DNA of 64,000 bases from a phage, in the sequence record NC_101837.1. The stretch is one strand, 5' to 3'. The notes under the pieces are model-generated. The model did not search any database, was not told the origin of the DNA, and worked only from the letters and a program-made list of their open reading frames with translations. The position numbers and the translations under genes were made by a program. This document shows positions 1-64,000 of the stretch, one piece after another (positions within the stretch are counted from its first letter, which is position 1; each line of letters begins with the position of its first letter).

Positions 1-945
1 GGTTTTTGCCGTCTCCAGTTCTGCAACAACTTCTGCCCCGCGAAGACGTATACCTTCTTTGACAAAGGCCTCCAGGCGATCCTGGAATCCACCGTCGTCA
101 TGGCCCTCTATGGTCCATTCACGCCCAGGGTTAATATTGCAATCCCCAATAGGAATTTCCACGCAGATTGCAGGATAATCGGTCAATGTCTCCAGGAACT
201 TAGAGCGGTAAGGTTGGTGACCCATCACAACACGGCTCTCATCAGAGCTGGTATAACCTTTCAGGATAGTCATTTTCCAACCATCTTTCTCGTAGCGATA
301 CTGCGCCTCAACCTTGTCACCTTCCAGCATCTTACTGGTCATAGGGTCGGTAACGGTAAACGGAAACTTTGCATAGCGTAGGCATGACGCAATAGCAGTG
401 CGATATTTCAGAACATGCTCTTTCTTAACATGGAACTGAACTTTTACCCCGTTGTGCTCTTCAGTCTTCCGCTCGCGGATCTTGGTAACGTTTGGGATAC
501 CCTGATCCAAGAACAATAGATATGTGCTTTCAACACCGTTGTGCACACTGATCACATCGAAAGTGTCCACCATGCTGAACGGGGCCTTTGAACCTACACC
601 TTTATTACCTACCAGGGCGTTGCTGTTGCGCTTGGTTGACTCCCCGAGGTTCATGAAAGTGTTGCGGACCATCTCTTCTGACATACCCAATCCAACGTCC
701 TGCACAAAGAAGTATGGTTCAAGGTCTGTAGGGGAGTGAATGATGATCGGTACATCACCCCGTCCAGACTCAACATGGGAGTCCACAGCATTGAAGATTG
801 GTTCACGGCAGCTTGCCAGCACCTTATCTTCGTAAATCCCTTTAATGATTAGCCCAAAAGTCTCTTTGTTCAGAGAAATTGAGCCCCTGGTGACCTCCAT
901 ATTTCCGGTTAGTACTGCTTTAGTTTCATTACTGTTTACAATCAT
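1..945 (-). CDS. rIIA: rIIA-like protein, N-terminal GHKL (histidine-kinase-like) ATPase domain; partial, gene continues beyond window start
   Basis: ATG 943-945 overlaps TGA of upstream gene (ATGA); open minus-strand frame to position 1; translation MIVNSNETKAVLTGN... has GHKL N-box (REPIFNAVDSH), G1 box (QDVGLGMS), G2 box (GNKGVGSKAPF); N-terminal pattern resembles T4 rIIA as recalled from memory. Confidence 0.55.
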   Translation of the reverse strand, partial: MIVNSNETKAVLTGNMEVTRGSISLNKETFGLIIKGIYEDKVLASCREPIFNAVDSHVESGRGDVPIIIHSPTDLEPYFFVQDVGLGMSEEMVRNTFMNLGESTKRNSNALVGNKGVGSKAPFSMVDTFDVISVHNGVESTYLLFLDQGIPNVTKIRERKTEEHNGVKVQFHVKKEHVLKYRTAIASCLRYAKFPFTVTDPMTSKMLEGDKVEAQYRYEKDGWKMTILKGYTSSDESRVVMGHQPYRSKFLETLTDYPAICVEIPIGDCNINPGREWTIEGHDDGGFQDRLEAFVKEGIRLRGAEVVAELETAKT

Positions 946-1442
946 TTATTGCGCTCCTTGTAGTAGATATGACTCCCGAATTGAGCTGTCCTCTGCATCT
1001 TTTTTGCCCATTTCGGTCGTACTTTGGTTGTATGGTAGTGTGTTGCTCCACCTGTTATGTCCATAGCCATGTATGCAACATGGTTGTTATTATAGACCTT
1101 TAGAAGCATCTTTGCAAGACTTTTAGCGTGATCCCATGAATCTTTTTCTGTCACCTTAAAAGTTTTGCCGTGGTTTGTCCACGAAAACTGGTTAGGTTGG
1201 TAGACAATCTTTCTTATAGTGTCTGGGTATTTGGGGTGAGATTTCCTGTTTAGTGTGGCAAACCCTGATGCCAGCATACCCATCGTGCCATCCCCTCTAG
1301 CCTCCCTGTAGATATTGCATGCCAGAATGTTTTCCTTAGTATCTGAGGGCTTGCAAGTATGATATACTTTTTGTTTTGGTGCTGCAACAACAGGCAGCGA
1401 TAAAAATGCGCTCAAAATAATAGCAAAGATCTTAATTTTCAC
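942..1442 (-). CDS. secreted cell-wall hydrolase, SleB/CwlJ-like domain; candidate endolysin
   Basis: 166 aa; GTG start preceded by TGGAG; N-terminal signal peptide MKIKIFAIILSAFLSLPVVA; motif NIYREARGD...ATLNRKSHPKYPDTIRKIVYQPNQFSW typical of SleB-type lytic hydrolases. Confidence 0.55.
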   Translation of the reverse strand: MKIKIFAIILSAFLSLPVVAAPKQKVYHTCKPSDTKENILACNIYREARGDGTMGMLASGFATLNRKSHPKYPDTIRKIVYQPNQFSWTNHGKTFKVTEKDSWDHAKSLAKMLLKVYNNNHVAYMAMDITGGATHYHTTKVRPKWAKKMQRTAQFGSHIYYKERNK

Positions 1443-1449
1443 AATAACT

Positions 1450-1479
1450 CCAAATAGAAAATCCCCGCCGAAGCGGGGG
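1450..1479 (-). terminator. rho-independent terminator (stem CCCCGC/GCGGGG, UUCG loop on the transcript, U-tract)
   Basis: hairpin 1463-1478 followed on minus strand by AUUUUCUAUUU; lies just after stop of 1491..1871. Confidence 0.5.
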
Positions 1480-1490
1480 TGTCTTAGAAA

Positions 1491-1871
1491 TTAATCGTAG
1501 TGTGCCAAAATCTCTCCATCGTTGCAAGTTCCCTCTACAAAGTTATGAAGATTCATGCACTCATCTTGATAGAAGAATTTACCGCTTTTCAGCCGTAGGC
1601 CAAACAACTCCGCATCTCCACGATGGCAAGCCTCTACAAGTTCATAGATTTCATACGGCAACTCTCCGTCGTCATGGAAGAACCCAGCCTTATCGTTGAC
1701 ATAGATGAAGAAATAATCACTACTGTCGCAAGCGTCCAATATTTTAAACCAGATTTCATCTACATCTTTTTCTCGGATATCGATCACGCAAGTGGAGCTG
1801 CATTCGTACTCCTTCTCCGGCTCCTCGGTCAATACCACCAGGTAGTTTCCCCGCTTACCTACTTTAGCCAT
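1491..1871 (-). CDS. hypothetical acidic protein
   Basis: ORF track 1491..1919; preferred start ATG 1869-1871 preceded by AAGGGGGG, which avoids a 38-nt overlap with the MoxR gene. Confidence 0.4.
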   Translation of the reverse strand: MAKVGKRGNYLVVLTEEPEKEYECSSTCVIDIREKDVDEIWFKILDACDSSDYFFIYVNDKAGFFHDDGELPYEIYELVEACHRGDAELFGLRLKSGKFFYQDECMNLHNFVEGTCNDGEILAHYD

Positions 1872-1881
1872 ACAACCCCCC

Positions 1882-3066
1882 TTAAGCTTTAGCCAAAATG
1901 GCGCTAAACTCTTCACCAAACTCTTTTACAATCTTCATCAGGTTTGGGTATGCTTTGATCAGCTGAGCAACAATCTTGTCACGCCCTTTACCGATAAGCA
2001 AGGCATTTCCTAAGGCATTAGGTTTCATCATCGCCATAAAGACTGAGAATACAAAATCTCGGTTCTCGTCCTTGAAGTTTTCCCAAAGGAAATCGAGGAA
2101 GTTTGCCACGCAGCTGACAAGATCTTCGTCTGAGATACTTGCATTTTCCATCATATTACGAATAGCGATACAACCTTCAGATCCAAGAATCCACAAAATG
2201 TCTGGCTGCTTAGGACCTACGTATTCTTTGCAGCCACCTGCCATAATCCTACCGATTTCCGGTAAATTGCGTTTCTTGGTGTGGTATGTCCAGATCTCTA
2301 CCGCTGCAGTGTGACCAATAGCACCTTGCAGAAGAACACGGGCCATAGCGTCAGAAATAATACCACTGTCAAAATCGTGCAAGATGTCAGATGCAGCAAC
2401 CCAAGATCGTGGTGTGGCAAAAGATGGACAATTAATCTCAGCCATAGCCTCATAATTATCAATAGCTGATGGAACTCTTTTCAGATACCCAATTACAGAG
2501 GAGTGAACCCCGTTGAGGAATGCGTAGTCCTCAATAAACACCTCTGCATTGCTTGTAACCTCTACAATGATAAAACGGTTAGCCAGAGGGGCTTCGAGCG
2601 CCGAAAGAACCGCACCATCTGTAGAACGGTTACCCGCAGCCACAAAAACAGAACCCTTAGGGAATGCATAGGTGCCGCACTTGTGGTCAAGCATAATTTG
2701 CATTGCAACCTTTTGCAGGTAGTTATCTGCATGAGTGAGCTCATCCAGAAAGATAATTCCGCTCCAGTCAGGATCCGCAGGCCAAAATTCTGGAATTGCA
2801 AACACTGTACGTGTAGTTCCATCCGCTTCTACAGGGATAGGTAGCCCAGATAAGTCGGCAGGATCTTTATCTGACAGTCGCACGTCAACAAGGTTGTCAT
2901 CTCGCTCACCGAACATATTATCAGCGATCTGCTTCATCACCTGGCTTTTACCCACACCCATTGGTCCCAAAATTAGGACAGATCGGCTATGACGTTGGGC
3001 AAACTGAATGATAGCTGGCAACTCACGGACAGTGATTTGACCACTTTCAAATACGTTTCTTGACAT
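1882..3066 (-). CDS. MoxR-like AAA+ ATPase (CobS/RavA-type)
   Basis: 394 aa; Walker A LILGPMGVGKS, Walker B IIFLDELTHA, sensor AAGNRS; start overlaps stop of upstream gene. Confidence 0.65.
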   Translation of the reverse strand: MSRNVFESGQITVRELPAIIQFAQRHSRSVLILGPMGVGKSQVMKQIADNMFGERDDNLVDVRLSDKDPADLSGLPIPVEADGTTRTVFAIPEFWPADPDWSGIIFLDELTHADNYLQKVAMQIMLDHKCGTYAFPKGSVFVAAGNRSTDGAVLSALEAPLANRFIIVEVTSNAEVFIEDYAFLNGVHSSVIGYLKRVPSAIDNYEAMAEINCPSFATPRSWVAASDILHDFDSGIISDAMARVLLQGAIGHTAAVEIWTYHTKKRNLPEIGRIMAGGCKEYVGPKQPDILWILGSEGCIAIRNMMENASISDEDLVSCVANFLDFLWENFKDENRDFVFSVFMAMMKPNALGNALLIGKGRDKIVAQLIKAYPNLMKIVKEFGEEFSAILAKA

Positions 3067-3371
3067 TAGTAAAAATCCTCTACTTGTGTGTAAGTGTTTT
3101 CAAAGTTTTCCAAAACAGATGTCACATCGGATCTGTCAATATCGTACACAACTTCCCAGTTGTATGCAACCCTTTCTGCTGTTGCTTCTTCAGGACTTAG
3201 CCGCCTGCTGGGGTGAAAGAATGCTGTAGTGCACCTTCTTAGTTGTCTTCCGGTTTTCCCATAACAATATCTGTGGATAACTTTGTCAAAATTTAACTCT
3301 TTTTCTGCACAAAGTTCGTGTTTCTGGTATAACATGTTTATTACTCTTTTAAGTGGCATCCTTGCCACCAC
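3066..3371 (-). CDS. hypothetical protein
   Basis: 101-aa ORF, tightly packed in minus-strand operon. Confidence 0.4.
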   Translation of the reverse strand: MVARMPLKRVINMLYQKHELCAEKELNFDKVIHRYCYGKTGRQLRRCTTAFFHPSRRLSPEEATAERVAYNWEVVYDIDRSDVTSVLENFENTYTQVEDFY

Positions 3372-3374
3372 CCG

Positions 3375-3755
3375 CTAGAATGCAGTCCGAATCCAGACAA
3401 GGTTCTTATCTGCCCAATCATAGAGGCAAGTCATTGCGCTATTAAATTGCTCGCACGGAGGATAATCTTCTTCCATCTGGCGCATAGCAGAGCCTTGGGG
3501 GTAAAGCTCCCGTGCTGCAAACCACGCATCGTAGTCATCCACGGTATCGAAGTAGTATACAACATCCTCCAACTCAGGATCGAACTTTGAATTATCAGGA
3601 TCCAGTTGTTCAGGGAACTTGGAGCGTAACTTGCCAGCCACAATACTTGCCAACTCGCTAACATGCTTATTGTCCCACTCTACTAGTTTCCCGTCTTCAG
3701 TGATGCGTCCTAACCACTGATCATGCAGGTCAACCGTTGTCTTCCACCGGGTCAT
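3375..3755 (-). CDS. hypothetical protein
   Basis: 126-aa ORF in operon, acidic. Confidence 0.4.
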   Translation of the reverse strand: MTRWKTTVDLHDQWLGRITEDGKLVEWDNKHVSELASIVAGKLRSKFPEQLDPDNSKFDPELEDVVYYFDTVDDYDAWFAARELYPQGSAMRQMEEDYPPCEQFNSAMTCLYDWADKNLVWIRTAF

Positions 3756-3757
3756 TA

Positions 3758-4015
3758 TCAGTCCACCTCTTCTTCTCGTTGTAGTTCAAGATACCCGTAG
3801 GTCTGGATATCTTCAAAAGTGTGGAACTCCCCATCTGCCGCTAAGGCACGAACAACTTGGCACAAAACCTTATGAGGAACTTCATCCAGACCCAGATTCA
3901 GTGCAGGGAACACCTTATCTAAGTCAACAAAATAAACGAACTGTAGCTCACCAGCTTCAAAAGGTGTATCTTCAATAAACATCTTCTCGGCATTAGTCAA
4001 GATCTGAACTTTCAT
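3758..4015 (-). CDS. hypothetical protein
   Basis: 85-aa ORF in operon. Confidence 0.4.
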   Translation of the reverse strand: MKVQILTNAEKMFIEDTPFEAGELQFVYFVDLDKVFPALNLGLDEVPHKVLCQVVRALAADGEFHTFEDIQTYGYLELQREEEVD

Positions 4016-4392
4016 TATTCTACCTCCTCTTCTTTTTCTTCGACATTAGTTTCAGAGCTACCCCACTCTGGAGTTTCAACCTCGATAGTAAACTCACGCA
4101 CTACACGGTAATTGCCCATGAAGCGCTCCACTTCGTCAAGGTTTATGGGGAGGCCATTGGCAACCAGGTCTGCAGCACCCTCTTCTACCAGGTAGTCCAG
4201 ATTGGCTTCCAAAGCTTCAGGCTCAAACCCTGTCAATGCAATCAGATAACCTTTCCCTTCATCAGGGAGGACAATACAGCCCAACTGATTTTCTTTAAAA
4301 AGACAGTGACCATCATTATTGATTGGGTGTTCATTGCAGTAAATAGCTGCACGATAAGTAACTTTAGACATCGGTAAGGCCTCCTTAGGCAA
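4015..4392 (-). CDS. hypothetical protein
   Basis: 125-aa ORF, start overlaps upstream stop. Confidence 0.4.
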   Translation of the reverse strand: MPKEALPMSKVTYRAAIYCNEHPINNDGHCLFKENQLGCIVLPDEGKGYLIALTGFEPEALEANLDYLVEEGAADLVANGLPINLDEVERFMGNYRVVREFTIEVETPEWGSSETNVEEKEEEVE

Positions 4393-4663
4393 TTGTCATT
4401 TTACATTCTTGAAATTTTAACACAAGACGGTGATTGTGTCTAGTGTCTAAAAAGATTTTTTCAACCATCAGGCACACGGTATAACCGTCCATCTTGTTAA
4501 CAACAAAATCTCCAGGGTGAGGGAGGATGTCTCCAGGGTTGGGGAAACATAGTCCACTCAGAAAGGCATCGTCAGTGGTGGACTTAATAGATTTCCACAC
4601 ACTGTCTGCCTGAACATGTTCACCGACGTAATATACATTACCACATGCCTTCATCATAGTCAA
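4385..4663 (-). CDS. hypothetical protein
   Basis: 92-aa ORF, overlapping neighbours by a few nt. Confidence 0.4.
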   Translation of the reverse strand: MTMMKACGNVYYVGEHVQADSVWKSIKSTTDDAFLSGLCFPNPGDILPHPGDFVVNKMDGYTVCLMVEKIFLDTRHNHRLVLKFQECKMTIA

Positions 4664-5559
4664 ATCCCCGCATAAATTAAACTTGTATCAGTATACTTCT
4701 TTAATGGGTAAATATCCTGTCCATAGATGCAGTCATTAAACACCTCATCTACCCAAAGGCTACACTTATATCCCATCATTTCTAAAACACCCATCTCTTC
4801 TTCGGTAAACTTATCACCGCTCTTGCAAGATGTCAATACCTCATTCTGTACTCTTGCTACCTCGAAGCGGTTATTGGCAATATCGCTATTGGCGATCAAA
4901 TACTCACCTAAAGGGTGTGCGGCATTAAAGATGCACAGTGGGCGGTTGACGTAATAGTCTCCAGGTGTATAAAAATTATTGAGGTCTTTCACTAGAACAT
5001 TCTTATCAGTCACTTCATTTATAACATCATGCATATCGCACATCTTTATATGTTTGAGGATTCCATCCCCCATCACAAAATAAAAACTTGCTGAGGCACT
5101 TTCGGCATAGATCTTACTAGATCCGTTGTAGTTGTATTTTACTCGGATGCTAACGGGGGTTTTTCCTGTCGCGTTAGCCATCATCCAAAGAAATGGCAGC
5201 TCATACTTCTCCTCTGAGGAAACAAAAGGTGAGGTAGCCAGAGATCGAAAACCTCCAGAGAAGTTGAAAGTTACAGAACCGCTCCGGCGGTATGATACCG
5301 CGTATTCTACTTTTATATCGACGTACCCGTTGGAATAGGTGTGTCCTTCATTATCTAAATATGTCCACTTATCAGACCCAGATACCAATCTACGCTCAAT
5401 AACCTTCATCACTACAGGAATTAGTGGGTTGGTACAAACCGCTTTTGAAGTAGCTTTATCATCTAAAGCCTCGTAAATTGCAGAAAGGATGTCCCCAGCT
5501 GAAAGATTGGTTGTTATGTCCTGTTTCCACCGCGTACTAAAACTGTTAAGATTTGCCAT
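4660..5559 (-). CDS. hypothetical protein (first gene of minus-strand early operon)
   Basis: 299-aa ORF; AGGAG upstream of ATG; immediately downstream of a sigma70-like promoter. Confidence 0.45.
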   Translation of the reverse strand: MANLNSFSTRWKQDITTNLSAGDILSAIYEALDDKATSKAVCTNPLIPVVMKVIERRLVSGSDKWTYLDNEGHTYSNGYVDIKVEYAVSYRRSGSVTFNFSGGFRSLATSPFVSSEEKYELPFLWMMANATGKTPVSIRVKYNYNGSSKIYAESASASFYFVMGDGILKHIKMCDMHDVINEVTDKNVLVKDLNNFYTPGDYYVNRPLCIFNAAHPLGEYLIANSDIANNRFEVARVQNEVLTSCKSGDKFTEEEMGVLEMMGYKCSLWVDEVFNDCIYGQDIYPLKKYTDTSLIYAGI

Positions 5560-5599
5560 AAGTAAGTGCTCCTATGTTAGTTTTCTTTCGAATGGGTGC

Positions 5600-5628
5600 A
5601 CTATATTGTGGAGTTAGAGTAAAGTCAA
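5600..5628 (-). promoter_or_regulatory. sigma70-like promoter (TTGACT-17-TATAGT) for minus-strand operon
   Basis: -35 at 5623-5628 and -10 at 5600-5605 read on minus strand, 17-bp spacer. Confidence 0.45.
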
Positions 5629-5641
5629 CACGTTTTTGATG

Positions 5642-5670
5642 TTGACATCTGTTGAGACAATTGATACGAT
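5642..5670 (+). promoter_or_regulatory. sigma70-like promoter (TTGACA-17-TACGAT), divergent from the minus-strand promoter
   Basis: -35 5642-5647, -10 5665-5670; the two -35 hexamers form an inverted repeat GTCAACA-N9-TGTTGAC (5624-5646). Confidence 0.4.
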
Positions 5671-5701
5671 TTCTTCACTTACAGAGCACGAGAGACGACT
5701 C

Positions 5702-6679
5702 ATGAATCTTGAAAAATATTATACACCAGAAGAGTTAGAGCGCTTGCTCAAAAAATATAGACGCAAACAGAATAACGCACGGAAACGAGATATAGAGTTC
5801 GACCTGTCATGGGAAGAATACCTCCTATTTGGTAAAAAACTTTTAGGGGAGGGGGTATGCGACTACACCCTTATACCTTTCGACATGCACACAGATGAAA
5901 ACGGACTGGGAAATCCTTTCTACCCATCTCTGGAGCGGATAGATGATGAAGGTCCTTACGCAATTGATAATTGTTGTGTGGTAGGGTTGAGGTGCAATGC
6001 TCTGAAAGACTGTCTGGTAGATAAAAAGACTGCAATCCTGATTAAAGACAAAACTGATCGAAAAATTGTCCAGCAGATGATGCTCCACCTGAGCGAAGAG
6101 CGTATGGAGAAATTGAAAGGTGATTATACTTTTGAAGATTTCATCTTGCAATACGGGACAGAAGAAGATAAACTAGCACTATTTGACGAAGAGGAGGAAG
6201 ATATGTCACCAATGCAGGACTTTAAAAATTTCATGGCTGATCGTGCAGCCAACAAACACATTTCAGACATCGTAAACGAGACTGTGGCAGAAGAAATTGA
6301 AGAACAGAACTCTGAAGAGGAAAAAGATCCTCAGGAGGTCGAAGAGGAGATTGCAGAAGAAGTTCCTGCACTGCCTGATGATGTTGAGATTGCTAAGGCT
6401 TACACTTTCTATTGTCAAACGTTCTACGATGCAGGTATGAAAGTTGATCTGTCGTTCAGCCAATTTAAGAGTTCGTATATTCGCAAATGCTGTGCTTTAA
6501 CTGGTGAACGTCTCGGAGCTGGACTTAAACCCCTGTTGGTGACCGACTGGAATAAAGGTTTCACTAAAGGAAACTTTATGGTAGTATCTCCAATTATGGA
6601 GAAAGCTATGACAGATCTTATGAAGACCACCCGCATGACAATGACCGAGTTGGCAGGTATTTTCAAACACGTTAAATAA
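5702..6679 (+). CDS. hypothetical protein with two repeated HNH_3-like modules and an acidic linker
   Basis: ORF track 5636..6679 begins at a TTG inside the promoter; first ATG after the promoter is 5702; repeated segments CDYTLIPFD...SLERIDDEGPYAIDNCCVVGLRCNALK and CALTGERL...LLVTDWNKGFTKGN; Glu/Asp-rich linker. Confidence 0.4.
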   Translation: MNLEKYYTPEELERLLKKYRRKQNNARKRDIEFDLSWEEYLLFGKKLLGEGVCDYTLIPFDMHTDENGLGNPFYPSLERIDDEGPYAIDNCCVVGLRCNALKDCLVDKKTAILIKDKTDRKIVQQMMLHLSEERMEKLKGDYTFEDFILQYGTEEDKLALFDEEEEDMSPMQDFKNFMADRAANKHISDIVNETVAEEIEEQNSEEEKDPQEVEEEIAEEVPALPDDVEIAKAYTFYCQTFYDAGMKVDLSFSQFKSSYIRKCCALTGERLGAGLKPLLVTDWNKGFTKGNFMVVSPIMEKAMTDLMKTTRMTMTELAGIFKHVK

Positions 6680-6712
6680 TGACAGGGGCCAATGGCCCCT
6701 TCTGGAGTTTTA

Positions 6713-8173
6713 ATGGATAGCAGAAGTTCAGAAATCATTGCCTCACAGAAAGATGATGCCCTGAGAATGTTGCAGGCTGCACGTATGTATCTCCTTGAAA
6801 AGCTGCCGTTTTATGGCACACTGCTGTCAGGGTTGCAGTTCGTAGAAAACCACACATGGTGCTCCACCATGGCAACCGACCATAAACGCATTTATTACAG
6901 CCCTGAGTTCATTATGGGATTGGCTGATGAACGCAAGGCTATTCTTAAGGCTTCTCTAACTGACGAGCAGTTTGAGATGGCTGAAGTTTTCTATTCCCCA
7001 AAATCTGTGAAAGAGGTGGCCTTCCTTCTGTCACATGAGGTGGGGCATATTATCTGTGATCACCTGGTCCGTGGTAAAAGCTTTGAGCCGGAACTGTTCA
7101 ATATTGCTTGTGATCACGTTATCAACACAGGTCTTGTGGTTGACTTTAGCAAGCCTCCTTGTGTTTTCTTCCCGAAGGGGAAAAGCACTACGTTCGTGAA
7201 AGGCAAGCCTTTTGGCTTCTTAGCTAACTGCTACTGCGACATGAAGTTTCATGGATGGATTGCTGAGAACGTCTATGCAGTTCTTGATAAGCAAAGAGAT
7301 CAGAATAACGGTAAAAGTAAGAGCGGTAAAGGTGAGAACTCTCAAGGAGATAAGCGACAAACCGATGATCACATGAGTGGGAACGGTGGCACCAGTGATG
7401 ATCTTGGAAAGGCTATGGGGTATGATCAGCCACAACCTGTAATCAGCCAATCTGATAAAGATCAGGCCATGCAGGACTCTGGTGACATGCTTGAGGCAGC
7501 AATGCAAGCTTCCGGAGGTCGTTGCCCTGAGGCGGTTCGTGAGTTTGTCAAGAATAGAGGTAAGCCTGTAATCAATTATATAGACATCATCAAGCAGCGT
7601 ATGTTGTCTAAAAGAAAGGCCGAACTGACCTACAGAAAACCTGGTCGCCGATCTGGGTCTTTGACCAGCACAATGCGAAAAGTCGGAGCTATAAACAAGA
7701 ACCAGCACGTTATTGTTCCTGGTCGTAATCCGGAAAACACTATAGATATTGTGGTGGCTTTAGACGTTTCTGGCTCGATCTCTCAAAGAACTTTAAAGAA
7801 AATGTTCAATGAAATCACCGGATTGTGCAATCTGTATAAAGAATTTAAGGTTACAATGTTCTGTTGGTCAACTGAGGTTGGAGAGGTTAAAGTATACACT
7901 CGCGGCAACATAGACGAAATGATCAACTATGAGGTCCACTCAACATGGGGAACAACAGCTGCTTGCGTGTTCGAGTATCTGGATGCCAACATACCAAATG
8001 CAAAAGATGTCATCGTCCTGACCGACCTATACTTTGAGCATAACTTTGAACAAAAGGCTGTTGACAACAAGTGGAAAAAGTACGATACTTTATGGGTTCT
8101 AACCGAAGGGTATAATAAAAATTATATCCCTAGCTTTGGTAAAACTGTGGAATTAATCGAGTACGCTAAGTAA
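6713..8173 (+). CDS. von Willebrand factor A domain protein with N-terminal HExxH metallopeptidase-like domain (DUF2201/CobT-like; usual MoxR partner)
   Basis: HEVGH motif; MIDAS motif ALDVSGSIS in C-terminal half; ATG 6713 preceded by TGGAG; upstream ATG 6692 sits in loop of hairpin 6685-6699. Confidence 0.6.
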   Translation: MDSRSSEIIASQKDDALRMLQAARMYLLEKLPFYGTLLSGLQFVENHTWCSTMATDHKRIYYSPEFIMGLADERKAILKASLTDEQFEMAEVFYSPKSVKEVAFLLSHEVGHIICDHLVRGKSFEPELFNIACDHVINTGLVVDFSKPPCVFFPKGKSTTFVKGKPFGFLANCYCDMKFHGWIAENVYAVLDKQRDQNNGKSKSGKGENSQGDKRQTDDHMSGNGGTSDDLGKAMGYDQPQPVISQSDKDQAMQDSGDMLEAAMQASGGRCPEAVREFVKNRGKPVINYIDIIKQRMLSKRKAELTYRKPGRRSGSLTSTMRKVGAINKNQHVIVPGRNPENTIDIVVALDVSGSISQRTLKKMFNEITGLCNLYKEFKVTMFCWSTEVGEVKVYTRGNIDEMINYEVHSTWGTTAACVFEYLDANIPNAKDVIVLTDLYFEHNFEQKAVDNKWKKYDTLWVLTEGYNKNYIPSFGKTVELIEYAK

Positions 8174-8188
8174 GAGAGGATGTTATTT

Positions 8189-8446
8189 ATGGCAACAGAG
8201 GTAGTAATTAAAGCTGAACGCCCAGTTAAAAAAGCTATCAACACGTTCCCTGTGGGAACCATTGTGAGCATGATCACAGAGTCAGGTCGTGTATCTACGC
8301 TGCTGATTGTGAAATCTGCATGTTCTTCTTGTGTGTGGGCTTACGATCTGGACGAGAAAGAACTAAAATATTTTGTTGGGGAGCTGAAAGCAACCGAGCT
8401 CGATGCTCGTATCGAAGTATTTGGTGAAACTATGGAGGAAGAGTAA
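8189..8446 (+). CDS. hypothetical protein
   Basis: ORF track 8180..8446; ATG 8189 has GAGAGGA 8 nt upstream. Confidence 0.4.
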   Translation: MATEVVIKAERPVKKAINTFPVGTIVSMITESGRVSTLLIVKSACSSCVWAYDLDEKELKYFVGELKATELDARIEVFGETMEEE

Positions 8447-8709
8447 TGACCACGAAAATCACTATCGCAGAACCGAAAGCTAACACTCAACCTATCGAAA
8501 AGTTTAAGTGCGGCGAGGTGGTAACATTCACACCAGATAATGAAGATGCTAAGATTTTCGCAATGGTCACAGCTGAGTGGATGTGTGACAATACCACACA
8601 AGTACTACGTTTCGATACCTACCTCACAGATGAGATCCGAAACGATAAGATCGTGACAGGTGTGGACACTGAAATTATTTTCTACAAGAGCTTTTTAGAG
8701 GGTTTCTGA
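8446..8709 (+). CDS. hypothetical protein
   Basis: 87-aa ORF, start overlaps upstream stop. Confidence 0.4.
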   Translation: MTTKITIAEPKANTQPIEKFKCGEVVTFTPDNEDAKIFAMVTAEWMCDNTTQVLRFDTYLTDEIRNDKIVTGVDTEIIFYKSFLEGF

Positions 8710-8710
8710 T

Positions 8711-8944
8711 ATGGCAAAAATTCGTAAATTATCCAGCAATCAGGTTGTGAAAGACTTTGAATCTGGAGAGATTCTGTATGTTCGTGATGCAGATGACGAA
8801 GGTGAAGATCTTGTTATGTTGGTGGGGCACGCTGAGGACGGATGCATCCAAGCTGTTTTTCTTGAAACAGCTATGGTGCACTGGATAGAGCTGGACCTGA
8901 AAGCACGAAAACCTAAAGCAGAAATCCTGATTTACGAAGATTAA
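8711..8944 (+). CDS. hypothetical protein
   Basis: 77-aa ORF in compact plus-strand cluster. Confidence 0.4.
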   Translation: MAKIRKLSSNQVVKDFESGEILYVRDADDEGEDLVMLVGHAEDGCIQAVFLETAMVHWIELDLKARKPKAEILIYED

Positions 8945-8960
8945 CAAAAAGGAGAGAGCC

Positions 8961-9410
8961 GTGTTGAGCAAACGTGAATGCGACAGCATTAGCCTGAATT
9001 CTTATAAGAAACAATGGTTTGGGGTAGAAGTTTGCCGACTGCGGCTAGGCTCCTACCTGAACTTCGTTTATTATGAGAGCGACAGCCGTATCGTTTCTTA
9101 TGAAGTGTTCTACACTAAGAACACCTTCGAACTACGCCGTAAAGTGGATGGCGGGAGAACTACCACCCAGAATAATTGGGAAACTATCCTCCCTACAGAT
9201 GTTATAGGAAGTCCCCTGAATGTATCTGAAGATGAAAATCTTATGGTTCATGCTATGATGGGACTTGACAGCTTAGAGCTGGCGATCTATGATATGTCCA
9301 TCGAAGCAGTTAAGCTGGACTACATCGAAAACACTTTAGAGGAAGGTATCAAGAGGTTTCTCAGTGAGAAATTAAAAGACTACTTTCATAAGGAGCTATA
9401 CCTATTATGA
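8961..9410 (+). CDS. hypothetical protein
   Basis: 149-aa ORF, GTG start preceded by AAAGGAGAGAG. Confidence 0.4.
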   Translation: MLSKRECDSISLNSYKKQWFGVEVCRLRLGSYLNFVYYESDSRIVSYEVFYTKNTFELRRKVDGGRTTTQNNWETILPTDVIGSPLNVSEDENLMVHAMMGLDSLELAIYDMSIEAVKLDYIENTLEEGIKRFLSEKLKDYFHKELYLL

Positions 9411-9652
9411 AGACCCGTAAAGAACGTAACAAAATTTTACCTGGAGCTCTCGAACACCTGATGAAGTGCAGATCTATTTGGCACTCTGCCAAGGAAGGGC
9501 AGAAGGTGGTTGTGGTTAGTGACAATACCAACCCGTTTGGAGATTATACCACCATGATGGCCCCATATGTCCGTGATGGCGTTGTAGAAGTGGTCCCTTA
9601 CAACGGTCTGCATGAACGGCACTTTGAAAGCACTTTGTTAGTGGAGCTATAG
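9407..9652 (+). CDS. hypothetical protein
   Basis: 81-aa ORF overlapping upstream stop by 4 nt. Confidence 0.4.
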   Translation: MKTRKERNKILPGALEHLMKCRSIWHSAKEGQKVVVVSDNTNPFGDYTTMMAPYVRDGVVEVVPYNGLHERHFESTLLVEL

Positions 9653-9654
9653 TC

Positions 9655-10221
9655 ATGGCGGTCAATGTGGCTTACAACACAGGAAAGCTTGACAGAGACA
9701 TTGGGTGTCTTGTCCTTTCAGATACAGAAGAGTATTGGGGTTATGGGTTGCTGTCAGACCCACACCCGAGCAACCTTGTATCAACAGTGCTATACCGCTA
9801 CGACCCTGTGCCAACGGTACACGACAAAGACATTCACGACCTTCGGATCAAGTGTCTGGAAGATCTGCTGAACAATGGTTGCAACGATCTGCGGGTAGCC
9901 AAAGAGAAGCTTACAAACATTCACAAAGAGGAAGTGATGAGCACTCTCAGTAAGAGATCAGTGCACAAAAAGATGATGCTGAACTTTGCAATGGGTATCT
10001 ACATGGACGGGTATAAGGGAGGTGATCCGATTCTCAAGCTTCGCTGCCCAACACTGTGGGAAAGAGTGGTTGACAGTAAGGACGGTACTGCCCTGCTTGA
10101 GCTACACACTGCAGGTTGGATTTGGCGGTATGTAGACGGATACCCTCTGTGGGCATGTGGACCTGGGGAATTTGTTGACAGACCTAGCGCGGTGGTGGAC
10201 TTACTATTGCAGTTTGAATAA
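9655..10221 (+). CDS. hypothetical protein
   Basis: 188-aa ORF. Confidence 0.4.
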   Translation: MAVNVAYNTGKLDRDIGCLVLSDTEEYWGYGLLSDPHPSNLVSTVLYRYDPVPTVHDKDIHDLRIKCLEDLLNNGCNDLRVAKEKLTNIHKEEVMSTLSKRSVHKKMMLNFAMGIYMDGYKGGDPILKLRCPTLWERVVDSKDGTALLELHTAGWIWRYVDGYPLWACGPGEFVDRPSAVVDLLLQFE

Positions 10222-10276
10222 AAGTGAGATATAAGGTGTTCATGCACCTACCAACAATACAACAAGAGAGACTGAG

Positions 10277-10552
10277 ATGACGAAAGAAGAAGCTGACGTA
10301 TTAGACTTTGCACTGGAGGCTACGCAAGAGGCTCTGGTGTTAGCTTGGAAAATGAACCAGCGTGCTGCAGAATGCAACCGCCGAATCAATGAGATTCTTG
10401 GCATGTCTATGTATGATTTCACTATGCATGCCGGAGAGATTCCTGAATTAACTGCTGAGATGAATGATCTTGACGATAAAATTAATATTATTCTGAAGAC
10501 AGCAGAAACAACTCACCAAACCGCCCGTAAATTTATCAACGAGAAGGTGTGA
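10277..10552 (+). CDS. hypothetical protein
   Basis: 91-aa ORF. Confidence 0.4.
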   Translation: MTKEEADVLDFALEATQEALVLAWKMNQRAAECNRRINEILGMSMYDFTMHAGEIPELTAEMNDLDDKINIILKTAETTHQTARKFINEKV

Positions 10553-11028
10553 ATATGGACTATAGCTACTGCGGGGAAGAGGTCCCTTTTAACTACAGCA
10601 ATCTTACCACAAGCAATCCATATGAGACTCACCACGGCACGCACATCATTGCCATTGACTTTGATGGAACGTTTAATGCGAGCCCTTTCATCTTCTCCCG
10701 CCTGATCAGGGACCTGAAGAAGGAGGGGTGGACAGTATACCTTGTGACTTTCCGATTCATTACTCAAGACAATGTGGACATTGAGTATTGGCGCAAGGAG
10801 CTCGATGTTGGTGTGTTTTATACTGGCGGTGTTCAGAAGGCAGCCTACCTGGCGCAGTTTGATATCTACCCAGATATCTGGGTTGATGATTCTCCGGCAT
10901 GTATTCCGGCTAAAAATCAGTTAGAGTTTGCAATGAAGGAGATTGAGTACAAGTCTGAGGCTAAGCGGAACGGATGGCCCTTTATTATTGAAGATTACCC
11001 AGATCCTGAACCGGAGAAAGAGCCATGA
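10549..11028 (+). CDS. HAD-superfamily phosphatase-like protein
   Basis: motif I IIAIDFDGT, motif II VYLVT, motif IV IWVDDSP. Confidence 0.5.
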   Translation: MNMDYSYCGEEVPFNYSNLTTSNPYETHHGTHIIAIDFDGTFNASPFIFSRLIRDLKKEGWTVYLVTFRFITQDNVDIEYWRKELDVGVFYTGGVQKAAYLAQFDIYPDIWVDDSPACIPAKNQLEFAMKEIEYKSEAKRNGWPFIIEDYPDPEPEKEP

Positions 11029-11195
11029 GGCGAAGATATCATTACCTGATGTGGAAGTTATATCATGGTGCTGCTAAAGCTTACCGCACCGTGTTTGGTA
11101 ATGACAATCACTGCATTATGTTACACCTTACCGCCATTGAACATCACAATGAGTGGATTCGTGCAATCGTAATAGGTGACAAAGATTTTAAGTAA
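11025..11195 (+). CDS. small hypothetical protein (56 aa)
   Basis: not in ORF track (under 60 aa); ATG overlaps upstream TGA (ATGA); open frame MRRRYHYLMWKLYHG... to TAA 11193-11195. Confidence 0.3.
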   Translation: MRRRYHYLMWKLYHGAAKAYRTVFGNDNHCIMLHLTAIEHHNEWIRAIVIGDKDFK

Positions 11196-11225
11196 AGTAT
11201 TGCTTTCTAGATGGAGACTGATTAA

Positions 11226-11606
11226 ATGTGCAAGTGTAAATCCTATAATTGGAAAGTGAAAGGTGCCAAGCATCAAAATGTTATCGTTGATGTGCCTAAA
11301 AAGCTCCGTGACGGCAAAAAACGTGTGTGCCTTGATAAGTGCATGGCTAAGCCTATCATGAGTCTATGGGCGGCAGGATTGAAAACTATAAACTGCTGCT
11401 GTGGCCATAACAAAGATGTTCCAAGTATCATTATCCCAGAAGATGCAGACCCTAAAGCTTATGCCAAAATACTGACCCGCTACCCCAGCACCTTCCTGAT
11501 CGGAAAATGGTGTCACGATGAACTTCAATGGTGGGTAGCATACGGTAGTATAGGTACTGCTTTTGGCTTTCCAGCTCTGTCAGAGCGCTACGTCAAAGTG
11601 TCATAA
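11226..11606 (+). CDS. hypothetical Cys-rich protein
   Basis: 126-aa ORF; GGAG upstream; multiple Cys including CCCGH. Confidence 0.4.
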   Translation: MCKCKSYNWKVKGAKHQNVIVDVPKKLRDGKKRVCLDKCMAKPIMSLWAAGLKTINCCCGHNKDVPSIIIPEDADPKAYAKILTRYPSTFLIGKWCHDELQWWVAYGSIGTAFGFPALSERYVKVS

Positions 11607-11711
11607 TCGATTTTAAGGCCTCAAAAGAGGCCTGTGCCTTCAATAACTCCACCCTCTCTTGTGATTACACCCACCTTTCAAAAAACTTCCCCAAAACGCT
11701 TAAAAATGTTG

Positions 11712-11741
11712 TTGACAGCACACACCCCAGTTTGCTATTCT
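11712..11741 (+). promoter_or_regulatory. sigma70-like promoter (TTGACA-18-TATTCT)
   Basis: consensus -35 at 11712-11717, -10 at 11736-11741, upstream of gene at 11776. Confidence 0.35.
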
Positions 11742-11775
11742 CATTATCACAGATACAGAACGGAGTAACAAAAAA

Positions 11776-12105
11776 ATGGCACATGTGAATATTAAACTAC
11801 ATTATCATGGTAGAAAACCAAAATATCCAATGCATAAAGTATTTTGGGGATTGCATATCCAAGAAAAAGAAGGTATTGGTTACTGGTTTTGTGACCACGA
11901 TAGACAATGGCATACCCATGAAGAAGTGTGCACTATGATGGAGCAGGGTATTAAATTTAATTTCTCAAACTATGATCATGGTGTTAATTGCATTCGAAAA
12001 TTGAAACGATTTCTTAGAAAGAATCCTGAACTTAAAGGGCTTACATTCTTTATGTCTCATAACTACATGGGGTATAGCGCTACTGTAACTGCAAGGATTA
12101 AGTAA
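11776..12105 (+). CDS. hypothetical protein
   Basis: 109-aa ORF. Confidence 0.4.
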   Translation: MAHVNIKLHYHGRKPKYPMHKVFWGLHIQEKEGIGYWFCDHDRQWHTHEEVCTMMEQGIKFNFSNYDHGVNCIRKLKRFLRKNPELKGLTFFMSHNYMGYSATVTARIK

Positions 12106-12106
12106 T

Positions 12107-12325
12107 ATGAGCAAAGTAAAATTTGTTAAATTTAAAAATCCTAATGGAATAACAGCCCTTATGATGGGTGTACACTTTACACCGGGCAAAGAGTATGAGG
12201 CAGATGTATACAATGGGATAGATGGTAAAGTTGGGATAGGTGTGTGGACAAACCGTGGAGAAAGATACTTTATCAAGGATATAGATGCTCACTGGGGTAT
12301 TTGGGAAGTTGTTGGAGATCTGTGA
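12107..12325 (+). CDS. hypothetical protein
   Basis: 72-aa ORF. Confidence 0.35.
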   Translation: MSKVKFVKFKNPNGITALMMGVHFTPGKEYEADVYNGIDGKVGIGVWTNRGERYFIKDIDAHWGIWEVVGDL

Positions 12326-12394
12326 TAATGAAATGAAATACTGTTTCTTCGGCAATATGTAATATAGATTGGTTAAATATGGAGACTGATAGAG

Positions 12395-12595
12395 ATGGCT
12401 GATTTTTGTAAAGACTGTTCTGAAGAGTTGTTTGGTCGTGACTGCGGAGATCTGAAAGGATTGATCACTGAGGATCAGTGGAAGGAAGGCTATGCAGCAC
12501 CTGTTATTTGTGAAGGTTGTGGCTATACCTATGTTGACCATAAAGGTAAGCGCGTCAAGCCGTCTGAAGATGGGTCGTGTTGGGAATATTACTAA
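12395..12595 (+). CDS. small zinc-ribbon-like protein (two CxxC pairs)
   Basis: 66 aa, CKDC...CEGC; GGAG upstream. Confidence 0.4.
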   Translation: MADFCKDCSEELFGRDCGDLKGLITEDQWKEGYAAPVICEGCGYTYVDHKGKRVKPSEDGSCWEYY

Positions 12596-12602
12596 TTATA
12601 AA

Positions 12603-12633
12603 AAGAAAGGGGCCGTCTGGCCCCTTTTTATTT
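12603..12633. terminator. bidirectional rho-independent terminator between convergent transcription units
   Basis: stem GGGGCC/GGCCCC 12609-12624 flanked by A-tract on one side and TTTTTATTT on the other. Confidence 0.55.
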
Positions 12634-12641
12634 GCCTCCTG

Positions 12642-15600
12642 TTAACTAGGGAAGTTTGTATAAGCTTCGAGATGGTATTGCTGGTTACCAGGTAGCATAA
12701 CACCTATGCTTGCAACACCTAATGTTCTACCACCAGGGTTCCACTGAAACTTAAATCCAATCCAACCCGAGCTTCTGGCTGCATCAATGTTGTCACTGTA
12801 CCCAAAAGTGGCTAGACCATCAACACCTGCTCCGAAAAGCAGTTGTATCTGGTTCCTTGGTAGGCCAATAATTTCAGGTATGTAAGCACCAAAAAATGTA
12901 GGGTTGGTGGTTGTGGTCGGATTGTTCATGACCGGACCGGTAAAGACCCTCATATTGGACGTTCCTGCAGGTCTAGGGTAAGCCCCGTCAAGAGGATTTC
13001 CTTCCCAAATAAACCACTGAGGTGCCATCTGTCTGACAGTAAACGATGTTGAAGACGTTTTGCGGCCTGCATCATCTCTAACTACAAACTTTATGGTGAC
13101 ATTCCCAGTAGCTTTAAATGTTACCAGCCCTGTGGTGGCATCCACTGTTGCAATGTTGGTATTACTACTTTCCCAAGTCTTTCTAATCCCGGATACGTTG
13201 GAAGGGGTGATAGAAGGTTCCTGCATCTGCAGTTTACCGCCCACAATCCCTATGCCGTTGCCCGGATTATACAGCACACCGACCTCGTCTATAATGTTCC
13301 CTGCTTTGAGACTATACTTCCTTGAGAAGTTGTAAGTTCCGTTATAAGTGTGTGTCCCTGAGAATGTGACATCTGCCTTCCCGTAAGAGATGCAAACCAA
13401 CGCATACTTCCTGTCAGGCAACGTTTCTCCAGTCTCTGGGTGAGTTTTACCTACCTGGAACACACTCGGGTCAGTAGAGTCGTGACTATCACTAACGGAG
13501 CTTGGACCGCCCATCAACTGTGACAAACAATTCCTTACCCATGTCCAGTTATTATCGCTGGAGAAGTCCACAGTCAAATCAAACACAACCCACTCATTTG
13601 GCTTCCACACAGGTGTTGCAATGGACTTGCCTACACCGCCTCCTTGGAGTGTTGCCGACTGTTCGGTGATCAGTGCCGCATAGGCCAGAGTTCCTAAACT
13701 CAGAGTCTGGCTTGCTGTCCTCACTACCTTAGAATCAGCATCTGTGAAGTTGTTGATGATTTGGAATGTGCCATAAGTGTTTTTACAGGTAATTCTGGCG
13801 TTCAGCGTGTCAATCTTCCTCACATCTGCCATAGCAGTGTTAGACACAGAGAAGTCAGAAGCTTTAGCTGAGTTTGCCGCAACAGCAGGATCAACGTTAA
13901 GAGTTGCGTTGAACTGACAGGCAGGGGTAACCAGCAGCTTGTTATCACCTATTTGCTTCCATGAAATACTTTGGACAGGTAGATTCCATTTAATACCTGA
14001 GAAAACTTTAGCAACCCTTGGCCCCAGAGCTCCAGTTCTGTTGTCTTTACAGCACATAGACATGGTGATTGTTGACGGAGTAGCCTGTCCGAACAATTGC
14101 TGTGCTTTTGCAGAGGACATGGTGTAGAAATTGTCCTTAACAAACTCATCAGCGGCTAAAGATCCGTCAGCCCTCCACCATTGAACCTGATACCCTGTTT
14201 TGTCCCAACCACCGACCTGCTTCAGGTCTTCCCAGGAGATTTCTAGATCCCCAGTGGTAGGGTTGATTGCAGCAGCTCCTGGTGTTCCAGAGGACCATAA
14301 TGGGATATCGAACCACGCTGGTTTAGCAGACTGCACTGCACTAGGACCTATTGCAGCAGCAAGTTGCTGGCCCATCAATACACGAGCATCTTTCACCAGA
14401 CCCCACTCGATCATGGACCCGGAGTAACCTTCTTTCTTGTAGGCTGAGGATCCGTTCAAATGGATGAGTCGGCTTGTGCCAAAGTTATATGCTCCACCAC
14501 CGTTGTCGTCTGCAAAATTGTATATAACCCTATCTCTGATATCTTTCCATGCTCTACCGCCAATCTCGTAGTCATGGTCATAACATCTTTGCAATGTTGT
14601 CCAGCAAATGATCGCCATCCTTCTGCCGTCACTAAAGCCAAAGGCCTGATCGTTAAGCTCTCTCCACAAGTAGCAGTTAGTGGTCCACATAGCTCTGTGA
14701 ATGTTGAACCAATTTATAGACCTGGCTGCATTGTTGTAGGCGGTGCCTTCTAGCGTAGGCCACACTGCATTAACCAGCATGTCCTCTGTCCCTGCGTCTA
14801 TCAGGAATCCTCTCACTTTCTTACCCATTCCTACCCTATCCTTGGCAATCCATGAGCCGAACAATTTCAGTTTAGGACCGATTACGGCATCCTCTGGATG
14901 CTCAAGAGAGACATACTTCAAGTATACTGTAGGATCACCGTAGGTGCCATCACAAACAGCTTTGTGCATGTTTTCACCAAGGTCCAGACGGATACCTGTG
15001 AGAGTTTTGGTATCATCTGTGAACTTATCTGTCAAATCAAACTCGTACCACCACCACCCGGCTCCAAGTAAAACTTTCTTACAGCGCTTAGAGTCTGTGT
15101 CGGAGATTCTTTTATCTCCCGCATATGGTGAGTCTGCAAACTGGTAGTGCAGAGCAACTTCAAAAGGATGTGTGGATGTTCCGTTTTCTGCAAGAACTTG
15201 CTTTCCGATCAGATCGCATTTAATAATCATCACGACACGTCTGTACCCATTGGCAACTGGAACGTCGAACGGATACCTTGCACCATCCATATTCGCATGC
15301 AAAGCTGCGAAATTTATGTATGGGTCAACAGCGTTACCTAAAGTTTCAGGCCCTGGGATCATCTTGTACTTCTTGACCTGTCCCATGATATAGTCGCTGC
15401 CGTAGGTTGCAGCCTCGAAGCAAGAACCGCTGTCAGGCAGTTCAGCAGGCCCCCAAAAGTATGCCCCGTAACAATTATAGAACCACTTGTTAGGGTCATA
15501 GTTATTCTTGAAGGTCTGAACCTCGTTTGCCTGTTTTGTCAAGAAAACCTGAGTATCTGTAAAGATTGCAGGATTTACCCTTGCCTGACGCGGAGGGTAA

Positions 15601-18269
15601 CCTGTAGTTTGGTTAAACCACAGATTGCAAGAGTAATCCCTCATATAGTCATAATCAGAGTATTTGTTTACATCTTCGTTCCAACACATGTTCAGGTTGG
15701 TACCGCCCATGCATACAATATATTCTGCGACATACTTATCACTTCTGGTAGGAATACCTATGAACCATCTGTTAACAGGCTCATCCCAAGCTGTGCGCTC
15801 ATCTTTAACGCAGATAGCAATCCAGTCATGTGTTCCTGTTTTCTTGCACACATCTCGCTTCATACCATAGTAGAACTCTTTAGTATTCGGCTCAGGTGCA
15901 TTTATCAGGTAACTCCATGCCTGATTTGCATAAGTCCCATTGGTGCGCGGATCATGATCAAAGGCATACATGATGATCCTTTCCCCACCAAGATGTTCGC
16001 CAAGAGTAACTTTGACATTCACATCGCCGTAACCGTTGCGAACAACATCCATATTGTCAATAGAGATGCCTCTAGGAGTGTAGGCAATTTTCAGTGAGTT
16101 ATTCTCATTAGCGCCACCAAGAGTGACCCCTATGTTGTTTGTTGTCCCGTCGGCATATCTTACTGTGGCTTCCCAGCGTATTCCGAAATATCCTGCATCA
16201 TGACTAACAATTTTCAGTGTACGAGCACCAGAGTTAGGTTTTCCAGGATCAGGCCAAGGATCTGGATGTTCATGGACAGTCAACGATGTTCCGTTTTGCT
16301 CGTTGACCTGCAACATTTTACCGCCTCTGCCGTTAGGGTTGAACTCCCACAAGGCTTGTGTTTTCACAACATTGTCATACGTAGTACGTCTCTGATCGTA
16401 GATCTCTTGAGTCACATCGTAGGTTACAGACCCGGCATCCATTCTACAGAGTCGTACCATATACGATGTATCGCCTTCTACAGCAGGTTGAGCTGCGTTA
16501 AGCCCGAAGTATACAGTATCGTTGACATGGAACTGTTTGTTTCTACCGACAGTATGCCACTTGCCGTTGGACGGATACGCAGGAACTATGGTGTTCCAGT
16601 TCAAAGTTCTTGTCGTATGGGTTCTGCCTGTGCCATGCTTGTCATGATAGGTTATTTTTACAGAGTACAGGCCACGTCTGTTAACATTTCTGTTATACTG
16701 GGTAACAACAACTTCGTTGGCCCCACCGTGGTTCCAGTTGGTGGAGAATTGGTAATTTGCATCTGTAACAACCGTACCTGCAGCATTTACCAACTCAATC
16801 TTGTCAATAATGAACGTAGCCCCCTCTGGCTGAGGCTTCAATTTCATCTTGACCGTGTCACCAATGTAGATATTGCTAACACTACTAACACCATTAACGT
16901 CGAAAATATCATCAACGCCCCAACTGTCTACTGGGACATTTTTATACCAATTCTCAGGAACCTCTGTGAACCCCTGACTATTAAGTCTGCCGCCAAACAG
17001 GTTATTAGAGCCTGCAAAACTTCCCCTTGGGATGCCTGACCACCAAAGTTTGCCATTAACAACAGTAAAGGTCCCTAAGAAACCTTCTCTGTGGATACCC
17101 TGGAAATAAACACTTTCTGTCCAGCTTACTGGCATCCGTTGCTCGACGTATTTAGCCGTAGCCAGAGCCTGATAGTGAATAAAATTAGCCCTAGGACTGT
17201 TGTTTGCAGATTGTGCACCAATATCATTGCACAGATTGCGAGAGAAGCCACGATACTGTTTGGTGCCATTATTGAAGAAAATGCCACTTGTGCCGTATCC
17301 ACGAGCCATTATCACCTCATGGGTGTAGGTGATATTTAAGGAACGCCATGTGTCATCTCCCCAGACGTCTTGCCCGTAGAATACGTTAACAAGCTGTTGG
17401 TCATCAGGTTTGTGCATCCTTTCTGTGGCTATAATTGCACCATTAGGTCCACACATGAACCCTTTCCATGTCTCGCCCACCGGGATGCCTTTAAACTGGT
17501 CAAGAGTCACATGCTCGGCTGGATAAACTAGTGTGTTTTTGCTGTTATTTCTTAAGAAATCGTAACCTGCAATCCAGAATCCGTTAGGACCACCAAAAAT
17601 AACCGAGTTGTCATGAACTTCACAATTAATTCTTGGATTTTTCCAAGGACCTGTCTCTGGACTTTCAGATGTTTCACCGATCTTAACTGGAGTAGCGTGT
17701 TGACTTTTGTCAACATGAAGAGAGCCGTAAGTATTATTGCCAGAGCCGTACAGGTGAAGCATACCATCAGCCTCTGGTGCAGCAATTACCCACACTGTAT
17801 TGTTTACGCCACCCATTACTTCAACAAGTCTCTCAGGATGGGTGTCCAAATGCAACCCTGTTACGATCTGTTCCGGCAAAGGTGTCCACTCTCTGACACA
17901 AACATCGTTTCCACCTGCTGCCTCCGATCCGATAAGACCAGCTGTGCAACCAATATAGAAAAATTTATTATCGAATGTGCGGATTACAAATGCACGGTCA
18001 GCTCTCCAAACATGGTCTACGTTCCAAGCTGCCTCATTAGGATAGTTTATTGTATCAAGATCTCCAGTCCGACACTCTCCGAACCTATTATAGCCAGTAA
18101 TATTAAGCTGACCATCATCAAAAAGTATAGCTAAGCTATTTACATAGGATACTGTGTTGCTTGTACCATCACTGTTGTCTATTGGGTATGACAGAACAGC
18201 AAGTTCCTTAATTCCACCCCTCTTATCGAGGAAATGACGACCAAGTTTTAGCAAAGGGATTGGAAGCAT
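12642..18269 (-). CDS. giant tail fibre/tailspike-like structural protein (1875 aa)
   Basis: single uninterrupted ORF at distal end of tail-fibre block; Gly/Asn/Trp/Thr-rich composition typical of beta-rich fibre proteins; no catalytic motif confirmed. Confidence 0.45.
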   Translation of the reverse strand: MLPIPLLKLGRHFLDKRGGIKELAVLSYPIDNSDGTSNTVSYVNSLAILFDDGQLNITGYNRFGECRTGDLDTINYPNEAAWNVDHVWRADRAFVIRTFDNKFFYIGCTAGLIGSEAAGGNDVCVREWTPLPEQIVTGLHLDTHPERLVEVMGGVNNTVWVIAAPEADGMLHLYGSGNNTYGSLHVDKSQHATPVKIGETSESPETGPWKNPRINCEVHDNSVIFGGPNGFWIAGYDFLRNNSKNTLVYPAEHVTLDQFKGIPVGETWKGFMCGPNGAIIATERMHKPDDQQLVNVFYGQDVWGDDTWRSLNITYTHEVIMARGYGTSGIFFNNGTKQYRGFSRNLCNDIGAQSANNSPRANFIHYQALATAKYVEQRMPVSWTESVYFQGIHREGFLGTFTVVNGKLWWSGIPRGSFAGSNNLFGGRLNSQGFTEVPENWYKNVPVDSWGVDDIFDVNGVSSVSNIYIGDTVKMKLKPQPEGATFIIDKIELVNAAGTVVTDANYQFSTNWNHGGANEVVVTQYNRNVNRRGLYSVKITYHDKHGTGRTHTTRTLNWNTIVPAYPSNGKWHTVGRNKQFHVNDTVYFGLNAAQPAVEGDTSYMVRLCRMDAGSVTYDVTQEIYDQRRTTYDNVVKTQALWEFNPNGRGGKMLQVNEQNGTSLTVHEHPDPWPDPGKPNSGARTLKIVSHDAGYFGIRWEATVRYADGTTNNIGVTLGGANENNSLKIAYTPRGISIDNMDVVRNGYGDVNVKVTLGEHLGGERIIMYAFDHDPRTNGTYANQAWSYLINAPEPNTKEFYYGMKRDVCKKTGTHDWIAICVKDERTAWDEPVNRWFIGIPTRSDKYVAEYIVCMGGTNLNMCWNEDVNKYSDYDYMRDYSCNLWFNQTTGYPPRQARVNPAIFTDTQVFLTKQANEVQTFKNNYDPNKWFYNCYGAYFWGPAELPDSGSCFEAATYGSDYIMGQVKKYKMIPGPETLGNAVDPYINFAALHANMDGARYPFDVPVANGYRRVVMIIKCDLIGKQVLAENGTSTHPFEVALHYQFADSPYAGDKRISDTDSKRCKKVLLGAGWWWYEFDLTDKFTDDTKTLTGIRLDLGENMHKAVCDGTYGDPTVYLKYVSLEHPEDAVIGPKLKLFGSWIAKDRVGMGKKVRGFLIDAGTEDMLVNAVWPTLEGTAYNNAARSINWFNIHRAMWTTNCYLWRELNDQAFGFSDGRRMAIICWTTLQRCYDHDYEIGGRAWKDIRDRVIYNFADDNGGGAYNFGTSRLIHLNGSSAYKKEGYSGSMIEWGLVKDARVLMGQQLAAAIGPSAVQSAKPAWFDIPLWSSGTPGAAAINPTTGDLEISWEDLKQVGGWDKTGYQVQWWRADGSLAADEFVKDNFYTMSSAKAQQLFGQATPSTITMSMCCKDNRTGALGPRVAKVFSGIKWNLPVQSISWKQIGDNKLLVTPACQFNATLNVDPAVAANSAKASDFSVSNTAMADVRKIDTLNARITCKNTYGTFQIINNFTDADSKVVRTASQTLSLGTLAYAALITEQSATLQGGGVGKSIATPVWKPNEWVVFDLTVDFSSDNNWTWVRNCLSQLMGGPSSVSDSHDSTDPSVFQVGKTHPETGETLPDRKYALVCISYGKADVTFSGTHTYNGTYNFSRKYSLKAGNIIDEVGVLYNPGNGIGIVGGKLQMQEPSITPSNVSGIRKTWESSNTNIATVDATTGLVTFKATGNVTIKFVVRDDAGRKTSSTSFTVRQMAPQWFIWEGNPLDGAYPRPAGTSNMRVFTGPVMNNPTTTTNPTFFGAYIPEIIGLPRNQIQLLFGAGVDGLATFGYSDNIDAARSSGWIGFKFQWNPGGRTLGVASIGVMLPGNQQYHLEAYTNFPS

Positions 18270-18317
18270 TGTGTTCTCCAGATAAGAAAACCGCCCCGTC
18301 AGGAGCGGTTAGATATA

Positions 18318-20063
18318 TTAACGTTGTGCAATTACTACGTCTACAATATCACCAACACCACAATACGTTAATTGCAGCAAGGTAACACTGTTAGCCTTGT
18401 TGTTAATAACAGGTGTTGCCGACAGGATAGCATACTTATCGTGCAAAGTCACGTTGTGACCTACAGCATCCTGAATGACATAGATAACTGCAGTGAATGG
18501 ATAAGGTTTATCTTCCGCTGATGTCCCAGGCCACTGTCCTATTGTAAAATCCCCTTTCGCGTGGACAACATACATGCTGGCCTGCCCGTTAGGTGTCCAT
18601 GTCCCACTGGACGCGTCAACCTCCTCTAAGTCAAAATCTACCTTTCCTGCGTGGAAAGTAGGGGCAGTAATGGTTTTACCCGCCTCAATTTCTTGAGAGG
18701 TGGTTATCTTACCACTGGAGTTAATGCCATTACAGACAAAGTTGACATTAGAGAAGTCTGGCAGCCACCCGGTCACTGTGCCGGATATTTCAAGGTTGTG
18801 AAGGTGGGTGGTGCCAGTCCCTGCGGCGTTTAAACTAACATCTCCATTTACCTGCAAGTTTCTGGTAATGTTGCAGTTTTCAGAGTTTGCAGTTGTTGCA
18901 GTTAAAGTGGTGGTGGTTAGCTCGGTAATTGTACCTTTATTGGCTGTAAGCCCTTCTCCTTCAAAAGTTGCACGCTCATTGACTCTTAGAGTATTCAGAG
19001 CTATATTTTGGATAGAGGCTGTACCTCGAATAACTACAGACCCGCCAACCTCCAAATCGCCATTTATCAATGCATCACCCGTGCTTTCAATATAGCTAGG
19101 GTAGATCATGGTGCCATCGACAGAGTATGTTATCCCTGTAACGGTACCTGTCACCTCAAGGTTCTTAACCCTGGTGGTCCCATCGACCTGCAATGTCGGT
19201 TCGGTTGCTGCCTTCATGGCATTACCACGAATGTACACGTAGTCAAAAAAGTTATTACCCAGACCATCAAAATGCACATCGTTATTATTAGCCACTGGTT
19301 TCCCAGAAGTTATAGTGTCAGCTATAACCCTGTGGGTGGACACTTCATGAGGTTGCAGCTCTGTACTTCTCCAGTCTGCATGCTTAGGATCGCTCCACGC
19401 AAAAGTAAGTGTAGAAGTATTTGCCGTGAGGATTAGATTCCTAAAGCGTGCAGTAGAATCTGCCCCATTAACAGGTCCATGTAAGGTAAGGGTGCCACCA
19501 ACTATAGTGTTAGCGAGTTCTGTAAGACCTTTTACCACCAAAGACCCTACAGTAACTTTCATCCCCTCCATGGCTTTAAATATGCTATCAACATAGTCAA
19601 CAACAAACTCTGTGTTTGCTATGGACTCTGACTTATCGTCCATTGGAGGTGTAGGTACTCGTGGGTCACCTTCGAACCTCGGGCTGTTAAGTTTTGCGTA
19701 GTATTTTGCCATTACTGCAGAGTCGGTATATAATCTCCAGTTTGGAGATTGTGAAGGATCTGCTGGCATTCTAACCGGGTTAGATTTTGATGCTGCGGGA
19801 GCGTACCACCACTGAGGGCCTGTGTCCCCTTTAAACTCGTACAGCTGGTTAAAAACTGTTGTGGATGCACCATACGCCCAAGGGATCGGTGGCGTTTTAA
19901 AATAAAGGTTGTCAAGCATGGCTTTTCGTACCGTAGGGATGGTGGTCCCATCCTCTACGACAACTTCATCCACAGCGTTACCGTTGACAACCAAGTGCAA
20001 ACGTTCAGAATCAACAATTACTTGATCTACCGCCTGCTCAAAGCTTGTCATGTCTTGCGCCAT
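18318..20063 (-). CDS. tail fibre protein (581 aa)
   Basis: in fibre gene block; Thr/Gly/Asn-rich repeats. Confidence 0.45.
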   Translation of the reverse strand: MAQDMTSFEQAVDQVIVDSERLHLVVNGNAVDEVVVEDGTTIPTVRKAMLDNLYFKTPPIPWAYGASTTVFNQLYEFKGDTGPQWWYAPAASKSNPVRMPADPSQSPNWRLYTDSAVMAKYYAKLNSPRFEGDPRVPTPPMDDKSESIANTEFVVDYVDSIFKAMEGMKVTVGSLVVKGLTELANTIVGGTLTLHGPVNGADSTARFRNLILTANTSTLTFAWSDPKHADWRSTELQPHEVSTHRVIADTITSGKPVANNNDVHFDGLGNNFFDYVYIRGNAMKAATEPTLQVDGTTRVKNLEVTGTVTGITYSVDGTMIYPSYIESTGDALINGDLEVGGSVVIRGTASIQNIALNTLRVNERATFEGEGLTANKGTITELTTTTLTATTANSENCNITRNLQVNGDVSLNAAGTGTTHLHNLEISGTVTGWLPDFSNVNFVCNGINSSGKITTSQEIEAGKTITAPTFHAGKVDFDLEEVDASSGTWTPNGQASMYVVHAKGDFTIGQWPGTSAEDKPYPFTAVIYVIQDAVGHNVTLHDKYAILSATPVINNKANSVTLLQLTYCGVGDIVDVVIAQR

Positions 20064-20072
20064 GATTTCTCC

Positions 20073-20339
20073 TTAAGCTTTTTGCTCTTCGTTTTTAACG
20101 TGGTCAGGGTGCTGGCAACCCCACCGGAGCGAGATGAATTTGCTAATAAGCTGGGGGCAAGCTACTGAAGGCGCGTATATCCACGCATACCATTCAGGAA
20201 GCGTATCATTATACCCCATATGAATAAACACCCCAGTCATCACCGCCATGCCTATGTTCGACCATAGCTTAGTTTGGGACACTTTCGTAGGGTCATCAGA
20301 TGCCGCAACCAGTCCCCATAAAAACTGAGTTAGTTTCAT
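20073..20339 (-). CDS. small protein with hydrophobic segments (possible membrane protein)
   Basis: 88-aa ORF between fibre genes. Confidence 0.3.
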   Translation of the reverse strand: MKLTQFLWGLVAASDDPTKVSQTKLWSNIGMAVMTGVFIHMGYNDTLPEWYAWIYAPSVACPQLISKFISLRWGCQHPDHVKNEEQKA

Positions 20340-20350
20340 TTACCCTCTTT

Positions 20351-21397
20351 TTAAGCATAAGATATAGTGATCCATTGACCATTTACAAGTTTTTGGATAG
20401 CACCTGTCCAGTAATCACCTTGATAAGGGTGTTTATAAGCGTAGTTACCAGAGCACATCACATGTCCAGGGTAGACTCTTGACTCTCTGTAGGTGGTTTT
20501 GAAACGGTTTGCTATCCTTACATCATCAACCCCTCTGCTGGGCATAGGGATAGTAAGGTTACCACTACTGTCTGCGCCGTTACCATTTACCCTGCGGACC
20601 ACGTTTCTTCCACCAACTGTTGCATATTGACCCCTGACTGTTTCATCGTTACAATCAACTCTTCCACCTATTTGAGCGCTTCCGCAGGATTGTTGTCCGT
20701 TAACAGTGGCTCTTGGTATCGTGACCGCATTGGCATTTGCAGAGGAACTTTTTGCATCGTTGCATTCAAGATTTCCTTGGATGGCCAGTCTTGCACGGTT
20801 GGCAGTTATAGCATTGAGCTTCATAGCCGAAAACACAGGCTGCCCACCAGAAGGTTGAAATCTCCAACGGAACCCGTCTATTTGGTGAGAAGGATCATCA
20901 AGGTCTGTGCCGTCAGCACCACCGATGTTGTCCATAATCCAGAAATCCATCGTCGTCTTGTCTGGAGTTATGGTGGTATATATTGCCGCATTGTCTGTTG
21001 ACGCAGATGCAAACTCGATTCTTTGAAGACCTAAAGTTTGAGTCTGAGTCATTATGTCTCCAGACTTGTCAACATACAGATCGTCCATTTCTTCAGGCGA
21101 GTATACATTGAGAACTTGACGTGCAGCAGCTTTGTCTGGAACGTCTGCTAGATTATTAGTGACCCTTAAGAATCTATTATCCCATCCCGGGACAACATCT
21201 TCTGTTAAATGCTTTAACCACGCAGAAAGCATGTGAAGTTCAAAGTTAACAACTTCACATGCCACTCTTTGTGTCATATCCCAACCTTTCAATCTCTCTT
21301 CTTTTTTTGGTTGAGACTTATTCAACTCTCCCGTATTTTCAAGCACAACATCCTGATTGGCCCAAATATCAAGAGGGATAACTGGTTTAGTCATCAC
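20351..21397 (-). CDS. tail fibre protein, paralogue B
   Basis: 348 aa; N- and C-termini closely similar to 22409..23449 (PLDIWANQD.../...LVNGQWITISYA). Confidence 0.5.
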   Translation of the reverse strand: MMTKPVIPLDIWANQDVVLENTGELNKSQPKKEERLKGWDMTQRVACEVVNFELHMLSAWLKHLTEDVVPGWDNRFLRVTNNLADVPDKAAARQVLNVYSPEEMDDLYVDKSGDIMTQTQTLGLQRIEFASASTDNAAIYTTITPDKTTMDFWIMDNIGGADGTDLDDPSHQIDGFRWRFQPSGGQPVFSAMKLNAITANRARLAIQGNLECNDAKSSSANANAVTIPRATVNGQQSCGSAQIGGRVDCNDETVRGQYATVGGRNVVRRVNGNGADSSGNLTIPMPSRGVDDVRIANRFKTTYRESRVYPGHVMCSGNYAYKHPYQGDYWTGAIQKLVNGQWITISYA

Positions 21398-21483
21398 GTT
21401 CTCCTGAGAAAATTCCTTAGGACTATTTTAACACTTTAGGGAACAAAATGCAAGAACGGAGTCCTTTCCGTTCTGACCTTTGT

Positions 21484-21798
21484 TTACCTTTTACTATGCT
21501 CTACGAGCATGTGCAAAATCTTTTGTACATCAGCTCGGATACCGGAGACATCTGTCCTGACATCCTGCTTAAGGTCGTTAATATCGGCCTCTAGCTTACT
21601 TAACCGGGTCTCGATAACGGAATCAAGTTTATCTTTTGTAACCATACTGTTTTTCACTAAGATGAGGTCTTTCTCCAGTTCATCCAACCTCTTGGAAATG
21701 CCTTTCCATTTGGTGTGCCACTGGTTGAAAGCCCATACACAGATCGGGACAACGGTACCCATGCAGATACCGTACAATGCCGCCAAATCCAACTCCAC
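21484..21798 (-). CDS. small membrane-anchored coiled-coil protein
   Basis: 104 aa; N-terminal hydrophobic segment then heptad-like charged region. Confidence 0.3.
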   Translation of the reverse strand: MELDLAALYGICMGTVVPICVWAFNQWHTKWKGISKRLDELEKDLILVKNSMVTKDKLDSVIETRLSKLEADINDLKQDVRTDVSGIRADVQKILHMLVEHSKR

Positions 21799-21809
21799 AA
21801 CACCTCCTC

Positions 21810-22394
21810 TTAGAGGGTAGGTCGCTCCGGGAAGAAAATGTCAGGGGCTTTAGATGTATCTATTTCAAGAAGTTTTACCCTGTACATTTTCAAATCTCTG
21901 ATGTTACGTTTCTGGTCATCAGTAAGATCATATTCAAGGTCAATCATGTCTTGATAGGCACCAATTCTAGCAGTAGCCCAAGCAAGTTCTGTCTCTATGA
22001 CACCCTCTGCCTGTTGAACAAAGAATTCATTGTCTGTGACAAATTCATCACCAACTAAACGCAAAGCGTCGTGGTGAAGCATAATGTTTTCTGGTACCTC
22101 TTCTTTTTTGGCGATAACCACACGAAGACCTGGAGCAGGCCATAAGGCATCAGGTTCTTCTGTAGATGTCTTAAGAATTCCCTTCTCGTCAACAAGTAGG
22201 AAGATACACCCCGGATTTTCTTGTCGTAATGTTCGTGACTGCACATACCAATCGCCATCATCATTACGTAAAAAATACCCAGTGTATGCTGTGTAATCCT
22301 CAACCTCTTGAGGGGTCAGCTCCTTGGTTTCCTTGTTGGTGCGGTATTCGCCAGATCCCGGTTGGTAAAGTTTAAACTCTTGAAGTATTTTCAT
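21810..22394 (-). CDS. tail fibre assembly protein (lambda Tfa-like)
   Basis: 194 aa; C-terminal ...QDMIDLEYDL...YRVKLLEIDTSKAPDIFFP matches the lambda Tfa C-terminal signature (...YRVLLNRVDTSTAPDIEWP) as recalled. Confidence 0.65.
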   Translation of the reverse strand: MKILQEFKLYQPGSGEYRTNKETKELTPQEVEDYTAYTGYFLRNDDGDWYVQSRTLRQENPGCIFLLVDEKGILKTSTEEPDALWPAPGLRVVIAKKEEVPENIMLHHDALRLVGDEFVTDNEFFVQQAEGVIETELAWATARIGAYQDMIDLEYDLTDDQKRNIRDLKMYRVKLLEIDTSKAPDIFFPERPTL

Positions 22395-22408
22395 GCTAGT
22401 CCTCCGAT

Positions 22409-23449
22409 CTATGCATAATTAACAGTGATCCATTGACCATTTACAAGTTTTTGTAAAGGTCCTGCCCAGTAGGTTGAACCACGCATCTCTTTTTTGTCAC
22501 CGAAATGCCAGCCTGTGACAACGTAGCCGTTGCGGATTGGAGATTCAGAAACTCCGTCCACAAGTCTTGCACCGATTCTGATGTCTTGCACACCTGTCTG
22601 CGGGATAGTGATCGTTACATCACCGTTACCGTTAGCCGTCACTCCGTTCACAGAGCGAACCACATTTCTGTTACCTACAACACAGTGCTGGCTTCTTACA
22701 ACCATACTGTCACAACTTGCACCACCATTAACATATACTGACCCAGCCGTCAACTGACTGGCCACATTACAGTTGGTGAATGTTGCGGTATTGCTGATAG
22801 TAAGGTTATTGCACCTCATGTTATCGACAACTTCAACATTGCCTACCACTTTCAACAGCGCACGGTTAGCCGTGATCGCGTTAAGGTACATCAAAGTGAA
22901 CTCCGGATTAATATCCGGCTGAGTTGGCTGGAATCTCCAACGAAACGCATCTATTGTAGATGTGCCACCATCATCAAACGCCCCAGTATTATCACTTAAC
23001 CCAAAGTCGAGAGTTGTCTTATCTGGGCCAATAGTTGTCTCTATCCAAGCCTTATCTGTCTCGGCAGCTTTAAAGTTGATACGTTGCAAACCCAATGGGC
23101 CTGTCATTGTATCACCTGTAACTTTTACATACCTGGCGTCTGCCTCTTCCTTAGTAATAATCCCAAGGTTTCTACGGGCAACAGGAATGTTCAAAAGATC
23201 ACTCAAGTTATTATCACGTACCAGATAACGGCCTTCTTGAGCGGGGATCTGCTCGTCAGCAATGTATTTTGCCCAAGTTCCGAGCATATTGAAAATATAG
23301 TTAAGTTCTTCACATGAGGGCTTTTGACCAAGATCCCAACCTTTTCTCCACAAATCATCAATCGGGCGTAGCCTGTTCTGTCTGTGGGTGTTAGGCAGAA
23401 CCTGATCCTCCTCTGCCCAAATCTCTAATGGAAAACTAGGTTTTGACAT
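22409..23449 (-). CDS. tail fibre protein, paralogue A
   Basis: 346 aa; conserved termini shared with 20351..21397; followed by the Tfa-like gene. Confidence 0.5.
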   Translation of the reverse strand: MSKPSFPLEIWAEEDQVLPNTHRQNRLRPIDDLWRKGWDLGQKPSCEELNYIFNMLGTWAKYIADEQIPAQEGRYLVRDNNLSDLLNIPVARRNLGIITKEEADARYVKVTGDTMTGPLGLQRINFKAAETDKAWIETTIGPDKTTLDFGLSDNTGAFDDGGTSTIDAFRWRFQPTQPDINPEFTLMYLNAITANRALLKVVGNVEVVDNMRCNNLTISNTATFTNCNVASQLTAGSVYVNGGASCDSMVVRSQHCVVGNRNVVRSVNGVTANGNGDVTITIPQTGVQDIRIGARLVDGVSESPIRNGYVVTGWHFGDKKEMRGSTYWAGPLQKLVNGQWITVNYA

Positions 23450-23461
23450 TTTATCTCCTGA

Positions 23462-25534
23462 TTATGAGAAGTCTGGCGGGACAACATCTTCTACATACCC
23501 TTTCAGAGCAACCTGCCCCATATGAAGCACGGTAGAATCTCTAGCGGTAACAGTGATGCTGTCAGACATTACTTGCGGATATGCCCATACATACTGTTTT
23601 ACCTCAGGGTATCTATACTCTATAGTTGCCATGTTTCCGCAAATACATCTCCATAAAAATTCTTGGTAATTCCTAGTTGGGTCGTAGCCATATACCGGAG
23701 CAAGCTCTTTACTAGGAACGAACCCTGCAAGGTATTGTATTTCAGACGGTTGCCAACCTAACTTAACGATAGGTATGTTTACAGACTCTTTTGCCTTTTC
23801 AATACCTCCCTGCATCACCCAATCGTAGCACTCAGTGCAGAAGAAATCAAGAGCACCTGCTTCCTTTTTATATTGGTCAGCAAGGTTCAGCTTTTGCGTA
23901 AGCTCGGTTTCCATAATGGTTGGGAAAAACAGCAAAGCTGTCATCTGAGCTGATGCAGCGTGTGCCTTTACTGCCTTTGAAATAGCCGCAATACGAGCGC
24001 CAAGCTTACCACGACAAAATGCTACATACTTGTCGTAAACACCGCCAGTTTTAGGATCGTCAATAGTCCCAATATCTAATGCATACTCACCTGTCTCATC
24101 ATAAAACGCCTGCTTTGTAGGGTAATCATAAATACAAGGTCTACGAGTATCGGTATTGTACCACCACCACGGTTCACCAACCTGCATAATCACTGGCAGG
24201 TTGTTTCTCATAGCGGCTGATGCAAAATTCTTAAATACTGCAGTAAGGAAATTCATACCCTCTTCAATGGTTGGAGACAGGAGGTAGCTACAAGGTGTAT
24301 ACCCTGTTTTAGCGTAGTTATCGTTCCAGTCTCTTTGGGTCCATTCCAACGGGCAGGCATCGCTGAAAAGCTCAAAACTTACAGATTGCATAACGTCGAA
24401 GTTATGTCGTTTGGCATTGTACATAAAATCATCATGCCATTTATAAGCTGCAGCGTTTAGCGCTCCTGTTCTGTTTATAGACCATTGAGTTCCTGACCAT
24501 GTGTAGTCATAATAATGACTCATACCAACATAATGGTTTATGGTTCCGGTATAGCCCAGACGCTTGATATTGTTCAACACCCTTAAAGGAGACACGTTCC
24601 ACATATCGTCATATGCTGTGCAGATCCCAACGTCGTGTTCTTTCACCTGAATATTGTTAAGTTGCATCATTTTCCAGCCTGTGTCTGGCTGAAGCAGATC
24701 TAGGCGCAACTCACACTCTACATTTTCCGTTCTTGGATCTGTGCTATTACTTACCCAGTCTTTAGGCATAAGTGGTATTAAAATCCTTCTCACCTGCCGA
24801 GGATCAACACCCATCATGTTGTTGTTCTGGTCCATCCCGACGCAGTCCTCAAAATCAATATGAATTTCTGCAACATTTTTATCCTCTGAGATGCTGACAG
24901 CATATTGAGCTAAAGGAACATAGATGATTGTGCCATCAACAAGGTCTACAGTCATAATCATCTTTTCAGGAGTGGAGAAGTTGCTGGCGTTGGTTATTGA
25001 CATTCTGAACCAAAGCTTGGTGTTTCTCATCTCATAGTGATCATCAAACCCAATACCGAAATGGTCATACTTGTCAACTGTTTCCCAAATGCACCCAGCC
25101 ATACCTCCATATGTTCTTGACACTAAACGGTTAATACAACAGTTGTTATCTGCAACAATACAGGTACTTTCAGTCTGCTGAGTGGTTGTAACCCAATATC
25201 TTGGGTGAAACATTCTCTCCTCAACAGTATCCCAAGATATCCTGTCAAGATTCTCATCTGAAACTATTGTACATTTCGCCCTTTGTGTTCCAATCATCAC
25301 TCCTTGAGATTTTGATGAAAACTCCATAAAGAAGCTTCTTGGCAACCTGTTGGGTAATTTGTCAACAATTTCCACTGGGATCTCAATACTGGTTGCCCCA
25401 ACTGGGATAGTTACATCGCCCTCAACATGATCATAATCTCTACCAGGAACGGCAGTATCCTGAACTGTGCGGTAATGAAACTGTGCAGCCATTGTAGAGT
25501 AATCACGGTAAGGTTTAAAAACAGCTGTTGCCAT
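23462..25534 (-). CDS. tail fibre/baseplate-associated protein (690 aa)
   Basis: sits in the P2 gpH position after the J- and I-like genes. Confidence 0.4.
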   Translation of the reverse strand: MATAVFKPYRDYSTMAAQFHYRTVQDTAVPGRDYDHVEGDVTIPVGATSIEIPVEIVDKLPNRLPRSFFMEFSSKSQGVMIGTQRAKCTIVSDENLDRISWDTVEERMFHPRYWVTTTQQTESTCIVADNNCCINRLVSRTYGGMAGCIWETVDKYDHFGIGFDDHYEMRNTKLWFRMSITNASNFSTPEKMIMTVDLVDGTIIYVPLAQYAVSISEDKNVAEIHIDFEDCVGMDQNNNMMGVDPRQVRRILIPLMPKDWVSNSTDPRTENVECELRLDLLQPDTGWKMMQLNNIQVKEHDVGICTAYDDMWNVSPLRVLNNIKRLGYTGTINHYVGMSHYYDYTWSGTQWSINRTGALNAAAYKWHDDFMYNAKRHNFDVMQSVSFELFSDACPLEWTQRDWNDNYAKTGYTPCSYLLSPTIEEGMNFLTAVFKNFASAAMRNNLPVIMQVGEPWWWYNTDTRRPCIYDYPTKQAFYDETGEYALDIGTIDDPKTGGVYDKYVAFCRGKLGARIAAISKAVKAHAASAQMTALLFFPTIMETELTQKLNLADQYKKEAGALDFFCTECYDWVMQGGIEKAKESVNIPIVKLGWQPSEIQYLAGFVPSKELAPVYGYDPTRNYQEFLWRCICGNMATIEYRYPEVKQYVWAYPQVMSDSITVTARDSTVLHMGQVALKGYVEDVVPPDFS

Positions 25535-26220
25535 TAACCCTCCTGTCTAGTTGCGTTTACTGTAATACTTTCACAATAAATGGTTGTGGTGTCCCAATCA
25601 GGTCTTACGTCAGGAACATATAGCAAAGTAGCCAGCCCACCAACTCCGAATTGGTTTTCTTCCCACACTGATCCGAAGCCCAGAGCTGTAGAGTCCCCTT
25701 CAAAACCAAAAGCTTGCCCTTGCGATTCCGTAAGACGCAAATGACAAGGCAATGGTAGCATATCTAAGATCTGATCGATAGACTGCAATATGTCAAAGCA
25801 AGTTTTTCTAATATTTATGTCAAACCTGAAGTTGTCTCCTTTCCACGTATCGAAATTGTCTCTTCCGAACAATTGTCGCAAGGTGGAGATGACATCTTCG
25901 CGAGTCCCGCCCCTTGATGCTGCGGCCTGCTGAATAATTAGTGTGGCACGAAAATCAGCATCTGAAAGTCCATTCCTAAGAATACCAAGTTGATTACCAA
26001 CTTCGTCAAGGTATCTTCCGCTGGCATTGTTAAGCAATCTTCCTTCAGCCAAACCTACCAGCATCTTATCAACATCCTCCAACCTTTTAAGGTATACGGT
26101 TAAGAATGTGACTAAATTAACCTTCTCAGCCAGAAAATCTCCAGGTAGGTAGTCAAGACCTCCCTGAACAAAATCTGGCAGAGTGTGGATGTGGTTAACA
26201 TCCGACTTAATCTCTGCCAT
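25534..26220 (-). CDS. baseplate protein (P2 gpI-like position)
   Basis: 228 aa, immediately after the baseplate J-like gene. Confidence 0.35.
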   Translation of the reverse strand: MAEIKSDVNHIHTLPDFVQGGLDYLPGDFLAEKVNLVTFLTVYLKRLEDVDKMLVGLAEGRLLNNASGRYLDEVGNQLGILRNGLSDADFRATLIIQQAAASRGGTREDVISTLRQLFGRDNFDTWKGDNFRFDINIRKTCFDILQSIDQILDMLPLPCHLRLTESQGQAFGFEGDSTALGFGSVWEENQFGVGGLATLLYVPDVRPDWDTTTIYCESITVNATRQEG

Positions 26221-26231
26221 ATCTCGCCGCC

Positions 26232-27722
26232 TTAAATAGTTTGTTGGAAAGTTATATTACTTTCGTCGAGGTCAAACACCTCGGTCATGTTCGCAACAAT
26301 ATCGTTTGTAGTGTAAGCTTCATCAGAAGCCTCTACTGGTTTAACTTGAATTACCAGTCTATTAAATCTACCTATTGACACAGCAGCAGATGCAGCACCT
26401 ACCAATTGGATATTATACAACGTATCTGCAACATCCAGTCCGTTAACAACCTGCAAAAGAGCCTCTACAATGGCATCTTTTTCGGTTGTAGAAAGCGCAG
26501 CACCGGAGTAGGTAATTCTTACATCTAGGCGGTAGGTATTTGCCTTGGAGTAATAAATTCTTTCAGTTTGACCGTCAGATGTAGTGACATCGTAGAAAAT
26601 ATTACCATAAGTCCTGTTCGTACAAGCTATAGTTTGGTAAAGTGCCTGGCAAATGTCCTCCGTTGCACCACCAAACACAACCACTTGGAACTTGTAAGGA
26701 GGTATACCTTTAGCATCAGTTTTATCGGTGTTGTTGGAGAACACTCTCACTTTCTCAACACCTTTCACCTCGCTTACAGCGCTAAGGATTGCAGGACGGG
26801 TAGCCTTAGATGTTAACTGTTTTGTGCTGGAAGCTCTTAAGCGATACTCTGAGTCTTTCTCAACATCCCTGCCCTCATTGAATCTTTCTCTGTTGGTAAG
26901 CTTGATAAATCCACTAGGAGTAGGTGACATTGTTGTCACGGTTTCTGCCTCTCTTGACAGCTCACCAGCCTCGTTAGCGATAACATCCAGTGTGATAGTT
27001 CTTTCCCCTACAATCGGGGATACTCTGAAATCTACCCTGCTGTTAAGTCCAACTTGATCAAGATTCGAATTGTACCCTATCCACAACGTTCCTGTCAACA
27101 TATCGATCTGAATCAAATCGTCGTTCAACAGGGTTGTATTATCGACAATGAATTGCTTAATCTCTCCGTAAAAGCTTGGCAAATCAGAAGAGTCCAGAGA
27201 CTTATCTGTTAAAACCAGGCTTTTTGTTTTGATACTTCCATCTGTCTGGTTGGTAATTTGGAAGTTGTATTTCCCAATCCTTAGGTCTGGAGCATTTATT
27301 CTGTGAGCAATAAGATTCCCTGCTACTTGCACATCGTTGCTAAGAACAAAGTTGCCACTGTCTAGCGTATAAGTTTTGGAATCATAAATCATATTGTACG
27401 GCACAGTTGTGTTGATTGTCAACTGGCAGGTACCTGATGATTTAGAACGGCCTCTTCGGTAAATACCCTGTCTTCCAAGAAGCTCATCCAGGTAAATACC
27501 TTCTGCCCCATACAGCGTCTGTGATGCGTATACAGATGCTGCCATAAGAATAAGTTGATACTCTCGCTCGTTGAAAATAGTGGTCAGCTTATCTGCAACG
27601 GAGTTACTTTGTACGTTGAAGTTTTCGCCAAAAGCACGGATCAGGCTTTGCTTAGTTTCAACGATTAGGTCATTTAGGGTTGGTATAACGAAACCAGCCT
27701 CTGTCAATCCATACTTAGCCAC
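26232..27722 (-). CDS. baseplate J-like protein
   Basis: 496 aa; N-terminal region (...GAEGIYLDELLGRQGIYRRGR...) resembles the Baseplate_J family. Confidence 0.5.
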   Translation of the reverse strand: MAKYGLTEAGFVIPTLNDLIVETKQSLIRAFGENFNVQSNSVADKLTTIFNEREYQLILMAASVYASQTLYGAEGIYLDELLGRQGIYRRGRSKSSGTCQLTINTTVPYNMIYDSKTYTLDSGNFVLSNDVQVAGNLIAHRINAPDLRIGKYNFQITNQTDGSIKTKSLVLTDKSLDSSDLPSFYGEIKQFIVDNTTLLNDDLIQIDMLTGTLWIGYNSNLDQVGLNSRVDFRVSPIVGERTITLDVIANEAGELSREAETVTTMSPTPSGFIKLTNRERFNEGRDVEKDSEYRLRASSTKQLTSKATRPAILSAVSEVKGVEKVRVFSNNTDKTDAKGIPPYKFQVVVFGGATEDICQALYQTIACTNRTYGNIFYDVTTSDGQTERIYYSKANTYRLDVRITYSGAALSTTEKDAIVEALLQVVNGLDVADTLYNIQLVGAASAAVSIGRFNRLVIQVKPVEASDEAYTTNDIVANMTEVFDLDESNITFQQTI

Positions 27723-27789
27723 GTCACTCCTCCGGTATGAAAATCTCTACAAGGTATTTTACCAAATTTTGTAACAATAGTCAATCTGA

Positions 27790-27819
27790 GCATAAAAATA
27801 AACCCCGCCGAAGCGGGGC
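27790..27819 (-). terminator. rho-independent terminator (same CCCCGC/GCGGGG UUCG hairpin as at 1463)
   Basis: hairpin 27803-27818, minus-strand U-tract UUUAUUUUUAU, just after stop of 27828..31427. Confidence 0.5.
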
Positions 27820-27827
27820 TTTAAAGG

Positions 27828-30800
27828 TTAGTCGTGAGACTCGTTCCAAGGTCCCTGGAAGCTAGAGTTTGAACGACTTACTATCACAGTAGGACAGGAG
27901 ATTGTGACACCTGTCACGCTCGACGTTGACCACGGTGTGTAAATCTCGATAACAATGTCTATAGTTTGTTCACCCAGACCTGTTATCCCTACCGCACACA
28001 TGCCGTTGTTGTCGTTAAAATACTTCTTGCCAGCAAGGATCTGATGACCAGCTATCCATGCATTCAGTTGGGAGCTGGCAAGAGTACCATTCAGTTTAAA
28101 GAAGAATGTTACGTTCTTACCCTGACCTGAAACGTTATCTACGTATCTCCACCTCCAACGGCAAACCCTTTGCTGGGAGTTATATACTGGAGCACAATCT
28201 CCGTAAGTCCTGTGTGCAACAATCGCACCTTCGAACTGGTTAGCACGGATAACAGAAGCTTCTACACGACCACGGAAGGTACCTCCGGTTGCATCTATGG
28301 TGCCTCTAAAGCTACCATTATTGGCATAAACATCACCACGGAAGGTACCACTGGTGGCGTTAACTGCCCCTGTGAAGTTACCAGAACTGGCGTTGATGTT
28401 GCCTTTCACCCACACATCCATAAATTGGGCGTGCCCGTTCTTGTTAATGTACCAACCGTATTTATGGTACCCGTTGCCATCGTAGTTGTTTGACGAAATT
28501 TCTTGTGCGATCTTGGCAGAGGAGATCGTGCCATTCTCTATAAAAGCGTCTTTCAAGAACGCTTGGTTGTTCTTGATTGCGAAAGCAAGGGTTGCTGTTC
28601 CATTTCCAGGGTTGTATACCGCAAAATTGTTTGCACTAACCATGAAGTAGGATTGAACTTGTCCTCCAGACCCCTCCATGCCCAGCTGGATACCTGCAAC
28701 ATACTTATTCCCTGCAGAGTCTACCTGAATCTTAGCTCCCCACTGAGCATCTATTTTACCCTCAAGTGTTGTTACAGCTTTAGAGGTATTAGATACTGTA
28801 GCCCTGAGCTCATCAATATTACCCATTTCGTCAACAATTTCTTGTTTTGCAGAGGTAAGTTCTTGACGGATCGCTGTGGCTGTATTATTAACAAGATCAA
28901 CTGTTGTACTATTAGTTTCTTGAATAGATGCTTGCAGATTGGCAACCTCTTTCTGCACATCATCTTCCAGCTTGGTGATCTTCCCTGTAGCTGCCACCAG
29001 ATCCTGCTTAATAGCTTCCGTTGTCTTATTTAGCAGATCGGTTGTTGCCTTGTTGGTTTCTTGAATAGAGGAGTTAAGTTTGCTCTCAGTGTTCTTCAAC
29101 TCTTCCCGCAGAGTACCTTGAGTTGCAGTTATTTGCTCACTCAATGCTTGAGTTTTACGATTAACAAGATCAACGGTTGATCTATTTGTTGTCTCGATTA
29201 GTGACCCAAGCCTACCAGACTCTGCTGCAAGTTTATCGTCAAAGGATTGCTGAGCTGCTACCAGCTTACTGTTAAGGGCAGAAATTTCTCCATTAACCCC
29301 TGTAAATTTTTCTGTCGTCTCTCTGACAACACCCTCTATTGTATCCCCAAGCTCTTCAAAAATGCTAGTAACACGGTCATTGACTGCACCAACATTTTTA
29401 TCCATTTCCTTGACTGCATTATCGAGATTGGCGGTAAGCTCTTTATAAGTCTCTGTCTTTTTGAACTCAGCATCAATCTGTGGCATAAGATCTTCTATAG
29501 ATGTGTAACAGTGGGCTGCACACTCCACAAAAGCAGATGAACCAAAAGCATTTGTTGTCCTGATATACCAATAATAAATCTTATCGTTCTGCAGACCTTC
29601 AGATGTCCAAGTTGAACCAACACCCATACGAGTGGCTTTTGAAGTAACGGTTGCATCACTGGTATCTGGCAATCTTGTCATCCCAGATGTCCAAAAGTCA
29701 TATTGGGTGCTTACACTGGCCAAGTCTCTGCTGTGCGGGATCAGGGTAATAGCAAAGTATCCCTGTTTAACTTCTACAGAAACCGGAGCCTCAGGTGCCT
29801 GAATGTTAAACTCACAGTATGCTTCTGGAGATACACCACCTTTATAAGATGTTGCAACAACAGTGGCTGTGTAGGAACCTTTAGTCAGACCTTCAACACG
29901 GACAAACTGCTCAACTGTCTGCGCTGTCCAGACAATCTCTCCGTTTTTCCTGACCTGCACAATGTTTTGAGCATAAGTCCCAACGTTGTCCCAAGCCAAA
30001 ACACCGTGAGTTACTTCTCCAGCTTGGAGAACGGAATATCTGAAGTTTTGCGGTTGAGCTACACCAGATGGAGATATCGGAATATCTACATCGCCAGAAT
30101 CCGGAAGTTGCCCTGTGGCATCATTCCACTCTTTAGCATCTTGACGAAGTTTTACCTTGACACCCCCCTTTTTGGTAAACTCCCATTCAAGAACTCTCAT
30201 TTCTTGGCCCACTATACCAATACTTGGGAGGTCCATTGTAACGTAACGACCAGGTTTAAATTTGAAACCTCGCATATTGCAGGTGACTTCAATAATCCTG
30301 CCAGCTCTGGCACGTCTTAGGAAGATTGCAGAAACACGCTGAGCTTGATAAGGGCTGGTAACAAAGCGATAATCTATATCGATTATCTTTCTTTCTCCAT
30401 CCTTCTCTACCCACTCTGGGACAAACACTGATGGAAAATCTGTTTCAGAATACCCTTTGGTCGGACTAGTGAATCTGCCAGTTATTGTGTTGGATCTTTT
30501 GTCAAATGAGGCTTCCGGATAGATCTTGACCTCACCACAGACACAATCCTCACTCAGTGTCATTGTTGCCGGGCCATAGTATGCACCAACCAACAAACCA
30601 TACTTACCAGCTACATAACTAAGATCTGCACCGCAAGCTTTCAGCATTTCTGCCATAATACTTGCTGGGGCCTCATCCATGTCAAACTCACCGTTAATGG
30701 TGTAACGGCGCTCACTGGTTCCGTCTGCGTTTTTTACCGCCTCGTCGCATATGTTGGCAGCCTCCTTGAAGGACTCCCAGTTGATGGTTTCGTCAGGACA

Positions 30801-31427
30801 TTTAAGGTACGTTCTTAAATAGTCTAGGATCACCAAGGCAGCGTTATTGGTATACACCTCTTTACTGATACGAGGATCATAGCATTTTTTACCAACCTTG
30901 ACGAGTGTAACGTTTGGCAACCCAAAAGGAAACTTGTCAGGGTCAAACCTGAAGCTGGCACGTAGCCAACTGATCCCTCTACCTATCATGTCAGGTGACC
31001 ATGATGGGCAGTGTGTGCCCATGAAAGGATCAGATGTTTTTCTGTCGTTATGTAGCTCCCACGATACCAAATCCCCATACGAGGAAATAGGATTACCGTC
31101 GATAAGTATATCTTCTACACCTTCCAGAGGGTGATTGGCAAGAACAATAGCACAGTGGAGAGTTCTGTCTCTATCCTGCTCCAAAAACGCAAGCAATCCG
31201 GATGTGCGTGTCTTCCCATACACTACAGAGCAAGGTGCAGCAGAAGATCTGAGAAGCTTTTGTCTATCTTGCTGACTTCTGTAAGATTTGTTGCCCTCAA
31301 AAATCTTATCCAGAGTTCTGGTGGTAACAGTGTTCAGGCTGTCAGCCAGAGCTGCCTTGGATGCGTTCCAGTCATAACTTGAAGATCTTGCAGAAGCAAC
31401 GATGTTATCAATCATTGCAATTGGCAT
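27828..31427 (-). CDS. large tail/host-specificity-like protein (1199 aa) with central coiled-coil repeats
   Basis: N-terminal ~400 aa globular, long heptad-like Thr/Asn/Leu-rich segment, C-terminal Gly/Asn-rich region. Confidence 0.4.
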   Translation of the reverse strand: MPIAMIDNIVASARSSSYDWNASKAALADSLNTVTTRTLDKIFEGNKSYRSQQDRQKLLRSSAAPCSVVYGKTRTSGLLAFLEQDRDRTLHCAIVLANHPLEGVEDILIDGNPISSYGDLVSWELHNDRKTSDPFMGTHCPSWSPDMIGRGISWLRASFRFDPDKFPFGLPNVTLVKVGKKCYDPRISKEVYTNNAALVILDYLRTYLKCPDETINWESFKEAANICDEAVKNADGTSERRYTINGEFDMDEAPASIMAEMLKACGADLSYVAGKYGLLVGAYYGPATMTLSEDCVCGEVKIYPEASFDKRSNTITGRFTSPTKGYSETDFPSVFVPEWVEKDGERKIIDIDYRFVTSPYQAQRVSAIFLRRARAGRIIEVTCNMRGFKFKPGRYVTMDLPSIGIVGQEMRVLEWEFTKKGGVKVKLRQDAKEWNDATGQLPDSGDVDIPISPSGVAQPQNFRYSVLQAGEVTHGVLAWDNVGTYAQNIVQVRKNGEIVWTAQTVEQFVRVEGLTKGSYTATVVATSYKGGVSPEAYCEFNIQAPEAPVSVEVKQGYFAITLIPHSRDLASVSTQYDFWTSGMTRLPDTSDATVTSKATRMGVGSTWTSEGLQNDKIYYWYIRTTNAFGSSAFVECAAHCYTSIEDLMPQIDAEFKKTETYKELTANLDNAVKEMDKNVGAVNDRVTSIFEELGDTIEGVVRETTEKFTGVNGEISALNSKLVAAQQSFDDKLAAESGRLGSLIETTNRSTVDLVNRKTQALSEQITATQGTLREELKNTESKLNSSIQETNKATTDLLNKTTEAIKQDLVAATGKITKLEDDVQKEVANLQASIQETNSTTVDLVNNTATAIRQELTSAKQEIVDEMGNIDELRATVSNTSKAVTTLEGKIDAQWGAKIQVDSAGNKYVAGIQLGMEGSGGQVQSYFMVSANNFAVYNPGNGTATLAFAIKNNQAFLKDAFIENGTISSAKIAQEISSNNYDGNGYHKYGWYINKNGHAQFMDVWVKGNINASSGNFTGAVNATSGTFRGDVYANNGSFRGTIDATGGTFRGRVEASVIRANQFEGAIVAHRTYGDCAPVYNSQQRVCRWRWRYVDNVSGQGKNVTFFFKLNGTLASSQLNAWIAGHQILAGKKYFNDNNGMCAVGITGLGEQTIDIVIEIYTPWSTSSVTGVTISCPTVIVSRSNSSFQGPWNESHD

Positions 31428-31864
31428 TAATACCTCCAGACATCAACAACGATAGAATCTTTCATGTCGAACATAAAGACCCCTTTATCACCTTTCGCCC
31501 AAATCTGGTTGTTCCAGAACACACCAGCGGTGAGCCCGTTCAGACCTTCGAAAATGACAATATCTCCACGCTGAACCTGTTTAGGAGTATCCAGCCGAGT
31601 CAGAAAGAGATCAAAAATAGTAGGCAGGTGTGTGGTTTTGAAACGAAGCATGCACCATCTTTTGCTTTCCAACTCTGTTTTATACGTTCCTTCGAAGTTA
31701 GAAAGAAAATCTGTTCCGTATTGGGCATCAACACACTTAGCTGCAAAGGTGCAACAATCGTGGAATCCCCATTCAAAAGGTATGGTGGCCTCTTCGTCAA
31801 ATACTTTCCACAATCTTTCTTGCCAGTCCACTAGACGAGGATGTGTGCTCATTAAACCTCCCAA
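31427..31864 (-). CDS. tail/baseplate assembly protein
   Basis: 145-aa ORF translationally coupled to the 1199-aa gene. Confidence 0.3.
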   Translation of the reverse strand: MGGLMSTHPRLVDWQERLWKVFDEEATIPFEWGFHDCCTFAAKCVDAQYGTDFLSNFEGTYKTELESKRWCMLRFKTTHLPTIFDLFLTRLDTPKQVQRGDIVIFEGLNGLTAGVFWNNQIWAKGDKGVFMFDMKDSIVVDVWRY

Positions 31865-32418
31865 ATGATCGGGCGGCTCGCCACCTGATCCACATATTTA
31901 AAAAATCTGTCATTATCGTTTCTTGAGCTGTGGCTTTCCTCCGTGTACCGATAAGGAAAACCTCTTAACCAACTGTTGAAGATGGAAGAGATGGATATGG
32001 ACAAAGCACTATTCTCCCCTGTCTGAATAGCCATATCTGTTATAAGGCCGTCAAACAAGCCATTAGTTGTGACAGGCAGACCATTCTCCATAGCGGTAAT
32101 GTACAACGTGGCACGACAACCGGAATACTCCGTCTTCAGAAGATCACCCACATACTTAGGATCAAACCCGTTCAATGTCGCTACCACAGATCCGAAGTTG
32201 GTGGCATCTTTCTCAGACACAGCAGTTAACGTTGCTGATCCACCTATCCCTATAAAATGTTGCCCCTCAATTACTACAACACCAGTGCCTGAGCACACCC
32301 TGACAGTTCCTGTCGGTAGCTCCAGCTTTGCAGCAATTAAGATCTCAACACCATCAAGCTCCAGCTTTTCAAGAAATAAATTATCTAATGGCGCTCTGAT
32401 CATCTTAGAAATCCTCAA
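31852..32418 (-). CDS. tail/baseplate protein
   Basis: 188-aa ORF in structural operon. Confidence 0.3.
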   Translation of the reverse strand: MRISKMIRAPLDNLFLEKLELDGVEILIAAKLELPTGTVRVCSGTGVVVIEGQHFIGIGGSATLTAVSEKDATNFGSVVATLNGFDPKYVGDLLKTEYSGCRATLYITAMENGLPVTTNGLFDGLITDMAIQTGENSALSISISSIFNSWLRGFPYRYTEESHSSRNDNDRFFKYVDQVASRPIIWEV

Positions 32419-32995
32419 AGAGGTTGATAACTATATTATCACCTTTTTGCATAGCATCGACTTTTTGCTTAATTTTATGAATATCTCTGATATGAAACCT
32501 ACCCTTCGGGGATTGAGTTATTATCTTCATAGTGTCCCCTGCGGCAATAGGTTTTCTAAGTCTTGGAGATATGCTTATAACAGCAGCCCCAACACCATCG
32601 CTGCGCACTGGAGCTGTTACCACTTTCAACTCATCATTGACAGATATTTTATCGCCAGCTCTAGCTATGTCTCTGTTTGGCTCCCACCCAACCGTCTTCA
32701 AAAAATCGTCGTTACCAGTAGGCCCCAGGGCGATTGGCTCATTAGCTGTTACTGAGTGACCGTAAGTTTTAATAAGAAAGATGTTTCCATCTTTATACAC
32801 CTGATCAACAAAGCTCTTAAGCTCTAACAACTGTGACTCGCTGATATTGGAAACCGTCAAAGTGCCTTTCCAATTAGGTGTGGCATAGGTTACTTTTTGC
32901 GTTTTACCTGTAAACGGACTTTTAAACGTAACAATATCTGCCAGCAGCTCCAATCTAATATCTGGAAGGTATCTAGGCCTTTCCCATAAAAACAT
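32405..32995 (-). CDS. tail/baseplate protein
   Basis: 196-aa ORF in structural operon. Confidence 0.3.
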   Translation of the reverse strand: MFLWERPRYLPDIRLELLADIVTFKSPFTGKTQKVTYATPNWKGTLTVSNISESQLLELKSFVDQVYKDGNIFLIKTYGHSVTANEPIALGPTGNDDFLKTVGWEPNRDIARAGDKISVNDELKVVTAPVRSDGVGAAVISISPRLRKPIAAGDTMKIITQSPKGRFHIRDIHKIKQKVDAMQKGDNIVINLFEDF

Positions 32996-33054
32996 TGTGC
33001 CTCCGGGTTAAACAATCATGATAGTTATTTTACCAGATTTTGAGTTAATACGCA

Positions 33055-33087
33055 ATACAAACAAAAAGCCCCCGCCGAAGCGAGGGC
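33055..33087 (-). terminator. rho-independent terminator (variant of the same UUCG hairpin)
   Basis: hairpin 33068-33087 with one G-U pair on the transcript, followed by UUUUUGUUUGU. Confidence 0.45.
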
Positions 33088-33094
33088 AAAACAG

Positions 33095-36000
33095 TTACTT
33101 CAATTTCTCTTGCAACCCAGTAACAACCTCTGTCAATTTTTTAACCTGCTCCTCAAGGGCGGTTATTTTATCATCCTGTTCCCTGCAAACCTGGACAAGC
33201 AAGCCTGTTACAGCTGCGTAATCCACGCTGTAGAATCTTTCCTCTGTTATCAAAGGAGTTCCATCTTGATCAGGGTTTGGGATTTCCTTTCTTTGCACGA
33301 AAGAGCTAACCGCTTCCGGCAGAGCTTCAAGCACTTCTTGTGCTATAACACCTGCATAAGGCATACCGTTCTCTTTAAGAGTGTAAGTATAACCCTTCAT
33401 CTTCCGGATAGCTTCTAACGCATCAGGAATAACAGCTATGTTATCTTTCAGGTCTCTGTCAGAACTCTGATTGACAGATGTGCAATTCACAGCGCCGTTT
33501 ACAGAAAGATATCTTGATTTATCCGGCAAGGTACCGCAATGCCATACCCAATTTGATTGAGACTCGTCAAGAACCTTAAACTCTAACACGTTTGGACGAT
33601 CTCCTGTGCTGCCGTTACCCCAATAATACATATGGGCGGCATTAGCAGGCATGTTGCCACCGTTATTAGTAACATGGCTTCCAGAAATATACACCTTTAA
33701 CTCTGGGGTTGGTATTTCCCCTTCTGGGGTTGTTCCTCCATACCTGAAGCTAACACCATTACCACCTGTTTGGGTCCACGGGCCCCAAGTGAAGACCTGT
33801 TTCACCATATTCCCATAACGTGTGAATCTATCGCCATGGTAGGTAATATACTCTTGAACACACCCATTACCGTTATTGGCGTTATTTTGCAACACAATAA
33901 GTGTTCCGGCCTCATTTACGGGATAATGACGATCATATGTTGCATCATTATTTGCAGGCTGATGGTAAATACCTTCCCACAATCCGTGATAGGTGTTAAG
34001 GTCTGAAGAACCAAGACCTTGACCCCTGTGTTGCATGGCCTTATTCCAGGGATGGTGATTACCACCTTCTATAGACCTGGTGTATAAGTTACTTTGTCTG
34101 CCAGCAATCTGGAAAGCGTAGTTTCCCGAGAATCCTACAGATAACCCGCCTACAACCATGGTATCTTGTGGGCCGTTAACATTACCAGCTATTATTTTTG
34201 ACGGGTTGTTAGGCCCAAACTGGTTGTTCCAGTCTGCACCCGTGTGGCATACAAAACCGCCCGGAGCTGAGAAAGTGCCATCTTTGTTGAAGTTGTAGAA
34301 TCTATGAGCTGTGCCTACAACATCACGAACAATAACTTGAGCAGCTTCTGGAGTAGATCTGAACTCTGCCTGACCTTGGAGACCAGCACCATTACCGCAT
34401 TTAGAGGTAAACGTACCGTTAGTCAGATCACCTGTCCCATCTGATGCACACTGGAATCCTGCATTAGAGAATAACGCCTTTCTAGGACTGCCGTAGCACA
34501 AATAGTCAAGACCGTCTGCCCATAGCTCGACTTTTGGCATATTCATTTTGCTCATCACAGCATAGCGTTCAGCAGTGCCTATATAGTGCCACTGTGTGCC
34601 GCCACCAGTGTAGAACCCTGAAGTACCTTTGAAGTCAACAATAGGTCTGGTATTGGTGTTATTATCTCCAAGAATAGCAAGATTCAAATCTGCTGACTGA
34701 AGAGGTGCAACGAACTTAACCCCATCCTGATTGTCTGTTACAGCCCCAACCTGGTAATCTTGCTCTCTGGTAAACACTTCGACAACATTTCTACTTGCGT
34801 ATATGCTGACAGGGAAAGCACGAGCCTCCACATAGAAAGCAACATACTCTTGTTTACCCCTTGTTGGAGCAATCATCCCAAGAAGTGCTTTTTCATTCTG
34901 GTAGAAATTTACTACCCCGTAGAAAGAGTCTCCCCTGTCCGTCCAGCCGCCAGTTCTATAGTGACACTGCAGGGTGGCACAGTTCATAGGGTCATTTCCA
35001 GATGAAGACCTGGTGACTATAGTAATATCTGTACCTGTCGAAGGGGCGTAATACGGATCTGTTCTAACGATGATTGGGTAGTATTTCCCATCTTCCATCC
35101 CTGCGGTTCTTGGCAGTGTTAAGAAGTCTTTTACACCTGCTGCTATAGGAACTTTGAACAGATTCTGAGCATCTGCTAAAGTTGTAGCCCCAGTACCACC
35201 TGCGGCTTGAGGTAAAGGTTCCCACTTGGCCTTCCGGTTGTTATAAACACCCCATTCCAGAGTGCCGTTACCGGATTCGTCCATTCCTCCATCCCAGACC
35301 ACCATCTTGGCGGCTTTCTTGGACCCCCAAAAGCCTCTTTCTGCTCCTGAACTACGGATCCATTCTCCAAGTCCCCAGTTTGTCAGCTGACCAGTAAGAT
35401 CCCCAACCTGCATATATTTAGGGCAGTCTAATACGCCGTCTTCGCGGAAACCTAAATATCTGTGAGTTTCAGATCCTTTTGCACCTTTGTGCAGGTGGAT
35501 TGTCAACCAAGCCTTATTGTCGTTTCTTACCTCAGAATAGATCCTATATCCATGCTCAAGGACACCGTCAGCGCTGTATTTGTCCCCGTTAACAATACCC
35601 GAGGCTGACTTAACATCAGCAGAACTTTGAGACAGGTAAATGTGCCCGAAGGTAGGGGTATTTCTAGGCCCAAGACCGATGTGCGCTCTAAAGGTATCAT
35701 CGTTACGAGGTCTGACCATCGGCTGCCATGCAGTCCACTGGTTTGTGTTGGCCTGATAGGTTCTCAAATACCAAACATCTACGTTAGAGAATGGGTAGTA
35801 TTCCTGACGACAACCTGTACCGCCGTTAGCATTGTTCTGCCAAACAATCAAGTGACCAGCACCAGAACCTGCAGGGTAACCATTTGCCTCAGTTGCATAA
35901 GCAGTCATCGGCTGGTAGTATACACCATCCTGATTACCAGTCAAGTTATTGATATTGAAATTTGGCTCAAGGGCTGCACGTTGCTTATAGAAAGCCCCGA

Positions 36001-36907
36001 TATTGATACGGACTCCAGCGGCATCTCTGGCCCCTGTACCGCCTTGCTCTATAGCAAGAGGTTGCCACGAGGCTGTTTGTTGGTTCCACATACCCCAACG
36101 GCCTGTTGCGTCAAGCTGCAAGTACCCTGCCGTGTTTAAATCATCTCCAGCACGGATAACTGTTCTTGTTGGGTTGTTTGCCTCCAGGCGTTTAAATTCA
36201 TCACGAAGTGCTATTCTTTTTGTTGTTGCTACACCGTTGGTTACTGCGATGGTATACATGGCTCCGGATGTAGCGCCACGGAAAATACCATCAACAGTTG
36301 TAGTATCACGACGAGATACCACACCGTTCAGAAATTTTTCACCAGCTGCTACAGAAGGGTAGTTGGTGGTTCTTCCCTCTTCAATAACTGCAGGACCCAC
36401 AAAGTTATCAAGGTGAATAACATCACCTACAGTGTGCACCGTACCAAAATCTACACGCTGTGCAAGTGCTTTAGCATCGTTAGCTGTCTGAACAGTAACA
36501 TCCATTACATCCTGGACAGACTGCCCTTCGGCTGTCATGATCATAGATGCGCCAATGGTAGATTCCAGCTCCTCCCTTAGGGACGGGTCAGTATATACCA
36601 TCCATGCAGCGTCAGTAATCCCACCATCTGAGTACGGTGAAGATAGTGCAGGAACAGTGTGTGGAAATTCGCCTTTCCAACGCAGGTAGAGATCTTCCTC
36701 TTCGAAATAGGCAAAATCCATTGGGCCGTTTAACTTACCACCTTCCTTAAAGGAGATTACATGAGAAACAGTCCCATCCACATGGACAACATCGCCAATT
36801 TTTACACGACGGGTCAGGTCTGGTTGTTGAACAACCAGGTAATCATCCTCTGTCACTGCGGTAGTGGCAGGAAGAGATTCAATTCTGACAACTTTAATAT
36901 CAGCCAT
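33095..36907 (-). CDS. tail fibre with C-terminal self-cleaving intramolecular chaperone (peptidase S74-like) domain
   Basis: 1270 aa; C-terminal SDRDLKDNIAVIP...GVIAQEVLEALPEAV matches the S74 chaperone motif; N-terminal ~100 aa similar to 39542..40210. Confidence 0.6.
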   Translation of the reverse strand: MADIKVVRIESLPATTAVTEDDYLVVQQPDLTRRVKIGDVVHVDGTVSHVISFKEGGKLNGPMDFAYFEEEDLYLRWKGEFPHTVPALSSPYSDGGITDAAWMVYTDPSLREELESTIGASMIMTAEGQSVQDVMDVTVQTANDAKALAQRVDFGTVHTVGDVIHLDNFVGPAVIEEGRTTNYPSVAAGEKFLNGVVSRRDTTTVDGIFRGATSGAMYTIAVTNGVATTKRIALRDEFKRLEANNPTRTVIRAGDDLNTAGYLQLDATGRWGMWNQQTASWQPLAIEQGGTGARDAAGVRINIGAFYKQRAALEPNFNINNLTGNQDGVYYQPMTAYATEANGYPAGSGAGHLIVWQNNANGGTGCRQEYYPFSNVDVWYLRTYQANTNQWTAWQPMVRPRNDDTFRAHIGLGPRNTPTFGHIYLSQSSADVKSASGIVNGDKYSADGVLEHGYRIYSEVRNDNKAWLTIHLHKGAKGSETHRYLGFREDGVLDCPKYMQVGDLTGQLTNWGLGEWIRSSGAERGFWGSKKAAKMVVWDGGMDESGNGTLEWGVYNNRKAKWEPLPQAAGGTGATTLADAQNLFKVPIAAGVKDFLTLPRTAGMEDGKYYPIIVRTDPYYAPSTGTDITIVTRSSSGNDPMNCATLQCHYRTGGWTDRGDSFYGVVNFYQNEKALLGMIAPTRGKQEYVAFYVEARAFPVSIYASRNVVEVFTREQDYQVGAVTDNQDGVKFVAPLQSADLNLAILGDNNTNTRPIVDFKGTSGFYTGGGTQWHYIGTAERYAVMSKMNMPKVELWADGLDYLCYGSPRKALFSNAGFQCASDGTGDLTNGTFTSKCGNGAGLQGQAEFRSTPEAAQVIVRDVVGTAHRFYNFNKDGTFSAPGGFVCHTGADWNNQFGPNNPSKIIAGNVNGPQDTMVVGGLSVGFSGNYAFQIAGRQSNLYTRSIEGGNHHPWNKAMQHRGQGLGSSDLNTYHGLWEGIYHQPANNDATYDRHYPVNEAGTLIVLQNNANNGNGCVQEYITYHGDRFTRYGNMVKQVFTWGPWTQTGGNGVSFRYGGTTPEGEIPTPELKVYISGSHVTNNGGNMPANAAHMYYWGNGSTGDRPNVLEFKVLDESQSNWVWHCGTLPDKSRYLSVNGAVNCTSVNQSSDRDLKDNIAVIPDALEAIRKMKGYTYTLKENGMPYAGVIAQEVLEALPEAVSSFVQRKEIPNPDQDGTPLITEERFYSVDYAAVTGLLVQVCREQDDKITALEEQVKKLTEVVTGLQEKLK

Positions 36908-36942
36908 TCTTTCTCCTGAAAGGGGGCAAACAGCCCCCTATG

Positions 36943-39540
36943 TTAAAGGTACAATCCACGGTATTGAGCATAAAGGCCCAGACCGCGAAGGATTTCGCCA
37001 GAGTGATAGCCCACCGGATCAGAAACTGCCCAGCAGCCGTTTAAAACATTATCCCCATTGATGAAGTGGTGCTTTTGCAGTAGCTTCATACAGGCTTCTA
37101 CAACAATGTCTATTTGAGGTATTGTCTCTGAATACCCGCACAGACCTAGCCAGCAGCAACCTGCAAGCCATTCACCTACCACCCACATCCTGTCCCCTCT
37201 GTCTTGATAAGAATATCCCCCAGAGGTGTTAAAGTCTGTAGGCAGATTTCCTGAATGAGATGACTGGAATCTGTTGAGGAACCATGCCCATTTCTGGCAG
37301 AACAGGAATAATCTTTCATCAACAGGTTCTTTATGTTTCTTGAGCTCATAGATTGTGCGGCACGCAGCAACAAAAGATCTTGACTGGAGCTTAGAGTTAT
37401 CTACCATCTCCCACCAACCAGTCAGCCCTTCATTACCTCTCTGCCATACATAACGCGAGGCAACTGGACCCTCTGTCTTAAATGTATTATTATACCAGAC
37501 TTGAGCGTCATACAGAAAGCCTATTGTATTTGACAATCTATGGCGATCTATGTTTTCTGCACCCATGCAGTATACTGCTGGGTATTGCATGCCAGGGTAG
37601 GGCCAATTTGGCTTTTCCTCTAAGAGATAGTTTTCCTTATCTATCACCTTTCCGGCAGGGAACACACCTGGTGTGTGCCTGTATGCACCTTGCTTGTAGT
37701 TTCTGACATAGCAATCACCAACCTTAGCGGTTGATTCTGTCTTGCTTGCCATCCATACGCTAAACCATATTAGATAAGCATCCCTATCTGCAATATAGAA
37801 CTGCGGCAGCGTGTTTACGCAGTACAGATCAAACAAGCCATTACCTATCTGCCTGTCGCTTAGGCTGAAATCTACAGAGGTGAGCCCCTTAGGATTAGCA
37901 AAGAAAGGTTTAATCTCTTCTTCTGTGTGATGAGGTTGTGTCGGATCTAGTTTGAAATCTCCTAGAGTAAGAGTTTCTGTTATCCATTGTCCATTAGTGG
38001 CATATAGATCAGCATACCATAACCACCTATCTTTGTCAAGAAATTTGACCCTTACCATCTCATCATCTGATCGATAAGTTACTGAGTTTAAAGAAATCTC
38101 TCTCCCAAAATTGAAAGTTACTTTACCTCTTGCTATATTACAACGGGTGAAGTTGTCAGAGTGGTTGTAAATGTCGGTATCATACTGCATACTAACACTA
38201 GCGCCACCGCTTACGACAATGTTTTCCTCTTTAGGTAAGAGATACGGATTACCGTCTTTACCAACTACCTCTACGAAATCAGTGACCTTGGCAACTATTT
38301 CTGTTACCTCTGCCCCTCCAAAAGGAACCCCTATCCTGTACTGTTTTTTGTTATTGTTGCCATCATTAAGGATGAAATGTGGCTGGAACAGAACCCCTTC
38401 TCCTCCGAAATTCATAACAATTTCAGCATCTCTGCCTATTTTGTATGTAGTCCCTTTTTGAATTATTTCGCAAGGCTGGCGTGCGTTCATTCTAAAATTG
38501 ATATACCCGTCACTGTCCCTGCTCATGGCAGGAACTGTTCCTGCAACAAGGCAAGTACCATCTGTAAACGGTGCCTTAATCAACGTGGTCTTCCTAAACA
38601 GTTTGTCGTAGGCGTTTATATCACTGAAATTAAGCAATTTGTTGTAAGACTGTTTAAACGCGGTGTAATACTTTTCCTCACCTGTCAAGGTGTAGAGTTG
38701 ATAACAAGCGTCACACCACATTTCTTCCCCGTCCAACTCTGGGGCCTGATTATCTGCAACCACGTTTATAGGATTTACAATTACAGGGGATCCTGCAGGT
38801 ATCACCGATCCGCCCTGCTCTTGAGGTAATCTTACACAATAGGTCACCTTGTGGCTGCCTGTAACACCCTTATCTTGTAATTGGATTGTGCCGAACTCTA
38901 CAGACGTATGACCACTGTCGGCTATGCTACCGTTAGCCCAATAGCGGTTACCATCCCATGCTATGTACCACTCAACCCACCAACTTAATCCGGATGTTGT
39001 CCAATCTGGGTTAGCATCTGTGCCACCGTAAACATCAGAGTCTACAGTGTTTCTTCCTAACACACCGTTATACGCTTGGAATGCCTTGTCAAGGTATTCT
39101 CCCCATGTCGGAGATCCAGCTGGGATTTTTCCTCTACCGTTGGTAAAAGACACCACCACATCTTTAAACCCACCATGTGATGGAACCCCATCTGTGGATA
39201 GGGGGTAGTGGGACAATCTTTGCATTTTACTTTCTACTGCATATGCACCCAGAAGATGGCTATTGTAAGCTTCCCAAGCATCTTTTGCCCTACCCAGATA
39301 GAAATCGCTTTTCGATGCCCTGTATGCTTCAATGTATCCCAGAATCAACACAGCTTGGGACTCATGCATTGCCCAATCATTATTTATCTTATCACCTGCC
39401 CACCCTGCAGCTATAAGACCATCAGGGTTTACTAGCTTATTTTGTGTAGGGGTGTTGGTAATACCTGTGTTGTTATCGAGGCACTTCCTGTGCCCCTCAA
39501 TCATCTGAAATACGTTATCAATGTTATGTTGAATACGCAT
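36943..39540 (-). CDS. large tailspike-like protein (865 aa), possible carbohydrate-active domain
   Basis: Trp/Tyr/Gly-rich ORF directly downstream of an anchor-domain gene; enzymatic role is conjecture. Confidence 0.35.
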   Translation of the reverse strand: MRIQHNIDNVFQMIEGHRKCLDNNTGITNTPTQNKLVNPDGLIAAGWAGDKINNDWAMHESQAVLILGYIEAYRASKSDFYLGRAKDAWEAYNSHLLGAYAVESKMQRLSHYPLSTDGVPSHGGFKDVVVSFTNGRGKIPAGSPTWGEYLDKAFQAYNGVLGRNTVDSDVYGGTDANPDWTTSGLSWWVEWYIAWDGNRYWANGSIADSGHTSVEFGTIQLQDKGVTGSHKVTYCVRLPQEQGGSVIPAGSPVIVNPINVVADNQAPELDGEEMWCDACYQLYTLTGEEKYYTAFKQSYNKLLNFSDINAYDKLFRKTTLIKAPFTDGTCLVAGTVPAMSRDSDGYINFRMNARQPCEIIQKGTTYKIGRDAEIVMNFGGEGVLFQPHFILNDGNNNKKQYRIGVPFGGAEVTEIVAKVTDFVEVVGKDGNPYLLPKEENIVVSGGASVSMQYDTDIYNHSDNFTRCNIARGKVTFNFGREISLNSVTYRSDDEMVRVKFLDKDRWLWYADLYATNGQWITETLTLGDFKLDPTQPHHTEEEIKPFFANPKGLTSVDFSLSDRQIGNGLFDLYCVNTLPQFYIADRDAYLIWFSVWMASKTESTAKVGDCYVRNYKQGAYRHTPGVFPAGKVIDKENYLLEEKPNWPYPGMQYPAVYCMGAENIDRHRLSNTIGFLYDAQVWYNNTFKTEGPVASRYVWQRGNEGLTGWWEMVDNSKLQSRSFVAACRTIYELKKHKEPVDERLFLFCQKWAWFLNRFQSSHSGNLPTDFNTSGGYSYQDRGDRMWVVGEWLAGCCWLGLCGYSETIPQIDIVVEACMKLLQKHHFINGDNVLNGCWAVSDPVGYHSGEILRGLGLYAQYRGLYL

Positions 39541-39541
39541 C

Positions 39542-40210
39542 TTAGATAGCTCCTGCGATAATCAGTGCCCCGTACCAAGTTAACCCGTTGTCGTAGGTTT
39601 CCAACTTGAAAATATCTGTTGCACCAGCTGTAAATGTTAGGATAGGATCTCTTCCGTAGGACCATTTAACATTACCAGGCCAATATACTTTGTTGCCGCC
39701 AGAGGTCTGAGTAATGCATACGGTTATAGTTCTCGCCACTCCTTCAAGACCTTCTGTTTGATTTTCAAAAGAGATTGTGGTATTTGAAGTTAGTCGAACC
39801 TTAAAGGTATCCGCAACTTCAAGATCCATATCAAGCTGACCACCGATAGATCCGTAATCAACTATTCTGCCAGAAGAAGTTGCAGCAAGCTCACCAAAAA
39901 CAGACCAGGCATTTGCAGACACACCCCCAGCACCCTCTACAGTAGAGTCTGGGAGGATTATTTTAGGATAATCCCCGTTCCACGTGTAGTAGCGCTTAGT
40001 TTCTGGGTCATAAGCAAAGTCCTTCTTGCTCTTAAGATAACCACCCTCTGTGAAATAGACTATCTTAGTAATGCTAAGATCGTTGACAACATCGTCAATC
40101 TTAGCCTTTCTTGTCCCATCAGTCTGGTTGACAACCAAGAAGTCATCACTCAAGACTGTTTCTGCATCTTCAAGATCTGGAATTGGTATTGTAGGATAAG
40201 CTACAGCCAT
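39542..40210 (-). CDS. fibre/spike N-terminal anchor-domain protein
   Basis: 222 aa; N-terminus (...DDFLVVNQTDGTRKAKIDDVV...KDFAY...) paralogous to N-terminus of 33095..36907. Confidence 0.4.
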   Translation of the reverse strand: MAVAYPTIPIPDLEDAETVLSDDFLVVNQTDGTRKAKIDDVVNDLSITKIVYFTEGGYLKSKKDFAYDPETKRYYTWNGDYPKIILPDSTVEGAGGVSANAWSVFGELAATSSGRIVDYGSIGGQLDMDLEVADTFKVRLTSNTTISFENQTEGLEGVARTITVCITQTSGGNKVYWPGNVKWSYGRDPILTFTAGATDIFKLETYDNGLTWYGALIIAGAI

Positions 40211-40219
40211 GATTTCTCC

Positions 40220-40936
40220 TTAGTTAACATCAATAGCACGACCAGACTGGTTGGCAATAGCCTCATCATTGGAGGTAGCAATAACACCAGAGTATTCGCG
40301 CTCATCTGGAGCAAGCGTCCAGGTATTGCGGTTAATGGTTTGTTCTGCCTCAGTCATCAGCAGATCTTTATCCTGAGTCAACAGAGAGCCTACAGGGATC
40401 GGGTTTTCCATCTCAGGGCCAGCATACTGGTTCCACCATGTGGCATCTCCTGTTCTAGGCAATCTGAAGTTGATCAGATAGTACAGTTTATTAGCCCACT
40501 TAATCCAACCCTCATCATCACAGAGAGAGGTTGTCCCAGAATCAGGCTGTGGGTAGGTGAACTGATCAAGACCTACGAAAGCCAGCCTTACAATCTCGTT
40601 CTCTTTGGTAACAACCTCGAAGAACGCTTGGTATGTTCTCGATCTTCGGTCCATGGTAGACTGGAAGTTTATGATGTTTAGCACATCCGGCTCTTGTCTT
40701 GCCACTTCCATGATCTTGTTATCAAGAACAGTCTTCATGACCTTCTTGCTGAGAAAGTCCATATAAGGGAAGCCAAACAGCTCGTCAAAGTACCAGCTCC
40801 CCTTCCACGTATTAAACCTCATCCACAAGCGCTGGCGCAGACTTACCTGGTTTGAATCTATCAACTCAAGACCTTTGTCTATCGCCAAATCGCCTGTCTG
40901 CGGGTCCATCAATATATCACTATAAAGCGTAGCCAT
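40220..40936 (-). CDS. baseplate wedge protein (gp25/W-like)
   Basis: 238 aa; N-terminal segment weakly resembles the gp25/W family; position next to the spike gene. Confidence 0.4.
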   Translation of the reverse strand: MATLYSDILMDPQTGDLAIDKGLELIDSNQVSLRQRLWMRFNTWKGSWYFDELFGFPYMDFLSKKVMKTVLDNKIMEVARQEPDVLNIINFQSTMDRRSRTYQAFFEVVTKENEIVRLAFVGLDQFTYPQPDSGTTSLCDDEGWIKWANKLYYLINFRLPRTGDATWWNQYAGPEMENPIPVGSLLTQDKDLLMTEAEQTINRNTWTLAPDEREYSGVIATSNDEAIANQSGRAIDVN

Positions 40937-40948
40937 GAAAGCCCTCTA

Positions 40949-41626
40949 TTAGTGCGGTCCACTTGTCTCGCCATCAGGGCAAGAGTGGGTATGACCTTTA
41001 TATTCTGCATAGAATGAATCCAAATCCACACCTGCAGCAGTTATAATTCTACCAGATGGGTCTATTGTAGCACCATTCATTCTGATATTCCCATCCACAG
41101 CAGCTCGCAAATTGGCAGCCCCGTTAGTGAAAGAAAACTCCCCGCTGCTGTCGCACCGTAATGTCCCACCAGGTGTTTGAAGCTCAAAATCGCCAGAAGG
41201 TGTCAGTTTAAAATAAACTCTATCGTTCCATAACTCTACGTTATCAGGATCGATCTGTAAGGCGTTTGAGTCTGAATGAACAGAGGTGATTGCCCACCCT
41301 GGAAACAGGCCGTGAGTTTGTTGATCGTCGTTATTGTTTTCATTTCTCTCTGAAAACTGCAATCCTACAACATCTCCAGCCTTAATAGGGAGTGTTAACC
41401 TTGCCTTTCCGCTGTTTGCAGACATCACCTGAATTGGAACGTCATAGATAAGAGGGTATCTCTCCACATCTCCGTCATCAAACGTAGTTTCAGCTATTGG
41501 CTGCACGGCTGCAGAAGGTATACTGTAGTCTACACTGACAACTCTGGCCCTGATACTGGTGTGGTAGTCCCTCATTATTTTTTCTATAAAAGATCTTACA
41601 GCAGCATCTTTCCTATTTATTGCCAT
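40949..41626 (-). CDS. baseplate central spike protein (gpV-like)
   Basis: 225 aa; C-terminal His/Cys-rich tip (...YKGHTHSCPDGETSGPH) resembles metal-binding spike apex. Confidence 0.45.
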   Translation of the reverse strand: MAINRKDAAVRSFIEKIMRDYHTSIRARVVSVDYSIPSAAVQPIAETTFDDGDVERYPLIYDVPIQVMSANSGKARLTLPIKAGDVVGLQFSERNENNNDDQQTHGLFPGWAITSVHSDSNALQIDPDNVELWNDRVYFKLTPSGDFELQTPGGTLRCDSSGEFSFTNGAANLRAAVDGNIRMNGATIDPSGRIITAAGVDLDSFYAEYKGHTHSCPDGETSGPH

Positions 41627-42630
41627 TATACCTCCTCAGTTTTGTCAACAACTCCACCCACTGTTTCCCCAAGGCCAAGCTCTGTAGTGTAATCACCACC
41701 TTCTATGGTGCCCTTATGATGCACCGTGATCACCTTATAGAAGCCTGTATATTGCTTGCTTTTAAGATAAATAGTGGACTCTGGGAGGATAGCTCCGTTA
41801 AGGCATGTGGTTACAGTAAGGCCAACATCCTCTCTCGGGTTTTTCTTTTTCTTTTTAGATGTCGAACCACCTTTGGCAGCAGCTTTAGCTTTTCGTTTTT
41901 TAGCAGGTTCTGGGTTTTTAGGGGTAGGAGATCCGTGCATCCCAGACTCTGCACTTATTTCAAACACAGAGTCTTTGAACCTTTTTCCAACCTTGGTCCA
42001 ATACAAAGCCCCATCCTGAACGCTAAATGTTGAGTTGGTCAGCCTTGCAAACCTGCGGAGGTTCTCTGCAGTGTTTCCAGAGAAAGCCATAGAGTATTGC
42101 AAAGTCTGGTTTCCAAAACCAACAACCCTACCTTTTGGCAAGTTCATATCCTTCAGTAGGTCATTAAGCACAGAGTTCAGAGGTGTACCTTTCTGATAAG
42201 ATCTTGTGCTTTGGCACTTAATGATGTTCTCAGTGCCATCCCCAAAGATGAACTTAGTTTTTCTGGTCGGACCTTCCCACCTGTCTTCAACAAACTCCAC
42301 AGTTCCGGAGAATATCAACTGGTTCTCATTATCATAGCCAGCTTCAAACATAACTGCAAGGGCATCAGCCTGATGCATATCCAGATAGTTAACTGTATCG
42401 TCAGACAGGTTGTAAACTGTCACATAACCTTTGTTTGGCTCTTTGGTATTGTCCTTTTGTATGTCAAACTCTATATTGGCAGCACCAGTGTCTGAGCTAA
42501 CTTCATAAACTCCGGAATCACTCTCCCCTTTCTTTTCAACAGATTTTGGGATATTGGTTTTTGATTTACCGCCATGTTCTACAGGACGACCAAACAATAA
42601 TCGCCATGTTCTACGTCTGTACTCTGCCAT
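41626..42630 (-). CDS. baseplate/tail protein with Lys-rich linker
   Basis: 334-aa ORF; KKRKAKAAAKGGSTSKKKKK segment. Confidence 0.3.
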   Translation of the reverse strand: MAEYRRRTWRLLFGRPVEHGGKSKTNIPKSVEKKGESDSGVYEVSSDTGAANIEFDIQKDNTKEPNKGYVTVYNLSDDTVNYLDMHQADALAVMFEAGYDNENQLIFSGTVEFVEDRWEGPTRKTKFIFGDGTENIIKCQSTRSYQKGTPLNSVLNDLLKDMNLPKGRVVGFGNQTLQYSMAFSGNTAENLRRFARLTNSTFSVQDGALYWTKVGKRFKDSVFEISAESGMHGSPTPKNPEPAKKRKAKAAAKGGSTSKKKKKNPREDVGLTVTTCLNGAILPESTIYLKSKQYTGFYKVITVHHKGTIEGGDYTTELGLGETVGGVVDKTEEV

Positions 42631-43010
42631 TATTCTAACCCTTGCTGTTCCTTGTAAAGATCAACCGGGGTGCCGTATACAAGTTGTAGCTCAGATCTCG
42701 CCCCAAGGTTATATCTTCCAACCCTGCCCCAATATTGATCGTCTTTAAACGACAGCGCCATCAATCTACCTTTCGGTAAATCGTCTCTGTAATGCAATCC
42801 GTCTAAAATATCTTGACAAGCTGTTACTTTTCTGGTTACTAAAGGGCTGTCACCTACCGGACCAAGAGATAACCACCAGGACTCATCCCTCTCATTCCAT
42901 TGCATACGCATTTCATACGTCTCATTGTCTAAAACAACACGCATGGTTTGATCAGGAAAGCCGTCAATGTCCCACACAAAGGTGATTATGCACCAATCTT
43001 TAAGTTCCAT
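42630..43010 (-). CDS. tail/baseplate protein
   Basis: 126-aa ORF translationally coupled. Confidence 0.3.
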   Translation of the reverse strand: MELKDWCIITFVWDIDGFPDQTMRVVLDNETYEMRMQWNERDESWWLSLGPVGDSPLVTRKVTACQDILDGLHYRDDLPKGRLMALSFKDDQYWGRVGRYNLGARSELQLVYGTPVDLYKEQQGLE

Positions 43011-43022
43011 TACACGCTCCCC

Positions 43023-43934
43023 TTATTTTCCGTTAACTTTGTTGTAGTTTCCCTGCTCAGATGGGACTATGGTAGAAGGTCTTCCATATTCCTGATAATA
43101 CCAATCCGCAGCAGATTGAGTAACACCGTTTTCATCCGTCCACATCATAGATTTGTAGGGCTGCCACTCTTCTGCGGCATTTGTGGATGCAGTGTCTGCA
43201 AATGCCCCTGTGTCCCTCTTGTTACCTACGTTACTGCCATTCTTACAGTCGTTGACAGCACCTTTTTGCTGGGTCTTGCCTACTTTCTTAGGGTTGCTGT
43301 ATACAGTTGCATTAACAACCTTGTTCAAGTAGAATGTGCGGAACTCTGTAAGTTCTACATCAAACACCATCGCAGCACCTTCACCAACAGACTTGTTGGC
43401 AGAAAGGCTGGTTATGATGTAGTTCTCAAGGAGTCTCTCCTCGGTAACCAAAGAAACCAACTGGCGCTTATTAATGATCTCAGTCAAAGCCTCCAGTGCA
43501 GCGCCTGGTCGCATAGACGCTGCAGGGTTTTTAGAGTCAGTATTCCTGTCAATGTAGTTTTGCTCATAGATTATATGTGGTGATGTATTTACCCTACCAG
43601 TAAAAGAAAATACACCATCTTTAATTACAGCGTGGTCTGACAGGGTAGATTTATCTTCCACCGCAAACCCAGTCTTATCAACAGAATGTTTGAAAGAGTA
43701 ATTCTCAACCTGATCGAAGATGATGGCAAGATCGTTAGTAAAGTTTTTACCCTTCATCTCCGTATTGCGACCACCATAGTTAAGACCGCTGACAAACATA
43801 GTGTACTTTACATCGCTTTCAGTTTGCTGTTCTGCCTTTTCAGCCTTTGGAGATTTAACCTCTTGAGGCTTGTACAGGTCTTTTTCATCAACTATATTGC
43901 TTGGCATAACCTCTCCAGGACACTCCGATACCAT
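43023..43934 (-). CDS. tail protein
   Basis: 303-aa ORF directly downstream of the tape measure gene. Confidence 0.3.
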   Translation of the reverse strand: MVSECPGEVMPSNIVDEKDLYKPQEVKSPKAEKAEQQTESDVKYTMFVSGLNYGGRNTEMKGKNFTNDLAIIFDQVENYSFKHSVDKTGFAVEDKSTLSDHAVIKDGVFSFTGRVNTSPHIIYEQNYIDRNTDSKNPAASMRPGAALEALTEIINKRQLVSLVTEERLLENYIITSLSANKSVGEGAAMVFDVELTEFRTFYLNKVVNATVYSNPKKVGKTQQKGAVNDCKNGSNVGNKRDTGAFADTASTNAAEEWQPYKSMMWTDENGVTQSAADWYYQEYGRPSTIVPSEQGNYNKVNGK

Positions 43935-43970
43935 CTAGATATTGTATCATAAAATAGCCGTTTTTACAAC

Positions 43971-44000
43971 ACCGATAAAATAAAGGGGGCCGGAGCCCCC
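43971..44000 (-). terminator. rho-independent terminator after tape measure gene
   Basis: stem GGGGGC/GCCCCC 43985-44000, minus-strand U-tract UUUAUUUUAUC. Confidence 0.4.
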
Positions 44001-44011
44001 TGCACAGTTTA

Positions 44012-46348
44012 TTACCAAAGGTCGGTAGACATGAAGTTGATATCTTTATTGTTCTCCCACTCAAGTTTTGCATCAAATATTTTGTTAAACTCACCCTCAT
44101 CTATTGAAATCGTGATTTTCCCATCACTGATCTCTAAAGGTAGCATTTCCATAGTTCTTAATTGAGAGGCAAAACCAGGGCCACCTGGCAACGGAAGAGT
44201 CCCGCCCGGTAAGGTGTCCAAAGGATTAACAAATCCGTTACCTCCCGATATGATATCTTTGCGAATCATATCGCTGATAGTATCCAGCTGCTGATTTCTT
44301 TCACTTAGTGGGTTGTAACGGTCATTAAATAATTCCCCGGCGCTTAGTATTGTACCGATAATGCCCAGCTTACCGAGCAGACCAACTTTGCCACCAGGTG
44401 TCTTGAGGCCACCCCCACCTTTTCCTGCCGGAGCTCCACCACCAGATCCTTCTGTAGTAGCGGCACCTGCTACTCCAGCTGCACCCCTTAGAGAGCTAAG
44501 GAATTTAAAGGTTTTTACAAGCATAGATGCCATGACAAAACCTTTTGTTAGGGCGTTGACGACCAGCATGATGGCAGCAGCAAACCCTGCCCATTTAGCA
44601 TAGCTAAAGGTGTCATGAAGCTCTTCAGAATATTCCTTCGTCTTAGCTGTTATGAACCCCCATTTAATCCCCCATTCAAGGAAAAACATGCGGATCTTGA
44701 CTATAGTGTTGTTCAGTTCACCAACTACCCAGTTAAGGCCTCTCACAAACCCGCTAACAAAATCACCAGAGGCATCCCACACAAATTGCAGAGTCTCACC
44801 AGTGCGGATTAGTGTATAATAGAACTCTGTTAGTTCGTCAGACCAACGGGTGAACAGTTTCTGACGAGTCAGTTCGATAAAGGTTTTCAGTCTGTTTTCT
44901 GCCAGCACGTTAGACTTCTGCATTCTTTCATAACCAGCTGCAGATGCCTCGTTCATGTACTTAGCCACATACTTCATGATCTTGGCTGTTTTAACCTCAC
45001 CTTTCTTCATCATGTCCATGAACTGATCCATGGAGAGTTCAGAAAGACCAAAAGCCTCTTTGGTGGCCTTAATAAAAGGTTCGTATGCACCAGGCAATGC
45101 TTCAGCAAGTTGTTGCTTCAGTTCTTCGGACATTACCTGTCCTTTCCCGAGCATCTGTTGGATTGCCATAATACCGCGCTGGTATTTTACCTCATCGGCA
45201 CCATAAGCAGCAGCATACTGGGAGTATGCAGAAAACAGCTCATGCACTTCCTGATTTGTCATCTGGTTTTTGGCGTTTACCGACATCTGGGCGTAACCTT
45301 GAAGACCAGATTTGAGATCAAAACCAAGACGCATAGCCTCTTGCTGGACAAACGCAACCTCACTGTTGGCTTTGTTTGGATCTCCAGTGACAGCAGTAAG
45401 AGCAGCACTTGCCCCCTCCATCATGTGACCGGATCTGTTAACCGCAGCAAATCCAGAAAAAGCTGTATACGCAGCTGTTGCATTAATAACAGATCTACGT
45501 AAGTCTCTCATGGCATCGCCTAGTGTAAGCGTTTGGCTGGTGGCGCTTTTAAACCCAGACTGCAGCGCTGACAGGTGGGCGTTAAAGGTTGACTTCTTCA
45601 TCTCCCCGCGAGCAAACCTGGACTCTAACTCTGAGTATCCTGGCAAGCTTCCACGGAATCCGGCCCCATACTTGGCAGAAAGTCTTATCGCGGAGTTGTA
45701 GAGGTGGGTTCTCCTTGCCTCACGATCCGACATAAGCCTATTATCCATACCAGCTTTACTGTCTCTTCTTAGCTGTCTATGATAACGATTCATAGCGGCT
45801 GTCTGAGCTTTCACAAGGTTAGGGTCGGAAGCCACACCACCCATATTAGGGTTACCTGGGATATATTTGAAAGATTTGGCATTAGCCAAAACTCTTGCCT
45901 TAGGTGCCTTATAACCGCCGTAAGACACTGGTGCAGATTTGGCAGCCTTTTTGGCCTCTTTAGCTTGCTGCTGGTAGAACTTACGCATCCTAGCCATTTC
46001 TGGATTTTTAGCGGTAAGATTACCTACAGCTTGTTTACGTCTCGCATTCTCCCTACGTTCTATTGCAGCCCTTACTGCAGCCTCTTTCTTGGCCTGTGCT
46101 ACGCTCTCTCTGTGCAGTTTAGCATTTGCCTGAGATTGCTGTCTGGCAACCCGCTGCATTGTCTGCTGGGTTTTAACAGCTACCGCCTGCCATCTACTCA
46201 TGGGGTTGGCTGAGTTAAAATCCTCGCCCAGTTTCCTGAACTCCCTCCCAATACTGCGAATTTTCTCTACAGCTTTTTTGTAGGAGGAGTTCTCTATCTC
46301 AAAGCCAATCTTGTTGACTGTTGTGGCAACTATTTTGTTTGTAGCCAT
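44012..46348 (-). CDS. tail tape measure protein
   Basis: 778 aa, largely helical Ala/Lys/Gln-rich with Gly-rich C-terminal segment; preceded by chaperone pair. Confidence 0.6.
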   Translation of the reverse strand: MATNKIVATTVNKIGFEIENSSYKKAVEKIRSIGREFRKLGEDFNSANPMSRWQAVAVKTQQTMQRVARQQSQANAKLHRESVAQAKKEAAVRAAIERRENARRKQAVGNLTAKNPEMARMRKFYQQQAKEAKKAAKSAPVSYGGYKAPKARVLANAKSFKYIPGNPNMGGVASDPNLVKAQTAAMNRYHRQLRRDSKAGMDNRLMSDREARRTHLYNSAIRLSAKYGAGFRGSLPGYSELESRFARGEMKKSTFNAHLSALQSGFKSATSQTLTLGDAMRDLRRSVINATAAYTAFSGFAAVNRSGHMMEGASAALTAVTGDPNKANSEVAFVQQEAMRLGFDLKSGLQGYAQMSVNAKNQMTNQEVHELFSAYSQYAAAYGADEVKYQRGIMAIQQMLGKGQVMSEELKQQLAEALPGAYEPFIKATKEAFGLSELSMDQFMDMMKKGEVKTAKIMKYVAKYMNEASAAGYERMQKSNVLAENRLKTFIELTRQKLFTRWSDELTEFYYTLIRTGETLQFVWDASGDFVSGFVRGLNWVVGELNNTIVKIRMFFLEWGIKWGFITAKTKEYSEELHDTFSYAKWAGFAAAIMLVVNALTKGFVMASMLVKTFKFLSSLRGAAGVAGAATTEGSGGGAPAGKGGGGLKTPGGKVGLLGKLGIIGTILSAGELFNDRYNPLSERNQQLDTISDMIRKDIISGGNGFVNPLDTLPGGTLPLPGGPGFASQLRTMEMLPLEISDGKITISIDEGEFNKIFDAKLEWENNKDINFMSTDLW

Positions 46349-46402
46349 GGTTTCCTCATAATAAAAAGGGCCAGATCCCAGAAAAGGAATCCGGCCCTTA
46401 GA

Positions 46403-46768
46403 TTATCCTCTCCTGCGCTTAGCTTTCGCAGCAGCTGCGGCAGCCTTCTGCTCCCGCTCCATTTCCCTGTTTTGGACGGTATCTAGGAATTCTTCGATAT
46501 CAAGATACTCACAGAGCTTCAGGAAATACGCCATATCTGCAAGATTTAGCGATTCAAAATTTTCCCCTTTGAAATTCTTGAGCACCCTACACCAAAGAAA
46601 GTCGAACCAGTTGAGTGAACTGTTCTTGGCTGCCCACTCACTGGCCCTCACAACAACCTTGCTTATTCCTGCTCTTCCGGAGTCTGATCCAGGTTGTTCA
46701 CCTGCTGAATCATACCCATCTGCTGTAACATCTCCAGAAGGCTTCCTAAACCGTCTTGTGTGAAAAAA
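46403..46768 (-). CDS. tail assembly chaperone, -1 frameshift extension (GT-like product)
   Basis: slippery heptamer UUUUUUC (plus 46762-46768) within 46663..47136; -1 frame open from there through ORF 46403..46651. Confidence 0.45.
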   Translation of the reverse strand, partial: FFHTRRFRKPSGDVTADGYDSAGEQPGSDSGRAGISKVVVRASEWAAKNSSLNWFDFLWCRVLKNFKGENFESLNLADMAYFLKLCEYLDIEEFLDTVQNREMEREQKAAAAAAKAKRRRG

Positions 46769-47136
46769 CAGCCGTAGTTAACCTCCAGAACCTTACCTGC
46801 CAGCTTAATCATCTCCAGCAGATGCCCTGCAAACACAACATCTGGGTTAAGCTTATCCACACCATCTACGGTAATATCTTCGAACAAGATTTTAAATAAC
46901 TCTTCAATAGAGCTATCATCAAGTTCTTGGAACAGGTAAGCCAGAGCAGTAGGAAGGACCTCTGCCATATTCTGACCACCAGAGATAATAGATCCACCGA
47001 TAGCACCTAGCGGGACAGCCACAATCTTACCGATTTTAGGCATGTTTTTCATTGCTTTCATCGGTCCCCAGTGGGTGATCACAAAGTTGTGCCCTGCTAA
47101 ATCAATCTCTGTTGTAGGTCTAAAGTTTATAGCCAT
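46663..47136 (-). CDS. tail assembly chaperone (G-like)
   Basis: 157-aa acidic ORF between tube and tape measure genes. Confidence 0.45.
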   Translation of the reverse strand: MAINFRPTTEIDLAGHNFVITHWGPMKAMKNMPKIGKIVAVPLGAIGGSIISGGQNMAEVLPTALAYLFQELDDSSIEELFKILFEDITVDGVDKLNPDVVFAGHLLEMIKLAGKVLEVNYGCFFTQDGLGSLLEMLQQMGMIQQVNNLDQTPEEQE

Positions 47137-47240
47137 TTTATAGCATCCTTATTAGTCATGTTGTGCACCATATTTGTGTATTTTACCATGATTATGGTGC
47201 ATTGTCAATTTAACCTTTCAAGCAATTCAAGAACGTGTGT

Positions 47241-47280
47241 CAAAACCATAAAAGCAAAAAGCCTCACCCGAAGGTGAGGC
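47241..47280 (-). terminator. rho-independent terminator after tail tube gene
   Basis: stem GCCUCACC/GGUGAGGC with UUCG loop 47261-47280, U-tract UUUUUGCUUUU. Confidence 0.55.
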
Positions 47281-47298
47281 TTATGCTAAAGTGTGCCC

Positions 47299-47772
47299 TT
47301 AGATAATACCTGCAAGACCTGCGAGGCCAGTAAGAGCACCAGTGATGTTATCACGGTTGAGCCATGCATCCAGAATACCGATATCCCAGTCCAGCTGACC
47401 TACTTCGGTTCCGTAAGTCAGGTCAGGCTGTTTCTGGATCCAACCAATTGTGGAAATACCAGGACCCTGGCTACCTTCCAGCAGAACTGGGAAGAATACC
47501 AGACCAGTAATCGATGCCTGTTTCTGCCAGTCAGAAAGGTAAGCGTTCCATACAGAAGTGTTCTGCAAAGATACAGTCATAACACCAGATTGGTTACGAG
47601 ACAGGGCCGCAGACATTTCGCCATCCACACCAACGTGAGGGTAGATGTTGTCTTCGTTTCTTGAAACAACGATCTTGGTGTCAGCAGCGAAGCCAGTGAC
47701 ACGCTGCTGCATCAGGTACAGTTTGACCTTTTTAGGGTCATACGCATAAGGAGTTAAAATTTGAGTTTCCAT
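47299..47772 (-). CDS. tail tube protein
   Basis: 157 aa, between sheath-size gene and chaperones, followed by strong terminator. Confidence 0.45.
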   Translation of the reverse strand: METQILTPYAYDPKKVKLYLMQQRVTGFAADTKIVVSRNEDNIYPHVGVDGEMSAALSRNQSGVMTVSLQNTSVWNAYLSDWQKQASITGLVFFPVLLEGSQGPGISTIGWIQKQPDLTYGTEVGQLDWDIGILDAWLNRDNITGALTGLAGLAGII

Positions 47773-47782
47773 CTAGTCTTCC

Positions 47783-49159
47783 TTATTCAGTCATTGCAAC
47801 AGCATTGGTGGATTTAGAACCAACTTTGTCCAGAAGGACGTTGATCCGGATACGAACGAAGTGCAGGGCGTTGTTATACACCAGTTCTACTTTCACACCT
47901 TCCAGAACACGAGCAGCCAACTGATTGGTTGGGATTTCTGCACGTTTAGGAACTGTGATGATCGGGTCGTAGAATACATTATTGTCTTCGTCAAAACCTG
48001 TCAGGATCGCACCATTCTTAATGCCAGTATTGATCGGGTTGTTCATCAGAACAGACTTGATAACCGGAAGATCATCATCAGACATCTTCATGCTTAAACC
48101 CATGTTGGAGCGACGATGCATGTACCCAAACATAGATTCTTCAGATCTGAACTTGATCCAGTGTGCAAAACGAATAGCGTCTGCATACTGACCTGAAGCA
48201 CACTTACCTTCCCAGAAAGCGCCAACACCGTTAATCATTCTGTAGAAGTTAACGTGGTTTTCCCAAATAGCCATACGCTGAGTTAAAGTCAGAGACGGTG
48301 CAATCACACCTGGCATCTGTTTTAAGTGCAAGCTGTCGCCGTAAGACGGATCGTTGGATGCCATAGCACCTATGATACCACCCTCCGGGAAGTCCTTATC
48401 TGCACGAGGATCGTACATGCCGACACTGTCATATTGTGCAGCTTTCAGTTTGGTGGCGATGTTATTATCTTTACCAGTCACATCTTCTGCAGTAGAGTAG
48501 ACATGCAGCTTGTAGTTAGCCTGAGCCCACTTAGCACATGCTTCAATGTCGGTGTGGTCTTCATGGCACAGGAAGTACCAATTGTCACGCTCAGCATTGA
48601 TCTTATCAACTACTGTAGAAGGTTTTTCAGCATTGGCGATATTTTTGATTGTATAGTTACCAGTATGGTAACCAACAGTACAGTCACCAGTGATGGTGAT
48701 AACACCATCAGCAGCCTCTACAGTGATATCGTCCAAGTTATCATCTGCTTCGATTTTAGTCTTCATTGACTCTGCAATCTGAGTTGCAGCTGTTCCACCA
48801 GAGATAGGGACTATCAAAGAGGTATTGTAGCTACCTTTTGCAATAGTCATTACGACATCGGTATCAGCTGCGGCAGCAATACCTTTAAAATCTACAGTGG
48901 TCTTTTCTTTGGCCTGTCTGCCGATCATAACGTATTGTGGAGGGAATACACCACCAAAAGCTTTTGCTGCAAACTCATACGCTGCAGAGCCTTGTGCGAA
49001 ACCATCTTCCACCATCTGATCCAGCTCTGCATATACGCGAGCTCGCTCAGTAAAGTTGTTGTGGATAGCGATGAACAGGGGAGTTTCGAAACCTACAGTG
49101 TCAATAGGCTGGGTTCCGAGGTTAACTGTAACATCTACCACTTTATCTAAATATGGCAT
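47783..49159 (-). CDS. tail sheath protein
   Basis: 458 aa, directly upstream of tube gene; AAGAGGAAACA before ATG; gene order sheath-tube-chaperone-tape measure. Confidence 0.45.
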   Translation of the reverse strand: MPYLDKVVDVTVNLGTQPIDTVGFETPLFIAIHNNFTERARVYAELDQMVEDGFAQGSAAYEFAAKAFGGVFPPQYVMIGRQAKEKTTVDFKGIAAAADTDVVMTIAKGSYNTSLIVPISGGTAATQIAESMKTKIEADDNLDDITVEAADGVITITGDCTVGYHTGNYTIKNIANAEKPSTVVDKINAERDNWYFLCHEDHTDIEACAKWAQANYKLHVYSTAEDVTGKDNNIATKLKAAQYDSVGMYDPRADKDFPEGGIIGAMASNDPSYGDSLHLKQMPGVIAPSLTLTQRMAIWENHVNFYRMINGVGAFWEGKCASGQYADAIRFAHWIKFRSEESMFGYMHRRSNMGLSMKMSDDDLPVIKSVLMNNPINTGIKNGAILTGFDEDNNVFYDPIITVPKRAEIPTNQLAARVLEGVKVELVYNNALHFVRIRINVLLDKVGSKSTNAVAMTE

Positions 49160-49231
49160 TTGTTTCCTCTTAATATCTGTGCACGGATATCAAACACGCA
49201 GTGTAATCATTACACTACACAATTATAACGA

Positions 49232-49783
49232 TTACTGACCACTGTCTGTAACCGCTTTACCAGAATTGGGTGAAGGGAAGTGTGTGGTTATTTCAGCCTT
49301 AATTCCCTGAAGATCCTCAAAAGCCCCAATGTCTGTTTCAACAAACCTTACGTTAAATGTCAGCATCACAGTGGCTCTATTTTCATACGTCTGCTTATTC
49401 AACGGCACTCTTTGAGGTGAGATTGTTGAATTGTTAGAGTAGGCAAAGCACGATCCCAGAGGGAAATACTTGTCATAAAACATTGGAAGGTTTATTGCTT
49501 GCAATACTCTGCTAAGTGCAGCATATGCCCTGCCACGATAAGCTGTTAACAGATAAGTAACAGTGTAGCTGTGGGTGACGTAAGCATTACCCTCCGCATC
49601 TTGAAACTCATTATCTTCCCAAGTGGTGGGATTGATCGCCAAGGTTTGTAAAAGCACAAACTCACCTTCCGGCTTCGGTATGGTAGAGCTTTCTGCCAGA
49701 ACTACAGTTCTTCCTGTGGCAACCTTGACAAGCTTAGCAATGGTTGTTTCAAGATCAGAAAAAACTTTTTCGAAAGCTTCCAT
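49232..49783 (-). CDS. neck/tail completion protein
   Basis: 183-aa ORF between head and tail modules. Confidence 0.3.
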   Translation of the reverse strand: MEAFEKVFSDLETTIAKLVKVATGRTVVLAESSTIPKPEGEFVLLQTLAINPTTWEDNEFQDAEGNAYVTHSYTVTYLLTAYRGRAYAALSRVLQAINLPMFYDKYFPLGSCFAYSNNSTISPQRVPLNKQTYENRATVMLTFNVRFVETDIGAFEDLQGIKAEITTHFPSPNSGKAVTDSGQ

Positions 49784-50208
49784 CAGTCTTCTCCTTCAGG
49801 CTCTTCTACCACAAAAAATCTATATCTCCCACCACCAGAGGTAACATATGCATCGCATTTTAAAACGGTAAACCATTTCAAGTCACCACGGATGTCAGGC
49901 AGCTGAATTTGATCAGCCATTGCATATGTTCCTTCATCTGGACTATACAACTTGGTTGAGGAGTAGACTGTAAAAGCCTCGTACTGTCTGTCACCTTCTG
50001 GATTTATTTGAGAGGAGTAATCTTTAGCTGCCCTTCCTGTCAACGGCTGCACAACACACTCTAAGACATCAAACTCTTCATACTCAAGTTCTAACCCCTC
50101 GTTAGCAAAAGGACCACCAACTGTTTTGTTATACACTCTGTGGCGACCTTTGAATGTTTTACGGGGTATTAGCCTGTTCTTTCCTATCAGCTTATAACCT
50201 GCTGCCAC
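49783..50208 (-). CDS. neck/head-tail joining protein
   Basis: 141-aa ORF. Confidence 0.3.
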   Translation of the reverse strand: MAAGYKLIGKNRLIPRKTFKGRHRVYNKTVGGPFANEGLELEYEEFDVLECVVQPLTGRAAKDYSSQINPEGDRQYEAFTVYSSTKLYSPDEGTYAMADQIQLPDIRGDLKWFTVLKCDAYVTSGGGRYRFFVVEEPEGED

Positions 50209-50217
50209 TCAACCCCC

Positions 50218-50694
50218 TTATTTTTGCTGTCCAATTTTAAAGGTTGCAGATTCCAGCAGCACATCGTAATGCCGCATAGCCTCGTTGAAGCCCTTCTCTT
50301 GTGCCCACTGCTCACTAACAGTAGGGTTACTAAACTGACCAGCCTCAATAACAAACTGGATAGCTTTGGCCCCTGTGTCCCCCATCTGCTTAAGAATAGC
50401 CTCTGCACTTGATCCTCTAGCCATAGCTCTCAACAATTTTTCTGTCAAGGTCTGTAGTTGAGTGCTGTGAAATGCAAAAGCTGTCTCCATGAAATTGCGA
50501 ACAGGCAGCCCGTTCCAACCGAAGTTGTGAATGGCTGCCAATGTTGCCATATTTAAGCCTGACGGGTGAGGTTCGTCATAAAAGCCGTAGGTTATTGTTT
50601 TACTTTCAAGTCTCACAAGTTCTTTGTAGAAGCGATCTAAACGCTTTAGGTTGAACCTTGTTTGACATTTAACCTTTAGCATTATATCCCTCAC
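50218..50694 (-). CDS. neck/head completion protein
   Basis: 158-aa ORF. Confidence 0.3.
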   Translation of the reverse strand: MRDIMLKVKCQTRFNLKRLDRFYKELVRLESKTITYGFYDEPHPSGLNMATLAAIHNFGWNGLPVRNFMETAFAFHSTQLQTLTEKLLRAMARGSSAEAILKQMGDTGAKAIQFVIEAGQFSNPTVSEQWAQEKGFNEAMRHYDVLLESATFKIGQQK

Positions 50695-50735
50695 TAATGT
50701 ATTTTACCACAAAGATACATCAAAAGCAACAATTT

Positions 50736-51413
50736 TTAAAAACTGCGTTTGCGTCTTGGGTGGCGAGGAGGTTGGTTATTTAGACCGCTGATAGGTGTAA
50801 TCCCCTGGACATCGAACGGTCCGTTGCTGTTTTCATTAAATTTAACCCGAATTCCTTCGTCTACACGAACACCACCAATGATAATCATTCTGCTGTAAGC
50901 ATCTAGCTCAGAATCTACATAGTCTGGGTGTGCCAGCAGCCAATCAAGGAAATCCTTCCATTGGGCGTAGGAAGATCCACCACGAATCTCTATGGTCTCA
51001 TCACCTATTTTTTCCAGACGGGAAGTTATACTTGCATTACCGCTGGACACTTCCTGCATCATCAGCCACCGCACAAGCTGCACAAGCACATTGTACTTAA
51101 GTAGAGGTAGCTTATCAGGATCTGCCGGATAATTTAGTTTCAACTTCTCCATGTCAAGGAATGTTTTAATTACCTCATCAGGGAGGGTTTCCTCATCAAC
51201 ATTGCCAAGCAACAACCTCATAATATTAATAAGAGGTTGGTCTGGATCAGGTTCCGGAGGTACAGGATCTTCTTTTGGTGGTTCTTCTGGGGTATCGACT
51301 ACACCATCATGGTTAGGCGGTGACGGGATAATCTCTTCATCTTCATACCATGCCATTTGAAAATACCTCGTAAAAATAAAGCCCCATTCCTGATTTGGAA
51401 GGGGCCTTAACAA
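50736..51413 (-). CDS. structural protein with Pro/Glu-rich N-terminal linker
   Basis: 225-aa ORF. Confidence 0.3.
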   Translation of the reverse strand: MLRPLPNQEWGFIFTRYFQMAWYEDEEIIPSPPNHDGVVDTPEEPPKEDPVPPEPDPDQPLINIMRLLLGNVDEETLPDEVIKTFLDMEKLKLNYPADPDKLPLLKYNVLVQLVRWLMMQEVSSGNASITSRLEKIGDETIEIRGGSSYAQWKDFLDWLLAHPDYVDSELDAYSRMIIIGGVRVDEGIRVKFNENSNGPFDVQGITPISGLNNQPPRHPRRKRSF

Positions 51414-51415
51414 AA

Positions 51416-52261
51416 TTATGCCAGTGCAGCCTCAAAATCTTTCATCATATTTTGGAAAGTTTTTGCCTTACTTAAGATAACACCGTGCTCTTTGGCGAAG
51501 GTTTGGAGTGCATCTTTTGAACCACTTTTGTCATCTTCGTTGTTAAGAGCTGCGGCCTGCTGCAGTATGGCATCAACATCACTGCGAGAAGATCTTGATT
51601 CTTGTGCCTGTTCAGGATCCTGCTCAGTGCCTCCCGGTGCAGCCGGATCTGGGGATTCTTCACCGCCACCACCTGGTTCAGTAGGACCTACAGGTGGCTC
51701 CGGCTCTGGTTCAGGCAGTGGAGCTACCGTAGAAACCAGCCCAAGATTTACAACCTGAGAACGTTTCTTAGGCCACTCGATGGTGAAAGTTTGGGTATCT
51801 TCTTCATAAACAATGTTGCATTGCTCATCGTTTATGGTCACTTTTTTAGGCATACCTTCAGGGTCCCACAGATGGCCCTCTGCCACGGAAACTTTGAAAG
51901 CAGCATCTACCTCTTTAAACACTGACGGAGTGAGTGTAATATTGACATCCCCGCTTTGCAGTGTTAAAGTGCTTTCATCAAGGTTCTCTGTGAAGAACAG
52001 AAGAATAACACCCATACGGATAGTTGAAATACCAGTATCAATTGGCAGGCCTGTGTGTTTTGCAATCTTCTCGAAGAAGTCTACAATCGTTCTGCATGGA
52101 TAGTGAACACTGCCAATAACGAACTCTGTTGGTGGCAGCAGGGCTGATAAACCAACATTGATTTCTGGATTATATTGTGCTAAAAATTGATAAAAACTTA
52201 ACTGATTGTTGAAAACTCTTAATAGAGGATCATACTCAACTGGATATACGGCTCTCTTCAC
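51416..52261 (-). CDS. structural protein with Pro/Gly-rich linker
   Basis: 281 aa; PEPEPEPPVGPTEPGGGGEESPDPAAPGG segment. Confidence 0.3.
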   Translation of the reverse strand: MKRAVYPVEYDPLLRVFNNQLSFYQFLAQYNPEINVGLSALLPPTEFVIGSVHYPCRTIVDFFEKIAKHTGLPIDTGISTIRMGVILLFFTENLDESTLTLQSGDVNITLTPSVFKEVDAAFKVSVAEGHLWDPEGMPKKVTINDEQCNIVYEEDTQTFTIEWPKKRSQVVNLGLVSTVAPLPEPEPEPPVGPTEPGGGGEESPDPAAPGGTEQDPEQAQESRSSRSDVDAILQQAAALNNEDDKSGSKDALQTFAKEHGVILSKAKTFQNMMKDFEAALA

Positions 52262-52280
52262 GGGACACTCCTGTTAAACC

Positions 52281-52317
52281 CTAATAAATAAAAAGGGGAG
52301 GGGAGAACCCCCTCCCC
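52281..52317 (-). terminator. strong rho-independent terminator after putative capsid gene
   Basis: 9-bp GC stem GGGGAGGGG/CCCCUCCCC 52295-52317 then UUUUUAUUUAUU. Confidence 0.55.
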
Positions 52318-52341
52318 ATATGGGATGAATCACCTTAGTGA

Positions 52342-53349
52342 TTATTCACCTTTCAGAGTTGCTTTAACAACCAGCTCTGGACGGGTGTTAACTGCCAGCA
52401 TGGAAGTTTCAGATTCAATCTTCTCTTCACGCAGGTATGCAGAGTGTTTATACCACATGTACAGTTCCTGTGCTGGAGTGTTTGCTTCGTTAACATCGTC
52501 TGCCGGAGCAAAGTGCAGCTGGAACATCTGATCAATACCCATCGGCAGAATGCGAGCTTCTTTCTTAGGAATATTGCCAGAGATATCTTCGATAAAGGTG
52601 ATACCTTTATGCTCAAACACACGGTATACGCTGTCTTGACCGCCAGCACCCAGACGGCGACGCAGAGGTTCCTGAGCAGAGCCGTAATAGGTGTATGCCA
52701 GTTCTACCAGCGGGTGATGAGTAACAGCACTGAAGAACTCCGGTGAGCACAGAGCTACAATGCGATAGCCAGCTGCGTTATCACCAGCTTGCAGTGCGAT
52801 GTGCAGACGAGCTTCTTCCAGAACCTCCATAGGATCCTGATCTGCTTTTGCAGGGTCGATCTCAACAGACTTCTGAGACACACCCCACAGAGTGTAGTAA
52901 TCATACTGACAGGTGGTGTCACCAGGTGCATAGGATTTACCCAGAATAGCCTGGAACAGCGCTTTCTCACGCAGTGCTTCATGAGAAACACGGATACGGC
53001 GAACAACGCGGGTTACTACGTCCTGAACAGTTTTCGGAGCATCAGGAGTGAAGTAACGACGGAAGTTCTGAACATCTGCGGCAGTGATGCCTTTGTCCAG
53101 AGGGAAGAACGGGATGTTCAGGTTTTTAACCTGAGCACGTTCACTACCAACGTAGTTACGCTCACCACCACGACGGCGTGCCGGAATGTCGGTTACAACT
53201 TCATCAACACGCTCAATCTGAGCAATTGTTGAGGTGCCGAGACGGGTTTCGAACAGATCCATACCAGTAATCAGGCGGAATTGACGTGGAACAAGGTCCA
53301 GAGTAGCACCTAAATCAACAATGCCAAATTCATCTTTACGAGTAATCAT
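52342..53349 (-). CDS. major capsid protein (putative)
   Basis: 335 aa; after scaffold-like gene, followed by strongest terminator in window. Confidence 0.45.
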   Translation of the reverse strand: MITRKDEFGIVDLGATLDLVPRQFRLITGMDLFETRLGTSTIAQIERVDEVVTDIPARRRGGERNYVGSERAQVKNLNIPFFPLDKGITAADVQNFRRYFTPDAPKTVQDVVTRVVRRIRVSHEALREKALFQAILGKSYAPGDTTCQYDYYTLWGVSQKSVEIDPAKADQDPMEVLEEARLHIALQAGDNAAGYRIVALCSPEFFSAVTHHPLVELAYTYYGSAQEPLRRRLGAGGQDSVYRVFEHKGITFIEDISGNIPKKEARILPMGIDQMFQLHFAPADDVNEANTPAQELYMWYKHSAYLREEKIESETSMLAVNTRPELVVKATLKGE

Positions 53350-53397
53350 TTATTTCTCCAAAGTAAAACTTAAATATTTTCCCGAACAATTTAGGAC

Positions 53398-53787
53398 TTA
53401 CTCTTCACCAAGAGTCTGGACGTGAACTTTGTTACCCAGAGCTTCCAGCTTTTCAAGAACAGCCTGCTTAGCTGCTTCACCGTTAGACCCCAGCAGCTTA
53501 TCTTTTGCAAAGGTAACACCGTGAACTGCAACAACCAGTTTATATTTCTGACCTGTTTGCAGAGGCTCAGCAAGATGAACTTTTCCTGCATCTTTTACCA
53601 AAGCTCGGTCTACAAGAACACCATAAACGTCTGAGCCATCATCGTTAGCGATAGTGCCAGTTTTTGTTACAACAGTACCCGCATGGTGGTGCTCTGTCAG
53701 TGTAATTTCCATCTCTTTAAAATTGTAGCCAGCATCGCTAGAATCAACTTTGCCGAGCACGATATCAGAATATTGAGCGGTAATCAT
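53398..53787 (-). CDS. head-associated protein (possible decoration)
   Basis: 129-aa ORF between scaffold-like and capsid genes. Confidence 0.3.
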   Translation of the reverse strand: MITAQYSDIVLGKVDSSDAGYNFKEMEITLTEHHHAGTVVTKTGTIANDDGSDVYGVLVDRALVKDAGKVHLAEPLQTGQKYKLVVAVHGVTFAKDKLLGSNGEAAKQAVLEKLEALGNKVHVQTLGEE

Positions 53788-53807
53788 TTATTTCCCCCGT
53801 TAATGTC

Positions 53808-54785
53808 TTATTTGTTAGATTCTGCACGTGCACGAGCAAGTGCTTTTGCAACGTTTTCAGCAAGAATTTCTTCTGCGGATTTCGCAATATCATCCACAAC
53901 AGGTTCGCCATCATTACCATGTTCAGTGGTGGCAAACTCTTCTTTAGTTTTATGCACCTCTGCTTCCAGCTCTTCAATTTTTGCTTGAGCTTTCTCCAGC
54001 ATAGCTACGATAGGTTCGTTAGCTTTTTCCAGCATGAAGTTAACCAGGGTTGCGTGATCTTCTTCACCAACAAAGCTTAAAGCTTGAGCCTTAGTCAGCA
54101 TTTTAGCTTTTTCAACTTCAACCTGGGCCTTGATGATTTCTTCAGCTTTACTCTGGGTTGCTTTCAGCTCTTCTACTTGCTTCAGCAGATCCAGATACTC
54201 TTTAGTTTTGGTTACGTCCACCGGATTCTCCTCGGTATTTGCGGATTTTGCAACATCATCCACCTCGGTAGTTTTATCCACCTCAGCAGGTTCCTGTACC
54301 GCCTTGATCAGGTTCCCTTCTTTATCGAAGAGATCAGCGGTTACTTGTTCAAAAATCTGTTGTGTTTTTAACAGGCTGTATTGATCTACCACACTAAGCT
54401 GCTTGCCTTCTTTTGCAGCTTTATGAATGGTCACGTTATCACAACGCTCTTCCAGCCATGCAATACAAGACTCTGCGTCAGCTTGCGCCCATTCCCAATC
54501 AGGATGCTCTTTAGCCCAAGCCTCCTCTTCAATCTCAAAACCAAGCATGTGTGCAAGTGCTTTAGCATCATCATACCACATATCGAAGAAACGACGCAGG
54601 TATTCTTCAAAACTAAGCTCCACAGTAACTTGGCGAAGTGCCTTAACAATGTCGTCTGTTAACTGCTCAGGCTTAAGATCACTCTTCATTAAAAGAGATA
54701 CAGGTCTGTTGTTAGCGCTATAGCCTTGCGCCTTATGGCACAGGGCAATCCCCTTCTCTTTAATAGTAATCGTTTTTTCAGACAT
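53808..54785 (-). CDS. scaffolding-like protein
   Basis: 325 aa, acidic with long Glu/Lys/Ala-rich helical stretch. Confidence 0.4.
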   Translation of the reverse strand: MSEKTITIKEKGIALCHKAQGYSANNRPVSLLMKSDLKPEQLTDDIVKALRQVTVELSFEEYLRRFFDMWYDDAKALAHMLGFEIEEEAWAKEHPDWEWAQADAESCIAWLEERCDNVTIHKAAKEGKQLSVVDQYSLLKTQQIFEQVTADLFDKEGNLIKAVQEPAEVDKTTEVDDVAKSANTEENPVDVTKTKEYLDLLKQVEELKATQSKAEEIIKAQVEVEKAKMLTKAQALSFVGEEDHATLVNFMLEKANEPIVAMLEKAQAKIEELEAEVHKTKEEFATTEHGNDGEPVVDDIAKSAEEILAENVAKALARARAESNK

Positions 54786-55216
54786 TATTCATTGCCCTCT
54801 TCTACAACACTGATCCCGAAGTTTACGTTGGTAATTTCACCAGTTTCTTCATCAACATTACCTGTTGCCTGAATGCTTAGGCCACCAACAATGCCAGCCT
54901 TCTTAGCTTCCCATAGTTCAGGATTATTGTATTTAACTTTAGCAACCCAAGAGCCAGCCTTGATGACCTGCTCAGTGCCAATTACTACAACATCAAACTC
55001 TTCTTGAATCCACGTCTTTTCAATAGTGAAAGCATCTGTAGAGGTCAAGTGAAAAAGGTTTTCAGAAACTAGGCCTGCGGCGTATGCTGCGTCCCAGTTA
55101 TCTTTAGCCTTTTTGATGGTGTCTTTACTCATCCACTCACCGTGAGCATCTTTAGTGTCAGGCTCGTAGATGATTTCGTAGGAAATCATTTCTTCCTGTG
55201 GCATCTTATTCCCCAT
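54785..55216 (-). CDS. head morphogenesis protein (possible prohead protease)
   Basis: ORF track 54785..55360 overlaps portal 3-prime end by ~89 nt; first ATG after portal stop is 55216. Confidence 0.3.
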   Translation of the reverse strand: MGNKMPQEEMISYEIIYEPDTKDAHGEWMSKDTIKKAKDNWDAAYAAGLVSENLFHLTSTDAFTIEKTWIQEEFDVVVIGTEQVIKAGSWVAKVKYNNPELWEAKKAGIVGGLSIQATGNVDEETGEITNVNFGISVVEEGNE

Positions 55217-55271
55217 GTGGATTATTTTATCACGCCAAAGGAGGTTTTGCAACCCCCTGTGTTGATAATTT

Positions 55272-56828
55272 TTAATTTTCCATGTTGGATATGGAATTAT
55301 CTCTGGTTGATGACATCTTAGAAGTGCCGTTACCAGTGGATCCTGCAGCCATTCCATCACCAGCCCTACTGATGTCCTGGCCCAAGAGCTTCATCAGCTC
55401 TTCCTGATCCATGTCCTCGTCAAATCTTTCATCAAACCCGCCTACTTCAAGAATCTTATTAATTACTGCAGGAGTTTTTGGCAAGTAACCTACAGCACCG
55501 ATCCTCTGGACAAATTTGGAGAAGCTCTCCATGTCCACCTCTTCAATCAGACCAGGTTTCAGTTTAGGCATATCATCATCTTCAAGGATGATACCATTCA
55601 ATGCCAGAAGCTGTGGAATAAGATCCTTATTGAAGGCTTCAGTGATAATATCTATATCACGCTGAACAAAATGACCATGGATAGACTGTTTTGACTCAGA
55701 CAGAGAGAAGGATCCAACGTTATCGTTACCGAGGTTAATAAAGCCAGCACCGAAACGGTCAAGAATCGCCTTCTTACGGGCATCAATCAAATCTTTAGTC
55801 GAATACTGCTTACCCATACCATCAACCCCCTTCAGGGTCATGGAGTAAAGCTCTTTACCAGACTTATCTCTATCAGACGGAAGTATAAAGAAACTTTGCT
55901 CACCACTATGGGCGTTTGCTGCGTCAAGCATAAGGTCTGCAACCATTCTCCCTTCCATTGAATTCGGGTCAATGCTGGCCTTGTTCAAAATATTGGAAGG
56001 AATTTTCAGCTCAAGCACGCCACCAAGGTCTTTGGAACAGCCAACAACCTCAAGGTTTTCAATCAGAACTTTCTCACGGAAAGATCTGTAGCAACCTATC
56101 ATCGGTGACACACCTGCAGGGTTAGATTCTGTTCCTGACAGGGTCATGAGCATAAGCTTTTTAGCAGGGATGAAAATTTCAGGCTCATTAAAGCCTTTTG
56201 AAGGCATTGCAGCAAGAGGTCCAGCCCAGCGTGCATTCTGAGTGTTTAGAAATGCATTAGGTGACTGATAAATACCTGTCAGTGTTCTACTATTCTTGTC
56301 AAAAACAAACGGCTCTGATCTGGACAGGCTGGCCTGAGGTCGGAATGCAATTTTATCAATAAGAAGCATCCCGGCATATTTACCTTCTTTCTCTCTGCGG
56401 TATACTTTCTCAAACAGTGAAAAACCATACTCGTTAAAGGTAGCTGCGCTTCTTGCAATATCTCGAAGAGTTTGTTGGTTTGCCAAATTACGCAAAGAAT
56501 ACTCTATAAGCTCGGCAGCTTTCTTAGAGTCTTCACTTTTAACATTATAAAGGATCTTAAAATCATTGAATGCTTTCGTGATGAAAACATATTTTGTATC
56601 TAAGGCAGTAGCAACTGTGGAATCACATTTCATAGTCTCCACTGTGGCAATCAGCTGAGGCCAACGCAATTCCTCAACCATCATAGATTGCGATTCTGCC
56701 ATAATTTGGGAAAGTGCGCCAGAACCGATCTCACTCATACGAACATTATGAGTTGGTGCGCCTGCGTTCCCAGATTTATTCACAGTTTTGGCTGTGGCGT
56801 TGTGTTTCCTGCGGTTCTTTTTGGACAC
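55272..56828 (-). CDS. portal protein (putative)
   Basis: 518 aa, immediately downstream of terminase large subunit; GAGGGG before ATG. Confidence 0.5.
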   Translation of the reverse strand: MSKKNRRKHNATAKTVNKSGNAGAPTHNVRMSEIGSGALSQIMAESQSMMVEELRWPQLIATVETMKCDSTVATALDTKYVFITKAFNDFKILYNVKSEDSKKAAELIEYSLRNLANQQTLRDIARSAATFNEYGFSLFEKVYRREKEGKYAGMLLIDKIAFRPQASLSRSEPFVFDKNSRTLTGIYQSPNAFLNTQNARWAGPLAAMPSKGFNEPEIFIPAKKLMLMTLSGTESNPAGVSPMIGCYRSFREKVLIENLEVVGCSKDLGGVLELKIPSNILNKASIDPNSMEGRMVADLMLDAANAHSGEQSFFILPSDRDKSGKELYSMTLKGVDGMGKQYSTKDLIDARKKAILDRFGAGFINLGNDNVGSFSLSESKQSIHGHFVQRDIDIITEAFNKDLIPQLLALNGIILEDDDMPKLKPGLIEEVDMESFSKFVQRIGAVGYLPKTPAVINKILEVGGFDERFDEDMDQEELMKLLGQDISRAGDGMAAGSTGNGTSKMSSTRDNSISNMEN

Positions 56829-56840
56829 AAGCTTTACCCC

Positions 56841-56878
56841 TCAAAACAGTATAACAAAATAGCCCTCGTCAGAGGGCT
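56841..56878 (-). terminator. terminator-like hairpin between terminase and portal genes
   Basis: stem AGCCCUC/GAGGGCU 56861-56878 then AUUUUGUUAUACUGUUUUG. Confidence 0.35.
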
Positions 56879-56928
56879 AGTATCTCCAATTACTTTATTG
56901 TACCACATCTAATTAAGATTGGCAACAC

Positions 56929-58476
56929 TTAGATAAAACGCTTGAACATAGAAGGTGATGAGATTGATGGAATCACACAAGGAAGTGCTACCTCCTCTTT
57001 CTCCAGGAAATTAATCGCAGAAGCTACGCAGTCGGCCCAGTCGTCTTTTCTGTTAAATGTTGATCTTTCCCCGTTGAATTTTTCAAGTTCAGTCAGAAAT
57101 GCTTCCAGAGTATCAGGATGGAAACTGGATTTTACAATCCTCACCATTCCTTGTTGGGCAAGATTGGCAAAAGGTGAGAACCTTGTCAGTTTAGACTTGT
57201 TGGAAGGCATTGGGTCTTCTTCAACCCTGAACCCTTCGGCAAGCAAGGATCTGGAGGAGGTTAAGAACTCACTCTTACCTGCCTGCCCTGGGTCCACAGA
57301 GAAGACGATTATGCAATCATCACCATCGAACTGCGCCTGTTTCCTGATGATCACATCTCGTTCACCAGCCTTTTTACAGAACTTGCCTTCCAGACCTGTG
57401 GAATATCTCCCGTCATCCACGTTCTCAGGACAATAATCGCCGGACAGGTAATAAAAGCCGTCGCTATCTTTACTTACCTTAATACTGGCAGTAAAGTCAG
57501 GAAATTTATTACCGGAAGTTCTCTCGGTTCCTGCCTTATCCCATGCCCTGCAAGATACTGATCCAAGAGGTACTCTATCGGCATCACGAAGGAAAGATCT
57601 TTGAAAATAGTTTGCACCCTCAGGCTTTGCAAACCAGTTACCATGGAGAAGCTGAGCTTTTTCCAGCTCTGGTAGACCTTCGAGGAAAGCAAGGTATTCT
57701 GGGTTGTCTCTCAAACAGACAGGATTATCGAATATTGTTGCGCCTATGAACGAGAATGACAACGGTCTTGGCTTGATCTCTACACCAAGTCCGTTAACCG
57801 TGGTGTATTTCTCTATCAACTCTTCTTTAGAATCTCCCCAGATAAATTCACCGTCGCGTCGGATAAAATATCTTTTCTTACCGCATTTCTCCGGATCTGG
57901 ATACCCTTCATCGTCCAACCACCATCTAACCAGTTTGGCAAGCATGTGTTCTGAATCGGGGTTACAGCTGATAACCATTCTTGATGGATACTTTGACTGA
58001 GATCGCAGACGAGACATCAGGTAGTCTATCTGCTCCCATTCGAACTGCGTGCCCTCATCGAAGCAAACCATGGTGTACTCAAGCCCCTGATGGTTAAGCT
58101 TATCTTGTACATACTCCATATGGCAGTATTTTACAACAGCTCCCTTTTTGCTTCTATCCCACTTACCAGTGTTCGGATCAAACCGTGGAAAAATGAACTT
58201 ATGATCCTTCTCTCTGAACTTTGGCTTAATGTTTTCAGGCAGATCACTATAAATAGCTACTGCTTTAGGCCATAGTCCACCCTCACCTTCCAACTGTGGG
58301 GTTGTTCTTCGGAACATAACCACAGAGCTGTGGGGGTCATCAATAATTTTAAGTGGCATCAACTGCAAGAGGAACGACTTGCCAGACCCTGCTGCACCGC
58401 CGATTACCAAGATATCTGCATCGTTTTCGAGGATCATCTTCTGCTTTTCAGAACACGGTCCGTAAATCTTAGACAT
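56929..58476 (-). CDS. terminase large subunit
   Basis: 515 aa; Walker A VIGGAAGSGKS near N-terminus; acidic nuclease-like C-terminal half; AAGGAGAGAGG before ATG. Confidence 0.7.
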   Translation of the reverse strand: MSKIYGPCSEKQKMILENDADILVIGGAAGSGKSFLLQLMPLKIIDDPHSSVVMFRRTTPQLEGEGGLWPKAVAIYSDLPENIKPKFREKDHKFIFPRFDPNTGKWDRSKKGAVVKYCHMEYVQDKLNHQGLEYTMVCFDEGTQFEWEQIDYLMSRLRSQSKYPSRMVISCNPDSEHMLAKLVRWWLDDEGYPDPEKCGKKRYFIRRDGEFIWGDSKEELIEKYTTVNGLGVEIKPRPLSFSFIGATIFDNPVCLRDNPEYLAFLEGLPELEKAQLLHGNWFAKPEGANYFQRSFLRDADRVPLGSVSCRAWDKAGTERTSGNKFPDFTASIKVSKDSDGFYYLSGDYCPENVDDGRYSTGLEGKFCKKAGERDVIIRKQAQFDGDDCIIVFSVDPGQAGKSEFLTSSRSLLAEGFRVEEDPMPSNKSKLTRFSPFANLAQQGMVRIVKSSFHPDTLEAFLTELEKFNGERSTFNRKDDWADCVASAINFLEKEEVALPCVIPSISSPSMFKRFI

Positions 58477-58763
58477 TAACCTCTCTCCTTTGGAAACAGT
58501 GTTCTAATATAGTCTTGCAAAATGATCAATTTAGCTCTATCATTGCTACAAGACAGATTATTATCCCTCATAATGCCAGAATTCACTGCATCTGGCGCAC
58601 CTTTCTTCAAAGGCATAGCTTTAGCAGGTGGTTTCATGGCACCTTCCGGGGGTTTAACAATCAACCTTCCTACATCCGGAGGGTCAATCTTGTATTCTCT
58701 CTCAACGCTGGTTGCACACCCACATAATAACAAGCACGCAATAAACAGTGTGGCAACTCTCAT
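58476..58763 (-). CDS. o-spanin (Rz1-like outer-membrane lipoprotein)
   Basis: 95 aa; lipoprotein signal with LLLCGC lipobox, Pro-rich body; overlaps i-spanin 3-prime end. Confidence 0.5.
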   Translation of the reverse strand: MRVATLFIACLLLCGCATSVEREYKIDPPDVGRLIVKPPEGAMKPPAKAMPLKKGAPDAVNSGIMRDNNLSCSNDRAKLIILQDYIRTLFPKERG

Positions 58764-59158
58764 CGATCCTCCTGATTGATACTCTCATTATAAATATCTA
58801 TAAGCTGATCAGGAAGTGTTGACTTCTTACCTTCAGGTGATTGGAGGTAGATAATCTGCTTTTCTCTACCTGCCCTCTCAGCTATATTTAATTTATCCTG
58901 TAGATCAGAAAGGGATTTTTCAAGGTTTTTAACCTCCTCTGCGTGGCCCATTTTAATTTTGTCGGCCTGCTTTTGTTGCTGATCAAGGATCCGTTCCCAC
59001 TTCAACTCTGTTGCTAACACACCTTCTTGGTAGGCTTCATTAAGCTTAGAGTTAAACCAATACACGGCCCCAAGATAAGCTGTACCTATAGCCGCTGCAA
59101 AAACTAAACCTTTTATGATCCCTCTATACCTACTCAGCCATGTTAAACCTGAAATCAT
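58760..59158 (-). CDS. i-spanin (Rz-like)
   Basis: 132 aa; N-terminal transmembrane segment then coiled-coil region. Confidence 0.5.
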   Translation of the reverse strand: MISGLTWLSRYRGIIKGLVFAAAIGTAYLGAVYWFNSKLNEAYQEGVLATELKWERILDQQQKQADKIKMGHAEEVKNLEKSLSDLQDKLNIAERAGREKQIIYLQSPEGKKSTLPDQLIDIYNESINQEDR

Positions 59159-59263
59159 TTTAAGGCTCCAGAAACGAAAAAACCCCGCAGCTATACAGCT
59201 AACGGGGCGGGTTAAAATTGAGTAACCTAAATAGATTGAAACTAACTAAAAGGAGACTAATAC

Positions 59264-59533
59264 TTATCGAGGCACTCGGTGGATGATTCTAACAGTAACT
59301 GCGTTTTCATTCATCAAGTATGCATCTACATCTCTGTAAATATAAAACTTCTGCTCACTATCAACAACACAAGCTACCGCCCCTTCAGAGTTGTCTTCAA
59401 AAAAGACCACCACTGCATCGCAGCTGAGTTCATGATATGACTCTCGAAGATTTACAGCCAGAGGATTGAAATCGTCACGAAAATCTACGGTATGGGTTGG
59501 ATTTACACGCTCTACAATTTTAAGTGTATACAT
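59264..59533 (-). CDS. hypothetical protein
   Basis: 89-aa ORF followed by hairpin/U-tract at ~59170-59210. Confidence 0.35.
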   Translation of the reverse strand: MYTLKIVERVNPTHTVDFRDDFNPLAVNLRESYHELSCDAVVVFFEDNSEGAVACVVDSEQKFYIYRDVDAYLMNENAVTVRIIHRVPR

Positions 59534-59579
59534 TTTAAAGGTTCCTTTTGTCTATATATGTTTAAAGTATAACTGAAAG

Positions 59580-59656
59580 TGGTCTCCACGGAGTGATTCG
59601 AACACTCGACCTCCTGATCCCAAATCAGGCGCTCTACCAAGCTGAGCTACGCGGAG
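59580..59656 (-). tRNA. tRNA-Pro (anticodon UGG), CCA encoded
   Basis: by-eye cloverleaf: acceptor CUCCGCG/CGUGGAG (C1-G72), D-stem GCUC/GAGC, anticodon loop UUUGGGA, T-arm GAGUG-UUCGAAU-CACUC. Confidence 0.75.
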
Positions 59657-59667
59657 TATTTACTATT

Positions 59668-59742
59668 TGGTGGCCCTGGGTGGAATTGAACCACCGTCTG
59701 GCGATTATGAGTCGCTTGCTTGAACCTTCCAGCTACAGGGCC
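59668..59742 (-). tRNA. tRNA-Met or Ile2 (anticodon CAU), CCA encoded
   Basis: acceptor GGCCCUG/CAGGGCC, anticodon loop CUCAUAA, T-arm GGUGG-UUCAAUU-CCACC; D-stem has one mismatch. Confidence 0.65.
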
Positions 59743-59743
59743 T

Positions 59744-59819
59744 TGGTGCTGATGGCAGGACTTGAACCTACAACCTATTGATTACAAATCAATTGCACTA
59801 CCGATTGTGCTACATCAGC
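59744..59819 (-). tRNA. tRNA-Thr (anticodon UGU), CCA encoded
   Basis: acceptor GCUGAUG/CAUCAGC, D-stem GCAC/GUGC, anticodon stem AUUGA/UCAAU, loop UUUGUAA, T-loop UUCAAGU. Confidence 0.8.
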
Positions 59820-59824
59820 AAAAA

Positions 59825-59923
59825 GGTGCTAGGCGATGGAATCGAACCACCTATGTATTCAACGACTACCTCGTCTATTTTCAGGATTAAAAATCCTCGC
59901 CCTTGCCAAAGGGCTTACCTAGC
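59825..59923 (-). tRNA. atypical tRNA-like gene (possible anticodon UUU; ~30-nt extra arm)
   Basis: canonical T-arm GGUGG-UUCGAUU-CCAUC and 7-bp acceptor GCUAGGU/GCCUAGC, D-arm GCCC-UUUGGCAA-GGGC, anticodon region AGGAUUUUUAAUCCU, but ~97 nt long. Confidence 0.4.
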
Positions 59924-60021
59924 TCAGTATGTTGACCATGTTGCTAGTCGGCGATGACGACTGTAACATTTGATAATCCGGTTCTGCTTCCGGCTTTCGC
60001 TTAATTACAAGGTCAACAATG

Positions 60022-60112
60022 TGGCGGAGAGTAATGGAATCGAACCATCATCGAGTCATCCTCAACGGGACGGTTTTCAAGACCGCTTGAGCACCATTGC
60101 TCCCTACCCTCC
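60022..60112 (-). tRNA. tRNA-Ser (anticodon UGA), type II, CCA encoded
   Basis: acceptor GGAGGGU/ACUCUCC, anticodon arm GCGGU-CUUGAAA-ACCGU, extra arm UUGAG-GAUGA-CUCGA, T-loop UUCGAUU; D-arm spacing non-canonical in my parse. Confidence 0.55.
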
Positions 60113-60226
60113 TTTATAAATTATACTGATAATGACACTGATTTTCGAGCAGTTAGTGACTAGTATAAACGACGATAAATATCAATGCCATTATCTGTAT
60201 TATTTATGCATCTAAAAATATAAATT

Positions 60227-60313
60227 TGGTGGGGAGTGGTGGAGTCGAACCACCCGAGTCGCAATGACAATAGATTTACAGTCTACACCGCTACCTCTAC
60301 GGGATAACTCCCC
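60227..60313 (-). tRNA. tRNA-Tyr (anticodon GUA), type II, CCA encoded
   Basis: acceptor GGGGAGU/ACUCCCC, anticodon arm GUAGA-CUGUAAA-UCUAU, T-arm GGUGG-UUCGACU-CCACC; D-arm spacing non-canonical. Confidence 0.6.
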
Positions 60314-60317
60314 AATT

Positions 60318-60392
60318 TGGCACCCCGTACTGGACTCGAACCAGTGTCAACGGCTTAGAAGGCCGCTGCTTTATCCACTAAGCTAACAGGGC
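60318..60392 (-). tRNA. tRNA-Arg (anticodon UCU), CCA encoded
   Basis: acceptor GCCCUGU/ACGGGGU, D-arm GCUU-AGUGGAUA-AAGC, anticodon arm GCGGC-CUUCUAA-GCCGU, T-arm ACUGG-UUCGAGU-CCAGU. Confidence 0.7.
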
Positions 60393-60492
60393 ACTGGGTG
60401 GCTTTCTTTTACACCTTAGCCGCCAGAAAAGGTGGGAGACCATGTTTACAATATTACACTGTTAAGCAAAGTTTGTCAAGAAAATATTTTAG

Positions 60493-60828
60493 CTATTTGC
60501 TAACAGGCTGTATTTCTGTAGTAAATGGCATAAAAGGTGCTGGTTTTTCAGCCTCTTCCACTACCACCTCTTCCTCTTCACCAAACATCTCATCATATTC
60601 TTCCTGCATTCGGTCTGCCTTATCAAGAACATACTCTGCAATGCTTTGACGAATATTTTGTTTGGTTTTCGGGTCCAACATCAGCTCTCTTAAAACTTTG
60701 TGAGCTTCTGGAACCATCGCTATAAAAGATTCCTTCATATCAAGGATGTTCTTCTCTAGCTGAATGGCGTTGGACTCCTCTTTCAGAGGTCTGCCTCTAC
60801 GGCGACGCTTTTTAGTTGTATCCGCCAT
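60493..60828 (-). CDS. AT-hook-containing DNA-binding protein
   Basis: ORF track 60493..60948; ATG 60826-60828 (MADTTKKRRRRGRPLK...) preceded by GGAGGAAAC and by a consensus promoter; upstream open frame starts at TTG inside that promoter. Confidence 0.45.
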   Translation of the reverse strand: MADTTKKRRRRGRPLKEESNAIQLEKNILDMKESFIAMVPEAHKVLRELMLDPKTKQNIRQSIAEYVLDKADRMQEEYDEMFGEEEEVVVEEAEKPAPFMPFTTEIQPVSK

Positions 60829-60856
60829 GTTTCCTCCATTATCACGTGATAGGTGG

Positions 60857-60885
60857 ATTTTATCATAGCAAATACTGATTGTCAA
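60857..60885 (-). promoter_or_regulatory. sigma70-like promoter (TTGACA-17-TAAAAT)
   Basis: -35 at 60880-60885 and -10 at 60857-62 read on minus strand, 17-bp spacer, ~25 nt upstream of ATG 60828. Confidence 0.5.
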
Positions 60886-61174
60886 GTTCGCCGCAGGGTG
60901 GTATTCCCTGCGACTTGTCCAGCGTCCTGGACCAGCAAGACCCAACAAGTGGGTTACCAGAGGCCTATTACCCGCGCTTCGGCTCGACCTTGTTACAGGT
61001 TGGCTGGGGTCACATCGTCATGTGCTGGCTGCCCCTACCATTTTAAGTGTGGTGCACTATCAAGCCCTCTAAGGGGAACTCAGCCTTCTCCGAACCCTGT
61101 TTCAAAGCATCCAGAGATAAAGCCATCAAATTCATCTTTAAATTGGATATTCATCATGATACACGAAAACAACC

Positions 61175-61417
61175 TCATTGTAAAGCACAAATAAATAAAA
61201 CATACTTAATTTGTTTGTTATCAGGCTCAGGGTAGAAGTAGAAGATCTTGCTATCACCGATCTGAACACCACCATCCCAACAACATAGCCCATAACCTGT
61301 ATTCATACAAGCTAAGTCGTTGGCAAAATCTATTGCATCATCCAGTGCACGAAATTCACCTTCATCTTCTAAATAATCCTCATTCATGGAACGAAAAACG
61401 AGCTTAACCTTAAACAT
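61175..61417 (-). CDS. hypothetical protein
   Basis: 80-aa ORF. Confidence 0.35.
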   Translation of the reverse strand: MFKVKLVFRSMNEDYLEDEGEFRALDDAIDFANDLACMNTGYGLCCWDGGVQIGDSKIFYFYPEPDNKQIKYVLFICALQ

Positions 61418-61493
61418 AGCATTACCTGTAGACCTCGTAAGTTAAAATTGCATCACATCATATTGCAGATCTTATCAGGTAACACTATTTTTG

Positions 61494-61703
61494 TCAACAG
61501 ATTCCGGCCTTATCCTTCCTGTCTGCGTATTCTTTAATCGCAACCTCATCTGCATTAGTGACCAGGTCTTCAAAGTAACTCTCAAGCTCCTCGTCAATGT
61601 CAGGAGACCAGCCCTTTTTCCTGTCAGTGTGAATCGCAGACTTGTTAAACTTAGTACAGTTCTTTGCTACCGGATTGTTCATTAAGCACCCCTCAGCGTT
61701 CAT
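61494..61703 (-). CDS. hypothetical protein
   Basis: 69-aa ORF overlapping upstream gene by 11 nt. Confidence 0.3.
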   Translation of the reverse strand: MNAEGCLMNNPVAKNCTKFNKSAIHTDRKKGWSPDIDEELESYFEDLVTNADEVAIKEYADRKDKAGIC

Positions 61704-62271
61704 AGTAAATCTTATTTAACATTACCTCATCCTTTGCAGAAAGGATATCTAGATATGCATCACCGAATCTACCTGCAACAACCTCTGCATGATACATCAC
61801 TTCGTTAATATCGTCAAGAGTGATAACTGGATGACCGTATCTCTCTGAGTATTGTCTCAGAGTGCGATGTAGGGAGTCATCATCATAGGCAGACTTTTTA
61901 ATATCGCAAACACGACGAATAGCCTTGATGTCGAAAAACCCTGTACGATACCAACCAAGAAAAAGGTTTCGTGCAGTGTCAACATCTACATCAATACCAT
62001 TAAGAACCTTATCTACAAGATAGCTGTCATCCTTTGGACCAGCTTCCTTAGTGCGAATGTAGTTGCCATCTTTTCCAGGTGACATCTCCTTCTCATCACC
62101 AACCTGCATGCCATCATTTGGCGGTGTTAGCCACTTATCCGGATGCTTACGATCACGAGCGTTAGAATGATTACGCTGGAAACCGGGCTTCCACTTGAAA
62201 GTTTTCTCCATCTGTTCTTCATTCTGATAACGTTTTGCAATCTTTTCACGGTCATCTTTGCGTGAACCCAT
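61693..62271 (-). CDS. hypothetical protein
   Basis: 192-aa ORF; GAGGAGG 5 nt before ATG. Confidence 0.45.
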   Translation of the reverse strand: MGSRKDDREKIAKRYQNEEQMEKTFKWKPGFQRNHSNARDRKHPDKWLTPPNDGMQVGDEKEMSPGKDGNYIRTKEAGPKDDSYLVDKVLNGIDVDVDTARNLFLGWYRTGFFDIKAIRRVCDIKKSAYDDDSLHRTLRQYSERYGHPVITLDDINEVMYHAEVVAGRFGDAYLDILSAKDEVMLNKIYYER

Positions 62272-62640
62272 AGCTGCCTCCTCTTCAAGTTATAGAAAAA
62301 CTCACTGTATCGCTTTGTAACGAGCTTTTCTATCAAACTGGTGCGATTGCATTACCTGGTATAGTTTATATAGCTGTGGAGCGATTTAGGGGCCTTCTTG
62401 TCAGTTTCCACACATAAACTTCATCCAAGCTCGCGCGGGAGACTCTCAACCGACTCCTTACGGCGCTGGCAAGCTTTCGTCGGTGGTCCACATCAGTGCT
62501 CGGCCTTTGGCCTGCGCTATCGCTTCGCTCCCACACATGTTAACAGACCTGCATGTATGAACTTCTGTTATTGTGTGCACCAAGGAGGCCCGGCATCTCG
62601 CCCCTCGTAGGCGAGTGCCAATGAAGGGCCGACACTGCCC

Positions 62641-62775
62641 ATAGTAAGTAATAAATTTAAAACATGGTACTTAGGATCTAGTATATTCTACATAAGTTAA
62701 GTATATGTACTTAGTACCATAAGTACTAGATCTTTTATTTTTTATTATTTAGTTATTTTAGTTATATTCTTTATG
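62641..62775. other. AT-rich region with nested inverted repeats (candidate DNA-unwinding element)
   Basis: inverted repeats TAGTAC-N5-GTACTA (62712-62728), GTACTTAGTAC; long A/T runs 62731-62770. Confidence 0.35.
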
Positions 62776-62856
62776 TGTCCGTATCACGGACAGTTAGTGT
62801 CCGTATTACGGGCAGATGTGTCCGCGTGACGGACAGTAGTGTCCGTATCACGGACA
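62776..62856. repeat. four tandem 17-bp palindromes TGTCCGTnnnACGGACA at 21-22 bp spacing (iteron/operator array)
   Basis: copies at 62776, 62798, 62819, 62840; copies 1 and 4 identical, 2 and 3 one mismatch each; degenerate half-site at 62865-62880. Confidence 0.6.
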
Positions 62857-62931
62857 GTTAATAGTATCCGTTCCATGACGAACATAAAACATACGAATCC
62901 TTATAGTACAGATATTTAAGTTTTTACTGGT

Positions 62932-63282
62932 CTAACCAGTTGTTGACATCCGAATAACTTCTTCTGGTGGCAAAACTTTGGAAAATGTGCATCTTTTACC
63001 TCTCCCTTGTGTGGATGTTTCAACCACTCCTGCACATTCTAAAGTTTTAACGCACGCTGCTGCTTTTGTTTTCTTTATCCCAACATCTGCTGCAATTTTC
63101 CTTGTGCTTGGTGTGAAGCGTGAATTTCCTCCAAGCTTATACCAGTTGTGCAGGTAGCAGTATACGATCTTGTCATACAAGTCAAGAACAACAACCTCTC
63201 CAGTTGTGTCATTCAAAACTTTTGACATAGATAGTATTTCAAGGGGGACTTTAAGATATAGCAGCTTATCCCCATCTTTCAT
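62932..63282 (-). CDS. putative DNA-binding protein (winged-helix/HTH-like)
   Basis: 116 aa; segment STRKIAADVGIKKTKAAACVKTLECAGVVE resembles HTH recognition region; gene directly precedes the palindrome array. Confidence 0.35.
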   Translation of the reverse strand: MKDGDKLLYLKVPLEILSMSKVLNDTTGEVVVLDLYDKIVYCYLHNWYKLGGNSRFTPSTRKIAADVGIKKTKAAACVKTLECAGVVETSTQGRGKRCTFSKVLPPEEVIRMSTTG

Positions 63283-63329
63283 ATCTCCTGATTCTCCTTG
63301 TGTGGCAATTTTCTTTAAAATAGCAGGGA

Positions 63330-63884
63330 TTACTCCCTGCTGTCAATATCAAAACTCATTGCAATACGGTATGCCTCTTCTAATGGTAAGAGTCTTCCCC
63401 ACACATCCCAACCGACATCAAGCTGCCTGCCAAACAACTGTTGTGTGGTTCCGTGAGCATGACCGAACAGTTGGACTGATCCGTGAGGCTTTCTGTTCCA
63501 CTTTGCAAACTGGTAATGGCTCATACAGATCAAATTCTTGTTGTGGCGAAGCTCGTAATAATCTACAACCTCATGACCGAACTCTTTCACAATTCTGACA
63601 GTCGTCCTTGTGTCATGGTTGCCACGAACAAGAATAATATGTCCGTTCAACATATTTAGAATATCTGGAAGTAAGTTGTTGATATTCTTATCATTAGTGC
63701 ACGCAATATCTCCCAAGTGGAACACAGTGTCTGCAGGTGACACAACAGAGTTCCACTCGGCGATGATTCCCGCATTCATACTGTCAAGATTGTGATCATA
63801 CTGAGATCTGTGTTTTTGACATGAATCAAACTCCATGACCCGCTGGTGGAGAAAGTGTGTGTCGCTTGTTACAAAGTATTTCAT
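63330..63884 (-). CDS. metallophosphoesterase (calcineurin-like phosphatase)
   Basis: motifs SDTHF, HLGDIA, VRGNHD, GHAHG; ATG 63884 preceded by GAGGAA; ORF track start 63989 is a TTG in an upstream open frame; stop codon lies in loop of hairpin 63323-63340. Confidence 0.55.
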   Translation of the reverse strand: MKYFVTSDTHFLHQRVMEFDSCQKHRSQYDHNLDSMNAGIIAEWNSVVSPADTVFHLGDIACTNDKNINNLLPDILNMLNGHIILVRGNHDTRTTVRIVKEFGHEVVDYYELRHNKNLICMSHYQFAKWNRKPHGSVQLFGHAHGTTQQLFGRQLDVGWDVWGRLLPLEEAYRIAMSFDIDSRE

Positions 63885-64000
63885 ACATTCCTCATTTAAG
63901 TTTAATGCAGTTTTTAAGCTGGCGTTCCATACGATCCACAACCTTGTCTGGAACATCATGAATGCTTTTATTACCGTGGCGGTTTTCAACCACGATCACG

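Follow-up and report, generated by a model that had tools for sequence, protein, structure and literature searches.

A giant RCC1-like propeller protein encoded at the end of the fibre module of rV5-like phages is a candidate accessory adhesin

The giant gene and its surroundings

The largest gene of this phage, a giant ORF on the minus strand of the 64,000-nucleotide stretch of DNA that we analysed (the window), closes the fibre module (Table 1). The initial annotation had claimed a single uninterrupted 5.6-kb ORF bordered by a bidirectional terminator, with a product rich in Trp, Gly, Asn and Thr, and each of these points was borne out. All 1875 codons are intact, a GGAG (18276-18279) sits 7 nt 5' of the ATG, and over 100 Vequintavirus genomes carry the gene uncut. 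The terminator consists of AAAGGGGCC-GTCT-GGCCCCTTT with T-runs on both strands, and two terminators are annotated at the corresponding place in the rV5 record. The protein contains 3.0% W, 9.7% G, 7.3% N and 7.9% T, compared with 1.7, 7.8, 5.8 and 7.0% for the same residues in the window's other long ORFs, and both Trp and Tyr are enriched.

At least 80% of the ORF is covered in 107 phage records at 80-99% nucleotide identity, and bas55_0041 of Escherichia phage JeffSchatz matches it over its full length at 99.5%. Purifying selection on the ORF is strong, with pairwise dN/dS values of 0.07-0.15 against rV5, MaxBurger and MaxTheCat (dS up to 0.53), and the ORF is a genuine gene rather than a chance reading frame. 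Its product is the orthologue of rV5 gp27, bas55_0041 and LL12 gp26; the rV5 and LL12 proteins and the BASEL 'lateral tail fiber protein with intimin domain' (PHROG 15684) share 89-99.6% amino-acid identity with it, are equal to it in length and position, and show no structural difference. The labels given to these orthologues conflict, ranging from hypothetical protein through Ig-like and cell wall surface anchor to lateral tail fibre, and the papers on CM1 and CB7 do not mention the gene. Synteny of this position extends to rV5, LL12, the BASEL phages and metagenomic relatives, and in Vequintavirus, Phapecoctavirus, Seunavirus and Certrevirus, as well as in metagenomic relatives, the fibre module ends with such a gene. 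Variation among phages is concentrated in discrete allelic blocks, namely the CBM-like/helical core, a propeller loop region and a dimorphic C-terminal domain.

At the junction with the upstream fibre gene lies a second hairpin, which is 20 nt before the start codon and is followed on its 3' side by the GGAG and then the ATG. This hairpin is present in four lineages, and in an alignment of these four sequences, registered by hand, six of its nine pairs were changed on both sides while 97% of the cells remained paired; in phAPEC8, it carries a terminator annotation. Because compensatory changes have preserved the hairpin in four lineages, we infer that the giant ORF is expressed at a low level by read-through. 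The giant protein would thus be made in small amounts, since transcription must read through the conserved hairpin.

Table 1. Features of the giant gene and its flanks, in coordinates of the window
Feature	Coordinates	Strand	Details
Bidirectional intrinsic terminator	12606..12627	.	Ends both the fibre module and the convergent block
Giant ORF	12642..18269	-	ATG start, single stop; 1875 aa, 208 kDa
C-terminal domain, two allelic classes	12645..13052	-	aa 1740-1875
FN3/Ig-like beta-sandwich array	13020..14249	-	aa 1341-1750; AF2 pLDDT 60-90
Big_2 domain	13071..13226	-	aa 1682-1733; PF02368, 34.7 bits against a cut-off of 22.8
Central core, sequence orphan	14250..15779	-	aa 831-1340; phrog_15684 the sole match
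Trp-rich region, predicted alpha-helical	14280..14882	-	aa ~1130-1330; conserved; low pLDDT
CBM-like beta-jelly-roll	14895..15377	-	aa ~965-1125
Beta-sandwich/Ig-like spacer domains	15780..16916	-	aa 452-830
M-[LF]-P-I-P peptide, then RCC1-like beta-propeller	16935..18269	-	aa 1-445; Pfam and PHROGs matches
Segment shared with Phapecoctavirus/Seunavirus	17649..18269	-	aa 1-207; candidate docking module
Intrinsic-terminator-like hairpin	18289..18310	-	9 bp, tetraloop, T tract; upstream fibre gene/giant ORF junction
C-terminal 'head' (~105 aa) of the 581-aa fibre encoded upstream (gene 18318-20063)	18321..18635	-	Candidate docking partner

An RCC1-like propeller at the N-terminus

RCC1-like repeats had been proposed for the protein's N-terminal portion, and profile matches agree with this proposal, with an extent of ~445 aa. 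In the window protein, the Pfam model WD40_RLD (PF25390) matched aa 45-199 with an E-value of 3.9e-4 and 20.3 bits, against a whole-domain cut-off of 150; phrog_4219 matched aa 42-190 (E=1.1e-7), and phrog_11922, which is labelled as a tail protein, matched the N-terminal region with an E-value of 4.5e-28. Among the homologues, phAPEC8 gp086 gave an RLD match of 6e-11 and an RCC1 (PF00415) score of 24.0 bits, and 4MG_038 gave an RCC1 score of 36.9 bits, both above the gathering score of 21.7; the phrog_4219 E-values were 4e-34 for phAPEC8 gp086, 1e-42 for 4MG_038 and 1e-15 for CR3 gp034. The RCC1-like designation is therefore partly based on transitive homology, as the window protein itself falls far below the WD40_RLD cut-off whereas its homologues pass PF00415.

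Seven blade segments could be marked by eye between aa 20 and 445, ending in G-x-(G/N)-x-x-G-like motifs, and an hhalign self-comparison returned one weak off-diagonal match (E=0.59), which was not significant because the alignment was too shallow (Neff 1.3). AlphaFold2 was run on two halves of the protein with a 16-sequence alignment, and the overall pLDDT was poor (45.8 and 55.0); usable models were obtained for the CBM-like domain, for aa 735-850 and for the Ig-like domains of the C-terminal part, but not for the propeller and helical regions. In the model of aa 1-850 (pLDDT 45.8), aa 20-230 formed beta-strands at a pLDDT of 50-70, and aa 211-452 remained below 50. From the profile evidence, the N-terminal ~445 aa probably form an RCC1-like beta-propeller. 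This region is nearly invariant in 16 of 16 family members and begins without a signal peptide or transmembrane segment recognizable in the sequence, and a word-index homologue search with aa 1-460 retrieved only three near-identical fragments.

The first 207 aa are the sole long segment in common with phAPEC8 gp086 of Phapecoctavirus (39% identity, E=2e-28), 4MG_038 of Seunavirus and PVP-SE1 gp40. These 'tail proteins' (PHROG 11922), with lengths of 891 aa for phAPEC8 gp086 and 567 aa for 4MG_038, combine an RCC1-like propeller with Big_2. They resemble the window protein in gene position, in the upstream hairpin, in the M-[LF]-P-I-P start, in the first ~207 aa (30-39% identity) and in the presence of Ig-like domains downstream. 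However, the 500-aa orphan core, including its CBM-like module, is missing from them, as is most of the Ig array, and the window protein is two to three times their length. RCC1-like propellers were also recognized by profile, as in the window protein, in CR3 gp034 and W70_106 (phrog_15692) and in W70_237-239 (phrog_4219). CR3 gp034 of Certrevirus is likewise the last gene, 3' of a fibre with the same C-terminal head as the window's upstream fibre, whereas these Certrevirus and Septuagintavirus proteins are single-domain, of ~40 kDa, and without BLAST similarity to the window protein. No RCC1-like protein is located in the phiTE cryo-EM paper.

Domains downstream of the propeller

Past the propeller, the protein is predicted to be a string of beta-sandwich/Ig-like domains broken by a 500-aa family-specific core with a CBM-like jelly-roll. 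Within and just beyond the spacer region, aa 735-850 were modelled at a pLDDT of 75-85, and weak matches to PF16403 (Bact_surface_Ig-like) were found in homologues. When a profile of aa 826-1340 was searched against 1.84 billion representatives (~15 billion proteins clustered), only family members were recovered. The predicted jelly-roll of the core has fold similarity to solved CBMs, although no described CBM family was found by Pfam or PDB sequence search, and no homologues were detected outside the family. Within the core, no other block varies as much; its identity is 77% between Vequintavirus alleles and 22-26% in distant relatives. The Trp-rich, predicted helical region carries, among others, the invariant motifs EDMLV, SINWFNxHRAMW, EIGG and EGYxGSMIEWG.

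For aa 1341-1750, Foldseek returned cadherins, Sap/SbsC S-layer proteins, NUP210 and GhpA, and the BFVD matches comprised Hoc, Ig-bearing tail proteins (including major tail proteins) and PVP-SE1 gp40; the same array is matched by phrog_215 ('structural protein with Ig domain'). The Big_2 domain was modelled at a pLDDT of 80-91 and was the only part of the 1875-aa protein matched in PDB sequence and profile searches. An identity as intimin was rejected: the NCBIfam model intimin_all scored 21.5 bits against a cut-off of 1400, over aa 1696-1734, which is Big_2 only, and the PDB intimin matches (E~0.007) fell on the same 48 residues inside Big_2. This domain thus accounts for the 'intimin' and 'Ig-like' annotations of the orthologues. 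The C-terminal domain falls into two classes, with 37 records at least 95% identical to the window and 76 records at ~65% identity.

Tandem Big_2/FN3-type beta-sandwiches are also carried, as here, by the structural proteins T4 Hoc, the lambda gpV C-terminal domain, N4 gp65 and the SU10 nozzle protein, in which they are thought to confer weak carbohydrate adherence; in SU10, Ig-like domains accompany a 7-bladed propeller, and a trimeric fibre is docked on a loop of that propeller. None of these proteins has sequence homology to the window protein or contains the orphan core, and they have defined sites on the capsid, tube, sheath and nozzle.

Presence in virions and dispensability

In the MudPIT analysis of rV5 virions, gp27 was represented by three semi- or non-tryptic peptides with nine spectra, 3.1% coverage and poor ranks, and non-structural loci were seen at the same level. 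In purified W70 virions analysed by ESI-MS/MS, W70_106, a member of the family of CR3 gp034 (phrog_15692), yielded 115 spectra, and W70_237-239 (phrog_4219) yielded 141-233 spectra (PMC11370258). Disruptive transposon insertions in bas54_0041 are tolerated on E. coli K-12 (10.1101/2025.11.20.689424), and the orthology of bas54_0041 to the giant ORF was confirmed; moreover, split or truncated copies of the ORF occur in several isolates. The giant protein is conserved, yet dispensable.

A candidate docking site on the upstream fibre

The upstream fibre has only its C-terminal 105 aa in common with phAPEC8 gp087 (51% identity, E=5e-27). For this fibre and the giant protein, the comparison of Vequintavirus with Phapecoctavirus leaves just two conserved segments, the head of the one and the first 207 aa of the other, and these lie on either side of the junction hairpin. 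The same head terminates 'proximal' fibre subunits in jumbo phages. Exclusive co-occurrence of the two segments was rejected, because the head domain was found in 384 phage records and the propeller N-terminus in 213; the head is the commoner of the two, and the pairing is not exclusive.

In the cryo-EM study of Bas54, unassigned density is described at the C-terminal head in one class of Vequintavirinae fibres, and its authors suggest that this head serves as an adaptor to which a tip adhesin attaches (PMC12143355). The class that bears the density (EMD-51869) is TC8/RBP65, a candidate for the product of the window's upstream gene. Co-conservation and gene order suggest that the propeller segment aa 1-207 would anchor the giant protein to the C-terminal head of the upstream fibre. 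Such an arrangement would resemble the branched complexes of T4 (gp34-37), G7C (gp63.1/gp66), CBA120 (TSP1-4) and DT57C (LtfA/LtfB), in which a distal part joins the end of another fibre via a conserved N-terminal module and gene order mirrors assembly order. Unlike the distal components of those complexes, which are trimeric fibres or spikes, the window protein looks like a single-chain multi-domain adhesin, and its attachment is deduced.

Proposed function and alternative explanations

We hold with moderate confidence that the giant ORF encodes a real accessory adhesin of the Vequintavirus (rV5-like) myophages, present in low copy and dispensable under some conditions. The protein would form a flexible beads-on-a-string arm rather than a classical trimeric fibre, and its CBM-like and C-terminal domains would bind variable surface glycans; this binding would aid reversible adsorption on some hosts and would be unneeded on E. 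coli K-12. A further-reaching version, which we regard as rather unlikely, is that the core (aa 826-1340) represents a new glycan-recognising or -modifying module, in which a CBM-like jelly-roll is fused to a Trp-rich helical part with invariant acidic residues, and that this module is carried on a single-chain arm of ~2000 residues that plugs via the RCC1-like propeller onto a widespread fibre 'head' adaptor.

The initial annotation had suggested a receptor-binding and polysaccharide-degrading protein. The position in the fibre module agrees with the suggestion, but its degrading part found no backing, as no hydrolase, lyase or beta-helix signal was obtained in Pfam, NCBIfam, PHROGs or PDB sequence/profile searches, or in the exhaustive profile search with the 515 aa of the core against 1.84 billion representatives. 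We consider it improbable that the protein is a lateral tail fibre or tailspike of the classical trimeric type, with a new polysaccharide depolymerase as its central domain; this view is partly embodied in the BASEL name 'lateral tail fiber protein'. Such a fibre would fit a fibre-module gene with a conserved N-terminal anchor and a variable distal part, and glycosidase or deacetylase domains are encoded in neighbouring fibre genes. The central 500 aa are conserved, with many invariant Asp, Glu and Trp residues and an unassigned fold, so an undescribed enzyme may exist there. However, the core is without homologues outside the family, where the model is confident, it shows single-chain beta-sandwiches resembling monomeric Ig arrays and CBMs, and the helical part comprises merely ~200 aa. 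Peptidase_S74, collagen and coiled-coil families gave no match, and the predicted secondary structure is that of beta-sandwich domains. In addition, the giant protein is absent among the fibres fitted in the Bas54 and Bas49 cryo-EM, and its orthologue is dispensable on K-12. A classical fibre was likewise unsupported, given the predicted beads-on-a-string beta-sandwiches, the dispensability on K-12 and the place of the protein outside the fibre count of the LL12 annotators.

It is equally improbable, in our assessment, that the protein decorates the head, neck or sheath in the manner of Hoc, with its Ig-like array providing weak adherence to mucus or cell surfaces. The cataloguing of phrog_215 under head and packaging, the Hoc and Ig-bearing major tail proteins among the BFVD structural matches, the lack of baseplate density assigned to the giant protein and its laboratory dispensability, which it shares with Hoc, are all consistent with such a role. 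Sequence matches to Hoc are lacking, however, and the BFVD result reflects generic Ig-array similarity (TM 0.09). The ORF is co-oriented with the fibre genes, separated from them by just a leaky terminator, and is the syntenic last gene in four genera; its N-terminal family, phrog_11922, is labelled as a tail protein, and conservation of the fibre head on one side of the gene junction goes together with that of the propeller N-terminus on the other. A non-virion protein, expressed late and either released at lysis or intracellular, for example, binding debris or receptors against trapping of progeny, seems very unlikely. The marginal detection in rV5 virions, the dispensability and frequent disruption of the gene in sequenced isolates, and its expression via terminator read-through would be compatible with this possibility, whereas MS of W70 virions showed abundant propeller relatives from phrog_15692 and phrog_4219, and neither a signal peptide nor a transmembrane segment is present at the N-terminus. 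Strong purifying selection over 5.6 kb and an allelic block pattern typical of host-recognition proteins also argue against it.

Few coliphages are isolated as often as the rV5-like phages, which are included in typing sets and therapy cocktails, and the genes behind their multi-fibre adsorption apparatus are still debated (PMC8594841, PMC12143355, PMC13450770). For the accessory adhesin that we propose, the labels 'intimin' and 'depolymerase' can be dropped, and the candidate placement, with the propeller docked on the head of the upstream fibre, is concrete and testable. Candidate host-range determinants are the CBM-like block with its alleles and the C-terminus with its two forms. The proposal introduces no new biological principle, as there are precedents for both accessory Ig-bearing adhesins and branched receptor-binding complexes. 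Only under the further-reaching and rather unlikely version given above would head plus propeller be a general and previously unrecognised socket by which non-fibre adhesins are mounted on the fibres of Vequintavirinae-like and other large myophages, and this socket would then account for the unassigned fibre density of Bas54.

Antisense reading frames

The long antisense ORFs within the giant gene, previously attributed to biased composition, proved to be an artefact of codon usage. The longest open antisense run is in line with random expectation (P=0.16), and antisense stop positions are not conserved among relatives; on these grounds, and because of the frame that they occupy, we rejected the antisense ORFs as overlapping genes. 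In five of the six, the antisense frame is in register with the sense codons, and this frame contains 32 stops, compared with 78-174 in the others, because a stop there needs a TTA, CTA or TCA codon on the sense strand.

Identity and conservation of the giant ORF

The window comes from a Vequintavirus (an rV5-like myophage), and its giant ORF, encoding a protein of 208 kDa, is 99.5% identical at the DNA level to bas55_0041 of Escherichia phage JeffSchatz, around which the gene order is that of the window. At least 80% of the ORF was covered in 107 of 121 matching phage records, and a protein search returned full-length copies, at 89–99.6% identity, from Vequintavirus only; the rV5 orthologue, gp27 (1878 aa), is annotated 'Ig-like domain-containing; cell wall surface anchor', and that of LL12, gp26, 'hypothetical protein'. 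The dN/dS ratio against rV5, MaxBurger and MaxTheCat was 0.07–0.15 (Nei-Gojobori) with dS up to 0.53, indicating that, as judged by codon comparison, the whole 5.6 kb is functional coding sequence. These ratios and the full-length orthologues agree with the initial annotation, which had described one uninterrupted 5.6-kb ORF, and a composition count confirmed the Trp/Gly/Asn/Thr richness that it reported.

The long antisense ORFs inside the gene had been ascribed to biased composition, and we likewise rejected them as genes. Nearly all lie in the antisense frame in register with the sense codons, where stops come only from sense TTA, CTA or TCA, of which the gene has 32; the longest stretch free of stops in this frame is of a length expected by chance (P=0.16), and relatives differ in where the stops fall.

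Between 15 and 20 MG0656xx GenBank records ('Campylobacter phage' C9, A135, C7, A12a and others) are labelled Campylobacter jejuni phages and are >90% identical to E. coli Vequintavirus across the giant gene; their host label looks doubtful. A partial 'Eggerthella lenta' NCBI protein (P0018), which matches a portion of the N-terminal domain at 99% identity, is probably coliphage DNA within a bacterial assembly.

Features of the giant ORF and its surroundings (aa, residues of the giant protein)
Feature	Position	Strand	Description
Giant ORF	12642..18269	-	ATG start, 1875 codons, uninterrupted
Bidirectional terminator	12606-12627	both	perfect 9-bp hairpin, T tracts on both strands; adjoins giant ORF 3' end
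Terminator-like hairpin	18289-18310	-	9-bp GC-rich, tetraloop, T tract; then GGAG, ATG
Fibre head	18321-18635	-	C-terminal ~105 aa of the product of 18318-20063; 51% identity to phAPEC8 gp087, E=5e-27
Allele-switching block	aa 226-300		in propeller
Allele-switching block	aa 901-1275		CBM-like and helical core, 77-88% identity
Allele-switching block	aa 1726-1875		C-terminal
Dimorphic C-terminus	aa 1740-1875; 12645-13052	-	last 136 residues

Gene context and expression

The slot after the 581-aa fibre gene and ahead of the strand switch is kept in rV5, LL12 and the BASEL phages, and also in two metagenomic relatives (123–140 kb). The bidirectional terminator claimed for the end of the ORF was found, with T tracts flanking its hairpin on both strands, and the rV5 record carries two opposed terminators at the equivalent position. 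The gap upstream of the giant ORF is 48 nt and holds the second hairpin, 20 nt ahead of the ATG. A hairpin occupies the same spot in four lineages, namely Vequintavirus, the metagenomic clade, phAPEC8 and 4MG (comparison loci L004, L008, L009, L002 and L003), and that of phAPEC8 is annotated as a terminator. Its sequence differs by lineage: in an alignment of four sequences registered by hand, both partners had changed in six of nine pairs, and 97% of cells were paired. This conservation implies read-through control of the last fibre-module gene. Because the gap is too small for a promoter, the giant gene must be transcribed by read-through of the upstream hairpin, which predicts a dose of the giant protein below that of the upstream fibre genes.

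Domain architecture

RCC1-like N-terminal repeats, proposed initially, were supported by profiles: in isolation, aa 1–460 matched Pfam WD40_RLD (RCC1-like domain; E=3.9e-4), PHROG 4219 ('regulator of chromosome condensation'; E=1.1e-7) and PHROG 11922 ('tail protein'; E=4.5e-28). Seven blade-like segments were delimited by eye in aa 20–445. Profile self-comparison of the N-terminal part gave no significant match for blade repeats and the AlphaFold model of the N-terminal half was poor (pLDDT 45.8), so that the case for the putative propeller is made by sequence profiles rather than by a confident model. Relatives from other phage genera are limited to the first ~207 residues and are likewise encoded by the last fibre-module gene: phAPEC8 gp086 (Phapecoctavirus, 891 aa; 39% identity, E=2e-28) and, in Seunavirus, 4MG_038 (567 aa) and PVP-SE1 gp40. 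With RCC1 scores of 24.0 bits for gp086 and 36.9 bits for 4MG_038 (cut-off 21.7), RLD matches at 6e-11 and 7e-9 and phrog_4219 matches at 4e-34 and 1e-42, respectively, these shorter proteins unmistakably read, by profile, as an RCC1-like propeller combined with Big_2 domains. The 15 homologue clusters found (41–89% identity, every one 1711–1976 aa) are almost invariant over aa 1–460 and strongly divergent in the C-terminal third.

An exhaustive search of 1.84 billion representative proteins with a profile of aa 826–1340 found nothing beyond family members; this core is thus, at the sequence level, an orphan. It includes a strongly conserved, Trp-rich stretch of ~200 residues (aa 1130–1330), predicted with low confidence to be helical. 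FN3/Ig-like beta-sandwiches occupy aa 1341–1750, and Foldseek related the C-terminal third to cadherins, S-layer proteins, NUP210 and the GhpA grappling hook. Direct family searches recognised a sole domain, Big_2 at aa 1682–1733. The weak intimin matches coincide with this stretch (NCBIfam score 21.5 bits, cut-off 1400), and we therefore rejected the product name 'intimin', which amounts to an Ig-like domain only.

Allelic variation

Within Vequintavirus the giant gene is a mosaic, mostly 96–100% identical in protein between phages and interrupted by three allele-switching blocks. The last 136 residues fall into two discrete classes among 113 Vequintavirus genomes, 37 records matching the window at 95% identity or more and 76 at ~65%, with zero intermediates. 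In distant relatives the CBM-like block retains 22–26% identity, against 46–58% in its flanks. Such a pattern would be expected for surfaces facing variable host structures.

A proposed fibre head and propeller cassette

Vequintavirus and Phapecoctavirus have very little in common in both adjacent genes. Their fibres coincide only over the C-terminal ~105 aa, the rest of the phAPEC8 fibre being a different Tail_spike_N and collagen body, and downstream the giant protein and gp086 have only their first ~207 aa in common; the two conserved parts sit either side of the hairpin. As many as 384 phage records contain the fibre head, among them phi92-like phages, Certrevirus and the 'long tail fiber proximal subunit' of jumbo phages, a spread which suggests a joint where distal parts attach; the head may serve more generally as a joint or adaptor. 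Since the propeller N-terminus occurs in fewer records (213), the pairing is not exclusive. In Certrevirus CR3, a 1072-aa fibre ends in the head and is followed by the last module gene, gp034, a phrog_15692 member that matches phrog_4219 at 1e-15 and WD40_RLD at 5e-4. Purified virions of the related phage W70 yielded 115–233 spectra each for W70_106, a phrog_15692 member, and for three proteins of phrog_4219 (PMC11370258). In a cryo-EM study of Bas54 and Bas49, only three of the nine annotated fibres were fitted, and one Vequintavirinae fibre class, possibly but not necessarily that of the 581-aa fibre of the window, bore density at its C-terminal head that was left unassigned; the authors considered that this head might be the adaptor that carries a tip adhesin (PMC12143355).

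Function of the giant protein

We lean slightly towards a low-copy, conditionally dispensable accessory adhesin. The RCC1-like propeller would anchor it, a flexible chain of beta-sandwich domains would form part of it, a CBM-like module would sit within its orphan core and the dimorphic C-terminal domain would contact variable surface glycans. That the propeller docks on the upstream fibre, at its head, is a tentative step, to which, taken by itself, we give somewhat less than an even chance. The initial annotation had proposed a multi-domain receptor-binding and polysaccharide-degrading protein; the multi-domain part stands, whereas the degrading part found no support, no beta-helix, hydrolase, lyase, S74 chaperone or coiled-coil signature being found anywhere in the protein, and a depolymerase or classical fibre is unlikely. 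Against viral models, the C-terminal third matched Hoc as well as Ig-bearing tail proteins and PVP-SE1 gp40; we regard a Hoc-like protein decorating another part of the virion as improbable, and a non-structural protein as more improbable still.

Virion MudPIT of rV5 recovered locus 27 (1878 aa) with three semi- or non-tryptic peptides, nine spectra and 3.1% coverage, and clearly non-structural loci scored level with it (PMC3606486 Table S5); virion detection of gp27 is marginal. In Bas54, bas54_0041, which we confirmed as the orthologue, was among the fibre genes tolerating disruptive insertions on E. coli K-12 in the HIDEN-SEQ transposon screen of that phage, in which certain fibre genes turned conditionally essential on clinical isolates (10.1101/2025.11.20.689424). 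A 1-nt deletion truncates the DrSchubert protein (bas50_0041, locus L007) at aa 1818, and split ORFs occur in the V18, APECc02, ime, nomine, naswa, Alma and phita32 records. These copies may reflect sequencing errors for some, or real loss in laboratory propagation; disrupted copies in isolates are consistent with laboratory dispensability.

The gene has been catalogued since rV5. New here are the domain map, the case against the labels 'intimin' and depolymerase, the finding that aa 826–1340 form an orphan core, the conserved, putatively leaky terminator ahead of the gene and the proposed head–propeller cassette.

Neighbouring genes in the metagenomic relatives

In the convergent block beside the giant gene, the metagenomic Vequintavirus-like relative L009 encodes a 369-aa protein (16189–17298, minus strand) that carries YadA_anchor, a domain of trimeric autotransporters; lytic phages do not usually have one. 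In both L008 and L009, a fibre-module gene (1685–3763, plus strand), the equivalent of the bas55_0034-type gene in the fibre module of the window, encodes a protein with NCTSP_N and TIM-barrel_NCTSP domains. These domains are named for the phage N4 gp65-type non-contractile tail sheath protein. These phages and N4 reportedly have an ECA-targeting fibre in common, and the presence of an NCTSP-domain protein in the fibre module matches this idea.

Follow-up and report, generated by a model that had tools for sequence, protein, structure and literature searches.

Why does a phage keep two related genes for a short tail fiber? Host range and the routes to resistance are decided by the fiber that attaches to the cell irreversibly, and rV5-like phages are among the most common myovirus isolates of E. 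coli and are candidates for therapy and biocontrol. The question is raised by a stretch of 64,000 nucleotides (NC_101837.1; the window in the following, meaning the whole stretch analyzed), which belongs to an rV5-like Vequintavirus and is 98–99% identical at the DNA level to rV5 and many other E. coli phages. It encodes two paralogs, i.e., A with 346 amino acids (22409..23449, minus strand), which is rV5 gp33 with three amino acid changes, and B with 347 amino acids (20351..21394, minus strand), which is rV5 gp30 with two. Both match PHROG 4465 ('tail fiber protein'; E=2.4e-171 for A and E=4.1e-166 for B), and neither has a match in Pfam or NCBIfam. The original prediction had both open reading frames and their N- and C-terminal peptides right. 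For B, which it placed at 20351..21397, the end is correct but the start is the ATG at 21394 and not the GTG at 21397: this ATG is conserved in FV3, L009 and L011, has a better-spaced AGGAG and is the start in all annotated records.

As a pair of related short tail fiber genes the locus is a real finding, yet an ordinary one that was already known. The gp33/gp30 pair was reported with 42–43% paralogy and two LPS chemotypes were proposed (Kropinski et al., 2013, PMC3606486). Moreover, the 'short tail fiber' pair of the BASEL Vequintavirus phages was described as showing 'no considerable allelic variation' and the locus was linked to GpS/GpU as well (Maffei et al., 2021, PMC8594841). In line with this, A is at least 98.6% and B at least 96% identical in the Vequintavirus records sampled by tblastn. 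Since both the two paralogs and the idea of two LPS chemotypes have been in the literature since 2013, no new object is added here; gp33, gp30 and the chaperone gp32 of rV5 are the same genes, with no substantive difference. The published rV5 descriptions do not say which copy is ancestral and which derived, nor do they mention the gene of 157 amino acids that was replaced, the 3′ conversion tract or a sister lineage with homogenized heads. With A as the conserved ancestral copy, B as an old, faster-evolving and separately transcribed copy with another head loop, and the L011 lineage carrying the same head twice, the question is sharpened to the reason for keeping two copies.

Gene Neighborhood and Transcription Units

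The genes follow each other on a single strand in the order gp34, fiber A, Tfa, a protein of 104 amino acids, fiber B, a protein of 88 amino acids and gp28, and this order and spacing are matched in the annotations of MaxBurger, rV5_ev168, rV5 and FV3. In curated records both fibers carry the name 'short tail fiber protein', and the gene between them is called 'tail fiber chaperone'. This chaperone, rV5 gp32 (194 amino acids; 21810..22394, minus strand), is encoded immediately downstream of A, where a lambda Tfa-like assembly protein had been predicted; the assignment to the lambda Tfa/Mu gpU type is borne out by PF02413 Caudo_TAP (E=8.5e-12, residues 121–192, 45.8 bits at a cutoff of 22.1), by PHROG 136 (E=2.4e-36) and by homology to the chaperones of Av-05 and PD06 (E ~1e-21), and a phmmer search of the PDB returned only spurious matches. 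It is the sole chaperone gene in the cluster and none adjoins B.

The membrane coiled-coil protein expected behind the chaperone is rV5 gp31 (104 amino acids; 21484..21798, minus strand), which has one N-terminal transmembrane segment followed by a coiled coil and matches PHROG 5345 (unknown function, E=1.1e-48); its Pfam matches are limited to sub-threshold coiled-coil hits. The homolog in Av-05 is 32% identical (E=4.6e-17), and the protein also follows the chaperone in the relatives with a single fiber copy. It is listed as 'membrane protein, 1 TMD' in Table S3 of the rV5 description (Kropinski et al., 2013, PMC3606486). Similarly, the small hydrophobic protein predicted behind B is the membrane protein rV5 gp29 (88 amino acids; 20073..20339, minus strand; PHROG 1322 'membrane protein', E=1.1e-32), which matches neither Pfam nor NCBIfam. 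As gp29 is conserved in the single-copy relatives (Av-05 homolog 52% identical, E=3e-27), it is not a partner specific to B. None of Pfam, NCBIfam and PHROGs assigned a function to these two proteins or to the membrane protein of 157 amino acids of Av-05, and no support was found for a holin- or spanin-like role of any of the three.

A terminator scan identified a terminator-like hairpin followed by TTGCATTTT (21453..21474, minus strand; fold −14.8 kcal/mol, z=−3.35), which closes the transcription unit running from gp36 to gp31. Its sequence is conserved in FV3, L009 and L011, and four of the seven pairs show compensatory changes. A 'terminator' feature is also present in the HdK5 and Murica records under matches spanning the hairpin locus. 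Directly upstream of B a late-promoter-like element was found (21410..21446, minus strand) with the core TGTTAAAATA at 21424–21433, which matches the putative late promoter P030 of rV5 (Table S4; Kropinski et al., 2013, PMC3606486). The box TGKTAAAATA occurs five times in the window, in all cases on the minus strand, compared to 0.5 expected occurrences. Its TAAAATA is invariant in FV3, L009 and L011, and the ribosome-binding site of B is conserved as well. By these signals B seems to lie in a separate putative late transcription unit together with gp29 and gp28.

Domain Organization and Similarity to Known Fibers

Both paralogs consist of an N-terminal domain homologous to the wedge-binding joint of the phiTE short fiber, a beta-rich middle and a C-terminal head homologous to the receptor-binding tip of Mu gpS. 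The N-termini match the short tail fiber of phiTE (9cuy chain c) with E=1.3e-19 for A, E=1.3e-9 for B and E=7.5e-26 for the family profile, and the N-terminal match to PHROG 12846 is in line with a phiTE-type joint. In phiTE, residues 3–92 form a globular joint that binds wedge 1 (PMC11972413). The homology to the phiTE fiber (PDB 9CUY/9MJN) comprises the N-terminal 110–135 residues, and the same C-terminal motif is weakly matched; however, the phiTE fiber has 554 amino acids with a long coiled coil and Ig-like domains following the N-terminus, is present in one copy and belongs to a flagellotropic phage. At the other end, residues 286–343 of A align to residues 440–501 of Mu gpS (5yvq, E=1.9e-6), and the family profile finds the Mu gpS C-terminus in the PDB with E=4.2e-7, aligning V-x-D-x-R-L-G ... 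P-x-Q-K-x-x-N-G-x-W. B alone gave no direct match to Mu gpS in a phmmer search of the PDB and is linked to it through the profile and A only. An AlphaFold2 monomer of A, built on an alignment of eight sequences, was unusable (mean pLDDT 33.8, pTM 0.21).

Compared to Mu gpS and gpU/TfaMu (PDB 5YVQ, 9KI1), the C-terminal head is homologous and a gene for a Tfa-family chaperone lies downstream in both systems, whereas the N-terminus and shaft of the 504-amino acid gpS are not alignable. Mu carries alternative fiber tips, S and S′ with U and U′, which are exchanged by inversion of the G segment so that one is made at a time. In contrast, the locus studied here has one chaperone gene and two complete fiber genes in direct orientation; both fibers are presumably made in every infection. 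The TfaMu-type chaperone binds the distal fiber tip and stays on the Mu virion (summarized in PMC9608196).

A further comparison concerns the short, baseplate-bound trimeric fiber gp12 of T4. This binds the LPS core irreversibly, depends on the chaperone gp57A and is encoded by a single gene. The resemblance of A and B to it is a functional analogy: phmmer and profile searches covering all PDB sequences brought up no T4 gp12 chain at E<=1 and did not reproduce the HHpred similarity reported for gp30 and gp33 (Kropinski et al., 2013, PMC3606486).

Divergence of the Two Paralogs

The prediction of tandem paralogous tail fiber genes holds. A and B are homologous over the full length with 43–46% identity, and in BLASTP 154 of 356 positions are identical (43%; 58% positives, E=1e-94), so the similarity is not confined to low-complexity stretches. 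The pattern along the proteins corresponds only in part to the proposed conserved termini and divergent center. The last 18 amino acids are indeed conserved (72%), but apart from this tip the best-conserved block is central, with 59% identity in residues 117–205 and 70% in residues 121–150, and the N-terminus reaches only 40% (residues 1–70), followed by 39% in residues 71–116. The most divergent blocks are residues 206–255, within a region of 36% identity (206–284) that drops to 19–23% around residues 211–255, and the head loop at residues 296–328 with 25%. Moreover, a receptor-binding cassette with swapped centers does not describe the duplicated unit, which is the whole fiber gene including the baseplate-attachment domain.

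The strongly shared regions could be read as a sign that the short fiber is a mixed heterotrimer of A and B, which would explain the one chaperone, the shared tip and the conserved central block: the two fiber genes are accompanied by only one Tfa gene, the extreme C-terminus is 72% identical and includes an identical DNA tract of 30 nucleotides, and the block most alike between A and B is central (residues 117–205, 59%). However, Mu gpS, the phiTE short tail fiber and phi92 gp147 are homotrimers in solved or modeled structures and the fibers of single-copy relatives are necessarily so, the genes of A and B are in different transcription units, and head loops and N-terminal domains with 25–40% identity would make threefold packing awkward. 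Taken together, we consider a mixed fiber improbable.

Ancestry and Age of the Second Copy

Which of the two copies is the original one can be read from relatives with a single short fiber. The synteny comparison included Av-05, GAP31 and R7. In the single-copy relatives the fiber gene follows the wedge genes directly and precedes Tfa, a position that A has too, and A is 51% identical to the single-copy orthologs compared to 46% to B. B shows 42–44% identity to every one of them. Furthermore, the head loop of A (residues 296–328) is 55–61% identical to those of Av-05, R7 and phi92, with which it shares its loop motif, compared to 25% identity to B, whose loop is distinct. A is the ancestral copy, orthologous to fiber III (gp147) of phi92 and to the one short fiber of Av-05 and Seunavirus.

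The fibers of Av-05 (Avunavirus) and Seunavirus (GAP31, PVP-SE1-like R7) are the closest single-copy orthologs of A (47–51%), and the gene order there is wedge, (gp34), short tail fiber, Tfa, 104 amino acids, ..., 88 amino acids and a fiber of 580–600 amino acids. These phages differ in having no second fiber and in carrying a gene for a polytopic membrane protein of 157 amino acids where Vequintavirus has B and its promoter. B occupies the slot of this gene, and the Av-05 gene is absent from the 64-kb window. For phi92, gp147 is the 'fiber III' seen by cryo-EM, which points downward and was proposed as irreversible binder, with gp148 as chaperone (PMC13450770). Its gene, like A, comes right behind the wedge genes, and those for a Tfa chaperone and a small transmembrane/coiled-coil protein come next. 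In tblastn, A matches phi92-like phages with one N-terminal and one C-terminal segment (47–48% identity, E ~1e-14), and the orthologous coding sequence of PD06 is annotated Phi92_gp147. In the N-terminal domain A is 39% and B 36% identical to gp147, in the head A is 56% and B 33% identical, and B is the more distant one both overall (26% compared to 36%) and in the head loop (34% compared to 61%). The phi92 fiber differs from both in being single-copy, in its length of 327 amino acids and in an unrelated central shaft (7–21% identity).

The notion of a recent host-range diversification is not supported. Between A and B the synonymous sites have reached saturation (pS=0.85) and only 37% of the residues conserved between them use the same codon; the split is common to three lineages, with orthologs down to 72% (A) and 52% (B) identity, and both genes are nearly invariant in the genus. 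Such data caution against taking every tandem fiber duplication for a recent change in host range. Trees of the three lineages yield clean A and B clades for the full-length proteins (bootstrap 100% for A and 85.5% for B) and for residues 1–116 (96 and 90%), which rejects an independent duplication in each lineage. Within the genus, strong purifying selection acts on both (omega 0.016 for A and 0.06 for B at dS 0.30), and at equal dS the dN of B is 3.6 times that of A. On the basis of these comparisons B is an ancient, faster-evolving duplicate and A the ancestral copy. Outside the genus, nothing above 39% identity to B was found by tblastn in 50,697 phage records, and a search of 5.8 billion proteins returned only eight clusters, all of them two-paralog phages, A-type proteins or Seunavirus-like fibers. 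Since no donor was found in either search, acquisition of B from elsewhere was rejected.

One might ask whether B is a functional virion fiber at all or rather a decaying duplicate or a non-structural protein. It has no chaperone gene of its own, it evolves faster than A, and the mass-spectrometry table of rV5 (19 loci) contains no locus of 347 amino acids. However, loci of 346 and 194 amino acids are missing from this table too, which covers only 19 abundant proteins, so that A is equally absent. As gp30, gp32 and gp33 are listed as detected in the main text of the same paper (Kropinski et al., 2013, PMC3606486) and are missing from the table, the presence of both fibers in the virion is not firmly documented. 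Against decay, more than 110 Vequintavirus records (96–100% identity where sampled, above 90% in all) and two more distant lineages carry an intact B reading frame, its omega is 0.06 at dS=0.30, and promoter box and ribosome-binding site are conserved. A B without function in the virion is very improbable.

Two Short Fibers and One Chaperone

We regard it as probable that the locus encodes two short tail fibers served by one chaperone of the Tfa/gpU type. By homology, each of A and B would form a homotrimer, and gp32 would assist its folding, beginning at the C-terminal tip QKLVNGQWIT-x-x-YA common to both; by homology to TfaMu, this chaperone would act on both fibers. Both trimers are predicted to sit at the periphery of the baseplate pointing downward, and their irreversible binding to the LPS core would lead to wedge rearrangement and sheath contraction. 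As A keeps the ancestral head, it would also keep the ancestral target, and B with its different head loop (residues 296–328) would most likely recognize another variant of the core LPS. The phage would then have two options for its terminal receptor built in.

Dual receptor specificity, as suggested by the original prediction, is plausible: with 25% identity the head loops of A and B have little in common, and A keeps the motif of phi92 gp147, Av-05 and R7. The terminal receptor of LL12 and the BASEL Vequintavirinae was placed at the LPS outer-core glucose; all BASEL Vequintavirinae depend on LPS in the same way, and their paralogs show no variation (Maffei et al., 2021, PMC8594841). These data give no phenotypic hint of two specificities. 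In the literature no experimental dissection of the two fibers, including the receptor of each paralog, was found. Moreover, dual specificity cannot be the sole reason for the pair, as in the L011 lineage both genes are kept with the same head.

Probable Sequence Exchange at the 3′ Ends

The codons for QKLVNGQWIT form a tract of 30 nucleotides that is identical in A (22424..22453, minus strand) and B (20366..20395, minus strand), for which resampling of synonymous codons gives P ~1e-4. The L009 pair shares a run of 29 nucleotides at the same place (P=5e-4), which differs from the window at three synonymous positions that are present in both L009 copies. Selection at the nucleotide level, i.e., on an RNA or DNA element, is disfavored as sole cause of the identity, because the tract varies between lineages at synonymous sites and is matched within genomes, and because the window contains two occurrences only and no third or complementary copy. 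The pattern suggests instead that gene conversion takes place now and then between the 3′ ends of A and B. The two L011 paralogs have nearly identical heads (84–94% of the amino acids) and both genes are kept, with a pN of 0.099 in the C-domain compared to 0.383 in the N-terminal half. L011_A and L011_B are 54% identical, which is above the identity of L011_B to B of the window, and this excess is confined to the C-terminal head.

These data bear on another explanation, in which A and B have subfunctionalized by position or structure: they would be placed at different baseplate sites or roles via their N-terminal domains, and interchangeable heads may share one LPS-core sugar. In agreement with this, what separates A from B stably and in every lineage is the N-terminal part (bootstrap 96% for the A and 90% for the B clade in residues 1–116; 40% identity in the first 70 residues), both genes persist in L011 despite homogenized heads (pN 0.099 compared to 0.383), B shares a late transcription unit of its own with gp29 and gp28, and one LPS-core requirement is common to all tested Vequintavirinae (PMC8594841). 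However, the head loop of B is only 25% identical to that of A in Vequintavirus and L009 and is under purifying selection, which is unexpected for equivalent heads, and no second attachment site at the wedge is known, phi92 and phiTE having one short-fiber site per wedge. Subfunctionalization of this kind is rather unlikely. Only tentatively can it be considered that the pair constitutes two structural fiber positions, defined by the N-terminal domains and the separate late units, with heads that are exchangeable by conversion seeded at the 3′ tip, and is not primarily a two-receptor device. If exchangeable heads were true, conversion between fiber genes within one genome would be a built-in route to reset or double the receptor specificity.

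Two paralogous short tail fibre genes in the window

Two open reading frames are present on the minus strand, paralog A (22409..23449, 346 amino acids) and paralog B, originally placed at 20351..21397. For the latter, the start at 21397 had to be corrected to the ATG at 21394 (347 amino acids), which is kept in related genomes and is used as start in all annotated records. The original prediction that both are paralogous fibre genes was borne out, as they align end to end in BLASTP with 43% identity (154/356), 58% positives and E=1e-94, and a global alignment yields 46% identity. This similarity reflects genuine homology and is not limited to low-complexity stretches. The proposed pattern of conserved termini and divergent centres is inaccurate, as the best conserved larger block is central: the identity amounts to 40% in residues 1–70, 39% in residues 71–116, 59% in residues 117–205 with up to 70% in residues 121–150, 36% in residues 206–284 with 19–23% around residues 211–255, 25% in residues 296–328 and 72% in the final 18 residues.

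The neighbouring genes are arranged as predicted. Paralog A is followed by a Caudo_TAP/lambda-Tfa chaperone (Pfam E=8.5e-12) and then by a 104-residue protein with one transmembrane segment and a coiled coil, and paralog B is followed by an 88-residue membrane protein. The 8.5 kb around the locus are 98.4–99.3% identical to rV5, FFH2, PMBT16, HdK5 and about 110 other Vequintavirus genomes. Paralog A corresponds to rV5 gp33 (three amino acid differences) and paralog B to rV5 gp30 (two differences); the chaperone is gp32, the 104-residue protein gp31, the 88-residue protein gp29 and the next fibre gp28. About 20 unannotated GenBank records named "Campylobacter phage" with the host Campylobacter jejuni, including MG065635, MG065654, MG065666, MG065655, MG065661, MG065677 and MG065690, are also 98–99% identical to this E. 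coli rV5-like locus; these may be mislabelled, represent a contaminant or make an unexpected host claim.

Both the observation and its interpretation are already in the literature. It was reported that rV5 gp30 and the similarly sized gp33 resemble T4 gp12 (Kropinski et al., 2013, PMC3606486), and that the Vequintavirus short-fibre pair is homologous to the one such locus that phi92-like phages have and, ultimately, to GpS/GpU of Mu (Maffei et al., PMC8594841). In the BASEL records the annotation of both A and B reads "short tail fiber protein", and the gene in between is labelled "tail fiber chaperone". In 2026, the phi92 orthologue gp147 was assigned to the cryo-EM "fiber III", a trimer located on the wedge and pointing downward, for which a role in irreversible adsorption and as contraction trigger was proposed (PMC13450770); the orthologous short fibre of PD06 carries the note Phi92_gp147. 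The pair is real, and its recognition as paralogous fibre genes was right, but it has been described before and does not stem from a recent event. The additions made here are incremental. They concern the ancestry of A and B, the gene whose place B has taken, its own late unit, the micro-conversion tract and, in a sister lineage, the homogenised heads.

Domain architecture and proposed mode of action

Among all PDB sequences, residues 1–108 of A match the phiTE short tail fibre 9CUY (E=1.3e-19) and residues 286–343 match Mu gpS 5YVQ (E=1.9e-6), and residues 2–84 of B match 9CUY (E=1.3e-9). A six-member family profile recovers both, phiTE at profile positions 1–134 (E=7.5e-26) and Mu gpS at positions 279–343 (E=4.2e-7). 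As residues 3–92 of the phiTE short fibre form a globular joint that binds wedge protein 1 (PMC11972413), these matches suggest that both paralogs have a wedge-binding N-terminal domain and a Mu gpS-like head. No match of T4 gp12 to A, B or the family profile was found among all PDB sequences, and an AlphaFold monomer model was of too low confidence for use (pLDDT 34).

At the extreme C-terminus a family-wide motif is present, P-x-Q-(K/Y)-x-(V/I)-N-G-x-W-x-T. An unrelated 42-kb viral contig (L019, IMGVR_UViG_2609460249_000004) contains an open reading frame ending near 11240 that encodes 598 amino acids with the C-terminus RPIQKLVNGQWITVGQL, and the same tip motif is therefore also found on a much longer fibre of a smaller phage.

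By analogy to phi92, phiTE, Mu and T4, A and B would each form a homotrimer, the folding of which would be nucleated at the C-terminal tip by gp32; mixed A/B trimers are unlikely. For Mu, TfaMu was described as binding to the distal fibre and remaining on the virion (PMC9608196). The trimers would sit on the wedge in a downward orientation and contact the LPS core irreversibly, which in turn would trigger opening of the baseplate. Infection by LL12 and by the BASEL Vequintavirinae depends on the first glucose of the outer core (PMC8594841). Regarding their presence in the virion, gp30, gp32 and gp33 are named in the main text of the rV5 study as detected by total phage proteomics (PMC3606486); the mass-spectrometry table of that study (Additional file 5) lists 19 filtered loci, none of 346, 347 or 194 amino acids, and in the literature on Vequintavirus virion proteomes no other proteome settling this point was found.

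Origin of the second copy

Searches by tblastn revealed two short-fibre loci per genome in Vequintavirus and one in every other group, including Avunavirus, Seunavirus, Mydovirus-like Klebsiella phages, phi92-like, phAPEC8-like and phiTE-like phages. In the single-copy phages Av-05, GAP31 and R7 the gene order is wedge, short tail fibre, Tfa, 104-residue protein, 157-residue protein, 88-residue protein and fibre. Paralog B together with an 86-nt intergenic region (window 20351-21483) occupies the exact slot of the gene for the 157-residue, multi-pass membrane protein (L003 6949-7422 in Av-05, L005 6961-7434 in GAP31, L004 6997-7470 in R7). This gene has no homologue within the 64-kb window, and its product obtained no family assignment in Pfam, NCBIfam or PHROGs.

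The small membrane proteins of 104 (21484-21798) and 88 residues (20073-20339) are conserved among the fibre genes up to Seunavirus, and phi92-like phages have only the 104-residue type; a role in lysis or assembly is possible, if speculative. The record of R7 (PQ002170.1, Salmonella phage vB_Sen_SG_WM_RUS_R7) carries the taxonomy line Demerecviridae, and its fibre locus shows synteny and 73% identity with that of Seunavirus GAP31 (Vequintavirinae).

Paralog A shares 47–51% identity with the single-copy orthologues, which is above the 46% between A and B, and B is at a similar distance to each of them (42–44%). Outside the phages with two paralogs no B-like protein was found, neither in the phage collection (best 39%) nor in a search of 5.8 billion proteins (eight clusters). 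The latter search revealed two further lineages that are more distant and likewise carry both paralogs in this layout, represented by contigs L009/L010 (identity to the window 87% for A and 78% for B) and L011 (72% for A, 52% for B). In neighbour-joining trees A and B form clades with 100% and 85.5% support, respectively, each containing all three lineages, and the N-terminal 116 residues yield the same clades (A 96%, B 90%), which indicates, as judged from these trees, that the duplication is older than the three lineages. Its order relative to the split from the Av-05/Seunavirus group has a bootstrap value of only 59%. The suggestion of a recent event was not borne out, as A and B have reached saturation at synonymous sites (pS 0.85) and the split is common to three lineages; the same codon is used at only 37% of the residues conserved between A and B.

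Transcription signals

The sole sizeable intergenic gap in the fibre cluster is located upstream of B (window 21398-21483). Read on the minus strand, a hairpin (21453-21474, -14.8 kcal/mol, z=-3.35) precedes TTGCATTTT in this gap, and then, upstream of B, comes the late-promoter-like box TGTTAAAATA (21424-21433), listed as putative late promoter P030 in Kropinski Table S4 (PMC3606486). The hairpin is kept in the Vequintavirus FV3, in L009 and in L011, with compensatory changes in four of the seven pairs. The window has five copies of the box TGKTAAAATA, where 0.5 would be expected. All are on the minus strand, the remaining ones at 27755, 33026, 47179 and 50700; one copy is located upstream of the gp36 homologue, matching the published P036. 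The hairpin and the boxes before B and gp36 suggest that A and B probably belong to separate units: that of A probably also comprises the wedge genes, gp34, gp32 and gp31, and B is probably the first gene of a late unit of its own, followed by gp29 and gp28.

Selection and divergence of the head loop

Comparing the window with FV3, dS is 0.30 for both genes; A has a dN of 0.005 and an omega of 0.016, and B a dN of 0.018 and an omega of 0.06. These substitution rates show strong purifying selection on A and B and thereby point to both being functional, and a non-functional B is very improbable. The protein changes 3–4 times faster in B than in A, and deeper comparisons agree.

The head loop (residues 296–328) of A is 55–61% identical to Av-05, R7 and phi92-like gp147, with which it shares the motif ...G-H/Y-V-x-T-G-W-x-F-G-x-K-K-E-x-R-G.... 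That of B reads ...G-H-V-M-C-S-G-N-Y-A-Y-K-H-P-Y-Q-G... and is 25% identical to A. The Cronobacter phage GAP31 is 73% identical to R7 overall, yet it is divergent in the head loop too. Such divergence fits a host-specific, receptor-contacting region, and the difference between the loops is the best sequence argument that A and B may bind different ligands.

Sequence exchange between the copies

Close to their 3′ ends, A and B share a perfect run of 30 nt on the minus strand (22424-22453 and 20366-20395), which encodes QKLVNGQWIT and is the sole such pair in the window (P about 1e-4, resampling of synonymous codons with local codon usage). The L009 pair shows a 29-nt run at the same place (about 4943-4971 and 7008-7036, P=5e-4) with three synonymous differences to the window (CTG, GTC and CAG), all of which are present in both L009 copies; GTC and CAG are present in both copies of L010. 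Synonymous sites of orthologues are saturated across the window and L009/L010 lineages (pS about 0.81). This identity within and difference between genomes is a signature of gene conversion, and the runs look like a short, recurrent conversion tract at the 3′ tip. Some additional constraint at the nucleotide level may act on the tract, since its core GTAAATGGTCAATGGATCAC is also retained in L011-type B genes.

In the L011 lineage, a 135-kb phage represented by L011 (paralogs at 3913-4953 and 6001-7065), P0003, P0005 and the IMG/VR contigs L014, L016 and L021, the 3′ tract differs between the copies, but B has a head domain that resembles that of A over its entire length. The final 60 residues of both L011 copies are 84–94% identical by windows, compared to 30–45% in the N-terminal halves; the DNA identity is 75% over 269 nt, and pN is 0.099 in the head and 0.383 in the N-terminal half. 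A tree built from the C-terminal half places the L011 B group inside the A clade (94.5%). Evidently, as read from these alignments, the head of one copy was copied onto the other, and this lineage thus retains two fibres with essentially the same head. This case and the uniform LPS phenotype of the genus favour the main rival explanation, which is possible although rather doubtful, that both copies persist because they serve different positions or roles and that their heads are interchangeable. The most likely reading, held to be probable, is that A would retain the ancestral target and B would recognise a different core variant. The observations themselves comprise the homology of both proteins to a wedge-binding N-terminal domain and to the Mu gpS head, the single Tfa chaperone, the ancient duplication, the purifying selection on both genes, the different head loop and promoter-like element of B and the 3′ exchange.

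Variation in other tail or fibre genes

The homologue of the large tail protein gp37 (window 27828-31427) comprises 1199 residues compared to 1279 in rV5 and MaxBurger (L001 18829-22668), which is a length allele in a large fibre or tail gene; such genes were described as variable (Maffei et al., PMC8594841). The otherwise near-identical contigs L009 and L010 differ at 9124-13044, downstream of the gp28 homologue, where L010 encodes a single gp27-like protein of 1876 residues and L009 proteins of 475, 183 and 1209 residues, suggesting that the largest lateral-fibre gene was replaced or rearranged.

Follow-up and report, generated by a model that had tools for sequence, protein, structure and literature searches.

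Hairpins with a UUCG loop after minus-strand genes of a vequintavirus are probably ordinary intrinsic terminators

Four UUCG-loop hairpins, at about 1.4, 27.8, 33.0 and 47.3 kb of a phage sequence of 64,000 nucleotides (NC_101837.1, hereafter the window), are most probably Rho-independent terminators for the host E. coli RNA polymerase on minus-strand phage transcripts. Judging by their sequence, we give this reading a probability of roughly 0.88. The terminators are not new, since they are found in the paper describing phage rV5 or in GenBank records. We regard them as real and ordinary hairpins, already predicted or annotated, which look functional and very probably are. The window comes from a Vequintavirus, an rV5-like E. 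coli myovirus with 122 related records. Phage MaxTheCat is 98.7% identical to it over positions 26000-34000, and a 301-nt stretch spanning the 27.8 kb site matches APECc02, MaxTheCat and others at 100% identity. The minus strand carries the genes from 12.6 to 59.5 kb, and the hairpins are hence read on that strand. Gene names were taken from the MaxTheCat annotation and from PHROG matches. About 17-21 phage records that share more than 94% identity with this E. coli vequintavirus carry the label 'Campylobacter phage' (host C. jejuni), probably through mislabelling or because they derive from contaminating coliphages.

The original prediction had reported hairpins at 1463-1478, 27803-27818, 33068-33087 and 47261-47280, and all of its sequences and coordinates are correct, on the minus strand. 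The 1.4 kb hairpin, CCCCGC-UUCG-GCGGGG (1463..1478, minus; t003 of rV5), stands 12 nt past the stop of ORF 1491..1919 (minus), which encodes a small protein of unknown function and lies upstream of a cluster of cell-wall hydrolase, rIIA and rIIB; the interrupted U-tract AUUUUCUAUUU (1452..1462, minus) follows the hairpin. At 27.8 kb the same 16-mer (27818..27803) forms the core of a stem that can be extended to 9 pairs, AAGCCCCGC-UUCG-GCGGGGUUU (27800..27821, minus), located 6 nt past the stop of a 1199-aa lateral tail fibre with a fibronectin type III domain (ORF 27828..31427, minus). Here the first three U of the U-tract UUUAUUUUUAU (27792..27802, minus) can pair with the upstream A/G. The 33.0 kb hairpin, GCCCUCGC-UUCG-GCGGGGGC (33068..33087, minus; t041 of rV5), contains one G·U pair, lies 7 nt past the stop of a 1270-aa lateral tail fibre (ORF 33095..36907, minus) and precedes the U-tract UUUUUGUUUG (33058..33067, minus). 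Finally, AAGCCUCACC-UUCG-GGUGAGGCUU at 47.3 kb (47259..47282, minus; t052 of rV5) is found 16 nt past the stop of the tail tube protein (ORF 47299..47772, minus), with the U-tract UUUGCUUUUA (47249..47258, minus) on its 3' side.

All four hairpins are intergenic and in sense orientation, 6-16 nt past minus-strand stop codons. Their stems, in the order 1.4, 27.8, 33.0 and 47.3 kb, have 6, 9, 8 and 10 pairs, of which 6-7 are G-C, and their loops are of 4 nt. The closing pair is C-G in every case, and the loop context is CC-UUCG-GG at 47.3 kb and GC-UUCG-GC at the other three sites. The U-rich tails begin 0-2 nt from the stem and contain at least 5 T in 8 nt, in interrupted tracts. A G+C-rich stem, a U-tract and an intergenic sense position past a stop codon, which characterize intrinsic terminators, are hence present at all four sites, as is the C(UUCG)G tetraloop. 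The bare hairpins have folding energies of -12.0, -12.0, -15.7 and -17.6 kcal/mol, respectively (z-scores of -3.1 to -6.2). Since the U-tracts are interrupted (for example AUUUUCUAUUU at 1.4 kb), termination efficiency may be modest. We rejected the possibility that the terminators are bidirectional: read on the plus strand, they have a CGAA loop and poor tails (CTTTAAAGG at 27.8 kb, for instance), and terminator scans gave no plus-strand call at the four sites. An Rfam scan of the window at gathering scores returned only five tRNA matches (59.6-60.4 kb) and none at the hairpins. These five support calls in a tRNA cluster (59580-60392, minus) in which ARAGORN identifies Pro, Met(CAT), Thr, Ser, Tyr and Arg tRNAs, together with an odd 99-nt call with a 4-base anticodon (59825-59923); in the MaxTheCat record the CAT tRNA is labelled Ile and a 97-nt tRNA is labelled 'Lys'.

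The proposed mechanism is the classical one. Once the polymerase has passed the stop codon, the nascent RNA would fold into a short G+C stem with an exceptionally stable C(UUCG)G cap, and the weak rU:dA hybrid of the U-tract would lie in the active site as the hairpin forms, causing the elongation complex to dissociate. The hairpin left at the 3' end should then shield the upstream mRNA from 3'-5' exonucleases. We infer actual termination, its efficiency and the mRNA-stabilising role from the sequence anatomy; a literature search found no experimental 3'-end mapping, in vitro termination or transcriptomics for any vequintavirus. All entries for these terminators, in rV5 as in the sequence records, are predictions. 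Three of the four sites are listed in Table S4 of the rV5 paper (Kropinski et al. 2013, Virol J 10:76), as t003 (CCCCGCTTCGGCGGGG-ATTTTCTATTT), t041 (GCCCTCGCTTCGGCGGGGGC) and t052 (GCCTCACCTTCGGGTGGGGC). These are orthologous to the sites in the window and identical or nearly identical in sequence, the t052 orthologue having a U·G pair in rV5 and U-A in the window. Among the terminators of that table the loop is UUCG in 5 of 20 and UCCG in one; the table also gives the promoters that come after the terminators (P036, P040 and P051), and the paper reports a MEME motif, TggTAaAAtA, upstream of late genes. The 27.8 kb site is absent from the table, which results from the authors' stringent pipeline, and the shared UUCG loop has no mention in the passages and tables of the paper drawn on here. 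In the Murica record (KT001917), 'terminator' features are present at the orthologues of both the 27.8 kb and 33.0 kb sites, and the 27.8 kb terminator is also annotated in HdK5 and EdH4.

The identification of these elements as terminators was upheld not only by their having every sequence feature of the intrinsic type, in sense and behind stop codons, but also by the conservation of an orthologous position in other genera. Distant relatives were taken from an annotated phage collection by tblastn; a search for related loci in IMG/VR with the baseplate protein yielded only 3 loci, which were near-identical. The baseplate proteins of 4MG, KpS8 and POP18 are 49-60% identical to that of the window. 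In these three other genera a terminator lies at the same position, before the baseplate wedge gene, but its stem, fully paired in each, is entirely different: AAGGGGC-UUCG-GCCCCUU in 4MG, AACCACCC-UCCG-GGGUGGUU in KpS8 and AAAGGGAGCC-UCU-GGCUCCCUUU in POP18. Behind each of the three terminators come a TATG(A/G)TAAAATA promoter motif and a ribosome-binding site. That the position is kept with different stems supports a function. Furthermore, the tape-measure gene has a UNCG-capped terminator behind it both in the window and in all four of the other genera compared. Hairpin sequences scarcely vary within the genus, and the rare changes preserve pairing, as with U-A versus U·G at 47.3 kb, or an extra G in the 5' arm with a matching extra C in the 3' arm at a terminator at 44.0 kb. 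The loop reads UCCG instead of UUCG at 33.0 kb in one contig, and UUAG at 27.8 kb in one metagenomic relative, which implies that the exact loop is not indispensable.

Long late transcripts had been proposed to be punctuated by these hairpins, and for the structural genes this holds: at three of the four UUCG sites (27.8, 33.0 and 47.3 kb) the late-type promoter motif TGGTAAAATA follows within approximately 20-55 nt. The motif occurs 4 times in the window against 0.22 expected. The first of these promoter-like sequences is TTGACT-17-TAAAAT with TGGTAAAATA as extended -10 (27756..27784, minus; rV5 P036), which would drive the baseplate wedge gene (26232..27722). The second, TTGCGT-17-TAAAAT with TGGTAAAATA (33026..33055, minus; rV5 P040), would drive a four-gene operon (32995..27828) that ends at the 27.8 kb terminator, and the third, TTGACA-17-TAAAAT with TGGTAAAATA (47180..47208, minus; rV5 P051), the tail assembly chaperone gene. 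The 44.0 kb terminator is likewise followed by an extended -10 promoter. At 27.8, 33.0 and 47.3 kb one structural-gene transcript would thus close and the next would start afresh at its own promoter. The fourth exact copy of TGGTAAAATA (50700-50709, minus; rV5 P056) is found upstream of ORF 50218..50694, and no strong terminator comes before it.

At four strong terminators, among them the UUCG site at 1.4 kb, the layout is different. The terminators 1478..1463, 18310..18289, 46399..46366 and 52317..52295 leave no room for a promoter, and the next start codon lies within approximately 20-35 nt of them (at 1.4, 18.3, 46.4 and 52.3 kb, respectively). At 1.4 kb the U-tract abuts a GGAG ribosome-binding site, after which the cell-wall hydrolase gene starts with GTG (1442). 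The stretches from terminator to start codon cover 1442-1478, 18269-18310, 46348-46399 and 52261-52317 (minus). Because a promoter has no room before the next gene, we infer from this anatomy that termination is partial or leaky at these sites; the cell-wall hydrolase, a 1875-aa fibre, the tape measure and the gene that follows the major capsid protein must, on the same anatomy, depend on read-through. The leaky 1.4 kb terminator would act as an attenuator lowering downstream expression and, more generally, the terminators at 1.4, 18.3, 46.4 and 52.3 kb would be attenuators that set expression ratios. Two classes of terminators can hence be proposed: full stops, which have a promoter behind them, and leaky attenuators, after which the next gene comes at once. 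The distinction is relevant to engineering tail-fibre swaps in these phages. A further arrangement is seen at the terminase-portal terminator (region 56860-56925, minus), where the promoter-like extended -10 sequence TTGCCA-17-TGGTACAAT (rV5 'P064') lies upstream of the hairpin UAGCCCUC-UGAC-GAGGGCUA (56879..56860, minus). Transcripts from P064 would start only about 10-15 nt before this hairpin, which points to a promoter-proximal attenuator or to a 5' stem-loop that would protect the portal mRNA.

The expected read-through also bears on whether the hairpins terminate transcription to any extent, or are mainly stabilisers of mRNA at 3' ends or processing sites that block PNPase and RNase II with little true termination. 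We consider the latter improbable. UUCG hairpins are exceptionally stable, and read-through must be substantial where several terminators leave no promoter room before the next gene, but a U-tract, which would be superfluous for a pure stability element, follows every hairpin, and a T-tract is likewise present at 82% of the listed unrelated occurrences of the 16-mer. The presence of a dedicated promoter after three of the four UUCG sites also argues for termination. Stabilisation and termination are, moreover, not exclusive.

The resemblance between the 27.8 and 33.0 kb stretches, which have the same layout of hairpin, TGGTAAAATA promoter and CCGGAGG ribosome-binding site and bracket a 5.2 kb tail-fibre operon, could also suggest that terminator and promoter form paralogous mobile cassettes similar to PeSL, copied within the genome and serving as recombination junctions for tail-fibre modules. 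The PeSL (promoter-early stem-loop) regulatory cassettes of T4-type phages were reportedly described by Arbiol et al. in 2010. As in PeSL, a stem-loop terminator stands beside a sigma70-type promoter and is repeated in intergenic regions flanking variable genes; unlike in PeSL, the repeats of the window have only short functional motifs in common, lie in the structural (late) region, and most breakpoints are elsewhere. The two intergenic stretches do align significantly, with a score of 44 against 14.7 ± 2.3 for shuffles, but their similarity is confined to the hairpin and a 20-nt promoter motif, CAAAAT-TGGTAAAATA-CT, with exact common runs of only 13 and 10 nt; the remainder of the 5'UTR shares only the SD-like CCGGAGG, with a marginal score reached by 74 of 2000 shuffles. 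The promoter part is missing from the 1.4 kb copy, and the 16-mer is a generic one, shared by phages and bacteria that are unrelated. The extended homology beyond functional motifs that marks PeSL-type elements is hence found neither between 27.8 and 33.0 kb nor at 1.4 kb, where the hairpin alone is in common.

Homology breaks speak on both sides of this question. One falls exactly at 33092, the edge between the stop of the 1270-aa fibre and the terminator, in a metagenomic relative (IMGVR_UViG_3300010279_000001), and another at 47231 in JEP1, between the tube terminator and the P051 promoter. Among 9 relatives, a small sample, breaks were seen at roughly a dozen positions, only these 2 being at a cassette and the others inside genes. 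Most mosaic breakpoints occur at about 28.8-29.4 kb and 33.5-34.1 kb, inside the fibre genes, and at least 112 of 122 relatives retain the operon that the cassettes enclose. We therefore find it very unlikely that these are mobile cassettes copied within the genome. A related idea is that, in Vequintavirinae, the conserved terminator + TG-n-TAAAATA cassettes flanking tail-fibre and baseplate operons might additionally be, by analogy with PeSL, preferred junctions of homologous recombination for the exchange of tail-fibre (host-range) modules; this would fit the breaks at 33092 and 47231 in two relatives, and we hold it as a long shot. Intrinsic termination on minus-strand transcripts remains our preferred reading.

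The abundance of such hairpins in the window was assessed with our own scanner for strong sites (a perfect stem with 5 or more pairs, 4 or more G-C pairs, dG of -12 or lower, and 5 or more T in 8 nt). It found 11 hairpins with a T-tract, all on the minus strand and none on the plus strand, versus 0.7 ± 0.8 on both strands together in 40 dinucleotide shuffles. Ten of the 11 lie 3-25 nt past the stop of a minus-strand ORF; the remaining one, a palindromic hairpin (6700..6684), belongs to a region of plus-strand genes. The loop is UUCG in 4 of the 11 and UCCG in one more. A lenient terminator scan barely exceeded shuffles in two of three segments, and only the strong class is clearly enriched. 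The 14-nt core CCCGCCGAAGCGGG, allowing up to 2 mismatches, has 3 matches versus 0.08 expected, a number reached in none of 100 shuffles. Nothing specific, beyond the sequence being an inverted repeat in DNA too, speaks for the view that the hairpins arose as inverted repeats by chance, or act as a signal in DNA (a cruciform or protein-binding site), with no role in RNA. This view is effectively refuted by the strict sense orientation of the asymmetric UUCG loop and U-tract and by these shuffle controls (3 core matches versus 0.08 and 11 strong sites versus 0.7), while other genera keep the position though their stems differ.

Two other kinds of hairpin were observed in the window. A second recurring terminator loop type occurs at 12606-12627, 18289-18310 and 56860-56879 (minus). 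It is C(UGAC)G in two cases, closed once by C-G and once by C-G next to U-A, and C(AGAC)G in one, which reads AAAC in rV5 and MaxTheCat; we know of no recognised class of stable tetraloops that includes C(UGAC)G or C(AGAC)G. The palindromic G+C hairpin at 6684-6700, AGGGGCCAATGGCCCCT, has a weak T-tail in the sense direction of the plus-strand gene region, and lies between the stop of an Srd-like anti-sigma factor (6679) and the probable start of a metallopeptidase gene (ATG 6713, after GGAG).

Other parts of the original prediction fared less well. Placement after highly expressed genes stands for the tail tube, but not for the two lateral tail-fibre sites nor for the non-structural 1.4 kb site. 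The major-capsid terminator (52317..52295) has another hairpin, whose loop is not UUCG. The late-transcript setting also fails at 1.4 kb: this site is outside the late structural region, the gene before it is non-structural, and its surroundings are those of a cell-wall hydrolase, rIIA and rIIB.

The hairpins had further been taken for a reused module. Our results do not bear this out, as only the hairpin itself, 13-16 nt long, is common to the three similar sites, whose flanks are unrelated and do not align, and as the 16-mer is generic. The 1.4 kb copy has the hairpin alone in common with the others and lacks any promoter part. A search of the complete MaxTheCat genome revealed two copies of the 16-mer and three of CGCTTCGGCG, every one of them in sense and at an orthologue of a window site. 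In contrast, the exact 16-mer is found in at least 120 unrelated viral contigs of IMG/VR, and in unrelated viral contigs a T-tract follows it in 102 of the 125 listed occurrences (82%), with unrelated flanks. The 16-mer followed by TTT is also present in at least 120 bacterial genome stretches, the bacteria including Pseudomonas, Rhizobium, Synechococcus, Corynebacterium, Clostridiales, Bacteroidetes and Erwinia, and the hairpin behind the tape-measure gene of phAPEC8, a phage of another subfamily, reads CUCGC-UUCG-GCGGGG. Because the 16-mer is generic in unrelated viruses and bacteria, has been engineered independently and lies between unrelated flanks, convergence on a thermodynamic optimum, not copying, is the best explanation for stems so nearly identical, as far as sequence comparison can tell. 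A UUCG loop closed by C-G on a G/C stem of 5-7 bp would be a small sequence space, reached repeatedly by selection and by engineers.

In practical terms, our results support the transcript boundaries of the structural region in a well-sequenced group of therapeutic and biocontrol phages, and have little import beyond annotation quality. They also indicate that evolution has repeatedly arrived, in nature, at the very hairpin that engineers chose for a synthetic terminator. A widely used synthetic terminator, cgcaaaaaaCCCCGCTTCGGCGGGGttttttcgc, which we take to be iGEM part BBa_B1002, and an 'in-house designed' one, ccccgcttcggcggggttttttt, contain exactly the same 16-nt hairpin as the phage. 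The synthetic terminators have perfect A- and T-tracts, whereas the U-tracts of the phage copies are interrupted and their A-tract is absent or partial; as a consequence, the phage copies are probably one-directional and weaker than the synthetic ones. The classical source on C(UUCG)G hairpins, with their exceptional stability and their occurrence in intergenic regions of phage T4, is said to be the work of Tuerk et al. in 1988, and intrinsic terminators of E. coli were reportedly treated by d'Aubenton Carafa et al. in 1990. The UUCG terminators of T4 and E. coli and those of the window share a G+C stem closed by C-G, a UUCG loop, a U-tract and a location after genes, and the loop is over-represented among terminators, as in 4 of the 11 strong sites of the window. 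There is no difference in kind between them, and the window adds a different phage lineage.

Follow-up and report, generated by a model that had tools for sequence, protein, structure and literature searches.

Organization of the locus

The window (the whole stretch of phage DNA analysed, 64,000 nucleotides) is from an rV5-like Vequintavirus, with 99.9% identity to phage PMBT16 and 97% identity to rV5. Three minus-strand ORFs are homologues of rV5 gp41 (1270 aa), gp42 (865 aa) and gp43 (222 aa), and they lie exactly where the original prediction had placed them. In rV5, all three products were detected in virions by mass spectrometry (PMC3606486). The gp43 gene directly follows a homologue of the sheath initiator, inside the baseplate core block. 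The gp42 gene comes directly after it, as predicted, with one base between the gp43 stop and the gp42 start (TAAGATG). A hairpin followed by a T-run lies beyond gp41 and likely marks the end of the transcription unit. The features are as follows:

33068..33087, minus strand: terminator-like hairpin and T-run, 8 nt past the gp41 stop; 8-bp stem with 7 GC pairs, then TTTTTGTTTG
33095..36907, minus strand: gp41 homologue, 1270 aa, long lateral tail fibre precursor (ORF; full-length match to PHROG 6578 'tail fiber protein'; 97% identity to rV5 gp41)
33098..33463, minus strand: gp41 C-terminal intramolecular chaperone, residues 1149-1270, with S74 at 1149-1200 and then a helical tail (PF13884, cleavage-site match, PDB match)
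33464..33766, minus strand: gp41 distal tip, residues ~1048-1148, exchangeable (LL12 comparison, PMC7229145)
36593..36907, minus strand: gp41 N-terminal anchor module, residues 1-105, with Tail_spike_N at 46-103 (Pfam, BLASTP, PDB sequence matches)
36943..39540, minus strand: gp42 homologue, 865 aa, (alpha/alpha)6-barrel glycoside-hydrolase-like virion protein without an anchor domain
39542..40210, minus strand: gp43 homologue, 222 aa, short adaptor or mini-fibre, probably trimeric (ORF; PHROG 7760 'tail fiber protein', E 8e-120)
39545..39883, minus strand: gp43 C-terminal domain, residues ~110-222, beta-sandwich 'knob', proposed gp42 docking site (conservation and gene linkage)
39896..40210, minus strand: gp43 N-terminal anchor, with an N-peptide at residues 1-~45 and Tail_spike_N at 51-105 (PF18668, E 2e-10; homology to gp41 7-105)

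A common N-terminal anchor module in gp41 and gp43

The homology predicted between the N-termini of the 1270-aa and 222-aa proteins was confirmed. Residues 7-105 of gp41 align with residues 8-105 of gp43 at 38% identity (BLASTP of gp41 against gp43, E 3e-18), a likeness far beyond chance, and both proteins score above the Pfam gathering threshold for Tail_spike_N (41 bits each, cut-off 25). In both, the module falls inside the first 105 residues, that is, in the particle-proximal part. A six-frame search of the window with an HMM profile of the first ~50 residues matched only the gp41 and gp43 ORFs; outside the window, the profile also matched phi92 gp140 and endosialidase gp143. The gp41 anchor has PDB sequence matches in the N-terminal parts of CBA120 TSP4 (5w6h), G7C gp63.1 (4qnl) and 9occ gp13, and the matches of the module fall at residues ~70-260 of CBA120 TSP1/3/4, G7C gp63.1 and others.

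The reading of this region as a common docking domain gains support from its membership in Tail_spike_N, a known virion-attachment module, and from the recurrence of the arrangement: a small protein and another side fibre have a common N-terminus also in phi92 (gp140/gp143), 4MG (gp49/colanidase gp47) and SeKF_13. We infer that the module docks both proteins at the baseplate, where the wedge or another fibre could be the site. The branched tailspikes of CBA120 (TSP1-4) and G7C (gp66/gp63.1) are comparable in that several receptor-binding proteins per virion have a homologous N-terminal attachment module. Here, however, the cargo is a separate polypeptide, gp42, presumably held by the knob rather than fused to the anchor, and the enzyme-like protein is an (alpha/alpha)6 barrel instead of a beta-helix. 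A further difference concerns the T4-gp10-like branching domain, the usual receptor of Tail_spike_N-type anchors: Pfam searches of the tail genes in the window detected none.

The gp41 fibre

The S74-type chaperone that had been predicted at the end of the fibre was recovered as PF13884 (Peptidase_S74, E 8e-14, 52 bits, gathering cut-off 22), at the start of a domain that makes up the last 122 of the 1270 gp41 residues. The motif SDRDLKDNI begins at residue 1149, and S1149-D-R-D-L-K1154 contains a Ser-Lys dyad, with the Lys five residues past the Ser. This S-D-x-x-L-K pattern lines up with the cleavage site annotated in the phi92 endosialidase gp143, located between T and SDGTLK, where the mature peptide ends just before S-D-G-T-L-K. 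Self-cleavage of gp41 is therefore predicted, from this alignment, between S1148 and S1149. The C-terminus also matches that of S16 gp37 in the PDB (6f45). As in the K1F and phi92 gp143 endosialidases and in S16 gp37, the S74 domain lies at the extreme C-terminus, although outside the motif the pairwise identity between the chaperones of gp41 and phi92 gp143 is too low for BLAST.

Upstream of the chaperone, residues ~1048-1148 presumably form the receptor-binding end of the mature fibre. The gp41 of phage LL12 is 91% identical over residues 1-1047 and then continues into an unrelated tip of ~430 aa without S74. Neither the common anchor nor the S74 chaperone is new as such, both having already been published for rV5.

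gp43 and gp42: a small knob protein and an (alpha/alpha)6-barrel protein

gp43 is 100% identical to proteins of rV5-like phages. Its AF2 model is poor (pLDDT 46.6), and a Foldseek search of the PDB with this low-confidence model returned a single significant match, the trimeric capsid spike of Pa223 (gp52, 9ny6, E 3.6e-5), suggesting that gp43 is probably trimeric as well. The authors of the phi92 cryo-EM study report the same match for gp140. In the short, homotrimeric Pa223 spike, an attachment peptide of ~40 residues at the N-terminus is paired with a knob at the C-terminus, which is the layout that we propose for gp43; however, this spike is capsid-bound, stands alone and has only 13% sequence identity to gp43. 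The knob is kept in the small proteins of Nernie/phi92, 4MG, SeKF_13, ECO319P1 and ISAO8, although their N-termini differ.

gp42 has an (alpha/alpha)6-barrel fold, broken by two beta-rich insertions at about residues 100-260 and 329-613 (160 and 285 residues). The same barrel occurs in GH8, GH88, GH105, GH76 and AGE-family epimerases, at about 10% identity to gp42, but gp42 differs from them by the two insertions and reaches no family threshold. By sequence, it falls in no defined glycoside hydrolase family: no Pfam family matched, PDB profile matches cover a single helix hairpin, and GH76 appears only as sub-threshold matches in gp42 relatives (E 3e-4 to 3e-3). Among 37 relatives, D502 never varies, and E60, D270 and E849 hardly do. 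Neither Pfam nor the N-peptide HMM detected an anchor module in gp42. The 865-aa protein had been described as Trp/Tyr-rich, which holds only mildly (W 3.1%, Y 5.5%, compared with 2.1% and 4.7% in the gp41 fibre and 2.3% and 5.4% in gp43). The suggestion that it is a split or adaptor-mounted, possibly enzymatic tailspike stands up to the computational tests, except that gp42 is not a classical beta-helix tailspike. (alpha/alpha)6 barrels are also found in epimerases and terpene cyclases. Presumably, gp42 binds or cleaves a surface polysaccharide.

Linkage of knob and enzyme genes across phages

In IMG/VR, a gp42-like gene lies directly downstream of the knob in all 80 loci with a knob, the frames overlapping or abutting. 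Conversely, the knob lies directly upstream in 66 of the 75 testable gp42-like loci, and in the remaining nine the enzyme is fused to Tail_P2_I (E 5e-52), that is, to P2 gpI, a baseplate wedge protein. Since the fusion is seen in loci that lack the knob gene, the enzyme must need an anchor, in cis or in trans. No knob-enzyme fusions were found (hhalign probability 0.9%). A tblastn search detected gp43 in 535 and gp42 in 524 phage records; the genus breakdown is nearly equal, and the two genes are adjacent and in the same order in every record common to both. The adaptor and the enzyme are, in short, inherited together as a unit, and many phages that are not related to one another have the pair.

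The particle-binding domain resides in the small protein and not in gp42, and its type depends on the phage: Tail_spike_N in gp43, and Phage_T7_tail or lineage-specific anchors in its relatives. In the Yersinia phage ISAO8, a T7-like podovirus, the small protein consists of a Phage_T7_tail attachment domain and the knob, followed by a gp42-like enzyme. The logic is the same, with the known N-terminal attachment domain of T7 gp17 as the anchor, but the T7-type anchor is absent from the window, where the rV5-type anchor is used instead. Crifsvirus and jumbo phages also have the knob. Judged from these sequences, the adaptor N-terminus changes with phage lineage and constitutes a swappable anchor. 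The idea that the 222-aa and 865-aa proteins form an adaptor-mounted pair is well supported by comparison, through the strict knob-gp42 linkage and the swappable anchor; in such a pair, gp43 would physically bind gp42.

Adaptor-mounted depolymerases are known from podoviruses, in the K1-5/SP6 (gp37 adaptor) and KP32-type (anchor-branch) systems, where a small virion-bound protein carries an anchor-less enzyme and modular exchange broadens the host range. We know of no sequence relationship between those adaptors and this pair, and here the docking element is a beta-sandwich knob of ~110 residues and the enzyme fold is different.

Proposed model and alternative explanations

We consider it probable that the three genes encode two side appendages built on one attachment module, one being the gp41 fibre and the other the gp43 adaptor with gp42. 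The genes would close the late tail operon of this rV5-like myovirus. gp41 would be a long lateral fibre, presumably trimeric, fixed to the baseplate periphery by its first ~105 residues (the ~45-residue N-peptide and Tail_spike_N). Its last 122 residues would nucleate trimer folding and then cut themselves off at S1149 through the dyad S1149/K1154; this autoproteolysis may uncover the exchangeable, receptor-binding tip of ~100 residues. gp43 would be a short adaptor that combines the gp41-type anchor with the conserved knob, and the knob would hold the anchor-less gp42, translated immediately after it. Knob and enzyme could then be a portable two-gene cassette, refitted to other virions by swapping only the adaptor N-terminus.

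Several observations count against this model: Pfam detected no gp10-like partner in the tail genes of the window, the AF2 model of gp43 is poor, the search for knob-enzyme fusions was negative, and gp42, at about 10% identity to known glycoside hydrolases, yielded no assignable catalytic residues and has a barrel that epimerases and terpene cyclases also use. Published transposon data (HIDEN-SEQ) for Bas54 conflict with it as well. The gp43 homologue is classed as 'Essential' (7 of 47 TA sites hit), whereas insertions are tolerated in gp42 (94 of 189 TA sites) and gp41 (154 of 238), and a protein that did nothing but carry a dispensable enzyme should itself be dispensable. Since gp43 is required and its presumed cargo is not, gp43 must be more than a passive adaptor. 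Its main role could be that of an essential structural component at the baseplate periphery, or of a hub on which several fibres sit, with the carriage of gp42 secondary or incidental. The N4-gp65-like deacetylase fibre gp34, which is essential, might for example be mounted on gp43 as well, or gp41 might dock there by homotypic N-terminal contacts. Such a role would agree with the ranking of bas54_0025 and bas54_0034 as Essential and of gp42 and gp41 as Intermediate, with the position of gp43 next to the sheath initiator, with the gene order in phi92, Nernie and 4MG (small protein, gp42-like, next fibre) and with the fusion of 2 of the 37 gp42 relatives to NCTSP domains. However, a gp34 hung on gp42 would make gp42 essential too, and in tails as different as those of ISAO8, Crifsvirus and jumbo phages the knob always accompanies gp42-like genes, not baseplate genes. 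We regard a primarily structural or hub role as unlikely.

Somewhat less likely still is that gp43 acts as an independent short receptor-binding spike, whose knob binds a host glycan, with gp42 attached separately or serving as an assembly factor, so that the linkage would reflect joint function and not contact. Such a role fits the match to the Pa223 spike, a trimer that stands alone, attaches by an N-terminal peptide and ends in a TNF-like C-terminal knob, and for which host-glycan binding has been proposed. It also fits the view of the phi92 cryo-EM authors, who list gp140 by itself as a candidate fibre protein. Against it, gp42 is a virion protein without a recognisable anchor, the enzyme is fused directly to P2 gpI where the knob gene is absent, and the 80 of 80 linkage comes with overlapping or abutting frames. 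Finally, these phages have mosaic tail fibre genes, as the LL12 tip exchange illustrates, but a mere trace of recombination or duplication, devoid of a common docking role, is a very improbable source of the gp41/gp43 likeness, given that 38% identity denotes long divergence under constraint and not a recent copy, that four lineages with three anchor types show the arrangement independently and that the module is a curated attachment domain.

Returning to gp43 as an adaptor for gp42, we put forward a broader proposal more tentatively. The gp43-type knob and the gp42-type (alpha/alpha)6 enzyme may form a previously unrecognised, self-contained 'plug-in' appendage that has spread horizontally among myoviruses, jumbo phages, podoviruses and P2-like prophages by anchor exchange only. 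In rV5- and phi92-like phages, it might explain unassigned side-fibre density (e.g. phi92 fibre II or the fibre I arm), and the adaptor would there be an essential baseplate component in addition.

Implications

Phages of the rV5 and phi92 type owe their popularity in therapy to a many-fibred 'Swiss army knife' baseplate, yet the assignment of genes to fibres in them has been called unclear (PMC8594841), and a 2026 cryo-EM study of phi92 left fibre II without an assignment (PMC13450770). The rule that the (alpha/alpha)6 enzyme is mounted on the small knob protein encoded beside it, whose N-terminus tells the docking place, offers a concrete, testable assignment. It would guide the annotation of more than 500 phage genomes with the gp43-gp42 pair, and it suggests an engineering route in which a knob and enzyme cassette could be moved to another phage by changing the anchor alone.

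Organization of the gp43-gp42-gp41 locus

A megablast search of the GenBank phage collection with region 33095-40210 matched 123 records, 115 of them spanning most of the query. The best match was Escherichia phage PMBT16 (99.9% identity), and identity to rV5 was 97%; the window is therefore from an rV5-like Vequintavirus. Homologues of the tape measure, tube initiator, hub, spike and sheath initiator precede three ORFs, designated here by the rV5 numbering of their homologues. The locus contains the following features:

39542-40210, minus strand: gp43, ORF of 222 aa
36943-39540, minus strand: gp42, ORF of 865 aa
36921-36939, minus strand: 7-bp GC hairpin within the 35 nt that separate gp42 from gp41
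33095-36907, minus strand: gp41, ORF of 1270 aa (the fibre)
33068-33087, minus strand: strong terminator-like hairpin with a T-run, 8 nt past gp41

As originally noted, gp42 directly follows gp43, a single base separating the gp43 stop from the gp42 start (TAAGATG). All three proteins have been detected in rV5 virions by mass spectrometry (PMC3606486). The GC hairpin was rejected as an attenuator: its folding was no better than that of shuffled sequences (z -1.28), a pattern scan did not call it a terminator, and its stem is trailed by just three U.

The GenBank records MG065644-MG065682, 'Campylobacter phage' A116, C7, C9, A112b and others, are 97-100% identical to the E. coli rV5-like region. 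They are labelled as Campylobacter jejuni phages, some of just 58-59 kb, and look like mislabelled or contaminating sequences.

gp41 and gp43 share an N-terminal module, and gp41 ends in an S74 chaperone

The N-termini of gp41 (residues 7-105) and gp43 (residues 8-105) are homologous, as had been proposed, with 38% identity (BLASTP, E 3e-18). Both passed the Pfam gathering score for Tail_spike_N (PF18668), and an HMM built on the N-terminal ~50 residues matched only these two ORFs in a six-frame translation of the window. In the PDB, sequence matches to the gp41 module fell in N-terminal regions of several tail proteins, CBA120 TSP4 and G7C gp63.1 among them. The shared-anchor principle is the same as in the CBA120 and G7C branched tailspike complexes, the two proteins being Tail_spike_N members by sequence. 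A P22-tailspike-like N-terminus of gp43 was already described in the rV5 paper (PMC3606486).

The proposed S74 chaperone was also recovered at the gp41 C-terminus (Peptidase_S74, PF13884, residues 1149-1200, E 8e-14), where the PDB sequence match was S16 gp37. Sequence and motif alike place it among the ordinary S74 members, and its processing is predicted: S1149-D-R-D-L-K1154 lines up with the processing site annotated in the phi92 endosialidase gp143 (…INT|SDGTLK). By analogy, mature gp41 would consist of 1148 residues, with a 122-residue chaperone released. The likeness to the endosialidase chaperone was reported in the rV5 paper (PMC3606486), and pfam13884 is cited for rV5 gp41 (residues 1151-1200) in the LL12 paper (PMC7229145).

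LL12 gp41 (locus L167, 11304-16075) is 91% identical to the window fibre until residue 1047; its tip beyond that point, of ~430 residues, is unrelated and lacks S74, and an additional 110-aa gene lies downstream. This divergence places a recombination point near residue 1047, and the swap of tips implies that the chaperone and gp41 residues ~1048-1148 act as one receptor-binding cassette that can be exchanged. Self-BLAST revealed no internal repeats in gp41 at E<0.01.

A conserved pair formed by the gp43 C-domain and gp42

The gp42 protein had been described as Trp/Tyr-rich; the enrichment exists, although it is only mild (Trp 3.1%, Tyr 5.5%). A sequence search of the PDB returned nothing at E<=10, and a profile search gave single-hairpin matches only. 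gp42, which with its relatives forms the gp42 family, is an (alpha/alpha)6-barrel protein resembling glycoside hydrolases, with putative enzymatic activity.

Using tblastn against phage records, we found gp43 in 535 and gp42 in 524, with nearly identical genus breakdowns. In the records present in both listings (PMBT16, MaxBurger, PD114, PATM, phAPEC6, EC001, Vibrio K368 and K448, and Yersinia ISAO8), the gp43-type segment always lies just upstream of gp42, on the same strand. Beyond Vequintavirus and Seunavirus, gp43 conservation is restricted to the C-terminal ~80-115 residues (the C-domain, or knob). BLASTP recognized the following pairs among the loci compared, the small protein ending in the C-domain each time:

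Nernie and phi92: small protein with C-domain, 157 aa, then gp42-like protein, 958 aa
4MG: small protein with C-domain, 224 aa, then gp42-like protein, 929 aa
Kolesnikvirus SeKF_13: small protein with C-domain, 244 aa, then gp42-like protein, 1157 aa
Crifsvirus ECO319P1: small protein with C-domain, 259 aa, then gp42-like protein, 972 aa

The association extends to IMG/VR. A gp42-family ORF abuts the C-domain gene downstream in all 80 loci retrieved with the C-domain (80/80); conversely, the C-domain is directly upstream in 66 of the 80 loci retrieved with the gp42 family, a contig end cutting five more. The other nine (L140, L145-L147, L151-L153, L155 and L156) are prophage-like contigs whose enzyme forms one polypeptide with gpI, the P2 baseplate wedge protein, joined to the C-terminus of its Tail_P2_I domain (E 5e-52). 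These loci adjoin gpJ/gpV-like genes, and a separate knob gene is absent from them.

Direct fusions of knob and enzyme were sought. The ~280-residue N-extensions of three gp42 relatives (P0028, P0036 and P0040) gave an hhalign probability of 0.9% against the knob profile, and the knob HMM hit only one member of the long, N-extended relatives (E 0.03), leaving fusion unsupported. A 293-aa metagenomic protein (P0070) joins the gp42-like N-terminal ~195 residues straight to a gp43-type knob (HMM E 2.5e-18, residues 202-287). Genuine recombination, a deletion between tandem cassettes and faulty assembly could each explain it.

The window also encodes a 690-aa N4 gp65-type 'non-contractile tail sheath' protein (23462-25534, minus strand; NCTSP_N plus TIM barrel, E 2e-80). 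NCTSP domains and a gp42-like region occur on one polypeptide in 2 of 37 gp42 relatives (relatives P0012-P0028), and in phi92 and Nernie an N4 gp65-type gene comes straight after the gp42-like gene, which may mean that the two enzymes are functionally connected.

The N-terminal anchor of the small protein differs between virion types

The N-terminus of the small protein varies with virion type, its constant part being the C-domain. Window gp43 and the 4MG protein carry an N-peptide plus Tail_spike_N, common in 4MG to the colanidase fibre gp47. The phi92 and Nernie proteins carry the N-peptide only, that of phi92 being common to the endosialidase gp143 (E 9e-11). SeKF_13 has a Kolesnikvirus-specific N-terminal region, common to the preceding 502-aa tail protein. 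In the T7-like podovirus vB_YenP_ISAO8 of Yersinia (L168, 2985-6579), a 269-aa protein combines the T7 gp17 tail-attachment domain (Phage_T7_tail, above threshold) with a gp43-type knob, and its end is overlapped by a 930-aa gp42-like gene annotated 'glycosyl hydrolase'. The pair occupies the tail-fibre gene position, and the annotation of the stretch examined lists no further fibre gene.

A variable anchor, a constant C-domain and a cargo that is anchor-less, or otherwise fused to gpI, form the signature of an adaptor. gp43 would thus provide a virion-specific anchor and a constant cargo-binding domain, and gp42 would be the anchor-less cargo. The original prediction envisaged a split or adaptor-mounted tailspike, and the comparison of sequences favours the latter, suggesting that gp43 and gp42 make up a portable cassette of adaptor and enzyme whose anchor can be swapped. 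We regard the overall mechanism for gp41, gp42 and gp43 as probable.

An AF2 model of gp43 (4-sequence alignment) had a mean pLDDT of 46.6, with the N-terminal half unmodelled. Its only significant Foldseek match, tentative at such low confidence, was the Pa223 capsid spike, a trimer that begins with an attachment peptide of 40 residues and ends in a knob. The phi92 authors reported a Pa223 capsid spike match for gp140 too (PMC13450770).

Requirement for the three genes in Bas54

Transposon sequencing (HIDEN-SEQ) data are available for a close relative, Bas54/MaxBurger.

TA sites hit per gene in Bas54
bas54_0025 (gp43 homologue): 7/47, Essential
bas54_0026 (gp42 homologue): 94/189, Intermediate
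bas54_0027 (gp41 homologue): 154/238, Intermediate
bas54_0034 (gp34 homologue, N4-gp65-like fibre): 17/144, Essential

After competition in liquid on K-12, reads were found at 0/47 sites in gp43 and 7/238 in gp41, with sparse reads left in gp42; the next gene, bas54_0028, had reads at all sites listed. The per-site counts are post-competition and give no clean map of N-terminal versus C-terminal essentiality. They do show that mutants in gp41 and gp42 were outcompeted on K-12. Both genes contribute to fitness, even when the host is a rough laboratory strain. Since gp43 is Essential whereas gp42 is Intermediate, gp43 must be more than the carrier of a dispensable enzyme: it is either required in baseplate assembly or the carrier of another essential part. 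This essentiality is what fits the adaptor reading least.

Other genes of the window were also noted. Just downstream of gp41, a lambda/PY54-like siphovirus tail-tip module (27828-32995, minus strand) sits within the myovirus baseplate cluster, encoding proteins of 196 aa, 188 aa and 145 aa (DUF6950) and a 1199-aa J-like protein with Phage_Tail_Tip and Ig_J; the Bas54 homologues are non-essential, save the 188-aa gene, which is Intermediate. A 1875-aa ORF (12642-18269, minus strand) has a Big_2 Ig-like domain close to its C-terminus and no Tail_spike_N anchor. A large Bas54 gene in that part of the locus, bas54_0041, a candidate homologue by position, is non-essential.

Relation to known receptor-binding systems

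Two of the three elements originally proposed, the shared anchor and the S74 chaperone, are already documented for rV5. What is added here is comparative evidence for gp43-gp42 as a portable cassette. No earlier description linking the two proteins was found in the literature, although this is weak evidence, as subscription journals were mostly outside the coverage. Maffei et al. considered the fibre composition of the rV5/phi92-like group unclear, and a 2026 phi92 study (PMC13450770) leaves gp141 unmentioned and lists gp140 just as a separate fibre candidate.

The putative docking domain of gp43, a beta-sandwich knob, and the (alpha/alpha)6-barrel fold of its cargo differ from those of the K1-5/SP6- and KP32-type adaptor systems. 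Adaptor-mounted enzymes are known in podoviruses of both these types, and gp43-gp42 is a variant within the modular, adaptor-mounted receptor-binding proteins.
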